DNA of 64,000 nt, taken from the NCBI GenBank assembly GCA_000004985.1, contig GG738845.1. One strand, 5' to 3'. Positions 1 to 64,000 of the stretch are shown one piece after another (within the stretch, counting starts at the first letter, position 1; each line of letters opens with the position of its first letter). The translations under genes and the position numbers were made by a program. Source of the DNA: Naegleria gruberi (taxonomy: Eukaryota). A model generated the notes under the pieces. That model was not told where the DNA came from and did not search any database. It was given only the letters and a program-made list of their open reading frames with translations.

Positions 1-2830
1 CAATAACACTTTCCTTAATAGATTGTAGCTGCAAAGAAAATTGTTTGTTAGAAGAATTTCCATAATCAATATCTTCTGAAATATCAATCAATTTTCCTCT
101 AATTTTAGAAAAGATGGTTGCACTTTCTTCCGAATCAAAATAGGACAAACATTCATCAAAAAAGCTGATCTCGATATCCAATTGAAGTATTCCATTAGCA
201 CAAGTGTCGTCTGGAAGAAGCATACAACAATCATTAAAATTTTTAAGAAGCTCTTTTTTAAGTTCCCTACAGACAAATGTTGGAAGATCAGCCCTAGCCT
301 TCATGTTAGCTTCGTGGTGAACTAGTGCTAGTCCAAGAAGAGTTTCTATCATATAGCTTCTAATTGTTGTAGGTGTAGAGGCAGTTGCCCACCTGAATCC
401 TGGATCGATAATACCTTTGCGAAGAGTGCTGGAGAGAGCAATAGCTTTTCGTCTTAGCCATTTCTTCAAAATTAAATTCGATAACTTGTCGAAAGTATTG
501 TACATATCCCTTACTAGCGAGGAGTTACTGAACTTTTCTTTTGGCTTTGTTTGAATTGGTGTCATATTCTCAATATCCAAATCATCAATGTCAATATCAT
601 CAAGGTTGTCATCTATTATTTCTAAATCCTCCTTACAAAGAATTTTCTCATCGAATGTATGTAGTATTTTTTCTAAGGCACCTCCCATATTGATCAATTC
701 ATATATGTTTCTCAATAATATCATTAGTTTCTTGTCTGGGTTAAGTCCACTATTAGAATATTGAGACAGGATTGCTGAGAAAGTTGTGCTTTTGCTTGTT
801 TTCATTGAGTTAAGAATATCTTTTTCATCAATATCCTTTGATAATTCAAATAATGTGTCGCCAAATGACAACAATGTCTCCACGAACATTTTTTTAATTT
901 CTGAAAAATTCTGTTTGAATTGTAACAAAATAAAACACTCACAGTGTACTTACATCTCCTGTTGTTGTTACTATTGTCAAGATATTAAGCAACTCATATA
1001 TGTGTTTCATAAATAATAATGGGAGTTGTGTCGTGTTGCTCTCTTTTACAATTATCCAATCCTCCTTATCATGTAATATTCTTATCTCTTCCATTGTTCT
1101 TTCACAATATTTGGTGATTGTCTCAGTTTTCAATTCTTGAGCAAAGTTAAAGAAAGGCACCGAAAATTTTGTTTTGATTTTCAATTCAGATATTGAATCC
1201 AACTTGGTAACAAAGTAATTCAAACTCTCAATAATAAATGACTGATTGCACTCGATACAATCTAACTTTTCAAATAATTCTCTACATAAAACTGAAAAAA
1301 GGTTGCAAATTTCAGTAAAAATTGACTCAATTTCAGCCTCTTTTTGTATTTTCTTTTCCCTATCTTTTAATGTAGCCAAGTCTGAAAAACCTCTTTTTGA
1401 CTTTTTTTGTTGGTTTGGTTCAAATTTATCGTCTAAACTGTATTTGGAAAACTTCCAAATTATTTGAAGGTTATCATATAAAATATCACACAACTTTTTT
1501 ACAGACTCTGCAACCAATAATTGGTAATTGGTATCAACCTTCTTTGTTTGATTTGTTTCAAGGGAGTCAAAAGACCACATGATTTCCTCTTCCAATAATA
1601 GGTGCTCAATGTCCATTCCTTCTGCTTGGTCATAAAAATCCGTTTCCCCTCTAAAAGATTTACCACTCTTAAGTTTAATAGAAGCATTTTTTTCTTCAAT
1701 AGAAGAGAAAATGTCTTGCATTTTGTCAATTAATGAATTAAATTGGTAACTAATAAAAAATTTGATTGGATCAACTTGTTTTGCATCCAATAAATACAGA
1801 TATCCAACGTATCTTTCCTTTACTTCAATGGAAACGCTTGAATCTTTAAGTTTAGAATAGAGTTCTGTTTTGACCTCATCCACCTGGCTCATTATTTGTT
1901 CTCTCAAGGATATCAAAACCTTAGAAGAGGTATTTCCCTTGATAAAATACTTTGCTTTTTTGTAGTCGAGGATAATTTTCTTATATTCTTTCTATTGAAA
2001 CTGAAACAATTTTTTCTGTCAAAAGTACTTACTCTTTCTCTATTTTGTTTAATGTCGGAAGGAATAATAAATAGAAATTTGAGTTTGTCTACGATATTTA
2101 CCATTGATCTAATTTCTTCTCCCATTTGTTGTGTTTTTATCATTGGCGAAAATAAGTTCTTACAGTATGATTGCAAATTATCAAATGATTGTTCCAAACC
2201 AGCAACTGCATTGTCATTAAATATATTTCTTCCTTCTCTATCGCCTATTAAAAACTCTTCCAACTTGTCTTTGAGGTAAATATATTTTTCCAGATTATCA
2301 TGCACAAATTGTCTCAGTTTGTTAGATTGAATTTCTTTTCTCCTAGTACAAGTTTTTTTAGCGTTCTTCAGTGCTGAAAAGCTAAATTTAGCATGAAGAT
2401 TACCTAAATATTTTGTAGGAATAAAACCATCCTCATATGGATTAAGGCCATGCTTAAGTTTTGAGGGTTGAAGATTTCTGAACAACGTAATCAATCGGAA
2501 ATGTAATGAACTTACTTTACAAGATCAAGAGGATCATCACATCTGTCTTGATCCGTTGGGTTTTTTTGTTTTTTTATCCCACTTTGTTTCTCTTTGTGGA
2601 GCTGTAAACGCTCAAGTAAATCTTCCACCTTACTTGCTTGCCTCCATGTTGAGGGTGCTGAATTAAGTACTTCTTCTTCATCGATAATTTCGTCTTCTTC
2701 CTCCTCCTCCCCATCATCATTAAACCAGTCATCCTCTTCCTCATCAATTTTTGTTTCACTTTCCTTAGAGTCTGCAAAACTTTCCTCGGATTGACCATTT
2801 TTTTAAATATTTTATTAATATTCAATCTTG
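1..2830 (-). CDS. Multi-exon gene whose C-terminus runs off the window start; large hypothetical protein, possibly a CATCHR-type vesicle-tethering subunit (COG/GARP/exocyst-like), family unresolved. Exons are about 2518-2830 (5' structure uncertain), 2033-2479, 954-1991 and 1-910; introns are 2480-2517 (38 nt, GTAAGT..CAG), 1992-2032 (41 nt, GTAAGT..TAG) and 911-953 (43 nt).
   Basis: Track ORFs 1913..2494 and 939..1916 plus an open minus-strand frame across 1-910. The 41-nt intron 1992-2032 explains the apparent frame switch at 1913-1916. Product guess rests only on helical composition and weak motif resemblance. Confidence 0.5.
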
Positions 2831-2887
2831 TAGAGGGTTGGTCGGGATTTGGCAATCTTTACCCTAGAAGAAATTCGTAGTTTAGCA

Positions 2888-5800
2888 TCAGAAAACTCTT
2901 GTTGGAAAGTACGTGNNNNNNNNNNNNNNNNNNNNNNNNNNNNNNNNNNNNNNNNNNNNNNNNNNGTAAATTCTCAAGGTACTATTAAGAGATTGATCAC
3001 CTTCCATAGCAAACCATTGGCTTCTGTTCTGGTAGTCAATTTGAAATCTTCCAGTTATATGTCCACTATTAATCATTTGAACACTCATTCTGTAAACATC
3101 ACCAACCATCAAAGACCCAAAATTACAGGAATTTGGAAACACTTGAATATTACTCAGACCTGGTTGAGGAGAGGGTGATGATATGGTTTCTCTTGTAATT
3201 GAAGATTTTTGCATATCACTCCTAGATGGAAGTTTCTTTTCCATGGTTTTTTGAGGTTGGTTTGGTGTTTTCATGGAGGATGTTTTCACCTTGATTTTGG
3301 AAGGATCATGCAGAGATTTGTATTCATCATTTGGAACGGCTTCAGCAGTTTTGATGAATGATTTCTTGAACCAAACCGATTTGCTAACATTTTCCACAGA
3401 ATAAAAACTTGGATCTTGAGAGTTTCCTTTTCTAGTCGATTCGGTTTTGGTATCGTAATTGTCTCCTTCGTTGTGGACTGGTAAATAATTGGGTTCTATA
3501 TTTTCGTTCTCTGAATACTCTTCATTAGTTTCTACACTTGCCTCTTCATTGGATTGTTCTGGAAGGCTTTCATTCTTTTCCTTTTTTTCCTTCTTTGGAA
3601 TTCCTAACACCAACGTTTTCCAAACTTCTAAAGCTTCAGGTTCGTGCCAGTATTTAGGAGTATTGCTATTTTTCTTTTCCTGCTTGTACTCATTAATGTT
3701 TAGCCCTCTATCTTTTTCTATTTCATCTTTTTTAACCACTTGAATGACTGTAAAATCCTCAGGATTCTGTTCCTCCTCTATTGGTGCTTCCTTTTCAAAG
3801 ATGTTATTTTCGGAGAATATAGTTGTTAATTCATTCTTGATTTCTTCTTCCTTTTGCTTTTGGTCTTCACTCCTGATATCACCCTCTTCAGAATTTTCTT
3901 TTGAATATCCTTCTTTTCTTACTCTCCATTCTTTCCATCGATTGAATTTATCCCTTAATTTAGATCTATCATCTATTGACAGAGGTCTATACTTGTTGAA
4001 ATGCCTGTGATAGTATAGAGAAGGATCAGCCGTTTTCAGTCTGCCAAGAGGAATGACAGCTTTTGGTAGGGAGTAATAATTTTCGGGGCTTTCCAAATAT
4101 TTAGTTCCTTGATCGTATTTAGTATAGATATGAACAGAAGAAACACTTCTAAACTCTCCAACCATATCTTCAGAAATATTAATCTTCTCAGGATTCGATC
4201 TTGATGCATCAGTAAATGGCGCAATAAAGCTTTCTGGAAGATACTCAAAAGCATATGAACCTTTCATGGATAACTCAAAAAGTCGAGGTTGAATTAAGAA
4301 TTTGTGACTGTTGTCCTTTGGAATTTCTCCAATAACAGAAACAGGAGGTAATCCAATTTTGTTCTTTTTGAAATAATTGATAAGAGACTGAGAAAGTGCA
4401 TATGTTTCCATGTCTTCTTGAGTACCATCTGTTTCCTCAGCCGTGATACCATTTGACTCATCTTGTTCTGGTGGTATTGAGGAGCTCTTAGGTCTTTTAC
4501 TTCTGGAGACTTTTGGTGTACATGCTCTGCTTGCTTTTCTTTCTTCAATAAGCATTCTTTCGTTGTGAATATCCTTTTGATTTTTTTCACTTTCTTGATA
4601 GAATTTGATCATTGATCTACCTGTTCCTGTGACTACAAATTCATGGCCAACAATATCAATCATTTTCATTCCTCCATTCAAATAATCGAAAGAGTACATT
4701 CCAAAATAATACTTGGAGGACTTTTTTTGGAATCTTTCTTTGTTGATTGAGGTAAAGGATAAACTGGATGGCTCTAAATCAACAAAATTTTTTTCTAAAT
4801 CAATAGTAATCATATGACCTAGTTTGGAAAGGGTAAATTGCTTTCTGTCTCTGTAGGTAAATAAAGATTGGTCTGGAAGTTCATACAAAATCTTATCTTT
4901 GAGAATTTTAACACTTGCAAAACCGCTTCTTTCGATAAGGGTATAAAAATCATTAACATGAATAAACTCATCTTCATCTTCTTCGTCATCAACAAAAACT
5001 TGACCATGAACAACTGGACATCTCCAAATACGGAAGCCATCAGAATATTGAACCAGTTGAGAACTGTCACTGAAAATCACTTTCATAACTAAATCTTCTC
5101 TTACATGGACTTCTGCATCCTTCCATGCATCAACATTTTTAACATATTTAACAGTGTCTAAATTCAAAATAGTTCCATCTAATAGCTCTACACACCTTGC
5201 ACCTGTCGGGGCAGTCTTTAAGCATGAACCGTCAGAATTAAAGTGATGAATTTCGCTGCTTGGAAATAATGTTTGCGAAATATCCCCTTCAAATCTCCTT
5301 ATTATTGCTCCGTCTTTTGTTACAGTTAGAGAAAGCTCTCTTACAAGCTTCTTTTCAACTGTATCAGTAGTAGAGTTCCATATTTCAATTAATTCTTCTA
5401 CAGGATGTAAACTAATAGTCATCTTGTCAGTAGAATTTCTATCTAATCCTTTAAACCCAGTACCAAAAACCTTCTTCTTAGATTTTAATTGTGAGGGATA
5501 GAATTGATGGATAGATCCATCTTGCATTAAGCGTATTTGAAGGCCGTTATTGCAACTGAAGTCAACCTCTGTCGATTTAGCATCAACTTGGTCTTGTAAA
5601 AATGCTATTAGACTAGAATCATCCTCAAAAGAACAGGAAAAATATGACTTTCTTTTCAACATATTATGAGGATTATCCAAACTGTTAATGGTATTTTTAA
5701 ATCCAAAAACAAGCCCATCCTTTTCAACAGTACAAGAAATGCTCTTGTCTGTACAATATTCCGACTTTAGATAAATGATTGAACCATCACTTGGGTAAAG

Positions 5801-8182
5801 GTTGACTGTATCAATATAAATGTCTGCACCTTTGCCTTCAAATATATATCTTTCATTTTTAGGATCGAGAATGATATCATGAGGCACTTTTGGTAGATGT
5901 GGAAGGGGAAGTGCAAGAATATTTTGAATGGTTGAAGAGGTTTCCTGAGTATCTTTGTGATGATCTTCGTCTTCTGCTCCAAATTGAGACAATTTCTGTA
6001 TCCTTTTGTGACATTCATTATATTCCTTATCAAATTGAATTTTAAATTGATCTGAAAAATAGGTTTGATAGTTAGAAAACCACTCCAAAAAATACTCATT
6101 AAGGGAGAACCTTTTAAGCATGGAAATACGTTCGTATCTACAAGGCGGTACCTCATTGTAAAAAGCTAAAAGGACCGAATTATTCAACTCGTTATATTTT
6201 GAAATCAGGCTTGGCTTTTCAAATAATCCAATATATGAAATAACCTCAATCATTGTTTCAACATTAAAATGTTCTTCTACATTACGATCACCCAAGTCTA
6301 AATCAACTCCTTTCTCTCTTAGCATTTCCTCAAACTCCATCATTACTAATTCTTTGTCTACTTCTTCTCTAGAATATTTGTAAGGTCCATGAATATCCTC
6401 GTCCTTTCCAGAAAGGAAGTGATAAATTTCTGTTTTTATACTCACTCTCTCTTCTTCTGTTTCTATTGTAGCGGTTTGATTACTTAGCTCAGGAAATAAG
6501 TGAAGCATTCTAGTAACTTTTCTTTCAATGTCAATATTTGTTGTATCGTGATGTATTGGAATTGTGCAAAGAGCATGTTCTGATATTTTGGAGCCAAATG
6601 GTATTAATGACAAACCTCCCACCTTCTCCAAAGTATTTATGGCAGGTCTTTGCCTCTCTTTCAAATCAGATACTTCTAAAAAGTTTATGCTTGGGTTGAA
6701 AGCAGTGTGTAAAAGGTTAGTTAAGCTTTCTGTATAATCTTTGGTTAGTTTTTTATCATCTCCATTGGATGAGAGCTCATATTTATCTTCAACTGTTTTG
6801 ACCAGTTGTTCTATTAGACAATGAAGGATTACAGCTTCAGAACAGCAACTGTCTGGTATATTTTCGAGTAACTTGTTGTAATAACTCAAATCCAATATTG
6901 TATTTTCATCCGAAACATAAACTTGTTCAAGTTTTCCAATAGCTTTTTCGTAATCGTCATAACGATTCATAATTACTTGAGCATATTTTTCTAATGTGGA
7001 GAAAAATCTACCAACTTCTCTCTCTAAACTATCACCTGGATCAAATTTTGAGTTATCGTCATCATATGTATACTCAACGAAAGAATGATTGATTTGTAAA
7101 ATATTTCGAATAAATCCTGAAATATTTTCATCTCTCAATTTACAAGAATGTTCAATAATTTGGCAAAGTCTGGTATCTGGTTTAAAAGTAGATGTTGGTG
7201 TTGCTTGTGTTGATCCCTTCTTTTGAGAACCAGTTTTAGTAGCACTCTTGGGACGTTTTGCGTCAGTGCTTTTTGGACGTTTTTTCTTGTCACCAAGTCT
7301 TTGTGAAAGATCTTCGTCCATTATTGGGGGAGGACCTCTTTTCTTTTCTTTTCCCAACTTAACAACACAATCAAAGTTTACCCCACAATCCATTAATAAA
7401 TTAATATCTTCTTTTGTTGCTGGAAAATCTTTGAACAAAAAGTAGAGAATGGGCTCATTCTTAACAATAAAACCTTCTTCTCTTGGGGTGATTGCTGCAT
7501 TTTCGATAATTTGATTGGAAATTTCTTGTTCATTATTAATTATTGCTTGTTCGGAAGGTTTTTTGTTTTTGTCAAATTTTTCTTTTTCCTTTCTTTTTTC
7601 CTCCTCTTTCTTTTGTAAATCTACTTGCTTTTTCTTTTCATCTTCAGATTTCTTTTTTAAATAATCATCTATCTGGAAAGAAATAAACCTTTTGTAAATG
7701 AGCCCAATTAGCCTCTTTCTATCATTTTTTAGCTCTGAAAGTCTATTTTGTTTTGCTTGCTCCTCTGCTTCCGGATTTTTTGATGTTTTTGAGTTGCCCA
7801 TCAATTTTGTTTCTTCAGCCAAATTCTTTTCATATTCTGCATATTCTTCAAATTTTTGTATTTTGGCTCCTTGTATTACTTCATTATATATTAATACTCG
7901 GAATTTGCTGGTGTCGATGGATGAATGAATTGTGGTGAAATTTCCAAATATTGTTTCTAAAAGAGATTCCCTCTCCTCTGCCTCTAATTGTTGGATAGCA
8001 TCAGGAGATAAACTTTCATTCAGTGGAGTTACTGGAGTAGATGATGGAACTTTAAGTGTTTCCGAAGGTGTATTTTGATTTGTTGGTTCCTGAGAAACAA
8101 GAGGATAATCGGTATCCAAAAAATAAGAAAAGTAACGAAAATCCCTCTCGTAAGGTTTTTGGATATGTCTCATTATGATCAA
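2888..8182 (-). CDS. Giant 1764-aa protein, single exon as far as can be seen; K/E-rich central region and a C-terminal ASH/MSP (PapD-like) beta-sandwich motif. Possibly a ciliary protein such as SPAG17/PF6. The C-terminus crosses the N-gap, so the true stop is uncertain.
   Basis: 5.3-kb uninterrupted ORF. The C-terminal motif reads NIQVFPNSCNFGSLMVGDVYRMSVQMINSGHITGRFQI, which matches the ASH/MSP pattern. A-run before ATG. Confidence 0.6.
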   Translation of the reverse strand: MIIMRHIQKPYERDFRYFSYFLDTDYPLVSQEPTNQNTPSETLKVPSSTPVTPLNESLSPDAIQQLEAEERESLLETIFGNFTTIHSSIDTSKFRVLIYNEVIQGAKIQKFEEYAEYEKNLAEETKLMGNSKTSKNPEAEEQAKQNRLSELKNDRKRLIGLIYKRFISFQIDDYLKKKSEDEKKKQVDLQKKEEEKRKEKEKFDKNKKPSEQAIINNEQEISNQIIENAAITPREEGFIVKNEPILYFLFKDFPATKEDINLLMDCGVNFDCVVKLGKEKKRGPPPIMDEDLSQRLGDKKKRPKSTDAKRPKSATKTGSQKKGSTQATPTSTFKPDTRLCQIIEHSCKLRDENISGFIRNILQINHSFVEYTYDDDNSKFDPGDSLEREVGRFFSTLEKYAQVIMNRYDDYEKAIGKLEQVYVSDENTILDLSYYNKLLENIPDSCCSEAVILHCLIEQLVKTVEDKYELSSNGDDKKLTKDYTESLTNLLHTAFNPSINFLEVSDLKERQRPAINTLEKVGGLSLIPFGSKISEHALCTIPIHHDTTNIDIERKVTRMLHLFPELSNQTATIETEEERVSIKTEIYHFLSGKDEDIHGPYKYSREEVDKELVMMEFEEMLREKGVDLDLGDRNVEEHFNVETMIEVISYIGLFEKPSLISKYNELNNSVLLAFYNEVPPCRYERISMLKRFSLNEYFLEWFSNYQTYFSDQFKIQFDKEYNECHKRIQKLSQFGAEDEDHHKDTQETSSTIQNILALPLPHLPKVPHDIILDPKNERYIFEGKGADIYIDTVNLYPSDGSIIYLKSEYCTDKSISCTVEKDGLVFGFKNTINSLDNPHNMLKRKSYFSCSFEDDSSLIAFLQDQVDAKSTEVDFSCNNGLQIRLMQDGSIHQFYPSQLKSKKKVFGTGFKGLDRNSTDKMTISLHPVEELIEIWNSTTDTVEKKLVRELSLTVTKDGAIIRRFEGDISQTLFPSSEIHHFNSDGSCLKTAPTGARCVELLDGTILNLDTVKYVKNVDAWKDAEVHVREDLVMKVIFSDSSQLVQYSDGFRIWRCPVVHGQVFVDDEEDEDEFIHVNDFYTLIERSGFASVKILKDKILYELPDQSLFTYRDRKQFTLSKLGHMITIDLEKNFVDLEPSSLSFTSINKERFQKKSSKYYFGMYSFDYLNGGMKMIDIVGHEFVVTGTGRSMIKFYQESEKNQKDIHNERMLIEERKASRACTPKVSRSKRPKSSSIPPEQDESNGITAEETDGTQEDMETYALSQSLINYFKKNKIGLPPVSVIGEIPKDNSHKFLIQPRLFELSMKGSYAFEYLPESFIAPFTDASRSNPEKINISEDMVGEFRSVSSVHIYTKYDQGTKYLESPENYYSLPKAVIPLGRLKTADPSLYYHRHFNKYRPLSIDDRSKLRDKFNRWKEWRVRKEGYSKENSEEGDIRSEDQKQKEEEIKNELTTIFSENNIFEKEAPIEEEQNPEDFTVIQVVKKDEIEKDRGLNINEYKQEKKNSNTPKYWHEPEALEVWKTLVLGIPKKEKKEKNESLPEQSNEEASVETNEEYSENENIEPNYLPVHNEGDNYDTKTESTRKGNSQDPSFYSVENVSKSVWFKKSFIKTAEAVPNDEYKSLHDPSKIKVKTSSMKTPNQPQKTMEKKLPSRSDMQKSSITRETISSPSPQPGLSNIQVFPNSCNFGSLMVGDVYRMSVQMINSGHITGRFQIDYQNRSQWFAMEGDQSLNSTLRIYXXXXXXXXXXXXXXXXXTYFPTRVF
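2916..2965. other. Assembly gap (50 N) inside the 3' end of the 1764-aa gene
   Basis: Run of n characters in the sequence. Confidence 0.99.
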
Positions 8183-8259
8183 TTTTTTTTAAATTTATTG
8201 TACGTTTTAATGGCGGGAAATGTTTTTTCAAAATTACAATTTTGTTCTACGGAAATAAC

Positions 8260-10581
8260 TTAGTAATTCATTTCCATCATGTATTTTCTGTCAGCCTCTC
8301 TGAATAAACTTCCTTCATTTGGGTAGGGATCTTTGGGAGGGGAATTATTTGTGAGTGTAGTTCTATTTTGTTTTGTTTTTTCTTCTGTTTTTCCTGTCCT
8401 ATATTTCCACCTTTTGATTCTTTCTCTTTCCTTTTCCATTTTAATTATTTGGTTTTTGAACCCCCAAATTCCCATATCATGAGTTTTCGCAAATATTTCA
8501 GCTTCTTTCAGCACCCTCATTTGTTGAGAAATGAATGGTTTGGAAATACTGGTCAAGTTATGCTCTTCAACTCTTGAATCTGACGAATCAAAGTGAAGTG
8601 CAGCTAACCCTTGTTCAACAACCCACTTATTAATCCATATTCTTTCAGGAAGGTCAATACTTAATATATCTTTTTTTATCATTTGGGTTGATTTAAGACA
8701 ATCATCTCCTTCAGAGACCAGCCAAACGTCACACGGAAGAGAGCTGTCCAAACTATTAATTTCCTTTCCAGTATTGTTTGATTTTGTAATAGCTATAGTG
8801 GTTGTTGGTATAAAAACTATTACCTGTTTCCCAATTAATTTGGTAGTAAGAGGGCCATAAGCGGTGGATGCTTTATTCTCACCATCAACAATAAAGGAAA
8901 TTTTGTCAAGATACAAATATATCATAATTGAAGCAGTATGCTCCGTTTCTTCATTGTGCTTACTCGCCCTTGAACGAGGTGAGTTCATCATTCTTGGAGA
9001 AAGAATAGGATCAGTAATTGGTTTTTTTTGGTATGATACAATAATATTCATTATTAAGCTAATAGGATCTATGAATACTACTTTCCCAGGAAGTGTTTTT
9101 CCTGAAAGATGGTCCATGAAAAATGTTCTTGGAGTTCTTGGAGAAATTAAATTGTGAGCAACATTATTAGAAACCTGGGAAGAGTTAATCATTGAGGAGT
9201 TTAAGGAGTTTAAGGATGGAACAACCTTAGCTAGTTTCTCTTTTGTTGTGCTGGAATTATCATTTCCTGTTGATTGAAAGGCTGACATGATAGCTTCCTC
9301 ATATGCCATTAAATGGCCCATTTTGTTTGAAAGAGATTCTGAAAGATCTCTCAATGTTGTGTTTCTCTTTTGAGAAAGAAGACCTTGCTCAGTCAATCGT
9401 AAAGCGTGGAAACTTTCCAACCTTTCGTTCCATCTTGTGAAAATTTTCTCTTTTTCCTCCTCTTCATCTTTATGGAATTTGCTTGAAGCTCCATCTCTAT
9501 ATGTTTCAAGAAAATTTTCTTCATTACCATCCTCAAGTTCCTTCATTAAATCTTGCATTGTTGGTGACCTTAACGATTCATCATCTATTCCTTTCCTTTT
9601 TTTAAGTTTGTTCAAAGCTGTCATCATTTTTTTTCTCAGTTCTACCCACTCCTTGCTTTTAGTATCAGAAACCTTGTTAGGAGAGAAACTGAAATTTGTT
9701 TTAGATGATGTACCCAACTCAAAATCAATTAATCTCTCCATCCACGCTTCTCCAAGAAGTAGTTTGTATTCATCATTAGTTAAAACAACAAGTCTATTGA
9801 AGGGTATTGACTCTTTTACATTGAAATAATGCAAAAAAACACCATCTTTAAATAAAACACTTATTACTGCTTCCTTTTCTTTACACTCTATCACCAAACC
9901 TACTTTAAGATTATTGGGTTTCACACTATCTAGAGAAACTTTTCCACAAGTGGGAGTAGTAAACAAGTTTCGTTGACTTAAACTAGGAAGGCTTGGTGGA
10001 GCTTTGCTTAATGTGTTTGCTTTAGCTCTAGAAAAAGCTACTGTCTTTTTTTCCTTTCCATTTGCATATATATCTGCTCTTCTCTGAAGAGATGAGTGAA
10101 GATACTCATCATATTCTCTTTGTTTTACATAATTTTCCATGCTTTTGTATTTTGGTCTTTTTGCTTGATGATCTGAACTGGATAAATCCAATTCATCATC
10201 AAATTCTGTTAGAAATGGCCCCTTAGAGGTGATTTCCTTCTCTCTATGAAACAATAACTTGTTTGAATTTTTGTATATTGGTGACAGGGACAGATTTTCT
10301 GAATAGTCACCGCTTTGTGCTAGTGATCTGTTCAGATAAGGTGCATTGTATTTTCGGAATGAATTACTTCTTTCTGTTAATGGTTTTTCATCAAAACCGT
10401 TATTACTGTCACTAGATGAAGGTCTTAAACTTTTTTCTAATTTCTTTGAATCCACAGCTTGTTGTATTTGTGAACTAATGTTTTTTTTTCTTAAATAAGT
10501 TGGGAGTGCATTTGGTTCAAAAGCCTCCAACAACACCATTACAAATTGTCCTTCCCTTGGTTTTGAACAGCCTAAATTCAT
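8260..10581 (-). CDS. 773-aa hypothetical protein with a C-terminal staphylococcal-nuclease-like (SNase/thermonuclease) domain
   Basis: Single ORF. The C-terminal segment (LPCDVWLVSEGD...LKEAEIFAKTHDMGIWGF) matches the SNase pattern (AE..AK...G.W). Confidence 0.6.
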   Translation of the reverse strand: MNLGCSKPREGQFVMVLLEAFEPNALPTYLRKKNISSQIQQAVDSKKLEKSLRPSSSDSNNGFDEKPLTERSNSFRKYNAPYLNRSLAQSGDYSENLSLSPIYKNSNKLLFHREKEITSKGPFLTEFDDELDLSSSDHQAKRPKYKSMENYVKQREYDEYLHSSLQRRADIYANGKEKKTVAFSRAKANTLSKAPPSLPSLSQRNLFTTPTCGKVSLDSVKPNNLKVGLVIECKEKEAVISVLFKDGVFLHYFNVKESIPFNRLVVLTNDEYKLLLGEAWMERLIDFELGTSSKTNFSFSPNKVSDTKSKEWVELRKKMMTALNKLKKRKGIDDESLRSPTMQDLMKELEDGNEENFLETYRDGASSKFHKDEEEEKEKIFTRWNERLESFHALRLTEQGLLSQKRNTTLRDLSESLSNKMGHLMAYEEAIMSAFQSTGNDNSSTTKEKLAKVVPSLNSLNSSMINSSQVSNNVAHNLISPRTPRTFFMDHLSGKTLPGKVVFIDPISLIMNIIVSYQKKPITDPILSPRMMNSPRSRASKHNEETEHTASIMIYLYLDKISFIVDGENKASTAYGPLTTKLIGKQVIVFIPTTTIAITKSNNTGKEINSLDSSLPCDVWLVSEGDDCLKSTQMIKKDILSIDLPERIWINKWVVEQGLAALHFDSSDSRVEEHNLTSISKPFISQQMRVLKEAEIFAKTHDMGIWGFKNQIIKMEKERERIKRWKYRTGKTEEKTKQNRTTLTNNSPPKDPYPNEGSLFREADRKYMMEMNY

Positions 10582-10653
10582 TTCTCCTCAATCCGTTAAG
10601 TCTCATAAGTCATGTATTTTTTTTTAGTTGAATACGTTTTGGCGGTTTATTGC

Positions 10654-10667
10654 GGGGGGGGAGATCT
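10654..10667. repeat. Left terminal inverted repeat GGGGGGGGAGATCT
   Basis: Perfect reverse complement of 11145-11158. Confidence 0.7.
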
Positions 10668-11144
10668 CCAGTCTATGGTCCACTCTATTCCTTATTAACA
10701 TATTAGTTCTCTACAGTTTTCTAACCACCTAAATATGAACCCTATTATTATTAGATTTATTAAAAAAAAATGTCACAACCTAATTACATGGTCAACCCAC
10801 ACATGTGATGGAATTGGTAGAATCAAATACTGATATACTAATTGTCTGCACTAAACCAATAAACAAACTTTCTCTTACTATAATGTCATTCTTATCAACG
10901 AAATTAAAATAAGTTTCCGAAGCTGAAAAGAATTGTTTAAAAGTAAACATGTGGTTAAACATATTGTTCATGTGATGTATCAAGAAAACTATCAACAAAT
11001 TAAATGAAATTATGTTTGTGAGCGGAGTAGTCAAACAACAACAATCCAATTTTTTAAATTATTTTTTTAATTACAAAAGCGTCACTGTAGAGACTAAAAA
11101 TGGTGTTCCCGCCACAGGCAGACCTCCAGTGGTTTGTCAGCACT

Positions 11145-11158
11145 AGATCTCCCCCCCC
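11145..11158. repeat. Right terminal inverted repeat AGATCTCCCCCCCC
   Basis: Perfect reverse complement of 10654-10667. Confidence 0.7.
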
Positions 11159-11209
11159 GTTTATTGATTACTCAGTTACATATCTTCAATCACAAACAAT
11201 CACAAAAAA

Positions 11210-12493
11210 ATGAGCAATGATGAAATAAACATTGAGGTGGAAGGATTTGATGGCAGTGTTGGTGGATCTTCAGAACAAATTGAAAAAAGAAAAGAAATAA
11301 TTGATGAAAGTGATGAGGATGAAGTTGATGATCCATTAAAACCTGAAATGAACGAAGATTCCCTTATAACCCTAGAAAATATTTATGAGGACAGGATGGT
11401 TTTTGATCCTTATGATAACATCCATGAAAACGGAAAGCTTAATTTTGCAACCAAAAACAACAAGAATTACCTTAAAATTTTCTCAATAACATGGAATATG
11501 ATGGGTCTATCTTCTCCAAATGAGGAATATTTACTTTCATTCATTCCAACAAATAATTATCATATCTATTGTTTTGCAACTCAAGAGTGTGAGAGATCTA
11601 TTGGAACTTCCGTAATCATTGAATCAAAAGCAAAATGGGAAAAGACACTTAACTCAATTATGGGAGATTCATATATTCAACTTGAAAGTTGTACATTAGT
11701 AGCAATACACTTGATAATATTTGTACGAAAGGAACTATTAACACAAATAAGCAATGTAAGAACTTGTAGTGTTCCTACTGGTTTATATAACCAAATTGGA
11801 AACAAGGGTGGGGTTTCGATTTCTTTCAAATTAGGAAAGCGAAAATTTGTTTTTATTAATAATCATCTCCCAGCTCACCAAGAAAATGTAAAAGAAAGAA
11901 ATGAAAGTGTAAAGAGAATTATTGATTCTATCGACTATGAAGGGAAAATTCAGCAACAACCCTCAAAAACAAAAGTGAATCCAGCGGTTTCACAATCCAA
12001 TTTTACTCTATTTAAACGAGCAGATAGACCAGACATTCTCAAAAAGAACAACTTTGTGTTTTATATGGGTGATTTAAATTATAGAATTAATGGAAATAGA
12101 AAAGTTGTAGATAAGGTCTTGAAAATGAATGATCTTAAAGTTCTTCAGCTAAATGATCAATTAATTCTTGAACGAAAAAAAGGAACAGTTGACCTAAAGC
12201 ATTTTTCTGAAGGAGAAATAATCTTCCCACCAACTTACAAATTTGAGAAAAATTCAAACCAATACGACCTCAGTAAGAAGCAGAGAATACCTGCTTGGAC
12301 TGATAGAATTCTCTTTAAACCTTCTAAAAAGGGTAAAATCCACCTTGTTGACTATAATTTTTTCCCACAAGTCAAATATTCTGATCACAGGCCGGTCTAT
12401 GCTTTATTTCTGGTTGATTGTCCAGGTGTAATCCTTGAAACCACAAGCCAAGAACCAAATGCTTCAACTTCTCAAGTTTGTTTGGTGCAATAA
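11210..12493 (+). CDS. Inositol polyphosphate 5-phosphatase (synaptojanin/OCRL-type catalytic domain)
   Basis: Family motifs are present: YMGDLNYRI, PAWTDRILF and SDHRPV. 427-aa single exon. Confidence 0.85.
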   Translation: MSNDEINIEVEGFDGSVGGSSEQIEKRKEIIDESDEDEVDDPLKPEMNEDSLITLENIYEDRMVFDPYDNIHENGKLNFATKNNKNYLKIFSITWNMMGLSSPNEEYLLSFIPTNNYHIYCFATQECERSIGTSVIIESKAKWEKTLNSIMGDSYIQLESCTLVAIHLIIFVRKELLTQISNVRTCSVPTGLYNQIGNKGGVSISFKLGKRKFVFINNHLPAHQENVKERNESVKRIIDSIDYEGKIQQQPSKTKVNPAVSQSNFTLFKRADRPDILKKNNFVFYMGDLNYRINGNRKVVDKVLKMNDLKVLQLNDQLILERKKGTVDLKHFSEGEIIFPPTYKFEKNSNQYDLSKKQRIPAWTDRILFKPSKKGKIHLVDYNFFPQVKYSDHRPVYALFLVDCPGVILETTSQEPNASTSQVCLVQ

Positions 12494-12540
12494 TCTTTCT
12501 AAAAGAAAATACAGTTTAAAAATTGCATCAATTAAAAAAT

Positions 12541-13229
12541 ATGTTTGTTACTGTAGTGATAAAAGATACACTAATCATTAAACCAGAACGATTCAAAAAG
12601 GATATTGTTACAGCAGTGGAAGATGAAATTCATATGAAATATTCTAACAAAATTCTTCCCGATGTAGGATTGTGTGTGTCGATATATGATTTTATTTCAA
12701 TAGGAGATCCTCATATTTATCCAAATCAACAAGGAAATTATTTTGTGGAAGCAAGTTTTAGGTTGATAGTGTTTAAACCATTTGTTGGAGAAATTATTAC
12801 AGGAAGAATAATGGGATCGGATCCTGAACAAGGCCTAAAAGTAGCTATTGGATTTTTCAACGACATTTACATCCCACCCTATTTATTAGCCCAACCATGT
12901 AAATAGTATGTTTATTATTTTCAGCAAATTTATTAATAATAATTAAATTAAGTGATGAAGAGACAAGCCAGTGGCAGTGGATTTATGAAGACAATGCTCT
13001 TCCGTACGCCCATCCACAAGAAATACGATTCCGAGTAAACTCTCTAACATTCAACACCACCATAGATTCTAATCCTCCTCGTCACACAGAGGAGAGAAAC
13101 AAACCACCAACCGAAGACAACCAAACACAAGATGAGGAAAAAGCACCAATGATCATCACAGGAAGAGCCAATGAGCCTGGTCTTGGATTGACATCATGGT
13201 GGACACAGTCTGGAGATGAAGAACAATAA
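12541..13229 (+). CDS. RPC8: RNA polymerase III subunit RPC8 (Rpc25/POLR3H, Rpb7-like); two exons 12541-12898 and 12925-13229 joined by a 26-nt intron
   Basis: Exon 1 (VGLCVSIYDF...FRLIVFKPFVGEI...VAIGFFNDIYIPP) and exon 2 (QWQWIYED...EIRFRV...EPGLGLTSWW) both align to POLR3H. The intron 12899-12924 (GTAAAT..TTTCAG) restores the frame. Confidence 0.75.
12899..12924 (+). other. 26-nt spliceosomal intron, the shortest seen in this window
   Basis: GTAAAT donor and TTTCAG acceptor. Removing it gives a continuous RPC8 alignment. Confidence 0.65.
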
Positions 13230-13303
13230 TTCACCAACTTCAAAGGCCTATTATTAGAAAATTATCATCATTATTTTAATAAAATTATAACAAAAAAAAT
13301 AAC

Positions 13304-15581
13304 ATGTTGAATAACCATCTTCACGATCAAACCACTGGAACATCATCAAATCGTCTTCAATCGGAAGATAAAAAAAGGAAAAAGAAAGAAAAAGAAGCAA
13401 AAAAGAAGAAGCAAAAATATGAGGAAATTTTAAACGATCTAGATAATGAAGTAGCAAAAAAAGCCCAGGAAAAGCTTGTGAGTGATATTTTCAGTCAAAA
13501 GAAGGACGTTCAATTTGACCATTCAAATTTGGAATTAAAACCTGACCATAAACTCCGTCCAGTTTGGGTTTGTTCAGGTACTGATGGCAAATTTCATATT
13601 TTCATGGAGACCTTTTCACCAATTTATCAACAGGCTTATGATTTTCTTGTTGCTGTTGCTGAACCTGTTTCACGTCCTGAAAATCTACACGAATATGTAT
13701 TAACTGAATATTCTCTCTATGCAGCTGTCAGTATTGGTATGAACACCGAACAAATTATTCAAGTTTTGGAGAAGCTAAGTAAGGTTAAATTATCCGAAGC
13801 TCTCATCAATTTTATTAGAGATGTAACAAGAAAATATGGTAATGTAAAATTAGTTCTGCAGAAAAATAGATTTTTCGTAGAGTCACCCCATTTGACTATC
13901 ATGGAAAAGTTATATGAAGATAAAATCATTAGTGCAGCTGCTATTGTTCCTGATCCAAATGAGTTTCCAAATGTTGATAGATCCAAAAGATTTATTATTA
14001 GAACACGATCAAAACAAAATGAATTGGAAAAGTTTCAAAAGCAAGCTCTTGCTAATACATCAACTGTAAATAAGGGATCTAAAATTCAAACTGAAATGAT
14101 AAGAGCTGTAAATCAAATTGGAGATGATGAAGATGATGATGCTGATGATGATTTTGATATTTCTTCAGCAGTTGAAACGTTTTATTTATTCGAAATTAAT
14201 CCAACAGAGGTTGAACATGTGAAAAAGCAATGCATTCAGATNNNNNNNNNNNNNNNNNNNNNNNNNNNNNNNNNNNNNNNNNNNNNNNNNNAGTCAGTGT
14301 ATTGAATGGAAGAATCAATTTAAATTATGGAGTACTATTGATGAGAATCGTGTAGTAGTATTTACTTCTCAGGAGAAGGATGCTTTACCAAAAGATGATG
14401 ATCCCTTAATCATCATTACAACATACACTATGATTACCCATACCAGAAAGAGAAGTGGTGAGGCAAAGGAGGTTATGGATTACATTCAAAGTAGAGAATG
14501 GGGATTATTAATTTTAGATGAGGTCCACGTCGTTCCCGCCAACATGTTTAGACATGTTGCGAGTGTAAAGTCTCATTGTAAATTAGGATTGACAGCCACT
14601 CTTTTACGTGAAGATAACAAGACAGACGATTTATATTTTTTAATTGGTCCAAAATTATATGAAGCTAATTGGCTTGATTTACAACAAAAAGGCCATCTTG
14701 CTAATGTGCAATGTGTGGAAGTTTGGTGTCCCATGACTGCCGAGTTTTTTGCTGAATACTTAACAGCCAATGCTAAGAAAAAGACTTTACTTTATGTTAT
14801 GAATCCAAATAAGTTTAGAGCTTGTGAATTTCTGATTAGATACCATGAAAAGCAAGGAGACAAAATCATTGTTTTTAGTGACAATGTTTTTGCTCTCCAA
14901 GAATATGCTGAAAAGTTGGGGGTACCCTACATTTTTGGTAATACCAAACAACAAGAACGTGTTTATTATTTGAACCAGTTCAGAAATACTAACCATTATA
15001 ACACTATTTTCATCAGTAAGGTTGGTGATACAGCAATTGACATTCCTGAGGCAACTGTGATTATTCAAATATCATCTCATTTTGGTAGTAGAAGACAGGA
15101 GGCTCAACGTTTGGGTCGTATCCTTCGTCCAAAAGGTGGTGGACTTAAAAATCAACAGGCCTACTTTTACACACTAGTTTCTCAAGATACACAAGAAATG
15201 TTCTTCTCCACAAAGAGACAACAATTTTTAATTAATCAAGGCTACAGCTTTAGAGTCTTGCCTGATATTCAAAAGTATTACAGGCAAGGTGCTAATGAAA
15301 TGGGTCTAACTCTCAAACACATGAATACCAAGAAGGAAGAATTAGACATGTTGGCTATTGTAAAAAAGGCTGAAGATGCAAGAGGCCAAGAAGAAAAGAT
15401 CAACGTTGATGATGAAGTTGAAAAATCATCTAGTAGTCTTGCTTCAATCTCTGGTGGAAATGAAATTTATTACCATTCCTATGAAGCTTCTACAACAACT
15501 TCCAGAAGAAGAGGTAAAGCTACCAAAGTTCCTTCTACTGTGCATCCACTTTTCAAAACCAGAACCCAACACAAGGATTAA
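13304..15581 (+). CDS. XPB: TFIIH helicase subunit XPB/ERCC3/SSL2. An assembly gap at 14241-14291 interrupts the helicase core; the gene appears otherwise intronless.
   Basis: Track ORFs 13304..14305 and 14430..15581 both carry XPB-specific blocks (for example [21 protein letters not shown] and [19 protein letters not shown]...[11 protein letters not shown]). Confidence 0.9.
14241..14291. other. Assembly gap (51 N) inside XPB
   Basis: Run of n characters. Confidence 0.99.
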
Positions 15582-15676
15582 TTTCTGAAAATAAACCATG
15601 CATGTGCCTCTACTACGTAGTCTTTACTCTGTAAATTGTACAGTTTTACCATCAAAAAAAATTACAGTAGGCTGGA

Positions 15677-16690
15677 ATGTACCTTACTAAAACCGTTCTT
15701 TTGTGCGGTTTGTTGTTGGTAGTGGTTTTGCTCTCTTGTGAAGTTGCCACCAAAAAACCAAACTTTCCCCTTTTATTTAATGAATTTGGAAGTAACTTGA
15801 AAAATTATACTTGCCTCACAGATAGGTTGGCCCAAGCACCAAATTCCAGAAATATTATTAAGTTTTTAGAAAAATACGTAGAAGAAGAAAATAATCTGTA
15901 TGAAGCATATGAAAAATCCCTAAATAACGTACTATTGAACAAAAAGATTGTTCAAGAAACAAGTAAAAGAATACCATCTATGGAGGAAGAAATCAAACTC
16001 TTTGGTGATGTGAATAACTTTGCCAAATTATATGAATTGAAAAATAAGAATAATCTTGAAAATCAAATCGATTCAGTAATTAAAACAACGACGGAAGCTT
16101 TGGAGGATGCTAAGAAATCTTTAAATCAACGAAAGGATACTGGTGATTCATTAATGAAAATTTATTTAGCTGCTTTAGTGGACTATGAATTTAAGAGGGA
16201 AGAAAGAGAAAAAATTTTCAACTCAACACTCAAAACTTTTGGAAAAATTAAGGAAACAAATTCTACAATTCTCTGCAATATTATTAATACTGAAATTAAG
16301 CAAAACCTCTTGGATTGTTCTTTGGTTCGTCCATTCTCACATCGTTCCAACCAAATCCCACAACAAATTCCTCAAAAAACACAAATCAAATCTATTTCAC
16401 ATATTATTAAATCAGGACCAAATGGAGGATCAAAATCATTAAACGTGGACATGACACAATGGAAGAAAGGACAAACTTTCAAAGTTGCTGTAAAGACATC
16501 CAAAGTTCATATTGGGTTAGTTTTCTCAATACTCAACCATGCAAGCAAGCCAATCTGGAGGTACGAAATTCCTCAAGAAGGAATAATTACTTCTCCAACT
16601 TTGACCTACACTGAAGGTGGATACATCACATACACTATTTCTTTGAGCTCTAATTCAGAGGATTTACAAGTAGTTCTTACTGCAGAATAA
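15677..16690 (+). CDS. Hypothetical secreted protein, 337 aa, with an N-terminal signal peptide
   Basis: Hydrophobic N-terminus (MYLTKTVLLCGLLLVVVLLSCEVA). No recognisable domain. Confidence 0.55.
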   Translation: MYLTKTVLLCGLLLVVVLLSCEVATKKPNFPLLFNEFGSNLKNYTCLTDRLAQAPNSRNIIKFLEKYVEEENNLYEAYEKSLNNVLLNKKIVQETSKRIPSMEEEIKLFGDVNNFAKLYELKNKNNLENQIDSVIKTTTEALEDAKKSLNQRKDTGDSLMKIYLAALVDYEFKREEREKIFNSTLKTFGKIKETNSTILCNIINTEIKQNLLDCSLVRPFSHRSNQIPQQIPQKTQIKSISHIIKSGPNGGSKSLNVDMTQWKKGQTFKVAVKTSKVHIGLVFSILNHASKPIWRYEIPQEGIITSPTLTYTEGGYITYTISLSSNSEDLQVVLTAE

Positions 16691-16701
16691 TATTTGTGGT
16701 T

Positions 16702-19056
16702 TTATTGCTTTGATTTTGGAGTCAAATCATAGTCAACCAAATCTATAAAGGATTTGATGTATTCATCTACATTTTCTTCATGTTTTCTTTCTTTGATCAA
16801 TCTTGCTGCTCCAGCAACCTTACTCTTGTAAACAATAATATCTGATGGAGATAGTTTAAATCCAGTTTCTTCGAACATTTTCTTTAGGAATTCGCGAGCT
16901 TTTTCCACATATCCTTCATCTACTAATCTGAAAATCATATGTTTGTATGCTTGATAAGTTGGTTGGACACCATTTTGTTTCATTTCATCAAATAAGAGTA
17001 GTGCACTTTCTGTCCTCTTCAATCTACAGTACATCCTTACTAAAAGCGTATATGCTATTCCTGTTGGTTGTAGATTATGTTCTGTGTACTTATTTTTGCA
17101 CAATTCCAAGGCTTTTTCCACTCTGAGAGCATTGGTAAATACTCCCAATAACGAATTGAGTGTATATTCGCTGATTGGAAGATTAGTTTCTTTCATTTTT
17201 TCATAAACAGCAAGAGCATCTGAAATGTTTTGGTTTTGTTCTTTTGTGAGGTTCTTGTTGCCTTTCTGTTGTTGAGCAATACTAAAACAGCTAAGGACTG
17301 AATTGTAAGTGTGCTCAGTTGGCTTAATACCTATCTCTTTCATTTTCAAAAGAACCTTTTTCATTCTGGCAACACTTCCATCATCTGCACATGCATTGAT
17401 GAGAGAATTAATAGTATAAATATCTGGTTTGTAACCGTACAGCTCCATTTGTTCAGCTAACTCAAACACTCTGTGACGAAGTTCTTTTCTTTTGGAATAT
17501 GCTTTGATAAGAGTATTGAATGTTACTTCTGTAGGTTCTATCATCATTTGTTGCTCCAATCTCCTGAAAAGCATCATGGCTCTTTCTGCTTGGCCTCTCA
17601 TAGCACATGCATTTATCATTGTTGTAACAGTTACTTCATCATGAGGAATACCATAAACCATACCCATAGCCATGTAATGATTCCAAGCTCTCTCTAAATC
17701 TCCTTTCTTTATACAACCTTGAATAAGGTCAGTATGAATAACAGTATCTGTTGGTAAGTTGTGAGAACGCATTAATTCTACCATTTGGAAAGCTTCATCT
17801 ACCTTTCCAGCCCTTACCATTGCATGAACTACTATACTGTAAGATACAATTGTAGGACTAATGTGGTATTCACTTTGCATTTCTCTCAAGTAACCATAGG
17901 CCTTCTTGTAATCTCCTCTAACAGCACAAGCTGTCATTACAGCATTGTATGTGTATTCAGAGGGTAATAATAGATCATTTTCATCAATTTCTGTTTGTCC
18001 ACTTAAAATTGCAGCCTTTCTCTTCTCCAATATATTTGTCAATATTTGGGGAGAAGGTCCTAATGATTTAATTTTCTCCAATGTTTGCTCGGCTAATTCC
18101 AATTTTCCTTGCATAGCTTGGCATCGTATAAGATAGTCAAAATTCTTAATTGTTAAAGGTTTGTTGTCGAAATATTTGTGAATATCTGTTTCCTCAGAGA
18201 GCATTTTCATTTTGTCTAATTGAACTAGAGTACTAGTTGGTGTGAGTAGTTTAGTAGTTAACTGTGACCAGTTTGGGTCATCTCGTAAATAAATATCCAT
18301 ATGACCCTCGGTAGTTTCTTCAAATCTTAATCTTTCTCTAATATTTTCTGGAATAATTTTACCTTGTCTCCAAAGTTTTACAAGTCTTGGAGATTTGAAA
18401 GGTACTAAACTTTCTGGAGACTCTGGATTGAATTTGGTAGTATCTAACTGCCTCTCAGCGATTGATTTTTCTGAAGACTTGATTGACTCATTTTGATAAA
18501 ACCCTTTTCTATTTGAAAGGGATCTTGGAGGGGCTTCAATCATTTGATTTTCAGATTCTGCTTCAATGATAGGTGACTGGATTTTTTCTCTAATTATCTG
18601 TTCATCTCTTTCCTTACTCTTTTGAATCTTGTTTCTTCTTTGTTGTTCTTTTCTATTGGAAGCCTTTTTTTCAGATTCCATAGAACTGAATTCTTCCATA
18701 GCATTTTCCAAGGCCTCTCGTTGATGTTGTGATAATTTTAATGCATTTGGATCTACTCCTAGATGCTTTTTTGTTAATTGTTCATCATTTAACAAATTTC
18801 TATTCGGAACAACTTTTTGTGAAAGAGTTACTAGGTTATCTTTTTTTCTAGCATAGACTGTTTTTGCTGGTTTTACCGGATTGTTATGATTAGTCTTATT
18901 GGAAGAATATAATCCGTTGCTCAATTTTAAATTAATATTATAAAATTGTAATCCCGAGTAGTCATCGGTCTTTAGAATATTCTCTTTTTGCAAACTTTTC
19001 AAATTTATTTTTGAAATTCTTTTTTGTACTGTTTTGCCTGTGATGAGTTTTTTCAT
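16702..19056 (-). CDS. Pentatricopeptide-repeat (PPR) protein, 784 aa, probably an organellar RNA-binding protein
   Basis: Tandem 35-aa PPR units (for example TYNAVMTACAVRGDYKKAYGYLREM and TFNTLIKAYSKRKEL). Its stop lies 11 nt from the stop of the convergent upstream gene. Confidence 0.8.
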   Translation of the reverse strand: MKKLITGKTVQKRISKINLKSLQKENILKTDDYSGLQFYNINLKLSNGLYSSNKTNHNNPVKPAKTVYARKKDNLVTLSQKVVPNRNLLNDEQLTKKHLGVDPNALKLSQHQREALENAMEEFSSMESEKKASNRKEQQRRNKIQKSKERDEQIIREKIQSPIIEAESENQMIEAPPRSLSNRKGFYQNESIKSSEKSIAERQLDTTKFNPESPESLVPFKSPRLVKLWRQGKIIPENIRERLRFEETTEGHMDIYLRDDPNWSQLTTKLLTPTSTLVQLDKMKMLSEETDIHKYFDNKPLTIKNFDYLIRCQAMQGKLELAEQTLEKIKSLGPSPQILTNILEKRKAAILSGQTEIDENDLLLPSEYTYNAVMTACAVRGDYKKAYGYLREMQSEYHISPTIVSYSIVVHAMVRAGKVDEAFQMVELMRSHNLPTDTVIHTDLIQGCIKKGDLERAWNHYMAMGMVYGIPHDEVTVTTMINACAMRGQAERAMMLFRRLEQQMMIEPTEVTFNTLIKAYSKRKELRHRVFELAEQMELYGYKPDIYTINSLINACADDGSVARMKKVLLKMKEIGIKPTEHTYNSVLSCFSIAQQQKGNKNLTKEQNQNISDALAVYEKMKETNLPISEYTLNSLLGVFTNALRVEKALELCKNKYTEHNLQPTGIAYTLLVRMYCRLKRTESALLLFDEMKQNGVQPTYQAYKHMIFRLVDEGYVEKAREFLKKMFEETGFKLSPSDIIVYKSKVAGAARLIKERKHEENVDEYIKSFIDLVDYDLTPKSKQ

Positions 19057-19075
19057 TTTTTTTTAATTTAAAAAA

Positions 19076-20464
19076 ATGAAATCGTTAAAGAAAAGCTCGC
19101 TGCTACGATTAGCTTCAACATCGGCTTTCTTTTCAGCTTCAACAAGTCATCATATTTTTCAATCAAAATTCTATTCCAGTTCTCAATACGATGTCAAATC
19201 TTCTGGAATTGCAAAGGAAAAGGTGGAGAAGAAGTTGAGTAAAATTGAAAGACTCTTTTCCAAGAATACATCATCCAAGAAGAAGAATTATCAAACAGTA
19301 GAGGCACAAACCAAAGCTCCGAGCCCTCTTGCAACTCCACTTCCTCCATCAAGCGGTACATCAACAAAATCAAAACAAAAACTTCCAGAAAATGAAATGA
19401 TAAATAGTTTAATTAGTGGTTCTGGTGTAAATTTAACACCAGAAGAAATTGAAAAAGCAAAGGACACCCTAAACCCTTCCAAAAAGCAATCCTCCATAAC
19501 ATCTCCAATTTTAGGAAACAGATCGTTTTCAGAAGATGAAGTAGATGATGCCTGGATGGAACAAATGAAAGGCCCTTTTTATTATCGAACAATAATTAGA
19601 TTAATTGAGAAGCAGAGATATCTTTCCGAACAAGATAGAAATTCTCTAATAAGCTATGTCAAAAAGGAATTCAGGGATAGAAGTAAAAATGTAGAAGCTC
19701 AATATCAAATAGCAGATAACTTTGTTCACATAATGAGGGCAAAAGATTTAAAAAGTGCTCAAATTACTACTGATGCTTTGGATAATAATCAATTGGATGA
19801 ATCAAAAGAATTGACCTATTGGAATGAATACTACAAACAACATGGATATGTAGAGGAATGGTATTGTGATTGGGATGTAATTAAAAGCTATCTTCCAGAA
19901 GCAATTCTAAAGTTAAAAACCAAACCAAACAAGGAGTCTTTACAAATTTTAGATATTGGTTGCGGCTTGTCAACAGTTTCATTACATTTAACAGGTCATA
20001 TGGAAAAGCAGCTTTGCTCAGTTACATCAATTGACATTAGTAATATGTTGATAGCCCTGATGTCTGATTCGTATGCTGATATTGCTGATATAATTTCTTT
20101 CAAACAAATGGATGTTAGAGATTTGTCTTTTGAGGACAATACTTTTGATTTTATTTTTGATAAGGCAACTTTTGATAGCATACTGTCTTTTGATTCTTCA
20201 ACCATTTCAGATCTCACCTCCTATGAATCTGAAGTTTATAGGACCCTAAAACCTGGTGGTGTTTTAATGCTTTGTAGTGTAAATCCTTTTGAGGGCATTG
20301 AAGGGTTCTTCTCTGGACAGACCTGGTCAAGCATAAAATTAGCAGGAAGTAAAAACCTATTGGAAGACCACACTACCAATAATAGAAGTTTACAACTAGC
20401 AGATGACAGTGTGCTTGGAAATGCATTCCTACATTTTTATCATATCAAAAAGCCAACCGAATAA
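19076..20464 (+). CDS. Class I SAM-dependent methyltransferase of the Efm4/METTL10-like family, with an N-terminal extension of about 240 aa that may be a targeting sequence
   Basis: Motif I (ILDIGCGLS), YWNEYY...EEWY, and LKPGGVLM. Its start codon is only 19 bp from the divergent PPR gene start. Confidence 0.6.
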   Translation: MKSLKKSSLLRLASTSAFFSASTSHHIFQSKFYSSSQYDVKSSGIAKEKVEKKLSKIERLFSKNTSSKKKNYQTVEAQTKAPSPLATPLPPSSGTSTKSKQKLPENEMINSLISGSGVNLTPEEIEKAKDTLNPSKKQSSITSPILGNRSFSEDEVDDAWMEQMKGPFYYRTIIRLIEKQRYLSEQDRNSLISYVKKEFRDRSKNVEAQYQIADNFVHIMRAKDLKSAQITTDALDNNQLDESKELTYWNEYYKQHGYVEEWYCDWDVIKSYLPEAILKLKTKPNKESLQILDIGCGLSTVSLHLTGHMEKQLCSVTSIDISNMLIALMSDSYADIADIISFKQMDVRDLSFEDNTFDFIFDKATFDSILSFDSSTISDLTSYESEVYRTLKPGGVLMLCSVNPFEGIEGFFSGQTWSSIKLAGSKNLLEDHTTNNRSLQLADDSVLGNAFLHFYHIKKPTE

Positions 20465-20520
20465 AAGGAAAAGTTTACTGCAGCTTAATTCGAAAAAAGG
20501 GAATTATTCAATAAGAGTCA

Positions 20521-23397
20521 TTATTGTTTGAGATCAGCATAATCTGGTACCTTAATCTCAAAAGATTTGGAAACTCCACACCCAAAAGTTTGCTCATATT
20601 CTTGGAGGGCATTGGGGAAGCTATTTGAAACATAACATCTCTGGCATAAATCCGTGCTTGTTGGTTCATGATGGAATCTTACCCCAATAATTGTTGTTTT
20701 GCAGCTGTCACATAAATACTCAAACACTATCAAGTTACTTTTGTCTAAGGTGGAATCTTTGTTAATGCAAAAATCACAATAAAACTTGAATTTTTCAACT
20801 TTGGATTGAAAAACAATTTGTGTAGAAATAGATCTTTTACACGTGTAACAAACTCCTACTTGAAGATCTTGATTTCTGTTATGAATAATTTTCAATTTTG
20901 TTCTCTTGGGGTTCTTGTTCACTATAATTAATTTTCTCTTTTTCTGGGAATATTCACCTAGTTGGGCAATTTGTTTCTTATCTTCAAGATTTGTTTCTAT
21001 TGGAAAGTCAGCTATATCTAATAGGTGCTTAGCTCGCTTAGATTCAAGAATTTGTTTGATTGGTTTAGGTTGAAAATCATTTACACTACTTAATTTGTTA
21101 TCTATTTTAGCACCATTCACATCACCAACAGAGAAAGGCAAAATCTCCTTGATATCATCAAGTCTTGATAATACATTTGTAGAATATTCCAAACAGTCTA
21201 CATCTCTACTTCGTAAGCAATTCTTGCAGTTACAGGCATCATTACATTTTGGGCATACCCAATTACAAACTCTTTTACAACCACAAAGAGTGAGCGCATA
21301 TCTATCCCATAAACATTGATTGCAGTAATTCAAATGACATTTAGAGCATTCAGAAAAAAGATAGTCCGACTTGTGAGTTTGACATTGATGACAAAATACC
21401 TCTGCATATGAATCTCTTTTCAACATTTGTAAATTGTTCCATGCTATTGTAGATATTGACACAGTGTTATTGGCATCTCTACTACAAAGAATCAACTTCT
21501 CTACATCAGACATATTGTTTACAGTAGGCCTATTTGAAAGGAGAGAAAATCTAAGGAATTCTTCTTTGGCTGTTTTAAAGTTGGCCTTTAGTTCTTCAAA
21601 GGTGATATGTTCCATAAGTTGAAGAGAGTCCTTATAAAGATATCCTCTTCCTTCCGCCACACAATCCATACATAAATCATAACCATCTTCAAATTCTTCA
21701 GCATGGAAGCATCTGTTAAAGATATCCCCTTTACAATGGTTACAATATCTCCTGTGCATTGAGCTGCGAGGTTCGGGAAGCTTTTTGGCAATGGTATCTT
21801 TGAAAGAGGGGGAATCTATTGATTCTTCGAATAAAATGTCATCAAAAACTCGAAGTAAAATTAAAAAATCATTGAAAAATCGTTTAGGGTCCTTTTCTAA
21901 ACTAATATTTTCTGAATTAAAAGCTTGTGCCTTTTTTGTATAGCTAATCATTGAATAGTACGTCACAGCTTTGATTCTATAAACTTGAGATTTTCCAAAT
22001 CGTCTGTATTCATCTAGAATCTCATAAGAATATGGAAGTGCTAGACATGAAAGTGTATTCCATGCTACTTTGATGCTTTTACCTCCCATATTCAATACCT
22101 GATGAGGAGAGCTTGGGGGAAGAAGTATGAGATCACCCCATTTTTGTTCGTACAAGTACACTGTAAATGGTGCTTTTGCTAAAATATGTATTGGCAAAAA
22201 GCAATTGTCATCATCTAAGAATGCACCGTTTTGTTGCCAAAATTTTCTAATCAAATCCAAATCTTCATACTTTAGAATGCACCATATTGCATGAGTTCTT
22301 TCATTATCAGCGTAAACCATAATGTTATGACCAAGGGCTCCACACACATCTTTGTGAGCAGGAGTGAATGTTTCACTATTACCAACATATATCATTAAAT
22401 TAATTGATTGTACTTTTCTTTCTGTATTGGCCAACAAATCTCTTCCACCTTTGTATTTGAATCTTTCAGGAAATCTTGGATTTTTAAATAAATATTCATG
22501 CCATTCGTCAGGACATCTAATATCTTTTCCATATAAGATTCTACGATCTGGAGCACGGATATTCTTGTCACTTTGTACAAAGTCTATATATTCCTTAAGA
22601 GACATACTTTCATCATCAAATGTCATGTTGTCTCTAGGTGATGTTTCGTATGATCCACAAACATCACGCAAATAATTCAAATGAAACAATGACATTTGTT
22701 TTTTCAAATACTGATCAATAAATGATTTCTTATCTGTTTCTAAGATAGACAAGTCCCTTTCCATGGCACCTTCAGCAAGTGCATGAAGGGCATTTGTTAG
22801 TACAATTGGTTTTCCCAATTTGTATAAATATAAATCTATAATATCATCGGTTGCCTCACTAAAATCAATTGTTTCTACTTGCTCGAAATTACTACACCCC
22901 AACTCTAACCATTGTTGAACACTTTTTGCCTTGTCAATGGTTTCCGTAATAGTCTCATCAAAGTTAAAGTCTAGTTTGACTTTATCAACACCTTTTCCGC
23001 ACATTCCTACTGGCTGGTTGTTGTCTTTTGTTACTTTCCTGCTTCCTTTTTTAGGTCCTCTCTTTTTTGCTTCCGTTGGTGGTGCTAAAACTTCTTCCAA
23101 TTCCTTCCTAGTTTTAGATCTTGTTTTTTGGACAATTAATTCTTCAGCATCAAAATCCTCCAAATCATAATCATCCTTTTTTGTTTGTTTTGCTGTTTTT
23201 TGTGTAGAACCTCTTCTGTACGCAAAATATCTTTTGTAACAAGAGTCACAAGATATTCCCAACGTGATTTGTTCTCTTGGTACTGTAGGATTACTTTCTC
23301 GGTATAATTCAATATTTTCACTTTTCACTTTGCATTTTCTACCAAACAACGTTTCACTTTCTGCCTGTCCACAAACCGAGCAGCAAATAGAGGACAT
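20521..23397 (-). CDS. JmjC-domain protein of the KDM3/JMJD1 type with several ZZ/C4-type zinc fingers C-terminal to the JmjC domain
   Basis: JmjC core (TPAHKDVCGALGHNIMVYA...KWGDLILLPPSSPHQVLNMGGKSIKVAWN) followed by CxxC...CxxC clusters. The start is set at the internal Met MSSICCSVCG, because the track ORF start overlaps the DRC1 gene. Confidence 0.75.
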   Translation of the reverse strand: MSSICCSVCGQAESETLFGRKCKVKSENIELYRESNPTVPREQITLGISCDSCYKRYFAYRRGSTQKTAKQTKKDDYDLEDFDAEELIVQKTRSKTRKELEEVLAPPTEAKKRGPKKGSRKVTKDNNQPVGMCGKGVDKVKLDFNFDETITETIDKAKSVQQWLELGCSNFEQVETIDFSEATDDIIDLYLYKLGKPIVLTNALHALAEGAMERDLSILETDKKSFIDQYLKKQMSLFHLNYLRDVCGSYETSPRDNMTFDDESMSLKEYIDFVQSDKNIRAPDRRILYGKDIRCPDEWHEYLFKNPRFPERFKYKGGRDLLANTERKVQSINLMIYVGNSETFTPAHKDVCGALGHNIMVYADNERTHAIWCILKYEDLDLIRKFWQQNGAFLDDDNCFLPIHILAKAPFTVYLYEQKWGDLILLPPSSPHQVLNMGGKSIKVAWNTLSCLALPYSYEILDEYRRFGKSQVYRIKAVTYYSMISYTKKAQAFNSENISLEKDPKRFFNDFLILLRVFDDILFEESIDSPSFKDTIAKKLPEPRSSMHRRYCNHCKGDIFNRCFHAEEFEDGYDLCMDCVAEGRGYLYKDSLQLMEHITFEELKANFKTAKEEFLRFSLLSNRPTVNNMSDVEKLILCSRDANNTVSISTIAWNNLQMLKRDSYAEVFCHQCQTHKSDYLFSECSKCHLNYCNQCLWDRYALTLCGCKRVCNWVCPKCNDACNCKNCLRSRDVDCLEYSTNVLSRLDDIKEILPFSVGDVNGAKIDNKLSSVNDFQPKPIKQILESKRAKHLLDIADFPIETNLEDKKQIAQLGEYSQKKRKLIIVNKNPKRTKLKIIHNRNQDLQVGVCYTCKRSISTQIVFQSKVEKFKFYCDFCINKDSTLDKSNLIVFEYLCDSCKTTIIGVRFHHEPTSTDLCQRCYVSNSFPNALQEYEQTFGCGVSKSFEIKVPDYADLKQ

Positions 23398-23464
23398 AAT
23401 GGTATTTTTTTTTGATGTCTTAAAGCATCTGCCGCCAATGAAAAGTAAAATTCTACAATAAAAA

Positions 23465-25498
23465 ATGCCATCATCACGATCAGAAACCCCAACGGCAGAA
23501 CTAGAACCGACTGCAGATAGTGGTACAACGTTGGGCAATAATGACCATTTGTCTAGTGAAGAAATAACAAATACTGAATCTAATACAACAAAAGAAAAAA
23601 CAGTAATACAAGAAGACATCATTACCCCAACGGTAATAAAGGACTCGGTCTCTCAAATTGAGGAATCAATTTCTTCTATTAAAGTAAAAATAAGGGATGG
23701 ATCTAAACAAGTAACAAATGTCAAAATAGAAAGTGATATGGAAGAGAATAAGAGAAGACTAAAATATGATGTAAAAAAGGAAGAAATTCAACAAAAATTA
23801 AAAAGTGAGGCAATTGTAAGCGCAAAAAAGAATGCAGCTATTCAAATGAAATGGCCTTCATTATTTGAAAAGAAAAATCATCAAGCTTTAATGGATAAAA
23901 TCAGAGAGCAAGAGGAAATGTGTAAAAAAGTAATTGAGAGCAAAAATTCTCTTGTGATGGAATTATCAAATGAATTGAAAGCTAGAGATGAGGAGTATGT
24001 GAGAGCGCTTAAAAAACAAGCAAAGGATCTTGATACATTAATTGAAAGAATGAACAACCAAGTTAGAGAACTAACAGATCAATATAACCTTCAGCTAGAA
24101 AGAATTGAAACCTCATTTGAGAAAGAGAGAAAAGAAATGTTAAAGAAAAATCTTTCAGAGTTTGAAGGTATTGCTGAAGAGAGAAGCAAAAAAGAAGAAA
24201 ATTATGCACTTGGAAGAATTCAAAAAGTGGATGAGTATGAACAACAACTGAAGGTATTGGCAGACCAAGAAATGGAAAAGTATGCTAAAAAAAAGAAAGA
24301 TCTGCTGGACGAAATACACGAATATGAACAAGAAATTGACTCAATAAGGGGTGAATATCAGTTGATGGCGCAAAAACTTGAATACTATTTTGAAGTTCTT
24401 GTTGATAGAGTAGAGGATAACAAAGTAGCAGTGAGAAACAACAAGGGGATAATGGCAAAGTTGCAAGACCAATTAAGTGGAATTAAAGCTAAATATATTA
24501 GAGATGATAATAAGTATAAGGCAGAAAATAATGAAACAAGTGAACAATTCAAACGAATGAGTATACAGTACAAAGATTTGTTGCAAAAATTTAAATACTT
24601 TGAAGAAGCTGATACTAAGAAATACAGGGATATTTGGAAAATGAACCAAGAAATTGTAGAGGATTTGGCTGAAAAGTTAAAAAAAGCAGATGAAATAATA
24701 ACAACTCAACAATTAGGATTAAGATGGATCCCCCCTGAAGAAGAAACCAAAACAAATCAAGAAAAGGAAACTTTATTCTTGCAAGACACCACAAATAATT
24801 CAAATTTAGAGGCTTCTTTTTCAGAGTCTATTAGTGAATCTTCAAAGGAAACCGTAACAAATCCCAACTCTCCAGCAACAGAAACTGTTAGAGTTATTTT
24901 TGAATCTCTCTGTGATAGTGCTGGATTTCTTGTAGAAGAAAAAGTTGAGAAAATATTGTCTAAGCTGACAATGGAAGAATCAAAAATACTGAAAGTGGAC
25001 AATATTTTGAGAGTATTGGGGATAGATACACCCGAGGAAGCAACAAAGATGGTAAATTTTTTCCAAAGAGCAATTGAAGAAGAAAAAGGAACAGACTCAG
25101 AGCTGACAGTAGACAATATCTCCACAGAAATGATAATTAAAATATTGAGAAAGTTTGTGGAAGAGCAAAACAAGAAAGCTATTATGGAACAAAACGAAAC
25201 AGGACGAAAGAAAAAGGTGTTGTCAACTGTAGAGAAAGCTAAAGATAGAAAAAGAAAAGAAGAAAGAGAGTTTTGGAAGATAACTGCTCAAGTCATCCCA
25301 GAATCAAGATATAAAGTGTGGGGAGCCTTAGAAAGGGGATTAGAAAAATATGGAGAATCTCTTGCCAAAAGAGAAAAACTCATTACAGAAACTGAAATGA
25401 TCAGAAAACAGAATAATGAGTTGAGAGATTTGCTGAATCAATACATGCAACAAAAGATCAATGAGGAGCTTTTGGTTCCAGCTCAAAAATTATTTTAA
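23465..25498 (+). CDS. DRC1: Dynein regulatory complex subunit 1 (DRC1/CCDC164), an axonemal nexin-DRC component
   Basis: Long colinear similarity to DRC1, for example LVMELSNELKARDEEYVRALKKQAKDLDTLIERMNNQV and KKYRDIWKMNQEIVEDLAEKL...QQLGLRW. 677-aa coiled-coil protein. Confidence 0.8.
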   Translation: MPSSRSETPTAELEPTADSGTTLGNNDHLSSEEITNTESNTTKEKTVIQEDIITPTVIKDSVSQIEESISSIKVKIRDGSKQVTNVKIESDMEENKRRLKYDVKKEEIQQKLKSEAIVSAKKNAAIQMKWPSLFEKKNHQALMDKIREQEEMCKKVIESKNSLVMELSNELKARDEEYVRALKKQAKDLDTLIERMNNQVRELTDQYNLQLERIETSFEKERKEMLKKNLSEFEGIAEERSKKEENYALGRIQKVDEYEQQLKVLADQEMEKYAKKKKDLLDEIHEYEQEIDSIRGEYQLMAQKLEYYFEVLVDRVEDNKVAVRNNKGIMAKLQDQLSGIKAKYIRDDNKYKAENNETSEQFKRMSIQYKDLLQKFKYFEEADTKKYRDIWKMNQEIVEDLAEKLKKADEIITTQQLGLRWIPPEEETKTNQEKETLFLQDTTNNSNLEASFSESISESSKETVTNPNSPATETVRVIFESLCDSAGFLVEEKVEKILSKLTMEESKILKVDNILRVLGIDTPEEATKMVNFFQRAIEEEKGTDSELTVDNISTEMIIKILRKFVEEQNKKAIMEQNETGRKKKVLSTVEKAKDRKRKEEREFWKITAQVIPESRYKVWGALERGLEKYGESLAKREKLITETEMIRKQNNELRDLLNQYMQQKINEELLVPAQKLF

Positions 25499-25614
25499 CT
25501 TATTTGTAAATAACTTAATTCTATTATTTAATCACAATAGGTGACTTTTTCCTTCCTAAGATTTAAACAATAATTCCAGATTCTGTACCAATTAATTTTG
25601 ATAATTGTTTTCAA

Positions 25615-28600
25615 TTATTTTTTTTCTTCCTTCCACAAACCATTAGGTGTTAAAATAGGAATATTATTTGAAGTGGTATCAATCGGAATGTTTGTGTAGT
25701 CTGTATGGTGTCGGCTCATGTTTGGATCAAATCCCATTTTCTTCATCATTTCACGTTCTTGCATTATTTCTATAGGTGTTCTTGGTCTTGAAGAAGCATC
25801 GGTTCTTGTATTATTAATATGATTAGTAAACTGTTGTTGTACTTTTAATTGTTGTTGGTGGTATTTTTCTTGTATTTCATCAAGAGCCATTCTAGCATTT
25901 ACCAATGCTTGTGCTAGAATTTGTGGATCTTTCTCCTCCTTTGATGATTCAATTTCTTGTCTTGCAGAAAGTTTTATCATATCTCCCCACATTACTCCAC
26001 TTTCATCTTGCCAAGTAAATAATTTTGAAAACTTTAAAACTTCCTTGTATAATTTCAAAGTTTCCATCCTCCGAAAATTATCATTTAACAATCTCATTTT
26101 AAAAGTTGCATCATACTTTGGCATACGAGAGAAAAGACCAGACATTTTTTTTATTTGATTTTCTCCTTGCCAGGAAGTACTTGATTCTTTTTCACAAGTT
26201 TCTTCCTTCCAACACTATTTTCTGATTCTATCATCATCGTTTGAATGGAAATTAAATGATTAATATTTCTTAATATTGCATCTCTTAGAGAAGTATCTAT
26301 AGAAATGTTAGGAATTCTATCTAGACTTTTAACAACTGTTAACTTATCTTCAGATAACTGATCAATGAGAGACATAGTTAATCTGTTCACGGCTCTAACT
26401 CTTTCTGCTGTTCTTTTTAATTTTCTGGTTAGATAATTAACATTCTCTTCGTGGTTTTTTTCAATGAATGAAATATATTGATTGACCAATAGTTTACAGC
26501 AGTACTCAACAATAAACCCTCGAACATCTTCGGTTATGTAATGTCCAGAAAAATGGCTTAATCCATTAAGGATGCTAGAATAAGTTTCGTTCAAAATGCT
26601 CTTTTTTTCAACTTTAACTGGAACAATTCTCCTCTTGTTTTTCTTATTTGGAGGTTGGGATTGCGAATAATACTGTCCGAACCAGCCTTCATTTTCTTGA
26701 AGAAAACCATCTAAAAGGGATGTTACCTCGAGAGATATCTTATTCAAATATAATTCCAGTAACTTTCCAACTTCTCGTTTCATTCCATTAAGAATTGATT
26801 TTAAAGCAAAGAGCATATTATTGGAGGTAATAGTATGGTTTCCTACTGTGTCTAGAGAACTTTGAAACCCATATTCCGTTAACAGTGTATCTCCCCTCAA
26901 CACTTGAACGAAGTGATTAACCAGCTCCATCAAAACAAAGGTATCTGAACTGAGTAGAATAACTTCCAATTTCTTTTCTTTTGGCAATTTCAATTCCAAG
27001 GTTTTAGAATGAATAAAGTTAAGAGTAATTTCAAAAACGCTGTTAATCTCAAATCTATAAGAAATAATCCACTCAATAAGAGAAGTATTATTAGAATATT
27101 GTTGAAGACAGGATTTGTCGTCAACCTTCCCTAAAGATCTTCTTAAATCATTCAGGCTTTGTTTGGTTGAAATATCTTTTTCTTTCTTTTTTGGAAATAT
27201 TTGAAATAGAAGATGATAAATGGAAGGGAAATCCTCTTCTCTTGCCATCAATGAATTGACATTCTCGTTACTCATATAATTAAATACGCATAGATATTTT
27301 ATACTCTAGAAGAAATATGTAAAATGTGAATAGTATCTTACTTACATTGTACAGATATCTAAATAATGTAGTATTGCATTGAGGGGTGTTATCTTTTCTT
27401 TCTTCAATTGTTGAAGAAAGATTCTCCTTGTAAGTTTGTCTTCTAGACAATCTAATACACTCATGTACGCAATGATGAATTGGCTTTGCAACAACTTCTC
27501 CAACTTTTGTAATAGTGAATGGTTCAATTTCTCCACTTGGATTTGTGTGTGTGTTTTCTCCATTAATAATCATGGTAATTCTGCTGTTTAAATATTCAAT
27601 ATAGAATATACTCAAAGAATCCACATTCTTTTCCTCTAAAAAAGGAAAAGAGGTTTCTCCCATCTGAATAAAACCGACTTTCATATCCTCAATTTGATTA
27701 AGTGTACTATTGAAATCGTGCAAGTCATCACTTGTTGCGCTGTTTACTCTATCACAATCCAATTTAAATATATCCTTGATAGAGTCGACATCATCTTCTG
27801 ATTCTTTTTTGGTAAAAGAATTGGAATGATTGGAGAAAGAGGAGGCGTTAATATTGGCGTTTCTCTGCTGATAATTTTTCCTGTTTTCCCCAAGAATTTG
27901 ATTGTGAAGACTACTATAATATGGATTCATTAGATGACGAAGAGCTCCGCATGTTGAAAATGGTAAAGTCATAGAGGAAAATAACTTCTCCTTAATATAC
28001 TCAGTAACTCTGGATATGAAAACAAATTCATCTGATAAAATACTTTCTAAATACTGTTTACACTCCGTCCAAGTCATTTGAACAATTTTGTGAACTCGAA
28101 TTCTCGAAGAATTTACAGTCTCAAAGCTGTTTGGTTTTTTAGCAAAGGTGAAGTATTCCTTTTCCTTATTTCTATTTAAAGAGTTTTCTATTCTGGGAGA
28201 TGCTAACCTGGGAGAAAATCCTTGAGCTATAAAACTGGTATCCAATGGGTTTGACGGATCCACATTATCTAGTATGGACATTCTTTTAACTGGAATTCGT
28301 CCTTCAAGGTTATAAATTCTTTCCAATCTTACATCTGCAGATGTTTTCATCAATTCTTGAGCTGTTATTACAAAAGATTCTAAACACAGTTCAATACTGT
28401 CGAACTTTTCACAAAATGAATCATAATCAGATGAGAGAGAATATGCGTTTGATCTTAACTTGTGAAACCATGAATCTAAAAAGTATTGTCTCAATCTATT
28501 TAGTAATTGAAGAAACTCAATTGATATATAGTTCATATTATTAATTCTATCAAGTATTTTGTCTAATTGCGATTTAAACAAATCACTTGAATATTCATGT

Positions 28601-28989
28601 ATTGTTTCATAATCAGAGAGCACCTTATTCCAACTCTTTAAAACGACAACCTTAGCAGTCTCGAACCATCTTATTAATTTTTCATCAAAAATCTTAGAAT
28701 AAATATTTTGTATCATAATTTGCTCCTTTCTCAAATCCTCCATGCTTTGAACATCCAATATCATGAACGCTAACACTTTCCAAGCCTTCTTCAAAGGTTT
28801 TGCAATTTCCGCACAAGAAGAAAAAAATACATCCAAGAATGACAAATCCAATTTCAACGATGATCCAACACTTGAATTATTGTATAATTTTTCCATTTCA
28901 AAGAATTTTTGTAGGGTTTTTAATAAATTCTTTTGGAACATTAGTGATATCCTGTCCCTCTCATATTTTTGAGGGAGATCGTTGTGCAT
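25615..28989 (-). CDS. Large hypothetical protein of at least 940 aa, assembled from track ORFs 27280..28989 and 26151..27275 through a 40-nt intron (27306-27345). ORF 25615..26145 may join through a 65-nt intron with a non-canonical GTACTT donor (26116-26180).
   Basis: The GTAAGT..TAG intron puts YN|SIKYLCVFNYMSNENV in frame. The third segment is in frame only with the non-canonical intron, otherwise it would be a separate gene with a 4-nt spacer. No domain identified. Confidence 0.5.
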
Positions 28990-29080
28990 TTTTTAACGTG
29001 TATTTTTTGAAAGTTGTACAAAATTGGCGGGATATTACGAAAGCCCAAAAGGGCTGTAAGGAAAATTAACATTTAAAAAA

Positions 29081-29566
29081 ATGTCAGTATATGTTGATGA
29101 GGATAGACTGGATCAAGGAACAATTTCATCCCAAGCTACTGTTAATGTCGCAAACAATATTGAGATCGATAATAAGATTGTTTCATATCAAGAAAAACGA
29201 GACACAATAATTTCAAAGATATTGTTCGCTCTCGGATTCTTCTTGCCTGCTATTTGGCTGATTAGTTTGGTATGGGCTAGAAAAACTAAATATAGAGAAG
29301 TATATAGATGGAGAAGATATTCTATCATTGCATTTTCATTGTTGGTGATAGTTCTCTTTTGTGTTGGTTGGATTGCTATCATTGTATTCTCCTTAATTCC
29401 ATATCCTGACCCAAGTAAATTTAATGATGTAATGGTTAAGTCAATGTACTTATATCCTGGGGAATTGATAGCAATAATTTGGGGATTTTTAATTCTTGGG
29501 GTGGTTAGTTATGAGTTTATTAAGGAAATGTATTGGAAAATTAAGAAACTCAAACAAAGAAAATAA
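29081..29566 (+). CDS. Small hypothetical membrane protein, 161 aa, with 3-4 predicted transmembrane helices
   Basis: ORF with an A-run before the ATG and hydrophobic segments (ILFALGFFLPAIWLISLVW; IIAFSLLVIVLFCVGWIAIIVFSLI). Confidence 0.45.
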   Translation: MSVYVDEDRLDQGTISSQATVNVANNIEIDNKIVSYQEKRDTIISKILFALGFFLPAIWLISLVWARKTKYREVYRWRRYSIIAFSLLVIVLFCVGWIAIIVFSLIPYPDPSKFNDVMVKSMYLYPGELIAIIWGFLILGVVSYEFIKEMYWKIKKLKQRK

Positions 29567-29734
29567 AACATTTATTTTTCTTTTTAAATTTTACCAACAT
29601 GGAATACTAATTCTTGTAATTAATATGGAGGTTTTTCTATTAAAATGTAAATTAAATTTTAAATTAAAATATCAATAAGAATTGCGTTATTAGGATCCTA
29701 GAAATTAGTCCTTTTACTCCACAATCTAAAATTA

Positions 29735-30046
29735 TTACCAAGAAGAAAATGAATGTAGATTTGAATAATAATTTGAAACAACCATCCTAAGAAATTCATT
29801 GTTATTTTCGTAGTAAACAGGCACAAGAGCATTTTGCCTTCTATTGATAGTGTTTTTGTAGTTTAGGGATTGTGGATGTTGTCGGAAGTTTTGATGATTG
29901 TATCCACGTTGAGAATGAACTGCTGGCATTGGTTGATGCTCTGGAACAAGATGATGTATAAGATTTGACAATCGTCTAATCACGTTAGCAGATTGGTGTG
30001 CTCGTGGAAACATACTCAAAGAAACCCTGTCAATGTCTTGCTGCAT
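29735..30046 (-). CDS. Small hypothetical protein, 103 aa
   Basis: Occupies the only free slot between flanking genes. No similarity recognised. Confidence 0.3.
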   Translation of the reverse strand: MQQDIDRVSLSMFPRAHQSANVIRRLSNLIHHLVPEHQPMPAVHSQRGYNHQNFRQHPQSLNYKNTINRRQNALVPVYYENNNEFLRMVVSNYYSNLHSFSSW

Positions 30047-30152
30047 TTTTTAATGTTGTGTTTCCTCTAAACTTTATGAACAACAGCAAAAAAATCGCGC
30101 CAAACATTAACGTTTCCCACTAAAAAAAACTACAGATTTAAGCAACTATTAA

Positions 30153-31220
30153 ATGATGAGAATTGCGATTAAAATTGAAGAAAATAATCCCAAAGAATGG
30201 TACACAAGTTATATTGTCAGAGTTCCAGAAATTAATTCGCTGGCAACAAAGGAATTATTGTGGAACCAATTATGTACATATATAAAAGATATTGAAAGGG
30301 ACGCAATAAGGAGACAGATAGGAGAGCAAATAATTTCGGAAACTGAAGTAAGTAGGTTGTAGATAATTGGAACTTATTAATACAATCTAAATTAAAGGAA
30401 CTACACAATGAATTAAAAAGTTTAATAGAAATTCTATTTGATTACCGTGGAGAAACACAGCAACAAGAAAGACAAGTTGAGTGGGCAAGGATGTCATTCA
30501 AGGGTGATACTATATTCAAACAGGTTAAATTAAACATTCAATCCCTAACTGAAATGCTTAAAAAAGTAAGTTGATTTTGTCATTTCAAGATCTCATCTTC
30601 AAAGCAACACGATAAGCTTTTTGAATCGGAAAGGGATAAAGAAATAGGTTTGTTTCTGAAGATTTTTCTATCTCTAAAATTGTTCAGTATCATTTGTTCT
30701 TAATAATTCAAAACCACCATCGAGACCAGAAACACCAAGACCATCCTCCAGACAATCTTCAAATTCCAGTGATGGTTCTGGATCATCTTCAACATTTTCT
30801 GCTGGGTTAGAAATGAAAGAAGTGGAAAAACATTTAAATTTCATTTCAGTGCACGAAGTATTGACAAATATCCGAGAGGCCATGCATTTTGAAAAGGATA
30901 TTTTGAATGAAGATATTGAGTATATAAGAGAATTAATTGATGAGGAATTTTCATTTAACAAATCTTTATGTGACTACAAAGTTCCAAGCTTTTCCGAAGT
31001 AAAACAAGTGGAAAACAAACTACAAGAGAATTTGAGGAATGTTTCAATTACCTCACAGACTGAAAAGAAAAGAGAACTTAAACCACTCTCCAAAGCAGAA
31101 CCTCCAACAAGACCAAAAACACCAATTTTAATATCTAATAATTTGAAAAAAACATCAAGCAGAACAGTAACAAGGCTGCGGAATGCAATAAGACAAAGCA
31201 AAGATCTGTCTATTGAATAA
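30153..31220 (+). CDS. Multi-exon hypothetical gene with a coiled-coil, S/P-rich product. Exon 1 is 30153-30356; intron 30357-30397; exon 2 is 30398-30565; intron 2 starts at the GTAAGT at 30566; the last exon opens by about 30678 and runs to 31220.
   Basis: GTAAGT donors at 30357 and 30566. The acceptor of intron 2 could not be placed in frame, so there may be an extra exon or a sequencing error. Confidence 0.4.
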
Positions 31221-31279
31221 AAATAAAATTAAAAAATAAGATAAAAAAAAATTCATCACAAACAATTACTGTGAGCATA

Positions 31280-32638
31280 ATGTCCTACTCTCCAACCCAA
31301 ATACAACATACACAAGTACAAGAGGACGATGAAGAGCAATCTAATGGTAGCGAATCTCCACAAGAAGAATCATCTCACTCTTATATAGCCACACAAATAC
31401 AAGATAACGATGATATGTATGATGAGGAAGATGATCAACCTACAGAACAACCTACAGAAGAGCAATATCATGATGAGGAAGAACAATCCGAGGAAAAACA
31501 ACAGAAAGAGTTAGAGTTTGATGAAGAAGAAAAAGAAGAACCAAAGAAATCATCCAAAAAAAAGAAAAAGAAATTAGAAGTGAAAGAAAAAAAGAGAAGA
31601 CAAAAAAAGGATGATGATGATGACTACCAAGATGAGGAAGAGAGTGAAAAATCAGTCAATGAAGAGGATGAAAACAATGACGAAGAAGTGGATAAAAAAA
31701 AGAAAAGAAAAAGATTACAAAAAGGAAAAGAAAAAAGGAAGAAAAAGAAGGAATCAAATGAAGAAACTAGTCCTTCCAATGAGGATGACTCTTCTCTAAT
31801 CCATGATGAGGAAAATGAAGGATCGTCTCGATCAAAACAAAATGTGGATGATGACGAATTCAACAAGTATGTTTTGAAAGAGGTCAAATCACGTCGTTCA
31901 GCTTCTACAGATAAATTGGAAGCTACAGCACAGCCACAAGCAGCAGAGATTATAAAACGTATGACTGCTGCCTACTCTGATGATGTGGAGGCATATCACA
32001 AGAAGAAACCTGCTCTTAACAAGTTACAACTTCTTCCTGAAGTTATTGAATCTTGTAAAAAGATTTATTTACAAGGCCATTTAATCTCCGAAGGTATCTT
32101 GGGAGCATTGGAGAAGTGGATAGTACCTGATAAGGATTTACCACACCCAAGTATCAATATTCAAACTGGAGTGTTGACAATTTTAAATGATTTACCAGTT
32201 TCATCATCATATGAAGGAGATGAAAAATGGATTACAAGAGAATTATTGAAATCATCCAAGATTCCAAAAACAATCAAACAAATTGCTAACAATCCATCAA
32301 CAACACCAAGCAATAGAAAGTTGGCTAAAAAAATTGTTGAACGATGGAGCAGATTAGTATATCAATTACCATCAGAATACGGAGAATTGTACAAAAAGCA
32401 AGCCGTGATGGTGGATGAAACTCCACAACCATCACCAAAACAAACCTCTTCATTTTCTAAATCTTCAGAACCAATCCAAAGGAAGAAACCTAAATCCAAT
32501 TCAATCAGGGCTAGTATTCCAAGGAAAGAAAGTTTTGATTTTACACGATTACCTCCATCTAAACCACTCCTTAAAAAAGAAAAGGCAGAAAATGAAGTTC
32601 ACAAGAGATTGTTGAATGTGGGCAACAGAAAAAGATAA
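31280..32638 (+). CDS. IWS1: IWS1/Spn1-family transcription elongation factor with an acidic and basic N-terminus and a TFIIS-N-like domain
   Basis: Conserved block PALNKLQLLPEVIESCKKIYLQGHLISEGILGALEKWI...IAN...KLAKKIVERWSR. Confidence 0.65.
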   Translation: MSYSPTQIQHTQVQEDDEEQSNGSESPQEESSHSYIATQIQDNDDMYDEEDDQPTEQPTEEQYHDEEEQSEEKQQKELEFDEEEKEEPKKSSKKKKKKLEVKEKKRRQKKDDDDDYQDEEESEKSVNEEDENNDEEVDKKKKRKRLQKGKEKRKKKKESNEETSPSNEDDSSLIHDEENEGSSRSKQNVDDDEFNKYVLKEVKSRRSASTDKLEATAQPQAAEIIKRMTAAYSDDVEAYHKKKPALNKLQLLPEVIESCKKIYLQGHLISEGILGALEKWIVPDKDLPHPSINIQTGVLTILNDLPVSSSYEGDEKWITRELLKSSKIPKTIKQIANNPSTTPSNRKLAKKIVERWSRLVYQLPSEYGELYKKQAVMVDETPQPSPKQTSSFSKSSEPIQRKKPKSNSIRASIPRKESFDFTRLPPSKPLLKKEKAENEVHKRLLNVGNRKR

Positions 32639-32701
32639 TCAATTCATTTCCGAAATAAAATCGAATGGTGTTTCATTAGCAAAAGATTTTTTAATAAAAA
32701 A

Positions 32702-35107
32702 ATGAGCTTAAATTCACCAACCTCCCTGCAACATACCTCTTCTGTTGCAGCTATCAACGAGATCATAGAGGAATTTATTACCTGTACTTGGGAAACTCTT
32801 CCTAATGATGTGAGAGAGGTGCTAGGAGGAAATAAACAAATGTTTGAAAAAATCTTGAAAGATTATGCTATGGAAAGACAAATACCATATGAACAAGCTC
32901 CTGTACAATTATTGTTGATGAGTAAGAGAGATTATTATTTGGAGATGGTAGAATATTTGAGAAATAATTTGAGAGTAAGTTCTTGATCACGTGTTATATT
33001 TTTGATCACATAATCTTTCTTCGGGATGAATAGTTATTTCCATACCAATTTTCTGATGTTGTCATCAACGAGTTGGGTATTTTACCATTTAGTTTTTATA
33101 TTGAAATGGTATTTACAATTATGAAGAATGAAAAATCGTACGATATTCTTCCTAATTTTACAGCTGCAGATGTAAATAGATTATTGGGAATTGGAAGAAA
33201 TCAATATATTGATATTATGAACAAAGTTAGAAGTAAAAAATGGACTTGGAGATTCAATAAGAATATTATAAGAGAACAATTACCTTTACAACCAATTGAT
33301 ACAAAAATAGACTATTGGTGGATTGTTGATTGTTTTCCAATGCCTCAACAAGAATTTCTAAAAATTTATAATGTGAGTTTAGTTTTAACATTGATCATTA
33401 ATCATTCTCATTATCAATAACAGACACTCACCACTGATGAGGCTATTGCAGTAGCTATGGTAAAAAATGAAGGTAAAATTCTAGCTTGTAGAATTTCCTA
33501 TCCAGAGCTAATATCAATTTACAAGAAAGGTCTAGTACATTTTCATGTACCTATCAATAGCGATGATTATATAGTAATACCACCTTTGAAGGGATTTATT
33601 ATGAATAGAACGCCAAATGATCATTTTGAAAAGTTACTTTATGATATCCTTGTTACATTGGATGAAAGAACTACAGTTGGACAGTTAGCTAATATTTTAC
33701 AAGTAGATGAAAATATCATTAAATCTGCAGTCTCTGTGTGCTGTAGATTAGGGTTTGCTAAAAAAAGAGTGGCTAAACCAAAGAATCTATCTGAAACAAG
33801 TGAAGATCAATATAAAAATATTTGGCAACCCTTCATAGATGAATACCACGAAGAGCTAGTCAAGGATGAATCCAATGCCACAAGTGAAAAATTATCAACA
33901 GAAAATAATGCTATTATTAATTTTACATCAAGTTTTGAGAATGGTGGTGAAAAAAAAAAGAGAATTGGATTCTTATTCGACTCATCCCTCACAGCATATT
34001 TAATGATGGGTAATTTAGCAGAAGGATTAAAAAATCATGCTGTAACACTCTTTGAAGTTGGAAAAATGCAAGATGAATTATTAGATGAATTTTTGAGGGA
34101 ATTGGATAAAGTAGTTTGTCCAACTGATAATGAAGGAGAAGCACTTAAATACTATACTCATGCAATTGCCTTAAGAAACACTTTGAGATTTTTGAGACAC
34201 AATCAAAACTTTGCCATGTCAGGATCTGATGGAGGTGTGGATATGTTAAGATGTGAGAGTTTGAATAATTTAGACCAAGGTACAAAAATGCGTATTATTG
34301 AAATGAATTATTCTATTCTGATAGCCACAGCTCCAATCGCTTCAAGGGCAATTAGTTTACCAAATTGTATTCCTAACTTTTATGGACCTCCAATTCCTCA
34401 TGTTTCTTCTCCATGGTTCAAAATTTATGTATATACTTGTTGTGAAATGGGACCTCCATCAGTACTTTTTGTAAAAGGACAACGTATCAAAAAATTACCA
34501 AATATGATTGAAAATAACGAAAAAATAATGATTTCTGGATGGGAACAAGAACCTTATGCTGTACATNNNNNNNNNNNNNNNNNNNNNNNNNNNNNNNNNN
34601 NNNNNNNNNNNNNNNNNNNNNNNNNNNNNNNNNNNNNNNNNNNNNNNNNNNNNNNNNNNNNNNNNNNNNNNNNNNNNNNNNNNNNNNNNNNNNNNNNNNN
34701 NNNNNNNNNNNNNNNNNNNNNNNNNNNNNNNNNNNNNNNNNNNNNNNNNNNNNNNNNNNNNNNNNNNNNNNNNNNNNNNNNNNNNNNNNNNNNNNNNNNN
34801 NNNNNNNNNNNNNNNNNNNNNNNNNNNNNNNNNNNNNNNNNNNNNNNNNNNNNNNNNNNNNNNNNNNNNNNNNNNNNNNNNNNNNNNNNNNNNNCAAAGA
34901 GTTTGTGATGTAGTTATTAAGAGAAACCTATTTAATGAGGAAAATTTGAAGAATCATACAACACAAATGAAATTAATGTGTGATGAATTTATGCAGTTTA
35001 TCCAAAGCAACTCTGATGATACATGCATATCAGATCAAACACAAGTACCTTATCCTTCAAAACCTGTATTCTTTGATGGTACTTCTTTGAAACAATATAG
35101 ATTTTAA
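32702..35107 (+). CDS. FAM91A1: FAM91 family protein (FAM91A1 ortholog, a WDR11-complex partner). Exons are 32702-32974, 33034-33372 and 33424 onward; introns are 32975-33033 (59 nt) and 33373-33423 (51 nt, GTGAGT). A 328-nt assembly gap sits inside the last exon region.
   Basis: Colinear matches to FAM91A1: NEKSYDILPNFTAADVNRLLGIGRNQYIDIMN; KKGLVHFHVPINSDDYIVIPPLKGFIMNR; RIGFLFDSSLTAYLMMGNLAEGLKNHAVTLFEVGKMQDE; and the C-terminal VPYPSKPVFFDG. Confidence 0.8.
34567..34894. other. Assembly gap (328 N) inside the FAM91 gene
   Basis: Run of n characters. Confidence 0.99.
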
Positions 35108-35155
35108 TTTGCTTCAATAAATTAATTGTAACAAAATTAATAATTATTAAAAAAA

Positions 35156-36997
35156 ATGTTGAACAACACCCGAAGAATTTGCGTATCATCTTTCCAGCAG
35201 ATGATTCGGGAATCTTCCCTCAAGACGTCAATTCCTATAGAAAAATATAATTGGAATCAATCAAGAAATTATAATTTCAACAAATTATATCTAGCTAGTA
35301 TTCAGTCAGAATTTGGTTCAATAGGAAAATCAGTTCCTGAAAAGAATAGATTTCCAATGATAAAAACAAAATCTGGAAAACATATCCAATATATTGACCA
35401 ATGTATGGTAAGAGTGAAGGGAGGAAATGGAGGAAATGGTTATGTTCATTTTCTGAGAGAAAAATATAAACCTATCGGAAAGGCAAGTGGAGGTGATGGA
35501 GGAAGTGGAGGAAGTGTTTTTATTAAATCAGTTGATAGTAGACGTTCTTTGTGTGATATTGATTTTATCCAAAAAGCTCCTGATGGAGAAAATGGTCAAA
35601 AGAGAAACAAGAATGGAAGAAAAGGCGTAAATACATATATTTATGTCCCTTTAGGTACACAAATTTTTGATGCCGATACAAAGGAATTAGTTGCAGATCT
35701 TCAAAATGATGGTGATGAAGTGTTGGTAGTTAAAGGAGGTAAAGGTGGATTGGGAAATCAACATTTTTCTTCTAGTACAAACCGTAGTCCACAACAAAGT
35801 CTTGATGGTATAAAAGGTGAACAAAGAATTCTCAAATTGAAACTGAAAACAATAGCAGATGTAGGGTTGTTAGGATATCCAAATGCTGGAAAGTCCACTC
35901 TGTTAGGTTCTATTTCAACAGCCAAACCTAAAGTTGCTGCCTATTCATTCACAACACTTCATCCTACTGTGGGAGAAGTTTATCATAGCGAAAGTGGTTT
36001 TACTTTTTCTTGTGCAGATATTCCTGGATTAATCGAAGGAATGAATAGCAAACTAAAAACAAAAGGTTTAGGCCATGATTTCTTGCAACATATTGAAAGA
36101 ACAAAACTTTTACTCTATGTTGTGGATGTAAGTGGTCTAGAAGGTATGGGTATTCAATACAATGAAGAGACTGGAGATGTCAAATATGAATTTATTACGG
36201 ATTCTTCACCATTTGATTATAGTAAGAATACAGAAGAATCTAAATTATTGTCTAGGCAATCTGAAAAAAGAATGTCAGTTCTTTCACCAAAAACATCATA
36301 TGATGATGATGTGTTTGATATAAAATCATCTGCCATGATGGACTATTTTGGAGAGGAAGCAGATACAGTATTGGACGATTTGGAAGATGATGATGTTATG
36401 ATAAATAATTCTCGTATGGAAAAACTGAGTAAAAGAAGACAGGCTCAGGAAAGATTTAGAAACAGAACTCCCTTACTTCGAACAATTACGCAAGATGAGT
36501 CAATAGAATTAAATAGGGAAGTAAGAGATTCACAATATCATAACCAAGAAATTGATGAAGAAATTGATGAAGAAATTGATGAAATTGTATATCACCACTC
36601 TAGTATGGATAGAACAGATCCAGAAAACACTTCTATTAACCATGATCCATATGCCAATACTATTCTTGATACCTTACCTGAATTTAAGAGGAAACAAAGA
36701 CTATATCAACCATGGGATGTTTTGAGATTACTTAAAAAAGAGGTAGAACTCTACATGCCAGGTCTTTCAGATAGAGCACAATGCATTATTGCAAACAAAA
36801 TGGATGTTCCTGGTGCTGAAAAGAATTTTGAAAAGTTAAAAGAATTCGTACAAAGCGAGTTTGGTGACATTCCAGTAATACCAGTTTCTGCCAAAGATAG
36901 TGTAAATGTTGAGAATGTAAAGACTTTCTGCATTGAATATTTGGAAAAGAATAAGAAAAAATTGGAGCAAATGCAACCTCAATCAGATCTTTACTAA
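35156..36997 (+). CDS. Obg-family GTPase (mitochondrial Mtg2/GTPBP5-like) with an N-terminal presequence-like region and a low-complexity acidic insertion of about 180 aa in the G domain
   Basis: Obg fold glycine-rich repeats (VKGGNGGNGYVHF, GGDGGSGGSV, VKGGKGGLGN) and G1 motif GYPNAGKST. The insertion contains EIDEEIDEEIDE. Confidence 0.85.
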   Translation: MLNNTRRICVSSFQQMIRESSLKTSIPIEKYNWNQSRNYNFNKLYLASIQSEFGSIGKSVPEKNRFPMIKTKSGKHIQYIDQCMVRVKGGNGGNGYVHFLREKYKPIGKASGGDGGSGGSVFIKSVDSRRSLCDIDFIQKAPDGENGQKRNKNGRKGVNTYIYVPLGTQIFDADTKELVADLQNDGDEVLVVKGGKGGLGNQHFSSSTNRSPQQSLDGIKGEQRILKLKLKTIADVGLLGYPNAGKSTLLGSISTAKPKVAAYSFTTLHPTVGEVYHSESGFTFSCADIPGLIEGMNSKLKTKGLGHDFLQHIERTKLLLYVVDVSGLEGMGIQYNEETGDVKYEFITDSSPFDYSKNTEESKLLSRQSEKRMSVLSPKTSYDDDVFDIKSSAMMDYFGEEADTVLDDLEDDDVMINNSRMEKLSKRRQAQERFRNRTPLLRTITQDESIELNREVRDSQYHNQEIDEEIDEEIDEIVYHHSSMDRTDPENTSINHDPYANTILDTLPEFKRKQRLYQPWDVLRLLKKEVELYMPGLSDRAQCIIANKMDVPGAEKNFEKLKEFVQSEFGDIPVIPVSAKDSVNVENVKTFCIEYLEKNKKKLEQMQPQSDLY

Positions 36998-37034
36998 ACT
37001 TGTCATTAGAATATTAAAAGGAAGAGTAATTTGG

Positions 37035-37928
37035 TTATTCAATCTTCTTTTTAGCAATGTAGTTAGTGTAGAAAAATTGAATAAATTGTAAGATCAAAGT
37101 ACCATTAACAAGATGAGAAAAAATTCCTGCATAATACCCATTAGAACAATGGTTTTCACCTTTGATGAAGAACCAATATGAAACAAGTAAGAAACCAGAA
37201 AATAATTGAACAATTTGACCACCAGTTAGGATATTCTTCCATTTAAGTACCTTTCCTCTTGCTGCTTGCAAATAATAATAGTACATGATTGTGTGGATTA
37301 TTGACTGAACAGTAATGGTATAGGAAATCAAATTTGATAGATCCATGGCTTGTTAAATTTAACAATTAAATTTGATACCTACGTTAACAAATATACACCA
37401 CCAGGAGCCAATAAACCAAGGGTCCTTAAGCCAACTCCAAGTAATCCAAATCATTATTAAATGATGATACACATGAAGGACAATTAAGGGTTTTTTCTTA
37501 ACAACAATCAACAATGTATCCACCAATTCGTAGTATTTGGAAAGGTGATAAACAAACACCCAAAAGGCTACAGGCCCATTGGTCATTAACTTTGATTCCT
37601 TGTCATCATCGGGGCAAATTGCTCCTCTGAAAACACCTTCATCTAAACATCTTTGATAAATCTCATATATAATACCACACATCATGGAAAAGGAAAGTAC
37701 AATCAAAATGAGGTTGTGTAGTTGTGTGAGGGTGTACATTATTGGACCATCCTTGATCTTTTTACTATCAAGAGATTGTTCATTTGGTTCCACTCTCTTC
37801 TCGGTTCCAAGAAGTGTCTTTAGACCATATGAAACAATGAGGTAAAGAACGGAAACAATAAGTGGAAGTTTAAAATCCAAAACCCATTCATGATTTTTCA
37901 CGTCAAAGTTGGAGAAATAATTGAGCAT
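37035..37928 (-). CDS. ELO-family fatty-acid elongase; two exons 37383-37928 and 37035-37348 joined by a 34-nt intron (37349-37382, GTAGGT..AAG)
   Basis: Histidine box LHVYHH and the downstream IHTIMYYYY motif. The two exons are track ORFs 37359..37928 and 37035..37346. Confidence 0.8.
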
Positions 37929-38048
37929 TTTTTTTGTACGAATTTGTCTCAGACAATTTGTGAATCATCAAAATTGATGCTGGTAAGCGAATTACCCGTT
38001 GTGAAAACAAGGATGGATATCTTTTAAAAGAAGCTAACAAGACTTTTG

Positions 38049-38070
38049 TTGAACCAATCCTTTGGTTCAA
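38049..38070. other. Perfect 9-bp stem and 4-nt loop hairpin (TTGAACCAA tcct TTGGTTCAA) downstream of the K+ channel gene's stop codon
   Basis: Direct inverted repeat in the spacer between the K+ channel 3' end and the ELO gene start. Confidence 0.4.
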
Positions 38071-38100
38071 TTAAGGAAAATCAAATGAGCTGTTGGGTTG

Positions 38101-39845
38101 CTACTCATTATTTGAATTTATTGACACAAGAGAACTTCTTGTTTCAATCTTTTGCTCAAACTCTTTAAATAATTTCCACCGTTTCTTGCTCTCTGTACTT
38201 GGGAAAATCTTGGCCAGAGTGAATGAAAAAAGTTCTTGAACTAATGCCACTAAAACTCCCATAAAGGCAACCCCATACAATACAAAAAATATTAAAATTA
38301 CCTTAGAAGCTGTATCTGTAATAAATATTAACATCATATATAGAAAATCAATTACGTACGTGTTACATAAACATCCCCAAAACCTATTGTTGTCAAACTA
38401 ATGATTGTAAAATAGAGTGACCTTAAAAAGGTCCAATTTTCGTTCTTACCACTTTCCAGGCTCAAAAAGATACAAGCACCAATTACACAATAAGTAATAA
38501 TAAACAAAACAAAGTAACAAAGTTGAGCATATGGGTTTGTCAAACCTTTTCGAATAGTATTTGTTAAAAAATATCTCAACCTTGTTCTACTTATTATCAA
38601 TCTGAGCATTCTCTCGATGGTTATAGATATAAAGTGAAGAACAAAGTTAATGTTTTGAAGTAAACGTTTGCCAATAATTGATATTAAAAACGAGATCCAA
38701 ATTATACCAAAAATAGCATGAATAATCACCAGTATTTCCCCTGCAACAGTAATCGGTGAGTAGTCACCATAACCTATTGTTAGCATTGTTACTGCACTGA
38801 AATAAAAAGCAGATAAATAGTTCCATTTTGGAAGATTCTCCAAGGTGTAAACAATTGTTGAATTTGAGTTTGATAAGCCTCCTTCCTTTTCTTCCAATTG
38901 TTGCAATTCGTTCATTCCCTCAGTAATCCATATGGATATGCAAAATAATGCCATGAAAAGTAGACATATAATTGTCATTGAAACTACCCACAAACAATTA
39001 TTAAGAAATTGCCTTTTAGACATCATTGTGGATTCTTTCTTTTCCCTTAATTGTAATATATCAATAGTGCCATAGTATTTAATATAGTCTCTATATTTTG
39101 CAAAATAATATTCATGTCTATTCAAAATACATATATAAACTGTGTCACAAATGTACAACTCAGTATCAATATTTTCCATTGTTTTGTCAAAGCCATGAAG
39201 ATCATAAAACTCGTTCAAGTATTCCTCTACATCCTCTATGTCAGGCAATGACATTTTTAACATTTCCAAGTTGTTATAATTAACACAATAGCCTTTGGAA
39301 AAATGACTTTCAGGCCAAAAACATTGAGATATTACACAAAACTTGTCTTTAGAGAAGTTTGCTCGAGTACTGGGATGATTACGTGAAAAGGTTGTTCCAT
39401 CCTCTTTAATAATATTCACAGGTTCAGAATCCATTTTTTTTCCTTTTTCCTTTAAGGTATTAGATTGTAGAACTTCATCTTTGGGTTGTGAAGAATATTC
39501 CTCATGAAAATACTCTGAATAAATATCAAATCGTTTAAATAAAATGGATTGTCCATCTTGGTCCTTTTGATTTGTGAATGTCTTTAACTCTTGTTGAAAT
39601 TCGTCGTCTTTGTGAGAAGTTGCTCCCTCATTACTAAAAAAAGAATCGGAAAGGAGTTGGTTTAATCTAGCTAAGTGGTTCAGTGTATGGAGAGGTTGAT
39701 TGCCAATAGTATGATATTGAATTGTTACATTATTAGTCCCATCATCAGACCAACGTTGGTCAGTTATTTCAACGGGGTTTAACGTTATTTCCACATCTTC
39801 CTCATTCCTTAATAATTGTTTATTGGAGAGCAACCGCTCTTCCAT
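38101..39845 (-). CDS. Two-pore-domain K+ channel (K2P/TOK-like); exons 38360-39845 and 38101-38315 joined by a 44-nt intron (38316-38359)
   Basis: Two pore-loop signatures, TMLTIGYGDYSP and SLTTIGFGDVYVT, each flanked by hydrophobic helices. The last transmembrane helix lies in the second exon. Confidence 0.75.
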
Positions 39846-40050
39846 TTTTTTTAATGATCAAAATTAAAGCTTCTCTAAAACTCACAACAAATTAATGGTG
39901 GTTTTAGCTGTGAAAATCAGTAAGATATTTTGAAGGCAAGTACTTACTGTACCATCCAGCTCGAATTGAATCAAGATCATCTCTATTTAGCAATTCATTT
40001 AGAGTTGCAAAAGTGTTAAACATACATTTATTTACAATAATTTACAAAGT

Positions 40051-40509
40051 TTAGAAAGTGAATTGTGATTCTTGTTCATTTTCCATCATTTGGTCTTGAG
40101 TTGTTATTACTTTTAGAATTGTCTTCCTACTTGTTTCCTGTAACTCTCCATTCACAAAAACTTCATCCAAAATAAAGTACGCTTTGTGGAAATTTAAAAT
40201 TAAATCCAATTCACAGACATTTCCAAAATATTTATCTAATACCTCCACAAAATGGTGTATCATTTCCATAGCAATTAACTCGTTATCATCCTTGTCTATG
40301 CAAGCAACAAAATAAAGTGATGCATATCGTTTAAAAACCAATTTATGTTCTTTAAAATCGAGAAAGTTACTCAACTTTGATGGTCTTCCGACAACCATAT
40401 GAGCAACTTCCTTTACTATTCTTGCTCTTTCATTTTGTGAGTAGGTTGAATACCATTTGGCGAGACGAACCTTTGACTGTCTTGATATTAAAAGAACAAA
40501 ATGAATCAT
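40051..40509 (-). CDS. Clathrin adaptor complex small (sigma) subunit, closest to AP-1 sigma
   Basis: Near-identity across the family core (MIHFVLLISRQSKVRLAKWY...KRYASLYFVACID.DDNELIAMEMIHHFVEVLDKYFGNVCELDLILNFHKAYFILDEV). The true start is the internal Met; the 5' extension of track ORF 40051..40608 is an artefact. Confidence 0.85.
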   Translation of the reverse strand: MIHFVLLISRQSKVRLAKWYSTYSQNERARIVKEVAHMVVGRPSKLSNFLDFKEHKLVFKRYASLYFVACIDKDDNELIAMEMIHHFVEVLDKYFGNVCELDLILNFHKAYFILDEVFVNGELQETSRKTILKVITTQDQMMENEQESQFTF

Positions 40510-40537
40510 TTTTTTTATGATGATGTCAGCAATAAAT

Positions 40538-41566
40538 TTATTGTTTGATTTTCTTTGTTGGAGGTTGTGGTGTTTTTGTTTCTGTTGTTGGAGTAGAGGT
40601 TGAATCATTTGATGAAGTGGGCGTTGATGATGAAAGCTTTCTTTTTCCGTATAAAAACTTATCCATTCTCTCCATCATATCTAACTTCTTTGTTGTTTCT
40701 TCTGCAACTCCTTTTCTTGTGGCTCTGAAATTCTTTGTACCAATAGTTTTAATGTCTTGTTGTTGTACGTGAATCTTGGCTTGTACGTTACCTAGTTCAT
40801 CTCTGAAAACATTCTTTAAACGATCCTTGCTCTTTCTCAAAACATCTGGAATCTTCATGGCATTCTTCTTTAAATCATCAGAAGCCCATCTTGTTCTTCG
40901 GAGAGACAACTTCATTGATGGACCAATATCAACTAATTGAACATGAGGAGTTTTTTGACCACTCTTTTCAAAATTGATTTTGTAATGATTAAAAGCTAAA
41001 TTATTGCTATCAATAGCAGTAATTGAAATAACATGATCTAAACCTAATAAATTGATTGATGAAGGATCTTCAATTCTGAAAAAATCTAAAAACATGCTTC
41101 TAATAGTTTCAAATTGTGGATTGTTTTTAAATTCATCTCCTTTAAATACAATACAAGGCTTGCTTCCGAGATTGTTCAATAGGCTTGCCTTGGATTCCAT
41201 TTGTTTCAATTCACTTACTCCGAACTCAACCATATCTAAGATTTGTTGATCGAAACATCTTCCCATTATTATATTGTTTGGTCTTTTCTTTTGGTGGGAT
41301 CCAATAAGGAAAAGAGATGTATCTTCGGATTTTACTAGCTTTTCAATTGGTTGGACTTCTTCGAATGGTAACAAGTCGTGTGTTTCTTGTGTAAAGTTAA
41401 CAGAGAATGGTGTACGTAAGCGATGAAGATCTTGTAATAATGTCTTGAGATCCTTATTTACTTTTCTTCCGGACAAGATGAGGGATCTTTTTGGATTTTC
41501 AATAACTTTTGGCTTTCTGTCTTCTAAAAGTTTGGTTGCTTTTCTCTTGGCCTTTTTTCTAATCAT
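40538..41566 (-). CDS. RPF2: Ribosome production factor 2 (RPF2, Brix-domain protein)
   Basis: N-terminal MIRKKAKRKATKLLEDRKPKVIENPKRSLILSG...LLQDLHRLRTP, the Brix core, and LFLIGSHQKKRPNNIIMGR. Confidence 0.8.
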   Translation of the reverse strand: MIRKKAKRKATKLLEDRKPKVIENPKRSLILSGRKVNKDLKTLLQDLHRLRTPFSVNFTQETHDLLPFEEVQPIEKLVKSEDTSLFLIGSHQKKRPNNIIMGRCFDQQILDMVEFGVSELKQMESKASLLNNLGSKPCIVFKGDEFKNNPQFETIRSMFLDFFRIEDPSSINLLGLDHVISITAIDSNNLAFNHYKINFEKSGQKTPHVQLVDIGPSMKLSLRRTRWASDDLKKNAMKIPDVLRKSKDRLKNVFRDELGNVQAKIHVQQQDIKTIGTKNFRATRKGVAEETTKKLDMMERMDKFLYGKRKLSSSTPTSSNDSTSTPTTETKTPQPPTKKIKQ

Positions 41567-41839
41567 TTTAGATAATGATGGTTGTGAATTTTTTTTTCTG
41601 GTGTATTGTCTGCATTTTGTTTGAAGTAAAAATAAATCATGAAATATTTTGAAGAAAATTTATTTGATAAGATTTAATTTTGTTTAAAATAGTTTAAAAC
41701 CTATTGTTTATTATTTAATATTTCAATTTAATAATGTTATTTAATTTATTATTAATATATTTAAAAATGTAATTATTTATTGAACAACTGAAAAGCCGCA
41801 TCGTTCTAACAATTAAAAATAAAATAATTATCTAAAAAA

Positions 41840-42825
41840 ATGCAATTCCAACTTGATGCAGAAGGTAAGTTTGTTGTTTGTCTTAAGAAACAAATTGTTC
41901 AAACATATCCAATTCGTAAAAAGCATTCAGAAAAGTTCACCCATTGGAGTTTTATAACAAATTTTTACCGGAAGGCGTTAGACCTGATGGTAGACCATTG
42001 AACATGATACGAGAGACTGTTGTTTCATCGGGATCTTTGGGAAATTGTGAAGGATCATCTCTTGTAAAGACTGGAAATACAAGTGTTGTTTGTGGAATTA
42101 AAGCGGAAGTAATGATACCAACAGAAGATGCACCAAAAAATGGAAAAGTTGTCATTTCATTTGATTTTCCTTCTATTTGTGCAGCCGATGTTACTGGAAA
42201 TTGGGAAGAAATTAATGAAAAAAAAAGTGTAATTCAACAGAGATTGGCAGGAATATTTTATAATTGCAATGTTATGGATCTTAGTCAATTGTGTATAGAA
42301 GAAGGTAAAGCTGTTTGGGTTTTATATGCAGATTTATATTGTTTGGAAAATGATGGGAATGTATTCGATGCAGCACTTATTGCTTTATTAACAGCACTGA
42401 AAAATGGTGAGTTATTTTCATGAATTTAAATAATAACTTTTATTGAAATATAGTATCACTTCCAACTTGTCAAATAACGAAGGATGATGAGGCAATTGTC
42501 ACTAATGAAAATTCAAACATTAAACTTCAATTAGACCATTATCCAATACCATTGTCATTTGGTAATCTTTCAGAGTAAGTTTATTACAAAAATTTTCATC
42601 CAATTCTCTTTAAGATTTACAATAGTAGATCCAACAAGTGAAGAAGAATCACTATTGGCTTGGAAATTAACAATTGTTTATAATGAAAGAAATGAGTTAT
42701 GTTCGTTATTTAAACCTGGTGGAAAGTCTATCAAACAGTCAACATTAAATTATTGTTTAGAGATGGCCAAAAAGAGAACAGGAAAAATCATTTCAATGAT
42801 TGAAAAATCTGTTTCTGTCCAATAA
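41840..42825 (+). CDS. Exosome RNase-PH-like subunit (Rrp43/Rrp46/Mtr3 class, member unresolved) in four exons. Introns are 41865-41935 (approximate acceptor), 42407-42453 (GTGAGT) and 42575-42614 (GTAAGT).
   Basis: RNase PH N-terminal signature GVRPDGRPLNMIRETVVSSGSLGNCEGSSLVKTGNTSVVCGIKAEV. The three downstream introns restore a continuous reading frame. Confidence 0.7.
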
Positions 42826-43042
42826 AAACATTGACAAAAGAACCAATGCATTCTTTAATTATTAAATCCATTAAAAAATAGAATATTTTGCTTGCTAAAA
42901 ATAATTTAAAAAAAACGTTAAAACAAATTAACTTCATAAGTTATTAACCTCTCTAACATAAAAAAGATCATCATCTTGAGGTTTTAATAGGTTTTAAAAT
43001 TTATTTTAATAGTGGCAGAATAAATATACTGTATATAAAGGA

Positions 43043-45007
43043 ATGCCGGAAATTTGGTGCAGCACTTGCAAAGCACACGTAAATCCAGAACAAACAACAG
43101 AAGGATTATATTGTGGAGAATGTGGAGAAGAATTAGGTAGTCATTTTGAAGAAACTGTAGAGTTTAACGAAAATCATACTATGGTTGGCAGATTTGTTTC
43201 GTCCGAGAGAGCAATGGCTAGTGCAGCTACAGCACTTGCTGGAGTGCCACAATTTTCCTATGATGAGAATGGTAATTTAATATTTACTTCTGCAGTTCCT
43301 CAGGCTGGGAATACTGAAAAGCCAATGACAGAAAGTAGACTTCAAACTATTGAAAAAGCAAAAAGAAGAATAAGTGTAATTGCACTTTTAATGAAAATAC
43401 CAAACCATTATGTTGACCGAGCGACAAATACTTACAAATTAGCTCTTTTGAAAGGATCTACAAAAGCAAGAAATCCTGATATTGTAGCAGCAGCTTGTTT
43501 ATATTTTGTTTTACGTCAAGACAAACAACCATACATGTTAATGGATTTTTCTGAATCTATGAAAACAGATGTATTTTTAATAGGTCATTGTTTTTTAGAT
43601 TTAATGACTGCTCTCAATTTTAAATTACCAGCAGTTGAACCTTTCTTTTATGTGAGACGTTTTGCAAATAGGTTATTATTGAACTCTGGAAAAGAAAATG
43701 CAAATCAAGAAGCAATTAATAGAGTAATCCAAACAACTTTGAAATTAATTGCCAGTATGAAAAGAAATTGGATTCAAACAGGAAGAAGACCTGCTGGTAT
43801 TTGTGCTGCAGCACTTTTAGTAGCAGCTAGAATACATGGATTTAAAAATATTTCAAAACAAGATGTTGTAAAAGTTGTAAAGATATGTACAGCTACTTTA
43901 ACAAAACGTTTAATGGAGTTTGATAAAACAGAAACAGCTCAACTTTCTCCTGAAGAGTTTGAAAGAAGAGAACAAGAAATTAATAATGGTAGTTTTCAGG
44001 GAACAATAGACGTTTCAGATCCTCCTGCATATTCTCGTTCACTTAAGGAAAAATCTAAACTTATGGAAAGATATGAACCTGAACAAAAGGATTTAGAAAG
44101 AGGAACAGATGTTAATGATCAAGATGTTGAAGAAGCAGAAAAACTTATTCAAGACAAGGAAATTGAAGAAATATCAACAGAACTAGAAAAAGGGGATCAA
44201 TTAGCAAGAGCGCAAAGATTACAAGAATCCCAATCAAAACCAATACCGGATACTACTTTACCTTCTTCATCTCTTCCTTCAGCTAGTCAAGATGTTAGAC
44301 AAACTCAAATCAAGAGTTCTGAATTTGAAGATGATGAATCTATTTCATATGAAGAAAGTAATAATCACTCAAAAATTTCCATAGAAAATCAAACAGAACA
44401 ACAAAATCAAATAGAAGAAGACGAGGAAGAAGAAATTGATACATTATCTGATTTTGAGGATGATTCCGAAATTGAAGAAATTGTTATTACTGAAGAATCA
44501 GAAATAGAAGGAAGAGAAAAACTTTGGGATGAATTGCATTTGGAATATCTACAAGCCATGGAAGAAAATAGAAAAGAAAGGGAAGAAAGAAAAAAGAGAG
44601 GTGGTGGAAGGAGAAAAAGAAATAATACGAATGTGGATGCATCTTCTTCAGTTTTTAATATGGGAGGATTAATTTATGGAGCTAGCAATTCAAATCAACC
44701 TGAAACACATGCAGTTTTTAGAAGTGCATCTGAGGCCTCTGCTAATTTACTAAGAGCTAAAATAGCAAGAAATTTGGTTTCTAAATCTCTTTTTGATGAA
44801 GATGAACTTTTAAGTGATACAATGACAATACCACAATCTAATGCTGATGTTGACAATAATTTATTAGGAAAACGAAAACCATTATCTATTCAAGAGAAGA
44901 ATAGATATGAATACAAGAATGATGAAGAGTATGAAGATGATTTTGTGGATGACTTTGAAGGTGATTATGAAAAACAGCCCAAGAAATTCAAGTTTAAAAA
45001 AAAATAA
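43043..45007 (+). CDS. BRF1: TFIIIB subunit BRF1, with an N-terminal zinc ribbon, TFIIB-like cyclin repeats and an acidic C-terminus
   Basis: Zinc ribbon CSTCKAHVNPEQTTEGLYCGECG, followed by cyclin-fold blocks and a Brf1-type C-terminal region. Confidence 0.8.
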   Translation: MPEIWCSTCKAHVNPEQTTEGLYCGECGEELGSHFEETVEFNENHTMVGRFVSSERAMASAATALAGVPQFSYDENGNLIFTSAVPQAGNTEKPMTESRLQTIEKAKRRISVIALLMKIPNHYVDRATNTYKLALLKGSTKARNPDIVAAACLYFVLRQDKQPYMLMDFSESMKTDVFLIGHCFLDLMTALNFKLPAVEPFFYVRRFANRLLLNSGKENANQEAINRVIQTTLKLIASMKRNWIQTGRRPAGICAAALLVAARIHGFKNISKQDVVKVVKICTATLTKRLMEFDKTETAQLSPEEFERREQEINNGSFQGTIDVSDPPAYSRSLKEKSKLMERYEPEQKDLERGTDVNDQDVEEAEKLIQDKEIEEISTELEKGDQLARAQRLQESQSKPIPDTTLPSSSLPSASQDVRQTQIKSSEFEDDESISYEESNNHSKISIENQTEQQNQIEEDEEEEIDTLSDFEDDSEIEEIVITEESEIEGREKLWDELHLEYLQAMEENRKEREERKKRGGGRRKRNNTNVDASSSVFNMGGLIYGASNSNQPETHAVFRSASEASANLLRAKIARNLVSKSLFDEDELLSDTMTIPQSNADVDNNLLGKRKPLSIQEKNRYEYKNDEEYEDDFVDDFEGDYEKQPKKFKFKKK

Positions 45008-45032
45008 AAAAAAAAATTATTTTATAAAAAAT

Positions 45033-48000
45033 ATGCCACCAAGGAAATTTGCTAAGAGAGGTAAAAATAAACCATCATCACCCACAGTTAGTGATGAGGA
45101 AATAGATCTTGGAGAAAATACAACAAGTAGTGAAAATAATATTTTAGAAAAGCCAGAAATTGGATCAACTTCCAATACCGAAGAACATCTACCATCCGAG
45201 CAATATTTACAAATAATACGTGAACATTTTATACAATCATGGAACAATAACAGTTCACCTTTTAAATGGGCTTATCAATTAAAACAAAAATGCAAAAACA
45301 ATCCAAATCTTGAAAATCACTTGATTGGTATGTTTTTTTGAAATTTTGACAAAATTACCCTTTCGACAGAATCTTTTATTGATATCACTCTTAGACGTGA
45401 TACAAATAGTAATATATTTTTTAATTACTTGAATCATTCTCTGATGACGGAGCTTTTATCATTGGATACTTTTACAAAACAACTCTTTGACATTCTTCAA
45501 GTTGACAATAATAATATTTGGAAAAAAACATCATCATGGTTTGAATTATTAAAAATCATAGAATACCACTTACCAATAGTTGTAGAAAAGATTGCAATTT
45601 CTTCATCTGTGAGGATTGGTGACAGTGATAAAAATCATAATGTGCAAATAATTGTACAACCACAATTGTTGGAAAATAACAAAAAAAGAAAGATTGATGG
45701 AGTTGTTGATTCGGATTTAAATAATAACAAAAAGAGAAAATTTATTGTTGATTCATCAGATTTTAATAATTTAAAATATATATCTAGGGTTGTAATCAAC
45801 TCTTTCATGATTAATTGCTTATATATTGCTAATTCATATGAAACATCAGGAAGTAATTCTCTAATTTGTCTAAATATTATCAAATCTATTCAAGTTCTTT
45901 ATAGAATTTTAACACAGCCAAATATTAAACTCTTTTTATTATTTTCAAAATATACAGAACAGGAGTTATGGACAGTATTTATGAATATTACACATTCTAA
46001 ATTAATACCAATTCTAGAAAAAATTAAACAAATATCATCAAACAAACAAACACATTTAGAAAAAGAATTTGTAAATTTATGGCAAGCACTAAATAGGTTT
46101 ATAATATTTATGCTATCTACTGAAAAAAATGGAGAATATCAAGCAATTCAATTTAAAGAATTGAATCATTCTAGACCTTCTAAATCATTGCAATCAACTT
46201 TAAATGAAAAAGCTTGTTTTACTACTTCTCTACTTGTTGAAGATGAAATATCAACCAAAAGTATTACACGTACAAATATTGATAACACATTTTCAAGATT
46301 TGATAATATCAGAATTTTAAAGGAAAGAAGTTTTTTAAACTTTTATTTTGACATTCTTTATAGTGGAATAGAAAAAGTACACGATCTTCAAGCACTTGAA
46401 ATAACAGATATGGCCCAAAGATTAATTGTAGACGACAAGGCTCATAGAATTATGGTAAGAAAATCTTTTCTAGTTTCAAAGCTCCCTCTTTTAATTAAGA
46501 AATGGTATGACAGTTTTGGAAATGAAAAACAGTTCTATGATCCATTTTTCAATTGTGCAAATATTAAGAATATTCATAGCAGTTATTCAGAAAAAGATAT
46601 AAGGTATCTTACTGATACTTCATTCAATAGTATTGAAAAAGCACTTTATATGACTTCTAAATATTGCGTAATTACAAATCATCAACATATTTTAAAGGAG
46701 ATAATCAATCATTGTGTATCACTCAAATTAATAGCACCAGAAAATATAAGAATGTTAATTAATGACAGTGTAATTGACAATGAAGAAAATGAGGATATAG
46801 AAATTCAAAAAAATTATTTTTCAAACTTTTTAGAGAAAAATCCTGTTGAATATGTAGTTAATTTGGTAATTTGTCCAAGATATCAAGCAGCTGTAATTAA
46901 AGCTGACTTTTTAGAAACAAGTGAACATTACTTTGGAAAAATGGACTGTTTGATAAGAAATCCATCAGTTTTGGATATTATACAATTACACGGGTTTATA
47001 CCTGATGTATTAGAACGAGTATTTATTGAAATGAGAAATATTTTTGATACCAAAGAGGATCTACAACATACAAAGTTTGCTTTGGCATTTACTCTATTGT
47101 ATATAATTGCTGAAAGATTTGAATTTAAAAAGGTTAAAGAAAATAGAGAAATATTTTACATGTTGATGGATAGACATTTTATTAATGAAAGCGCTTTGGT
47201 ACACTTAAAAGAATGGTTTCAAAACTGGTTTGAGGATCGTTTGGATAGATTTAGTGAAAGTATTGAAATTTCTAATATTTGCCAAGATATACTTAAAGAA
47301 TTGTTTTCAGTTTCTGCAAGAATAGCCCAAGCAGGTTTTGGCGGAGAAGTAGATATGGAAGGCATACAAAAGTTAAGAAGACAATACTCACCTTCTGTAA
47401 TTTTAAAAGCATCTACTTGTATGGCCAAGCTGTTTGTTGAATGGTATTTTTTAAAACCAGCAGATTTAGAATTTAAATTGGTTCCAATTCTTTCCTTTTT
47501 CCATGAACAGTTTGGATATCATGTAGAGGTTGGATTTTCAGCTGGATTACTTCCAGCATGTTTGCAAGTGTTTCCTAATCTTGAAAGTACTAGAGAAAAA
47601 ATTCCAGATCTAGTGGAATCCATATACAAAGCATTTTTAGCTAAAAATAGAGAAGTATTTGGATTTAATATTTCAAGTATAATGTTACATAATTTACTTG
47701 TTCAATGTGTTCATACCTGCACACAAAATATCAAATCTTTGGAAAGAAGAAAACCAGTTGTATTTAATTATCACTTACCTACTATTCAATCACTTCTTCA
47801 TGAATCTTATTTAATTACAGGTTCAAACATTGAATGGCAATTAGCAACTCAAGAAGATTCCCAAGAATTACATCAAGGAAAGGTCTTTCTATTACCTCCA
47901 TTATTAGGATTTGGAAATACAAACGTTAATCTTTCATCTTCTGCTTCTTCAGCAGTTGTACAAACATGGGTTGAACACGAGTTTGAAAATATATATAGAA

Positions 48001-48818
48001 GTTTGGCTGTTTCTAGTTTGACTTCTCTAACTACACAGGGTTTTATAATGAACTCTACAATGCGAGTATCGTTTAATGTACTTGTGAGAGGTTACAGAGC
48101 TATGGGAGCGCTTAATTTTCTTAAGTTTTTATTAGATCATATTTTTGAATGTTTACTTAAAGAGGATGAAGAACCTTTTGATGCCATAAGAGTAGCTGAG
48201 GCCGCAGCAATAATGTTCTTTATAAGTGCTGGTGAGGATGGTATTGATACATTGTTAAGAGAGGCAACAAACAATGGATTATTTGAATTTTTACTACAAC
48301 ACCATCATGAACAACATAAGAATTTTCTTGAGACTGGTGTTCAAATTTATAATAGACCACCAAATCCTAAAACACCCTCTGTGAAGGGTATTCAAGCCCT
48401 TTCTAATGTAGAATATTTATACATATTGAGCTCATTGTTTGGCTACTTTACTGTATTTGTACTTTCAATTAGAGAACGAAGATTATCAAATAATGAGGGA
48501 ATTCAAAGATTTATTTTCCATCTAATTGAGGAACACACACACAAGATTATTCATGAGGAAAAACATTTCATGACACATTTTACATTATCCTTTTTTGAAC
48601 AACTAAGCAAAATACCAAACCTCATTTTGCAAACACAACATGTATTGAAAAAGCAGCCAGAATGCTTCCCAAATTTTTGTCAAATAGTTACAAGAGCATC
48701 AATTGGAAATTCTTTTCTTGTTTCATTTGGTCGAAACTTGGGATTTTCGGATGGTTTAGTATTAACATTGCTAAAGCATTTAATTTCAACAAGTGTTTGC
48801 GACAATGTTGGAGAGTAA
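45033..48818 (+). CDS. Large hypothetical protein of about 1240 aa; two exons 45033-45327 and 45370-48818 with a 42-nt intron (45328-45369, GTATGT..CAG)
   Basis: Track ORFs 44907..45341 and 45429..48818 become in frame after splicing. Helical-repeat-like composition, no family assigned. Confidence 0.55.
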
Positions 48819-48855
48819 TTCCGCCAATTTTTTTGATAAAAATAAATTCAAAAAA

Positions 48856-51013
48856 AATGGCCAAAAACTTGATTTTATCATGTTGGGGATTGTCGGAAGA
48901 GTTGTTAAGTGGTGGCAGAGTATTAGACAGTATCCATACATTGGAATGTTTACTAACTAATGTTGGATTTGATCGTGATCCAATATGGGAAGTGGAAACA
49001 AGACTTAGAATTTCACAAATATATCTGAAGCATACTAGAAATTTTCAAAATTGTAAAGATCACTTATTGCGAGGTGTAGGTTTAATTAATATTATTATTT
49101 TTTTTTATAATAATAAATTTCAAGATTATGGTCTTGACATCATTCACGGATCAAGTGTCAACTGGTGTTGAAGCATATTACTTGGATCCGAAATTAAAAA
49201 TTTCATCAATCCAGATAGAACTCTACAAATGTTTAGGTTTAACTTATTCACAAATGTCTCAATTTCCAAGTGCTTGTGAAATCTATAACAAAGCAATAGA
49301 TTTTGTTGAATATATTTTAAATGTTATTGAATCCAAGAAAGAATTGGATGAAAATTTGAAACAACTCAAGTCATGTCTATCTTTGTGGCGCCATTATTTT
49401 CGTATATCTTTGATACACACTTTGGAAATGGATAATTTTTCTAATGATAGAACAATTGATATTGAAAGAATGATTCAAATAGGTGAAAGGGAAGAGTCGC
49501 AATGTAGTGAAAAAGTTAATAAGAGATTGATTGCCTATTATTTAATAAGAGTTTTTCAAGGGTTAAAACAAGATTATTGTTATGTTAATTGGAATATTGA
49601 TTATATAGGAAAAAAGGATTATATAATTAACTCATATCTTTCAAAATTACAAAAAGAGTTCTCTGTAGAAATGGGCACAGAAGAAGAAAAACAATTTTTG
49701 GAACAAAGAACAGATCCTGACTTGGTAAGTGTTTTAGTGATTTAAATATTCTATAGCATGACTAGATTCTCCTTTATATCAAATATTTACTTTTACTTGG
49801 ATTATATAAAATTTCATTAGGGAATCTTTCTGATTTGAAATTAATCCTAAAATCTATTCAAGATTGCACACAGGCACTTCAAAATGCTATGAAAACACCA
49901 CATTTATTTACCTATGAATGGCTTGAATTGAATCCTATAATAAGTATGGTGTGGCTTATTGCAAGCTATTTTTATAGAACATGTGGTCAACTTTCAAAAT
50001 CAGAAGGATATAACACAAAAGGAATTTCTATGGTTGAAAAATACCTAAAAGAGCTTGATAATATTGGCTTCATGCTTGATAAGAAGAAGAATGACAATGC
50101 CTTATATTCTATATTCATCAAATTTAACTTATTACAAGATATGATTTTGATTCATTTATCTAGATCAGAGTTTGTACTTGCCGCAAAAAATACTTTCAAG
50201 CTAATAGAGTTCTTATATCAATTCCCTGATCTATTTGAAACCTATAGACATAACATCCATTTATTAATTGGACTTTTATTATTTTTTACAAATAATCCCA
50301 AAACATATTCAGCTGCAAATGATCATTTTGAATTTGTTGTGAAGCATTCTACATCAAGAAATTTAGTTACTTGGGCTAATATTTATCAAATATTTTGGAA
50401 ATTAAATTGTGTAGGTGAAGAATATTCTACAAACCAATTATTTAGTGATTTGGATATCCTAAATAAGTCACTAGATAAGAATGGGCTAAAGCAGGCTGAA
50501 AATTTTAAAAGTTATATTTCATTTATCAAAGGTATTCTATGTTTGAGAAATTCAGCATTCGTAGAAGCGAAAAATCATTTTCAAAAATGTATTGATCTAA
50601 TGGAAAAATTGTCACTTGGTCAAAAGGGTGTACTAAGACAGTGCATTCTTGGAATCTTAAAGTGTTCATGGAAAAACCATGATTCTTCAAAACAAAAAAC
50701 ACTGGAAGGTGTTTCAAAAGTTGTGCAAGAGGCAACCAATGATCAAGATTTGTTGAACCAGATGCAGTGTTTAGCATTTTTATTAGAATTGTCTAACAAT
50801 TCCTGTGGGTCAGAAATGGATACAACAACTGATTTTGATATTGATAATATAAGATTGAGCCAACCCGAACCTATTCAAAACCAATTCTTCCAAGTTGAAC
50901 AAACACTCAAAGAAAATGTTAATATTCTACTTAATAGTGAGATTAATTCTCAATACGAAATATTAAAATCTTGGTTTCCTAATGGAAATGAGGGCTACGG
51001 CAAGAAACTTTAA
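48856..51013 (+). CDS. MAU2: MAU2/SCC4 cohesin-loader subunit (TPR-like) in at least three exons. First intron is 49076-49124 (GTAGGT); the second lies near 49731-49834 and its exact junction is unresolved.
   Basis: N-terminal block VETRLRISQIYLKHTRNFQNCKDHLLRG and central block PHLFTYEWLELNPIISMVWLIASYFYRTCGQLSKSEGYNTKGISMVEKYLK align with MAU2. Confidence 0.7.
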
Positions 51014-51063
51014 ATTGAATTTGATTAAACAACAAATTTTAAATAATATTATTTTTAAAAAAA

Positions 51064-54000
51064 ATGTATTCACCACCTGAGTCCCCTGCCTATTATAATA
51101 CTCCCTCGGATGATGAATACGAAGGAGGAACAAACATCATTGACAATAATTCATCCTTCTCATCACTGGATAGCTATGGATCAAATCTTTCTAATAATCA
51201 ATCTTTGGAATCACTATCGGATGAGAAAAAGAAAGCTTCATTAATTGATACGAAGATTGATTGGTTCGAATTTTTAGTCCATCCTAAAAAGCTTGATCAA
51301 CATGTAGGTTCAAGTTAAATCTTCTTATTATAATTCACCAAGTTAGAGGATCTTCAAAAAGACAACAGTTTACAACCATCCGCTCTTGATTTAGCTATTA
51401 CTTTTGTTGAACAATGTTTACCACCAACTGATTCTAAAACTCAACAAATTAATGACAGAACAAAAAGATATATATCCATAGTTACAAAAATAGCATTCAA
51501 ATCAAACTTTACTTTGGAGGAAATTGAAACTAAATTTCCAATTCCATTCCAAAAACATATTATTCTTGGAACTCTTTTAAGAAAAAGAAAACATTCAGGA
51601 GTGCAAGGTATTGTACATACATCAAGTCAAGACAAATTATCGGAAATTGACCTGTCAAGAATTGATACAATTAATGAAAATTGTTTGGAAGACTTGGCTA
51701 GTTCATATATCGAAATTATTTATCATCGCTGGGTTATAAGATCAATTTCTAAAAGGTTACCTCTATGGTTTATTAAATCACCTTCTCTAGAAGGAACAGA
51801 ATCTTACGATTTAGTACAATTAGGAGAAGAATCCCTTACAAGTTTGGAAAAATTAGTGGCTAGTGCAGAAAAAAATCCAAATATATTCGACAATTTAATT
51901 GACAAACCAGATTCTTTAGATAAGGTAGTATTTGGCATGTCTTTAATATTGGATATGGCAAATTATTACTTTTTCAGGGAAGATTTCCAAAACTCTTTCA
52001 AATATTTGAAATCTCTTCATGAAAAACTACTCAAATATTCAGACAAAAATTTTGAACCTTTAAAAGAGAGTTGCAACACGCTTATAATAGCATGCCAATC
52101 TGTAATTATGGCAAATAACCCTAGTGAAGGTTTACTTCTTCCTGAAAACAAAAAAACTCTCTTTTTCAGACAAATAGATGAGATTGTTAAGAGCTTAAAT
52201 AATCAATCAGAAGTTAAGGCTGAACAATCACAATTACTAATAGAATTACTCATTCAAGATATTATGGAAAATCAATTAAGTAGAGAATATCGTATAAGCT
52301 TATGTTACAAGTTGATTGAGAAGGAAAATCTTTTTAAAAAGATCTTAGCATGTAATATTATTCAAGATATGGTAAAGATTATACAAGGCCATACTATTCA
52401 ACAGGATATCGAAACAACTGGTTCATTTGATCAATCAAGTGTTAATGAAAAGTCTAAACATTCTATCATACCAGATGGTAATGAGGGAATTAATGTTTCA
52501 GTTCAAACCCATCTAGACCGATATGTCTTGAAACACAAGTTTGTTACTAGCCAACCTATAATACCAGTGTACATAATTTTATTCCTTAAAAGGCTAGAAT
52601 ACGAGTACAAGAAAAATGAGAGAAATAATGACTCTTTAGTATGGGACAGTAATATGAATTCTATTATTTCTGATTTTGTTTGTAGATTAGCTAAATATGT
52701 AAATCATCCAATTGTATATGCCACTTTACTGTCAGAGGGAGAAACTTATTTGAACTCAACCAACGAAAGTACACAAATATTTAAAAGTTTAATGTTAGAA
52801 AGTGTAGAAAAAACATATCACCTTAGTAACTTTGAAAATGTCTCCTCTTTAGAATATCAAGAGTATAACTATGGGTTACTTCCAGAAAATGTCCAACACA
52901 AACTGCTAACAGCCTGTTCTGAAAAAAAGACTGAAAACACCTCTTACTTTCAAAATTTGAAAACTTTGATTGTTAAAAAAAGAGTTTATGATTCTGCCCT
53001 CAAAGCTAATCATGTACTATTTTCTGATGATTTAGAGGAAGTTTTAAAACACGAGTCCACAAGCTTTGAGCCACTGAAGAGATTGAAAACAGAAACTAGC
53101 GATTACTTAGCATTGAGAGCTAGAAGTTTATTGTATCGCAATTGTTTCAATAGTCCAACAATAACTCATAGGGCAAAGACTTTTTTTGACGTTTCAATGA
53201 CAATTGCTAGATTTAAAGATTTTGAAACATCTAAACGTATTGCATTTGACAAACTGTTACTCTCTCTTTCTGAAAAACCACACAATTATTTAATAATAGA
53301 GGAATATGCTACTCCAAGAATAGAAAGTAAGCAAATTGAAAGACCCTCACCACATATTGACTGTATGGAAGATTTCTCTGCTCTGTGTGAATTATGCAAT
53401 TTACAAAAAAACCCAACTATAGATTCAATTAATATCAGTGAGAAATCAAAACCAGACTTATCTCATATTAATCTAGTATTCTTGGGAGAATTATTTAAAA
53501 ATCTAATTAATTTAGGTGATTGGGCTTTTATTAGGGATTTCTTTAAACAGATACAAACAGTATATGAGCAAAATACATCTGATGATGTTCATATTGTTTT
53601 TTGCAGATTTGCAATACTAGTTGAATCATTAGCTTATCATATGCATGCACCAAGAAATGGGGCTCCTAAAAAAGTGTTCAAAGATTTGAAAGATGATATT
53701 TATAAGTTTGTGAATAACTTGATTTATTTACCAGATCAATATCATTACGAATCTGATAGTCTTAATTTTGAGGACGAGAATAGACTAAGATGGGATGACT
53801 TTCATTTACTCGTTTCAACAAACAATCTCAAGTTCCTAATGGATCTATCAGTAATGTTATCGTTTGTTTTAGTTTCAGTAAGAATGACTGTTGTAGGAAA
53901 TAGATCCACATCTCCTCCAATGTTAAGAAATCCAACTCAACCAATAATGACAGGTCATTACAAGCATTTAGCAAAACTAATAATGCCTGAATATTTTTGT

Positions 54001-54699
54001 AGCTCTACAAAGAAAAATTGGTTACTTGGTAACGAAAAGTTTGTAGAAGATACCTTAATAATAATGCTTCAACATGTATTGGAGCGTGTAATTAATTTGC
54101 AAGAACAATCTTCAACCAAACCTATTAGTAGTTTCTACCTTTTTAAATGCTGTCTTGCTGACGTATATTTCGAAAAGGGTAAATTTAGAAGAGCTTTAGA
54201 ATTGTATTTGGAATGTGGAGAAATGAGTTTCCCTCATTTCTATAAACCATCCAATGAGGAAGTTGTTGAAAGAATGTTTAGATGCCTAGTTGAGTTGGGA
54301 GAATACACAGCAGCAGCTGTTCTACATCAATTTGTTCACAGCACTTACGATAATGAAATTGAAAGTCAATCCAGAACACACGTTATTTCTGACAATTTCA
54401 TTAACACTAACAACAGAATTGGTTATACAAAAGAAATAATTGATAATTTATACGAATCTAATGGTCTAAACGAGAGGTGGTTGTTGTATTTTTATGATCT
54501 ATCCTATTTGGAATTGGTAGTCCATGTAGCACACCAGAAAGGAGAGTTTAGTAAGGAAGATTTGATAATTCAACACATCCAAAGAAGTGAAATTAATTCC
54601 AATAACAAAACAGAGCATAGAAAAGAATATATCCAAGCAATGAAGGAAACATTTTTACGAAGATTATATCTTCATATAACCACCTTCTTGAAAAATTAA
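51064..54699 (+). CDS. Large hypothetical protein of about 1200 aa with a helical, TPR-like C-terminus; two exons 51064-51303 and 51343-54699 joined by a 39-nt GTAGGT intron
   Basis: Intron 51304-51342 joins HPKKLDQH to LEDLQKD in frame with track ORF 51514..54699. No family assigned. Confidence 0.55.
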
Positions 54700-54791
54700 A
54701 TAGTAACCAAGTGGTAGCATGGAATAAATCTTATTATTTAAATAATTGAAAAACAAGAAAAAAATATTTATTGTTGCTGTTCACGAAAAAA

Positions 54792-57700
54792 ATGAAAGTA
54801 AACTCGTACGCACCATCAACCGCGTTTAATTTCAACGCTCCCGTGGTTGGTGGCATTTCCACTACAACAGGTAATAGTGCCAATAATGTTTCGGGTGGAA
54901 ATCTTTTTAATGGAAGTATCTTACCATCATCAACAAAAGAACAATTAATGGAATCCAAAAAATTAGTCAATCAAAATTTAGAAAAGGATAGCAAGTTTGT
55001 TGATATTTACGAACTTTCACAAAATCAAAACGATTCCTATGATGAAGTAACGTATCTTGAATTTTTAATAATTTTTAATTTTTATAGTTGTTCGTAAAGA
55101 AACAATTTGTAGCCCTTCCTGATCCAATCTTTGAAGAATATCGTAGACTTGAATACAAATGTTTCATGGGTATTTTCCCTGAAATACATAGAGCTTGGAT
55201 TACTATTGACAACAAATTCTTCATATGGAGTTACTTGGATGGTAGTGATTTTAATGAATATGATGAGTTGGATCAAATAATTATTAGTGCCGGAATTGTG
55301 AAGCCAAAGCCTAATATTTTCAAAGATTATGTTAAATATTTACTAGTATTAGCAACACCAATAGAAATTGTTCTTGTAGCTCTTGCTTTTAACAATAATG
55401 ATGTTTCCTCGCCAATTAATGGTACAGAGACAGAAAAACAACAACATCCTTCATTTGATTCACAAACAGGAAGTATTTATTCTGAAATGGAGCTTTTCCC
55501 AACAAATTATATCATCCCATCAGACAATGTAAACATGTTAAAAATTGTTGGAACAAAAAATGGAAGAATTTTCATGTGTGGAAAAGATGGATGTTTATAT
55601 GAACTTACATATGAACCTGAGGAGGGCTGGTTTAAAAGCAAATGTAGAAAGCTGAACCATTCACAAAGTTTTGTTGGACTTTTAGTCCCTTCCTTCTTAA
55701 AGTTTACTCATGATGATCCTATTATTGATATTGTCGTAGATGACACAAGAAATATTCTTTATACTCTTTCAGATAATATGACCATTGAAGTTTATGATCT
55801 TGGAGAGAATGGGGATAGTATGAGAAAGGTTGTTAGTTATTCTAATTTACTTCAAGATATGATGAGAAAATTTCCAAATTATAATTGTAACTTGAATTCG
55901 CTCAAAATTATTTCAATTGCTCCAATATCTGAAAATGAATCAAAAGCTGTTCACTTGGTTGCCATTACTTCAAAGGGAGATAGAATATTTTTTACAACTG
56001 GCTACTCTCAAGATGGACTTTCCAATTCTGATAGACCTATTGGAATATCTCTTCTTCATATCAAATCAGTTTCATTTACTAGTAACACGATGAGTAATAA
56101 CAAATTTATTCCTGGTGGATTACACAAAATTCATGAATGCTTCTATAAGGATGGTGTTTGCATTTTAGCTGATGAGCTTAGTAACCAAGTTGATTCACTT
56201 GTTTGTTTGTCAATGGAGAGAAAGTATGGAGAATATGGATTTGGTTTAAACGAAAATGTAACCACCAAGCATTTAGATAATGGTATGACACACTCTATTG
56301 CTGAAATTCCTTTGTACTTGGATCCTGTTTTGGTTTCATCCCAAAATAGTCTAAATGAACTTTCATTCCAACACATCAAACCACCAAGAGAGTTCGTTTG
56401 TTTAAGTAATAATGGAATGCATTTGTTGGTAAAGCTTAGACCTGTAGACTTTTTACAACAAATTCTCCAACAAAGTCAATCCGATAGCTTGTTAAATAAT
56501 TTTTTTACAAAATATAGTGATGATGAAGCTTGTGCAATGTGTGTTATGCTAGCTTGCGCACCTCCAGCTTATAATAATATTACTGATCATGATCAACAAC
56601 CAACTCTCCATGACGAAATGCTCATTAAGAGAGCCGAACAAGCTTTCTTTAAATATGGTGGACTTCCTAGATTAGAATCACAAGAAAGAAACATTACTAA
56701 TAACACTATGGGTGGTCCTGTATCGGCAATAGATATCAAGTATAGTGCTCAACACAATGGTTTATATTTATATTTTACAAGATTAATGAGACCTCTATGG
56801 ATTTCTCCTGTATTTAATAGCAGAGTAAGAGACAATGAAACGTTAATTACATCATTACGTTACTCTCCAAAACAGCTTAAATATGTGCAACAATGTCTCT
56901 TTGGTATTTATAATTTTTTGAAACGTAATCCCCAACTGCATGAAATACAATCTAATGTCAAAAAGTCAATCCAAGAAAAGGTTGTAGATTTATATAACAC
57001 AAAGAAAGATGAAGAAGCCAAACGATTGGAACAAAGATCCATCCACAACTTGTATGTCTTACTCAAGAGATGCTACCAAGGATTGATTTTTTTATACTTT
57101 ATGGATAAGTGTAAACTTGCTACATTATTCTCTTCGTACTCACATACTCGAATTTCTCAAATAGCCAGAATGCCGTTCTGTGATTTATTCTTGACATCAG
57201 AAGGCGAAAAGATGATGAAAGAAATGGTAAGAATGGTTGTGATGAGAAGTAAAGAGGTTGATGCCAAACAAAAAATATGTGAAGAACTCAAGAGTTGTGA
57301 TGAGTTCTTTGATCCAAAGGATTTGGAGGAATATAAGGCATTGGATGCATTGGAAAAGGCTAAAATTAAGCACGATCAAGATTCTATGTTTGAATCACTT
57401 GAAATGTTTAAAAAGATTGCTGGTCATATTAATATTTTGGTTGTTTGTAAGGAATTCCAAAAACTTGGCTATTATACAGGTGCTGTTGAATTGGCATTAA
57501 CAAGCGCTGAACAAAGGGATCCAAGCAACTTGGCCTTAGAATGGATAAAGGCAGGTAAACCAGCTCTTGACATGGCTGGTCAGCAAGCTTTCGCTGCTAG
57601 AAATGAATGTTATACATGTGCTTTGAGCTCCTTAGATTTGGCAGATAATGAGGAATCACCAATAATTGGTAATCAAATTGACAAGGAAACCAAATTCTCT

Positions 57701-58786
57701 GATATTCTGGAAAAAATGTCCAAATCAAAGGACTCTCTTTTCCATGACACTCTTTATCAATGGTTAATCGAGCACAATCTCTCTGAAAAGTTATTGAGTT
57801 TGAATACTCCATTTATTGAAAATTTCTTAATTAAGCAAAACAAGCATTATGAGGAGCTTTCTTCTTACTATTTTAATAATAGAAGGTATGATAAGGCAGC
57901 AAAGGTACTTCTTAAACTTGCTGAAACTAAAAGTGATGATGTTAACCTCGATGGAAGAATTCAACACCTCACCCATGCAATTAATTATGCCAAAGCAGCC
58001 CAAACACAGGATGATTTACTAAACAGCCTTCAAGATAAATTAGATGTAGCACTCATCCAACGAAGAGTTCTTAAGCAAATACAAGAAATCAACCATGACT
58101 CGAGTGATATTATTGCTGATTTGGAAAGCTCTCTCTTTGATATTAATACTCTTTATAATAAGTATGCAGAGCCTTTTGATTTGTTAGAGTCTAGACTTTG
58201 TATTCTTCACTGTGCAAAATATAAGAATCACGAGCTAATTCAAGATTTATGGAATGAATTGATTGATATCTCTATTAAAGAGAATAATCTTGAATCTAAG
58301 ATTATAAGTTTAGGAAAGGAACTTACTGGTATTTACTTCCCTCTTGAATTTATTTGTGGCCAATTAGAAAAGAGAACATTGGATTCAAATTTTGAAGCTG
58401 GTTGGGTGGTTAAACTAATGAGAGATAAAGTTGGTGTGAAATACACCAACTTGTACAATGCATACCACAACTTGTATATTTTACTTAGTCCAACCAAGTC
58501 AAAAGTTGGAAAGGATGTAAGCATGTTCTATAATCAAGGTAGATTCGAAAATCTTCCAGACACAAAAGAAATGGTGCTCAGAATTTTAGAAAATATTGCA
58601 AAGATTCTTGGTGATTGGCTAGGCGAAATTAACACACCATACGATTTGCAATACGTCCAAACTTTCTCATTGGGAGATATCAAGAAAGATGTTAATGAAT
58701 ATATTTCAGCCTTGAATTCATTCTCAAAGAGTTCTAAAACTGATGAAATCAAAAAGAATTTAAAGAACATTGTCAATAGTATTTAA
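54792..58786 (+). CDS. NUP155: Nucleoporin Nup155 (Nup170/Nup157 family); short first exon 54792-55056, 31-nt intron 55057-55087 (GTAACG..TAG), then a single 1232-aa exon
   Basis: N-terminal beta-propeller signature FVALPDPIFEEYRRLEYKCFMGIFPEIHRAWITIDNKFFIWSY, followed by an alpha-solenoid of the expected length. Confidence 0.8.
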
Positions 58787-58835
58787 TAAATTAACGGAAA
58801 CTTTCCCGCCTTTTGAATATAATTAAACAAAAAAA

Positions 58836-59879
58836 ATGGAATTGTTCGACATTGAAGAAGCCATAATGAACCACCAAACCAAGAGTATTTCGGATCATGA
58901 TCAAGTAACAATAGAAAAACCATCAAACACAAGTAATCACACACAAGATGAACAAGCAGAAAATCACACACCACTAATTTTACATGATCCGCTTACCCAC
59001 TCCGTTGAGCATAACAACTCGGATACAATGAACACTTCATTAACGGATGAACCAATGGAACCTGTCACAAATAGTAACATTGAAAAGCAAACATCTTGTT
59101 CATCTCCTTCTATTCCCACATCAATAACTAATAATTCTATGTCTGCATCACCTTCAGAACAGCTAAACACTTCTTTTGAACAAATTAGACAACCGGAAGA
59201 GCAACAATTGCATCGTTTTGCAGAGGACAAAGAAGAACTAGGAAGATATCACTCCCTGAAGCAAGCCATTGATACCATGTTCAAAAATGTAATGAATATG
59301 CGGGGCACTAATGTTCAATCACATAGAAATGAGACCCCTTTTGATATTGCTGTATCTCAATTCCCCAAACAATTTCTTCAAAAATACGAAAGTGCAATGC
59401 TAGAAGTTTTCATAGCAATGCAAAAACGAGAATCAGAAGGTTTCCTGGAAGAATGTAGCCATTACTTGAAAGAAAGAGGGGTCAGACAAAAACTGAATGC
59501 TCTAGATCGAACACATAAATTGAGTGATTGTATAGTTTATATGAAAAGAGGCACAGTCCTTAGCCAAACGGAATCTAGTTACGTTGTTTTATCAAAAGAG
59601 TTGGAAGATGAAAATTTAATGAAGAAAAAAACCTGTCTTTCCCAATTACAAGATTACCTCCAAATCAAGAAGCAATTTCTACAAGAAATACAAAACCATA
59701 ACAATCACGTAAGGCATATGAATGAGGAACTAAGGAAAAAGAATGATTTCCTTATGGAATGTATTCAAACCAGCCTATTACCCGATCTGAAATCGAAACT
59801 TTCTCCAATACTCTCTTCATGCGAAAACATAGATGATTATTGCAATAGAGCACAATCACAACAATCCTCATACAACTAG
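58836..59879 (+). CDS. Hypothetical protein, 347 aa, with an S/T/N-rich N-terminus and a helical C-terminus
   Basis: ORF with an A-run before the ATG. No similarity recognised. Confidence 0.45.
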   Translation: MELFDIEEAIMNHQTKSISDHDQVTIEKPSNTSNHTQDEQAENHTPLILHDPLTHSVEHNNSDTMNTSLTDEPMEPVTNSNIEKQTSCSSPSIPTSITNNSMSASPSEQLNTSFEQIRQPEEQQLHRFAEDKEELGRYHSLKQAIDTMFKNVMNMRGTNVQSHRNETPFDIAVSQFPKQFLQKYESAMLEVFIAMQKRESEGFLEECSHYLKERGVRQKLNALDRTHKLSDCIVYMKRGTVLSQTESSYVVLSKELEDENLMKKKTCLSQLQDYLQIKKQFLQEIQNHNNHVRHMNEELRKKNDFLMECIQTSLLPDLKSKLSPILSSCENIDDYCNRAQSQQSSYN

Positions 59880-59903
59880 TTGGAGAAACTATATAGTGTC
59901 ACT

Positions 59904-62900
59904 TTATTGGAAATTTACGGATATCTCAGTATTGTTTTCCATAAATACAAACTCTGCAATGTAATAAATAGCATGAGGAGAAATTGTGTGATTTTTCCCA
60001 ATTCTTTCTTTAAAGTAAAATCCTTCGATGAACCAATCAAACACATTATCTACCATAAAGCCAAAATTGTCGTTCAAGTCGTACAACTTTTGTGGTTCAG
60101 GGAAATGAAAAAGTGCTTTTGGATTTTTGCATACAGTCCTTGCCTCCACTACCTTATCAAAAAGGGAATAGAATTTAATTCTTTCTGTCTCTGTAGTATC
60201 ACATTTTACATTAAATACAATCTTTCCTTGATTTTCATCCTCCATCATATCTGAGTCTTGTCTTATTATGTGAAATTGGTAATAGGTTATTGGAGCTTTA
60301 AATATATGGTCAACTGTCACATGTCGTTTCTGTTCATAGAATAGAATGCTTCCATGTTTGTTAATAAATAACTGCTTGGGTATTTGATCAGGTAATTGGA
60401 TCGGTATTTTTTCCATTGAAACAGAGATGGTTTTGTTCGTAGAGAATATTGGAAGACTAAGGCTCATACTTTTGTTAGATTTCTTTAAAATGTTTCCATA
60501 TGCGCGAGAAATGAGCTCAGAACTACTAGTAGTTCCTACATTTTTGAATTGAGTGTTCAACTGATTTACCCATTTTTTTCTTTTTTCGGCTTGTATTGGA
60601 TCAAATTTTTGGTTCTTTTCTAAGTTAACTCTAATTTTGTTGTTTTCTATTTGTATGTTTAGAGCAATCTCATTATAATATCTGTTCTCCTCGGTTTCGA
60701 ATATCTCATCTTTAGTTAGACGAGAAGTGTGCGTCTTAGTAGCTCTGAGTTTAATAGAAGGAGCTCTTGGTTTTTGTAGTGTTGGAGGGATATATACAGT
60801 TATATCAGAATCCATTCCACCTATTTCATTTGAAAATGTACCATCATCAATATTTTGAGGTTCTGTAGGTTGAATGGATCCTTGGATTGGTGGATTGGTG
60901 GTTGTAAGCACATGAAGATCTTCAAATACTATATTCATACTGGCATGATTATCTGTATCTATCTGTTCATGTGCTGAGTTTTGTACAACGTTAGAAGATG
61001 TTTCTTCAATAAGAATAGGTGCAACTTCAGTTTCTTTCTTACGTTTTGGAATTTTCACGCTTGCCAAATCTACTGTTTCATCTGTATGTTGTGATATGAT
61101 GGTTGGAATTTTGATAATACACGACAAATTTGAATTTTCATTTTCTATTGCTTTTTTCTTTTCCTCTTTCTTTTTTTCCTTTTTTTCCTTTTTTTCTTTC
61201 TTTTCTTTTTTCTCTTCTTTCTTTTTCTCCTTCTTTTCTTTCTTCTCTTTCTTCTCTTTTTTTTCTTTCTTTTCTTTCTTTTCTTTTTTCTCCTCTTTTC
61301 TATCTTCTCTTTTTGATTTATCTTCCTTCATTTTCTTATCATCCTTAACTTTATCTTCTCCTTTCTTTTTAATAGATGGCAGTGGAATGTCCATAGAAGG
61401 AGAAAAAATACCAATAGGACCCTCGGATGATGTGCTGGGTTGTATTGGTTGAGTACTTGGATATATTGAGGTACTACTTGGAGGTAGAGGTGGAGGAAGT
61501 ACCAATTGCATTGGTTGAACTGTTTGAGTACTTGGGTATGTTGATGGAGGAGATTGCACAGTTGAAGGAGTTGGGTTTCAGGAACCTCTCGCTGAAGTGT
61601 ATTATTCTCTAAATTATTTTCCAAAAAAACTGGAGAAGGAGGTTTGATTTCAGGTTTGGTTTTCTTTGCTATTTTTGGAATGTCATGAAAGGCTGTTGTC
61701 TGTATTAATACACTTGTAGATGATTTAACATCTGTAATTGGATTAGGGAATTTTTCAGACTCATTAATAGGAGTCTCTAATATACGAGTGGTGTTTAGCT
61801 CATTAACAGGCACAGGGGGGATACTGTCTTTTGGTGACTGTTTTCTGTTTGACTTTATCTCATTGTCTGAATCAGAAGATTCTGTTTCTTCATCCTCCGA
61901 GTTAATAATTTTTTTGGACAATGGTCTAGATTCTCTTGGTTCTTCCTTTTCAATAGTAGGTTGGGAAACTGTTGGGGGTGTAATCGAAACAGGAATTTCG
62001 TATGACATAGTTCCCGGAGATAGTTCAGTAATCTTCTTTGTGTGCAATAAACTTTCAACATCGGCCATAAATTTTATCATTGCTTTTGTTGCCTTTGTGG
62101 TTTTTTTTGTTGTTACTTTTTCCACTTCATGTTTTACACATTTAGTTATGTGCGATAAATCTGATATCAGTGCATCCACATTCCTATAGAAATGACTCTG
62201 TAGTCTACCAGATACAGTAGCAAATAGCATTGGATGGGGAGTATTTTGAAGAAATGGAAGGTTTGAGCATTCAGAATTTGTGAAATCTGTTAAAATTTGT
62301 GCTACTTTTGTTTCAAGTGTAGGATCTATTTTTGGTAGTACTTTTTTCGCTTCTTCTTCTACTTCTTTGATTTCCCAAACACTAATATCTTCCGTGTCAT
62401 TTGTATCCCATGAGATGTGCAAGGTTTCAAATAGGCAATGAGGTTCATTAGGTTTAGTTTTGATCTCTTGAATTAAACCAGTGTAGGGAATTGGTAGCTT
62501 TGTAGTGGCATCAATAAAATCCATAGTTATTGACATTTTATCTCTGAGTGATTTATAGTATTGTGCTGATTTCAAATAGTGTTCGTATGTGATAATGAAT
62601 GGCCTACAATCCGAATAGCATAAATCAAAATTAAGAGTATCACCAACCTTTACCGAGTAAGGCAAAGTACTGTTGAGAATTTCCTCTTTCATGATTTCTT
62701 TTACTGTGAGTGTTAGAGTAAAAAAATTAAATCTACTTGGTTTTAATCCATTTTGTGACTTTGATATTAAACTATCCAATTCAGTGATGAAAACATTCTT
62801 GTATTCGATTTTGGATATGATACACCTAGTAGAAGGGGGAAATTTAGATACATCCCTCTTAAATCCATTAGGTGTTTGTTTAGTTTGAAAATATTTTAGA

Positions 62901-63259
62901 AAAAATGGAAGTACAGTGTGTTTTGTAACACTTTCACAATAGGAGATATACCCATCCCTAATGAAAACAATATCATCACCCAATTGTGGGACATAGAATT
63001 GAGTAGGTTTGTAGTCTGTTTCAAATGCAATATGAACAGATTGCTCCAAAGTTTGTTTAAAGTCATCAAAATAAGTGTCATAATCCTTATTAGCTTCCTC
63101 CTTCACTGAGAGAGTTCCGTTTTTATACTCATAAACTTGTTTCGATTTAGATCTTGTAGTTTTTGTTTTTTTTCTTGTGTTTTCACTTTGTACGTGTTCA
63201 TTGTCACTATCATCGGTTGATTCCGATCCCGTACTTTTTGATGGTTGTTTTCTCTTCAT
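59904..63259 (-). CDS. Large chromatin-type protein with a PHIP/BRWD-like CryptoTudor motif, a degenerate bromodomain-like segment, a P/S/T-rich region, an (EKK)n repeat and a conserved C-terminal domain. It is split across track ORFs 61328..63259 and 59904..61559 by an apparent frameshift near 61560-61600.
   Basis: Motif YVPQLGDDIVFIRDGYISY, and LQSHFYRNVDALISDLSHITKCVKHE resembling a bromodomain C-terminal helix. The coding-looking frame switches around 61560-61600 with no in-frame GT..AG intron. Confidence 0.5.
61140..61330. repeat. Coding microsatellite of about 190 bp, polypyrimidine (CTT/CTC-rich) on the plus strand, encoding (EKK)n / KEKKEKKEKK on the minus strand
   Basis: Direct reading of the sequence; translated as EKKEKKEKKEKK... 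in track ORF 59904..61559. Confidence 0.85.
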
Positions 63260-63351
63260 TTTTTTAATTATTAATAATATTCAAAAATAATATTCTGATG
63301 ATATTAAAATTTTCCAACATACAACAAATTCCATACAACAAAAAAAATATC

Positions 63352-64000
<649 letters not shown>

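Follow-up and report, generated by a model that had tools for sequence, protein, structure and literature searches.

A segment of about 506 bp in the spacer between two divergently oriented genes of Naegleria gruberi is bounded by perfect 15-nt inverted repeats and abutted on both sides by a short direct repeat. This structure is real and non-random within the window, by which we mean the whole 64-kb stretch of DNA analyzed here. We lean towards the view that a small non-autonomous, MITE-like DNA transposon with terminal inverted repeats (TIRs) recently inserted into what had formerly been a 114-bp bidirectional promoter. The features on which this reading is based are as follows.

8260–10581, minus strand: left neighbor, a 773-aa ORF with no recognizable domain; its start codon, ending at 10581, is 63 nt away from the left repeat
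10645–10652, no strand assigned: left flanking direct repeat GTTTATTG, the putative first copy of a target-site duplication (10646–10652 in a 7-bp reading, 10645–10653 in a 9-bp reading)
10653–10667, plus strand: left TIR CGGGGGGGGAGATCT, consisting of C, G8 and AGATCT (a BglII-type palindrome), located with a repeat finder
10668–11144, no strand assigned: interior, 477 bp at 31% GC, with no credible ORF according to the ORF list and sequence searches
10703–10717, plus strand: left subterminal inverted motif TTAGTTCTCTACAGT, 50–64 nt from the left end, pairing with 11084–11097
11084–11097, minus strand: right subterminal inverted motif ACTGTAGAGACTAA, 62–75 nt from the right end
11145–11159, minus strand: right TIR AGATCTCCCCCCCCG, the perfect complement of 10653–10667, located with a repeat finder
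11159–11166, no strand assigned: right flanking direct repeat GTTTATTG, the putative second copy of the target-site duplication, whose first G is shared with the 15-nt TIR
11210–12493, plus strand: right neighbor, an inositol-polyphosphate 5-phosphatase-type gene (NAEGRDRAFT_61180 / XP_002683054.1), whose ATG lies 43 nt past the right repeat

Reading inwards from the left, GTTTATTG (10645–10652) is followed by a single C at 10653, by GGGGGGGG (10654–10661) and by AGATCT (10662–10667). On the right, AGATCT (11145–11150) is followed by CCCCCCCC (11151–11158) and directly by GTTTATTG (11159–11166). The initial annotation had described inverted ends of 14 bp; they are indeed perfect, but the repeat finder extends them to 15 nt, CGGGGGGGGAGATCT and AGATCTCCCCCCCCG, with arms at 10653–10667 and 11145–11159. 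Similarly, the 8-bp direct repeat reported for each side is present, although its left copy is separated from the G8 run by a C that had been overlooked. On the right, the outermost G of the 15-nt inverted repeat doubles as the first base of the direct repeat.

Because of the additional C between the left repeat and G8, the boundaries can be drawn in three equally possible ways, giving a duplication of 7, 8 or 9 bp. One combines the 15-nt TIR with a 7-bp duplication, TTTATTG, and leaves no spacer between them. Another takes a 14-nt TIR and an 8-bp duplication, with one extra C on the left. The third pairs a 14-nt TIR with a 9-bp duplication matching at eight of nine positions (GTTTATTGC and GTTTATTGA). 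The segment accordingly runs from 10653 to either 11158 or 11159, and its ends read CGGGGGGGGAGATCTCCAGTC and CGGGGGGGGAGATCTAGTGCTGAC. No assembly gap lies within 3 kb, and the region is contiguous sequence.

Chance expectations were obtained from shuffles of the 64-kb window, with information content expressed in bits. By length alone the inverted repeat is ordinary: 98 of 100 shuffles contained a perfect inverted repeat with arms of 14 nt or more within 3 kb, always an AT-rich one. It is composition, not length, that sets the 15-nt repeat apart from chance. At 35.0 bits, its arm exceeds the shuffle maximum, which averages 27.6 ± 1.8 and reached 34.2 at most. When the abutting duplication is scored together with the inverted repeat the total rises to 47.0 bits, against a shuffle maximum of 30.6 ± 1.9 (largest 38.6), a score reached by none of 200 shuffles. 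The only runs of seven or more G or C in the 64-kb window are those of the two arms, and among the window's inverted repeats of 11 nt or more, none but this one is abutted by a duplication of 5 bp or longer. Searching the window for the terminal 14-mer with up to two mismatches returned the two ends themselves, where 0.09 matches were expected, and thus no second copy. The window likewise contains no transposase. These scans of homopolymer runs, of inverted repeats with duplications and of transposases agree with the earlier statement that the segment is the only mobile-element signature in the window.

The spacer as it stands measures 628 bp between the start codons at 10581 (minus strand) and 11210 (plus strand); with the segment and one copy of the repeat removed, it shrinks to 114 bp. 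For the remaining divergent ORF pairs of the window the distances are about 19, fewer than 100, 91 and at most 377 bp. The initial estimate that the spacer would be some 120 bp long without the insert, like the other divergent spacers, therefore holds approximately. The composition ascribed to the surroundings, above 80% AT, does not: we measured 31–34% GC around the segment, 31% in its interior and 32% across the window, which is dense in housekeeping genes.

The two flanking genes were re-examined in the same way. The right-hand ORF (427 aa, 11210–12493) is 100% identical to N. gruberi XP_002683054.1, which lies on a 1.56-Mb scaffold and is the single member of its protein cluster; its identification as an inositol 5-phosphatase is confirmed by a match to PF22669 (E = 1e-71). 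The left-hand gene had been called an SNase-domain protein, and this finds no support, as the 773-aa ORF has no Pfam match even at E ≤ 5 and no match among the sequences of solved structures. It may continue across a 77-bp gap into the 1764-aa ORF at 2888–8182.

Two ways in which the segment might bear on the coding sequence of its right-hand neighbor were considered and rejected. The 5-phosphatases of N. lovaniensis and N. fowleri carry an N-terminal extension of about 100 aa that is lacking in both N. gruberi and the outgroup Willaertia magna. A truncation of the N. gruberi N-terminus by the insertion was discarded, since the extension leaves no trace upstream in the window and is also absent in W. 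magna. An introner or 5' intron running from the GT at 10645 to the AG at 11146 was discarded as coding as well, since splicing from the ATG at 10612 leads to a stop after seven codons.

The interior has no coding capacity. Its longest ORF is an 85-aa frame with a TTG start on the minus strand (10792–11049), and a concatenated six-frame translation of the segment found no match at E ≤ 1 among 5.8 billion proteins. The absence of a protein match in any frame means that neither a remnant of a transposase nor a coding fragment of organellar origin lies in the segment, and that no annotated gene model overlaps another copy; a coding remnant, a coding insert of mitochondrial origin and copies hidden inside gene models were all rejected on this result. 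A non-coding RNA gene was rejected too: there are no tRNAs, and the only Rfam hits at E ≤ 1, two in number and at chance level, fell outside the element. Neither phage nor plasmid sequences nor any complete E. coli genome gave a match to BLASTN in distant mode, which rules out engineered or vector DNA, the phage 434 imm region and an insertion sequence from a cloning host. A text search of the literature found no paper containing either 14-mer end.

Similarity between the two ends beyond the first 15 nt is slight. The local alignment score is 28, against 20.6 ± 3.6 for shuffled sequence, and was matched by 25 of 500 shuffles. A subterminal motif, TTAG(T)TCTCTACAG, recurs in inverted orientation about 50–75 nt from each end, with weak similarity between its copies. 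Folded as single-stranded DNA the segment is more stable than its shuffles (z = −3.1), mostly by virtue of the terminal GC stem.

Orthologous loci from three relatives, N. lovaniensis, N. fowleri and W. magna, were compared. The Rpb7-like gene downstream is kept in synteny in all three relatives, and the upstream gene is a different one in each. The orthologous spacers measure 890 bp in N. lovaniensis, 1154 bp in N. fowleri and 558 bp in W. magna, and none could be aligned with another, even between N. lovaniensis and N. fowleri. With a different upstream gene and unalignable spacers in the three relatives, no empty site can be defined there. The roughly 40 kb of sequence from these relatives contained no second copy. 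Pattern searches further afield were also empty: a pattern of both ends with a 462–492-nt gap and, separately, a 20-mer left end had 0 matches in JGI metagenomes and prokaryote genomes, and the gapped pattern, an 18-mer left end and a 23-mer right end each had 0 matches in viral contigs. A protein search with the DDE_Tnp_4 protein of N. lovaniensis retrieved four proteins only, the query and three relatives from ENA metagenomes.

MITEs are non-autonomous derivatives of DDE cut-and-paste transposons and are defined as families. Our segment shows the hallmarks of such an element: it has TIRs at both ends and an abutting duplication, it is small, and it lacks coding capacity. The economy of this reading is its main attraction, as a single insertion event accounts for the perfect and compositionally atypical inverted repeat, the repeat that abuts it, the non-coding interior and the inflated spacer. 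The proposal that this is a MITE-like insertion, bounded by TIRs and flanked by a target duplication, thus stands as the most economical explanation; the assignment to hAT or P that came with it does not, as set out below. From the structure we infer that the segment has been mobile and that it had a transposase partner. Such a transposase, encoded elsewhere in the genome, would bind the 14–15-nt ends (C)GGGGGGGGAGATCT and excise the element, which would then be joined to a staggered 7–9-bp cut at ...GGCG/GTTTATTG/ATTAC..., with slashes marking the limits of the cut. Gap repair would duplicate (G)TTTATTG on both flanks. Perfect ends together with a perfect duplication would point to a young insertion and hence to a source of transposase that was recently active. 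After such an insertion each flanking gene would retain only 43–63 nt of its native upstream DNA. Any effect on regulation would then take one of two forms: either these short native stretches suffice as core promoters, or the element itself supplies upstream promoter sequence.

Several observations count against the transposon reading, namely that only one copy is known, that no transposase partner turned up in the window and no empty site in the three relatives, that the similarity of the ends stops at 15 nt, and a motif in W. magna to which we return below. To our knowledge the termini also fit no superfamily consensus. DNA transposons as such have been reported in N. gruberi (PMC3164196, PMC12344493).

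The superfamily of the putative element can be approached through its termini and the length of its duplication. As a MITE it would be conventional in being about 506 bp long and non-coding, in having short perfect TIRs with an abutting duplication and in lying beside gene starts; it departs from one in being known from a single copy and in having a duplication that is ambiguous at 7–9 bp. We know of no described family whose ends combine a G8 homopolymer with the palindrome AGATCT, although both the name MITE and the initial suggestion of an undescribed family presuppose more than one copy. The initial annotation considered an 8-bp duplication typical of hAT or P elements, but the length is ambiguous between 7 and 9 bp and the ends follow the terminus rule of neither. 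The termini of hAT elements follow YARNG, and autonomous members encode a transposase with a dimerization domain; Buster-type hATs prefer targets of the form nnnTAnnn, and Ac-type elements targets of the form nTnnnnAn. Our segment resembles a hAT in its short TIR and, if its duplication is read as 8 bp, in that length, and GTTTATTG has TA at positions 4–5 as for Buster, without showing the Ac-type pattern. However, its ends read CGGGG and, on the other strand, GGGGG or CGGGG rather than YARNG, and the 8-bp reading requires the extra C. P elements make 7–8-bp duplications, have termini that start with CA and encode a THAP-domain transposase; the length of our duplication is compatible with this, but neither terminus begins with CA. 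We would accordingly abandon the hAT or P label.

No less promising is a Mutator-like parent with a 9-bp duplication. Mutator-like elements (MULEs) make duplications of about 9 bp (range 8–11), commonly have G-rich termini, and usually have long TIRs of 100 bp or more. The segment is like them in its G-rich ends and, if its duplication is read as 9 bp, in that length, with eight of nine positions matching (GTTTATTGC and GTTTATTGA). It differs in that this reading requires one mismatch within the duplication, and in that 15 perfect nt and a weak subterminal similarity fall short of a long TIR. A full-length element of the Mutator family with 9-bp duplications, MuDRF, has been reported in N. gruberi (PMC3164196); the 9-bp reading of our segment would agree with the length of those duplications.

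Explanations that do without a transposon have to be weighed against this. The segment might never have moved. Its G8AGATCT and AGATCTC8 arms would then form a 15-bp GC-rich stem closing a 477-nt loop, and we think it unlikely that the spacer is a unique, non-mobile structure of this sort. It is equally unlikely that a cruciform or RNA hairpin forms here as part of a promoter or of an unannotated non-coding RNA gene, or that the flanking copies of GTTTATTG are repeated regulatory motifs, a part of the proposal we would treat with the same reserve. The stability of the fold (mostly the terminal stem, as noted) is in keeping with such a structure, as is the occurrence of GTTTATTG or its complement three times in the spacer (at 10645, 10857 and 11159) and once each in the spacers of N. 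fowleri and W. magna, where the W. magna copy is joined, through N9, to an AGATCT within a 14-nt palindrome. Yet no Rfam family was found at E ≤ 1, the spacer has no alignable conservation in any of the three relatives, and at 628 bp it is atypically long among the divergent pairs of the window. A repeat abutting a perfect inverted repeat is what a staggered-cut insertion produces, and would otherwise require several coincidences. A history in two steps, or one of repair, appears more doubtful. A pre-existing perfect palindrome CG8-AGATCT-C8G would have taken up a central insert of 475–477 bp that duplicated AGATCT(CC), or a staggered break would have captured a linear DNA with inverted ends. 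The 8-bp direct repeat AGATCTCC at 10662–10669 and 11145–11152 can be read as the trace of the former, and W. magna has an uninterrupted AGATCT-centered palindrome at the same offset from GTTTATTG. Most of the AGATCT direct repeat, however, follows automatically from having a palindromic hexamer inside an inverted repeat, and the ends of the inner segment are not inverted copies of each other, with only 3 nt matching. Nor would such a history explain the outer repeat TTTATTG, worth 12 bits, or the presence of a perfect 24-nt palindrome in DNA of 32% GC. An artefact of assembly or cloning, arising from synthetic tailing or linker DNA or from a chimeric clone, seems very improbable. The sequence G8 + AGATCT ... 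AGATCT + C8 does look engineered, with homopolymer tails beside a BglII site, and the assembly is a draft with N gaps. Against this, an artefact would not duplicate 8 bp of host sequence, the interior is host-like in composition (31% GC), E. coli, plasmid and phage DNA give no match, and the 14-mer appears in no paper. The segment also lies in contiguous sequence, and we judge that a single Sanger read could cover its length.

The W. magna motif requires a closer look. The orthologous spacer of that species contains GTTTATTG, 9 nt and AGATCT (locus L003, positions 5736–5758), that is, the 8-mer, the spacing and the hexamer of our left junction. The hexamer occurs nowhere else in 13.1 kb, and it lies within the 14-nt palindrome mentioned above. 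The probability of such a match arising by chance is 1e-5 to 1e-4, a nominal and post hoc estimate. The two closer relatives, N. lovaniensis and N. fowleri, do not have GTTTATTG-N9-AGATCT, and in W. magna the motif stands without a counterpart on the right and without space for an element body. Of all the data, this motif alone is not predicted by random insertion by a DDE transposase, and its recurrence is probably a coincidence. The alternative is site-specific recombination, in which a tyrosine-recombinase-type enzyme encoded elsewhere would act on a lox/FRT/att-like site whose two halves are represented by the ends plus the flanking repeat; we hold this to be improbable. We view with the same scepticism its corollary, that a circle integrated at a genomic TTTATTG, so that the apparent duplication would be a shared core and not a product of repair. 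In the circular form, AGATCTCCCCCCCCG-TTTATTG-CGGGGGGGGAGATCT, an asymmetric AT-rich core of 7 nt would be flanked by inverted arms of 15 nt, and the W. magna 8-mer with its 9-nt spacing and AGATCT would look as if a core-plus-arm motif were being recognized. In this respect the circularized segment resembles loxP, FRT, the lambda att core and Cryptons, with its 15-nt inverted arms and an asymmetric AT-rich spacer of 7–8 nt; it differs from them in that no recombinase, second site or target arm similarity was found for it. Any element with TIRs and a duplication has such geometry once circularized, so the geometry is uninformative. The genomic arms beside the core are unlike those of the element (4 of 15 positions match), the W. 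magna motif lacks both a right-hand partner and space for an element body, and we know of no eukaryotic Crypton with inverted ends. For N. gruberi there is a report of degenerate DIRS-like sequences, which encode a tyrosine recombinase (PMC3266345), and N. lovaniensis is reported to carry DIRS elements (PMC6125883). It is, in our estimate, a rather slim prospect that the segment exposes the lox/att-like site (15-nt arms, 7-nt core) of a small, site-specifically integrating element of Heterolobosea. If it did, the W. magna GTTTATTG-N9-AGATCT would be the core-plus-arm motif that is recognized.

The transposable elements of Naegleria and of other Heterolobosea are poorly catalogued. The repeat content of the genome is low, at 5.1% (PMC6125883), and all but a small fraction of N. 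gruberi repeats defy classification (PMC12344493). Should the transposon reading hold and further copies exist, they would constitute a small, new family, unusual in its homopolymeric G8 termini, and the perfect ends would signify recent transposase activity in a repeat-poor genome; as a single copy, the segment would be a minor curiosity. The locus would also provide an uncomplicated natural example of a 114-bp bidirectional promoter split by an insertion, of help in mapping minimal promoters. N. gruberi is an organism with few genetic tools.

The comparison of orthologous spacers also brought to light a second segment of this general kind. Upstream of the 5-phosphatase gene of N. lovaniensis lies a non-coding segment of about 493 bp (locus L001, positions 5371–5863) that is bounded by inverted repeats and abutted by a 9-bp direct repeat, TCATCATTG. 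It is like the N. gruberi segment in being close to 500 bp long and non-coding, with inverted ends and an abutting direct repeat. In sequence, however, the two are unrelated, their best common stretch being 14 nt, and the arms of the N. lovaniensis segment are about 50 nt long, imperfect (87–92%) and without a G-run. An independent segment of this form in the orthologous spacer indicates that insertions bounded by inverted repeats do land in Naegleria promoters.

Comparison of the window with the orthologous loci of Naegleria lovaniensis, Naegleria fowleri and W. magna placed the break in synteny exactly at the 628-bp divergent spacer (window 10582-11209) that holds the element, the putative transposon insertion of about 506 bp. 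Downstream, the Rpb7-like gene is kept in all four species, while the upstream neighbour differs across N. gruberi, N. lovaniensis, N. fowleri and W. magna. In N. lovaniensis and N. fowleri, the 5-phosphatase orthologues are extended at the N-terminus by about 100 amino acids (MPSSNNSVVPLPLSMASERD...), a stretch missing from the N. gruberi protein (gene 11210-12493) and from that of W. magna.

The N. lovaniensis spacer (PYSW02000040.1) itself contains a segment of about 493 bp bounded by inverted repeats (L001:5362-5872, where L001 is the orthologous locus), which lies upstream of the orthologous 5-phosphatase gene. Its features are as follows.

L001:5369-5420 and 5815-5866, inverted arms of 52 nt, 87% complementary
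L001:5362-5370 and 5864-5872, 9-bp direct repeat TCATCATTG
L001:5675-5702, third copy of the arm motif, partial

The segment has the appearance of a MITE-like insertion that carries a 9-bp duplication. Its sequence is not related to that of the N. gruberi element, and the two are independent. A comparable inverted repeat was looked for in the N. fowleri spacer and was not found.

The 8-mer that flanks the element occurs eight times in the 64-kb window, counting both strands, and three of these occurrences lie inside the 628-bp spacer. The third copy, in inverted orientation (CAATAAAC), was seen within the element at 10857-10864. A 14-nt string surrounding this inverted copy (AATAAACAAACTTT) recurs without any difference at L001:5711-5724 in the spacer of N. 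lovaniensis.

In the orthologous spacer of W. magna (JBEGDK010000002.1, L003:5736-5767) GTTTATTG is followed after 9 nt by AGATCT; motif and spacing both match those of the N. gruberi element's left junction. This AGATCT sits within a 14-nt palindrome, ACCTAGATCTAGGT, and is the sole one across the 13.1-kb locus. Our nominal, post hoc estimate puts the probability of such a recurrence by chance at roughly 1e-5 to 1e-4.

To the left of the spacer, the minus strand of window 2888-10581 carries two open reading frames of 773 aa (8260-10581) and 1764 aa (2888-8182), separated by 77 bp, which may together represent a single large gene with an intron. Neither gave a significant match in Pfam, and the exact product of the 773-aa frame was absent from the protein collection searched. 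The window contains three assembly gaps, none of them within 3 kb of the element.

2916-2965, run of 50 N, within the two-frame region 2888-10581
14242-14291, run of 50 N
34567-34894, run of 328 N

About 4 kb 3' of the orthologous 5-phosphatase gene, the N. lovaniensis locus also carries a gene for a 293-aa transposase with a DDE_Tnp_4 domain (PIF/Harbinger-type; L001:11820-12701), for which the sole relatives found were three proteins from ENA metagenomes, 53-55% identical to it.

Follow-up and report, generated by a model that had tools for sequence, protein, structure and literature searches.

Seven co-oriented, closely spaced genes of Naegleria gruberi as a stretch of compact, probably monocistronic genes

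A run of seven plus-strand genes in Naegleria gruberi, as little as 25 bp apart, is best read as a normal gene-dense stretch of this genome in which every gene gives rise to a separate monocistronic mRNA and the expression signals are ultrashort and overlap in part; we place the probability of this reading at about 85%. Compact monocistronic organisation of this kind is already known biology. The run lies in a 64,000-nucleotide stretch of DNA, hereafter the window, which comes from the nuclear genome of N. gruberi; its Nup155 open reading frame (55088-58786) matches the NCBI entry "nucleoporin 155 [Naegleria gruberi]" from end to end with 100% identity. An initial annotation of this DNA had called the run operon-like, a label that is misleading, as the arrangement is the norm of a compact genome.

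The array comprises genes for an RNase-PH exosome subunit, BRF1, an orphan protein, MAU2, INTS8, Nup155 and a second orphan:

g1, 41840..42825, plus strand: exosome RNase-PH-type subunit (Pfam RNase_PH, 1e-20; RNase_PH_C, 4e-12), with 4 exons in the present model (41840-41868, 41931-42406, 42454-42574 and 42615-42825), the boundary of the first intron being uncertain
g2, 43043..45007, plus strand: BRF1, a Pol III transcription factor of 654 aa in 1 exon, with TFIIB repeats and a BRF1 domain (Pfam TFIIB, 1e-26; BRF1, 1e-8)
g3, 45033..48818, plus strand: orphan protein of 1247 aa in 2 exons (45033-45327, 45370-48818)
g4, 48857..51013, plus strand: MAU2/Scc4 cohesin-loader subunit, 688 aa in 3 exons
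g5, 51064..54699, plus strand: Integrator subunit 8 (INTS8), 1198 aa in 2 exons (Pfam TPR_INTS8, 1.6e-20)
g6, 54792..58786, plus strand: Nup155, 1317 aa in the NCBI model, in 2 exons (Pfam Nucleoporin_N, Nucleoporin_C)
g7, 58836..59879, plus strand: hypothetical protein of 347 aa

The orientation and positions of these genes, as first annotated, were confirmed, and the protein originally described only as having 1200 aa is real and is now identified as INTS8 (1198 aa, TPR repeats). From stop to ATG, the spacers between g1 and g7 measure 217, 25, 38, 50, 92 and 49 bp; these values match those given earlier except for the third, which had been put at 37 bp. The end of g7 lies 24 bp from the stop of a convergent gene (59904-63259). 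Pfam searches with g3 and g7 returned no match, and homologues of g3 were seen in Naegleria only. The ATG of g3 is supported by the N-terminus MPPRK, which is common to the N. lovaniensis orthologue P0131. The g4 product, which is 58% and 38% identical to the orthologues P0127 and P0129, respectively, was assigned to MAU2/Scc4 because PF10345 (Cohesin_load) is found on the Willaertia orthologue and the alignment with the N. fowleri orthologue begins at residue 1. The start of g6 at 54792 agrees with the NCBI model by exon mapping. Outside the array, the models of genes A, H, K, Q and WX are approximate.

The short gaps could in principle be artefacts of these gene models, for example if BRF1 and g3 formed one gene or if true starts lay further downstream. 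Indeed, a naive exon-chaining gene finder fused neighbours, and the public N. gruberi model of g3 (NAEGRDRAFT_77696) is shorter, its 902 aa covering 72% of g3. However, every ORF is closed by an in-frame stop, orthologue N-termini or the NCBI model bear out the start codons assigned to g3, g4 and g6, and A-runs directly precede the ATGs of g1 and g3-g7 (in g3, five A and then a T). In N. lovaniensis, moreover, the orthologues of BRF1 and g3 are not linked to each other. We therefore regard an artefactual origin of the gaps as highly improbable.

The array is the local norm of a compact genome and is not more than expected by chance. Gene spans make up 94% of the window, which is denser than the N. 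gruberi genome average, and the array spacers do not differ from the remaining tandem spacers in the window (Mann-Whitney P=0.52). Across the window, median spacers are 63 bp for tandem (range 5-586), 37 bp for convergent (11-116) and 79 bp for divergent pairs (19-628), two of the divergent spacers measuring just 19 and 38 bp; tandem spacers are not significantly different from divergent (P=0.67) or convergent ones (P=0.19; Mann-Whitney in both cases). Strand-run statistics, based on 31 gene models in the window, gave 12 runs versus 16 expected (P=0.10), and a longest run of at least seven among ~31 genes is within chance (P=0.19). The 2010 genome paper is said to report ~15,700 genes for N. 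gruberi, and random orientation over that many genes would yield ~120 runs of this kind genome-wide. The further same-strand runs listed in the initial annotation, at 11210-16690, at 30153-36997 and, on the minus strand, at 37035-41566, do exist and contain four genes each; the first has four because its two XPB ORFs are one gene interrupted by an assembly gap. According to a 2026 preprint, same-strand clusters in Heterolobosea contain ~2 genes without a heavy tail, and the ratio of inter- to intra-cluster spacers is near 1. In related loci from N. fowleri, N. lovaniensis and Willaertia (141 kb annotated), spacers were longest between divergent genes (613 bp), shorter between tandem genes (225 bp) and shortest between convergent genes (90 bp), an order that fits independent units, with two promoters, one and none, respectively.

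A separate poly(A) signal, at the stop or close behind it, appears to serve each of g1-g6, as AATAAA or ATTAAA is found at -4 to +24 nt relative to the stop in all six:

42821..42826, plus strand: AATAAA over the g1 stop TAA (42823-42825), so that stop codon and poly(A) signal coincide ("dual use")
45003..45008, plus strand: AATAAA over the g2 stop (45005-45007)
48841..48846, plus strand: AATAAA in the g3-g4 spacer, 10 nt 5' of the g4 ATG
51024..51029, plus strand: ATTAAA in the 50-bp g4-g5 spacer
54695-54700, plus strand: ATTAAA over the g5 stop
54723..54728, plus strand: AATAAA in the 92-bp g5-g6 spacer
58785..58790, plus strand: AATAAA over the g6 stop (TAATAAA)

TAA stops lie inside AATAAA in 9 of 26 cases in the window, against a background of 4.2% (P=7e-7). 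Nanopore direct RNA sequencing of N. gruberi identified AAUAAA as the signal, with a median 3' UTR of 39 nt; ~11-13% of genes had dual-use stop codons, for which the median UTR was 22 nt (PMC11529991). Since the g3 AATAAA is only 10 nt before the g4 ATG, these published distances predict cleavage of the g3 transcript at or inside the start of g4.

Signals were also visible at the 5' ends. At least five A at positions -6 to -1 were found at 20 of 30 start codons in the window, those of g1 and g3-g7 among them, compared with 4.5% of all ATGs (P=2e-20). In addition, E2F-like CCCGCC elements are present 25-38 bp upstream of two array ATGs:

48819..48826, plus strand: TTCCGCCA, E2F-like element directly 3' of the g3 stop, 31-38 bp upstream of the g4 ATG
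58803..58811, plus strand: TTCCCGCCT, E2F-like element between g6 and g7 (49-bp spacer), 25-33 bp 5' of the g7 ATG

The motif TYCCGCCW occurs seven times in the window (1.19 expected), and five of these matches are in spacers, in gene orientation and 25-100 bp upstream of an ATG, including those of g4 and g7 (P=1.5e-5). E2F-like sites were also found upstream of the MAU2 ATG in N. fowleri, where the neighbour is divergent, and in Willaertia, where a different tandem neighbour is present and the site is 31 bp from the ATG. The strict motif was not enriched in spacers of the related-species loci (five matches, one intergenic). Judging from these positions, the CCCGCC element is a putative promoter-type signal. 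The TTCCCGCCT copy would fall at the predicted cleavage site of the Nup155 mRNA, if the published UTR lengths apply (PMC11529991).

The tightest junction of the array has no E2F-like element of this kind:

45008..45032, plus strand: the 25-bp g2-g3 spacer, AAAAAAAAATTATTTTATAAAAAAT, without any G and hence without AG

No recognisable promoter element was found in this spacer, so the g3 promoter would lie inside the BRF1 coding sequence, or g3 would be reached by read-through. Long-read studies of some green algae and fungi have reported bicistronic read-through mRNAs. Here, the tightest pairs only (g2-g3, g3-g4 and, elsewhere in the window, N-M, with spacers of 25, 38 and 5 bp, respectively) might be partly expressed as such mRNAs without a spliced leader, with translation of the downstream ORF depending either on reinitiation or on a minor transcript of its own. 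If 3' UTRs measure 22-39 nt, a 3' and a 5' UTR cannot be kept apart in 5-38 bp, the g2-g3 spacer has no visible promoter motif, and the g3 AATAAA would direct cleavage inside g4. Against this, g4 has its own E2F-like element, such elements recur upstream of its orthologues in other species, and efficient cleavage is to be expected from the poly(A) hexamers on the stops of g2 and gene N. In eukaryotic translation, reinitiation is also unlikely after ORFs as long as the upstream ones here (654-1247 codons). Overall, we consider read-through at these pairs unlikely.

Gene order in related species was analyzed around three anchors, Nup155, MAU2 and g3, and the adjacencies around them are not kept. 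The neighbourhoods of their orthologues in N. fowleri, N. lovaniensis, Willaertia and two environmental contigs, where sampled, contained no other array gene, and no other window gene was detected within 10 kb of these orthologues in related genomes, with the sole exception of the gene C orthologue, which adjoins N. fowleri MAU2.

The initial annotation had proposed polycistronic transcription with trans-splicing as one explanation for the array. A single promoter upstream of g1 would then produce a long pre-mRNA, cut by coupled polyadenylation and spliced-leader trans-splicing, as happens in kinetoplastids, diplonemids, euglenids or nematode operons. In favour of such a unit, seven genes are co-oriented and all spacers but the first measure 25-92 bp, and Heterolobosea are related to Euglenozoa, which use this system. 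The proposal did not find support. Four of the six spacers (g2-g3, g3-g4, g4-g5 and g6-g7; 25, 38, 50 and 49 bp) contain no AG, so no 3' splice site is possible there between the upstream stop and the downstream ATG. The run length is within chance, the divergent and convergent spacers are no longer than the tandem ones, promoter-like motifs precede g4 and g7, and no adjacency around the three anchors is kept in three related genomes. The ~2 genes per same-strand cluster reported for Heterolobosea in the 2026 preprint also argue against long units. Descriptions of spliced-leader trans-splicing assign it to Euglenozoa and not to Heterolobosea. An Rfam search found no spliced-leader RNA in the window, a weak result, as it covers one window only. 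To our knowledge, spliced leaders have never been reported for Naegleria. Taken together, a spliced-leader polycistron is extremely improbable. It is also very unlikely that the array, or at least the g2-g3, g3-g4 and N-M junctions, is co-transcribed as a multi-gene RNA resolved by cleavage and polyadenylation alone, without a spliced leader.

We thus favour compact monocistronic genes, with seven functionally unrelated housekeeping genes probably co-oriented by chance. The poly(A) signal on or just past each stop would give a 3' UTR of ~20-40 nt, as shown for the species and expected for this locus, and the short A-run, standing alone before the ATG, suggests a very short 5' leader. Candidate core promoter elements, observed within ~25-40 bp of the ATG, would extend into the preceding gene, over its 3' UTR or its final codons. 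A spacer of 25-50 bp is too small for a 22-39-nt 3' UTR followed by a core promoter and a 5' UTR, so that signals or transcripts would have to overlap. Where the array is tightest (25 and 38 bp), adjacent transcripts or signals would have to touch or share between a few and a few tens of nucleotides; with the published UTR lengths (PMC11529991), the geometry implies signal overlap there and, outside the array, at junctions of 5, 11 and 19 bp. The earlier view that such spacers are too short for an independent terminator and promoter is correct in that these do not fit side by side, but the genes nonetheless have visible start and end signals of their own. The other explanation offered with it, overlapping monocistronic transcripts, is better supported, by the individual poly(A) hexamers, the A-rich starts and, in two genes, the promoter-type motif. 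Nuclear run-on experiments in Naegleria have shown transcriptional induction that is gene-specific (Lee and Walsh 1988, cited in PMC12183034).

The window mainly shows the degree of promoter and terminator compression that can be reached in a free-living eukaryote: a stop codon that is also a poly(A) signal, a promoter-type element in the 3' UTR of a neighbour, and divergent ATGs 19 bp apart. It also calls for caution, as co-orientation and short spacers are no evidence for operons. Multi-gene transcripts here would have placed the origin of euglenozoan polycistronic transcription deeper in Discoba, but the sequence evidence argues against them; co-transcription resolved by cleavage alone, if it occurred, would make this heterolobosean an intermediate stage toward the polycistronic expression of Euglenozoa.

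The closest known system is N. gruberi itself, for which ultrashort 3' UTRs and dual-use stop codon/AAUAAA signals have been described genome-wide (PMC11529991). The window agrees with this in its AATAAA hexamers on or near stops and in spacers that fit 3' UTRs of 22-39 nt. Nothing essential is different in the window, where dual-use stops are commoner (9/26) than the published 11-13% (PMC11529991). Giardia lamblia and Entamoeba histolytica also have very short UTRs, tiny spacers in all orientations, A/T-rich sequence directly before the ATG and stop codons that lie within the poly(A) signal. Such dual-use stops are documented for Giardia as for N. gruberi, but the Giardia poly(A) hexamer is WGURAA instead of AAUAAA (PMC11529991). 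As a further difference, Naegleria genes have spliceosomal introns, and whereas the A/T-rich sequence of Giardia and Entamoeba is an initiator, the A-run of Naegleria is a candidate initiator only. In microsporidia (Encephalitozoon) and nucleomorphs, as here, spacers are too short for separate termination and initiation signals, which implies overlap with neighbours. Those genomes, of parasites or endosymbionts, have undergone extreme reduction, and transcripts covering several genes are frequent in them. In contrast, N. gruberi is free-living, with a 41-Mb genome and defined poly(A) sites near each stop (PMC11529991), and overlap at this locus is predicted from spacer lengths. The units of kinetoplastids and diplonemids and the operons of nematodes and Oikopleura likewise consist of co-oriented, functionally unrelated housekeeping genes with short spacers; the present array differs from them in its four of six AG-less spacers, its chance-length cluster, its internal promoter-type motifs, strand-switch regions that are not longer than tandem spacers, and the unconserved adjacencies tested; nor are Heterolobosea known to have a spliced leader. 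Finally, Saccharomyces cerevisiae resembles Naegleria, as judged from the Heterolobosea preprint and the related loci, in its random orientation, its ~2 genes per same-strand run and its spacers decreasing from divergent to tandem to convergent. The spacers in the window are several-fold shorter (medians 37-79 bp) than those of yeast, and promoter and terminator signals are therefore forced to overlap.

The seven plus-strand genes with short gaps described in the initial annotation are real, and the biology behind the array is ordinary and already described for N. gruberi. The spacers, measured from stop codon to ATG, are 217, 25, 38, 50, 92, and 49 bp, essentially as first noted. The genes are as follows.

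41840-42825, plus strand: g1, RNase-PH exosome subunit, four exons
43043-45007, plus strand: g2, BRF1
45033-48818, plus strand: g3, 1247 aa, homologs found only in Naegleria
48857-51013, plus strand: g4, MAU2/Scc4
51064-54699, plus strand: g5, Integrator subunit 8
54792-58786, plus strand: g6, Nup155
58836-59879, plus strand: g7, 347 aa, without a domain

The 64-kb window has a G+C content of 28-35%, is packed almost end to end with ORFs on both strands, and carries genes with short GT-AG introns. Gene models were assembled from ORFs, an exon-chaining script, Pfam matches, and orthologs. They were curated by hand, because the home-made exon-chaining finder joined BRF1 to g3 and split Nup155; its first version was discarded for fusing neighboring genes, and a second, based on optimal interval scheduling, was rejected with both faults still present. 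Three assembly gaps (N runs) lie at 2916-2965, 14242-14291, and 34567-34894. The second of these interrupts the XPB/ERCC3 helicase (13304-15581), which is therefore one gene and not two, its two ORFs matching Helicase_C_3 and ERCC3_RAD25_C with ResIII.

The start codons of g3, g4, and g6 are independently supported by sequence comparison. The g6 start codon agrees with that of the NCBI model. Over the ORF at 55088-58786, identity to NCBI 'nucleoporin 155 [Naegleria gruberi]', which lies on a 1.56-Mb contig, is 100%, compared with 64% for N. fowleri and 55% for Willaertia magna as the runners-up; the window is accordingly nuclear DNA of N. gruberi, a free-living heterolobosean amoeboflagellate. 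For g4, the alignment to the N. fowleri ortholog begins at residue 1, and Cohesin_load is present in the Willaertia ortholog. The N-terminus of g3, MPPRK, is the same in the N. lovaniensis ortholog, which also backs the 1247-aa form. For g3, the publicly available N. gruberi model NAEGRDRAFT_77696 has 902 aa, spanning just 72% of this protein, and is therefore probably truncated. Searches against solved structures gave no identification for g3 or g7; a MED24 lead for g3 (E = 0.96) was not reproduced with a three-sequence profile.

We then asked whether such a run is unusual. This is not the case: the seven-gene run is not beyond chance. For the approximately 31 genes of the window (strand string ---++++-+-+--+++++----+++++++-+), random orientation gives a longest same-strand run of at least 7 with P = 0.19 and 12 or fewer strand runs with P = 0.10. 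Within the window, the array spacers are no different from the remaining tandem ones (P = 0.52), nor do tandem spacers differ from divergent (P = 0.67) or convergent ones (P = 0.19). Extreme spacers occur in all orientation classes, with convergent stops 11 bp (16691-16701, genes H and I) and 24 bp apart (59880-59903, g7 and the gene at 59904-63259), divergent ATGs 19 and 38 bp apart, and a tandem minus-strand pair separated by 5 bp. With the run length within chance and strand-switch spacers equally short, the label "operon-like" is not justified. A 2026 Discoba preprint reports about two genes per same-strand cluster in Heterolobosea, without a heavy tail, and inter-cluster spacers equal to intra-cluster ones for Heterolobosea as a group, in contrast to Euglenozoa.

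Gene neighborhoods were compared up to 10 kb on either side of orthologs of three anchor genes, using tblastn with all window proteins. These were Nup155 (N. fowleri, N. lovaniensis, Willaertia magna, and two environmental Naegleria-like contigs, taken as protein-cluster members), MAU2 (N. fowleri and Willaertia), and g3 (N. lovaniensis and one contig of a Naegleria-like ENA assembly). Apart from the anchors, the window proteins had no tblastn match in these loci, with one exception: the ortholog of gene C (8260-10581) is the divergent neighbor of N. fowleri MAU2. Judged from these sequences, none of the adjacencies around the three anchors is conserved; g1-g2 lies outside anchor coverage. All identifiable array genes (exosome, BRF1, MAU2, INTS8, and Nup155, 41840-58786) act in the nucleus on RNA or chromatin, and a second Pol III component, Rpc25, lies at 12541-13229, 30 kb from the array. 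As the tested adjacencies are not conserved, this grouping is probably a coincidence.

In the annotated related-species loci, median spacers are 613 bp (divergent), 225 bp (tandem), and 90 bp (convergent), the order expected of independent transcription units, with two promoters, one, and none, respectively. The N. gruberi window has the same order, compressed to 79, 63, and 37 bp. In N. fowleri and N. lovaniensis, TCCCGCCT is conserved (L004 6891 and L005 7125 in the respective loci, minus strand) within the minus-strand genes at the same position, 34-57 bp from their annotated 5' ends, which suggests that their start codons are annotated too far upstream.

Trans-splicing was the second explanation initially offered, as a means of resolving a polycistronic transcript. 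The spacers of 25, 38, 50, and 49 bp contain no AG, and that of 25 bp contains no G either; a 3' splice site therefore cannot fall between the stop of one gene and the ATG of the next in four of the six spacers. With a run length within chance and adjacencies that are not conserved, this explanation is unsupported. Scans of the window found no known Rfam family and no tRNA, and our literature search on Naegleria 5' UTRs, start sites, spliced leaders, and bicistronic transcripts returned no direct statement. To our knowledge, spliced-leader trans-splicing has never been reported for Naegleria. In the literature, its combination with polycistronic transcription is a trait of Euglenozoa. Gene-specific transcriptional induction of Naegleria flagellar genes was observed by nuclear run-on (Lee and Walsh 1988, as cited in PMC12183034).

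The 3' ends are closely packed. The stop codon lies within AATAAA in g1 and g2 and is overlapped by AATAAA in g6 (TAATAAA) and by ATTAAA in g5, where an AATAAA follows 24 nt later; in g3, AATAAA comes 23 nt past the stop, and in g4, ATTAAA comes 11 nt past it. Of the 26 TAA stops in the window, 9 fall within AATAAA, as against 4.2% of TAA trinucleotides overall (P = 7e-7). According to nanopore direct RNA sequencing, N. gruberi uses AAUAAA as its poly(A) signal, flanked by UGUA upstream and U-rich sequence downstream; its 3' UTRs have a median of 39 nt, and about 11-13% of its stops are 'dual-use' ones that overlap AAUAAA, with a median 3' UTR of 22 nt (PMC11529991). Past the end of g7, AATAAA is first encountered 84 nt inside the convergent gene (59904-63259), so these 3' ends must overlap in antisense.

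Starts are equally compact. At least five A residues occupy positions -6 to -1 at 20/30 window start codons versus 4.5% of all ATGs (P = 2e-20), including g1 and g3-g7. The G+C-rich, E2F-site-like motif TYCCGCCW occurs 7 times in the window (1.19 expected), and five of the matches are intergenic, point the same way as the gene that follows, and sit 25-100 bp before its ATG (P = 1.5e-5):

8211-8219, ahead of a 1733-aa orphan
11106-11114, ahead of an inositol-phosphatase-like gene
29025-29032, ahead of a 932-aa orphan
48819-48826, immediately past the g3 stop, 31-38 bp ahead of the MAU2 ATG
58803-58811, 25-33 bp ahead of the g7 ATG

A further E2F-like element, GCCGCCAAT, lies near 23440. Upstream of MAU2, N. 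fowleri has the E2F-like sites TTGCCCGCCA and GCGCCAA and Willaertia has TTTCCCGCC, despite different upstream neighbors (a divergent gene and an unrelated tandem gene, respectively), which points to a putative MAU2-specific promoter element in the 38-bp g3-g4 spacer. Since strict TYCCGCCW is not enriched in the spacers of the related-species loci, the evidence is suggestive of a local putative promoter element and not of a general rule; the genes carrying it may be a co-regulated set, perhaps cell-cycle linked.

Taken together, each array gene would be its own transcription unit. Cleavage about 20-40 nt past the stop, shown for the species, would also operate here, and initiation would take place a few to a few tens of nt ahead of the ATG, at or close to the A-run, under the direction of elements no more than about 40 bp away. 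The BRF1 mRNA is predicted to end about 3 nt ahead of the g3 ATG, so that the g3 promoter would have to sit in the BRF1 coding sequence; g3 cleavage is predicted at or within the first codons of MAU2, and cleavage of the Nup155 RNA is predicted to fall on the CCCGCC element of g7. This geometry would force overlaps at these junctions. The other initial proposal, overlapping monocistronic transcripts, is thus partly supported: the overlaps follow from the predicted geometry, and we infer monocistronic processing at the locus. Bicistronic read-through, in which one RNA would span the tightest junctions, seems improbable.

Similar compactness is seen elsewhere in the window. In the minus-strand tandem pair N and M (26143-26153), the TAA stop of gene N (932 aa; 26153-26151) lies within AATAAA and the ATG of gene M (LYR family) is at 26145; unless the two transcripts overlap, M must be expressed from a bicistronic RNA. 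Between a PPR-repeat gene (16702-19056, minus strand) and a methyltransferase gene (19076-20464, plus strand), the complete spacer at 19057-19075 is TTTTTTTTAATTTAAAAAA, the A-run of each gene being the T-run of the other, and both promoters must therefore sit in coding sequence. DRC4/GAS8 (NYD-SP28 domains) and a CCDC24-family gene (23465-25498 and 30153-31220), both likely flagellar, have housekeeping genes around them, at spacers of 59-586 bp. As flagellar genes of Naegleria are induced on differentiation, these two would be suitable test cases for independent regulation of close neighbors.

Of the features that define polycistronic units in kinetoplastids or nematodes, those testable here are cluster length, acceptor sites, spacer asymmetry, and conservation; the array departs from such units in all four. 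Its likeness to the overlapping transcripts of microsporidia and nucleomorphs is looser than that to Giardia and Entamoeba, with their ultrashort UTRs and dual-use stops, and it matches the published organization of N. gruberi itself.
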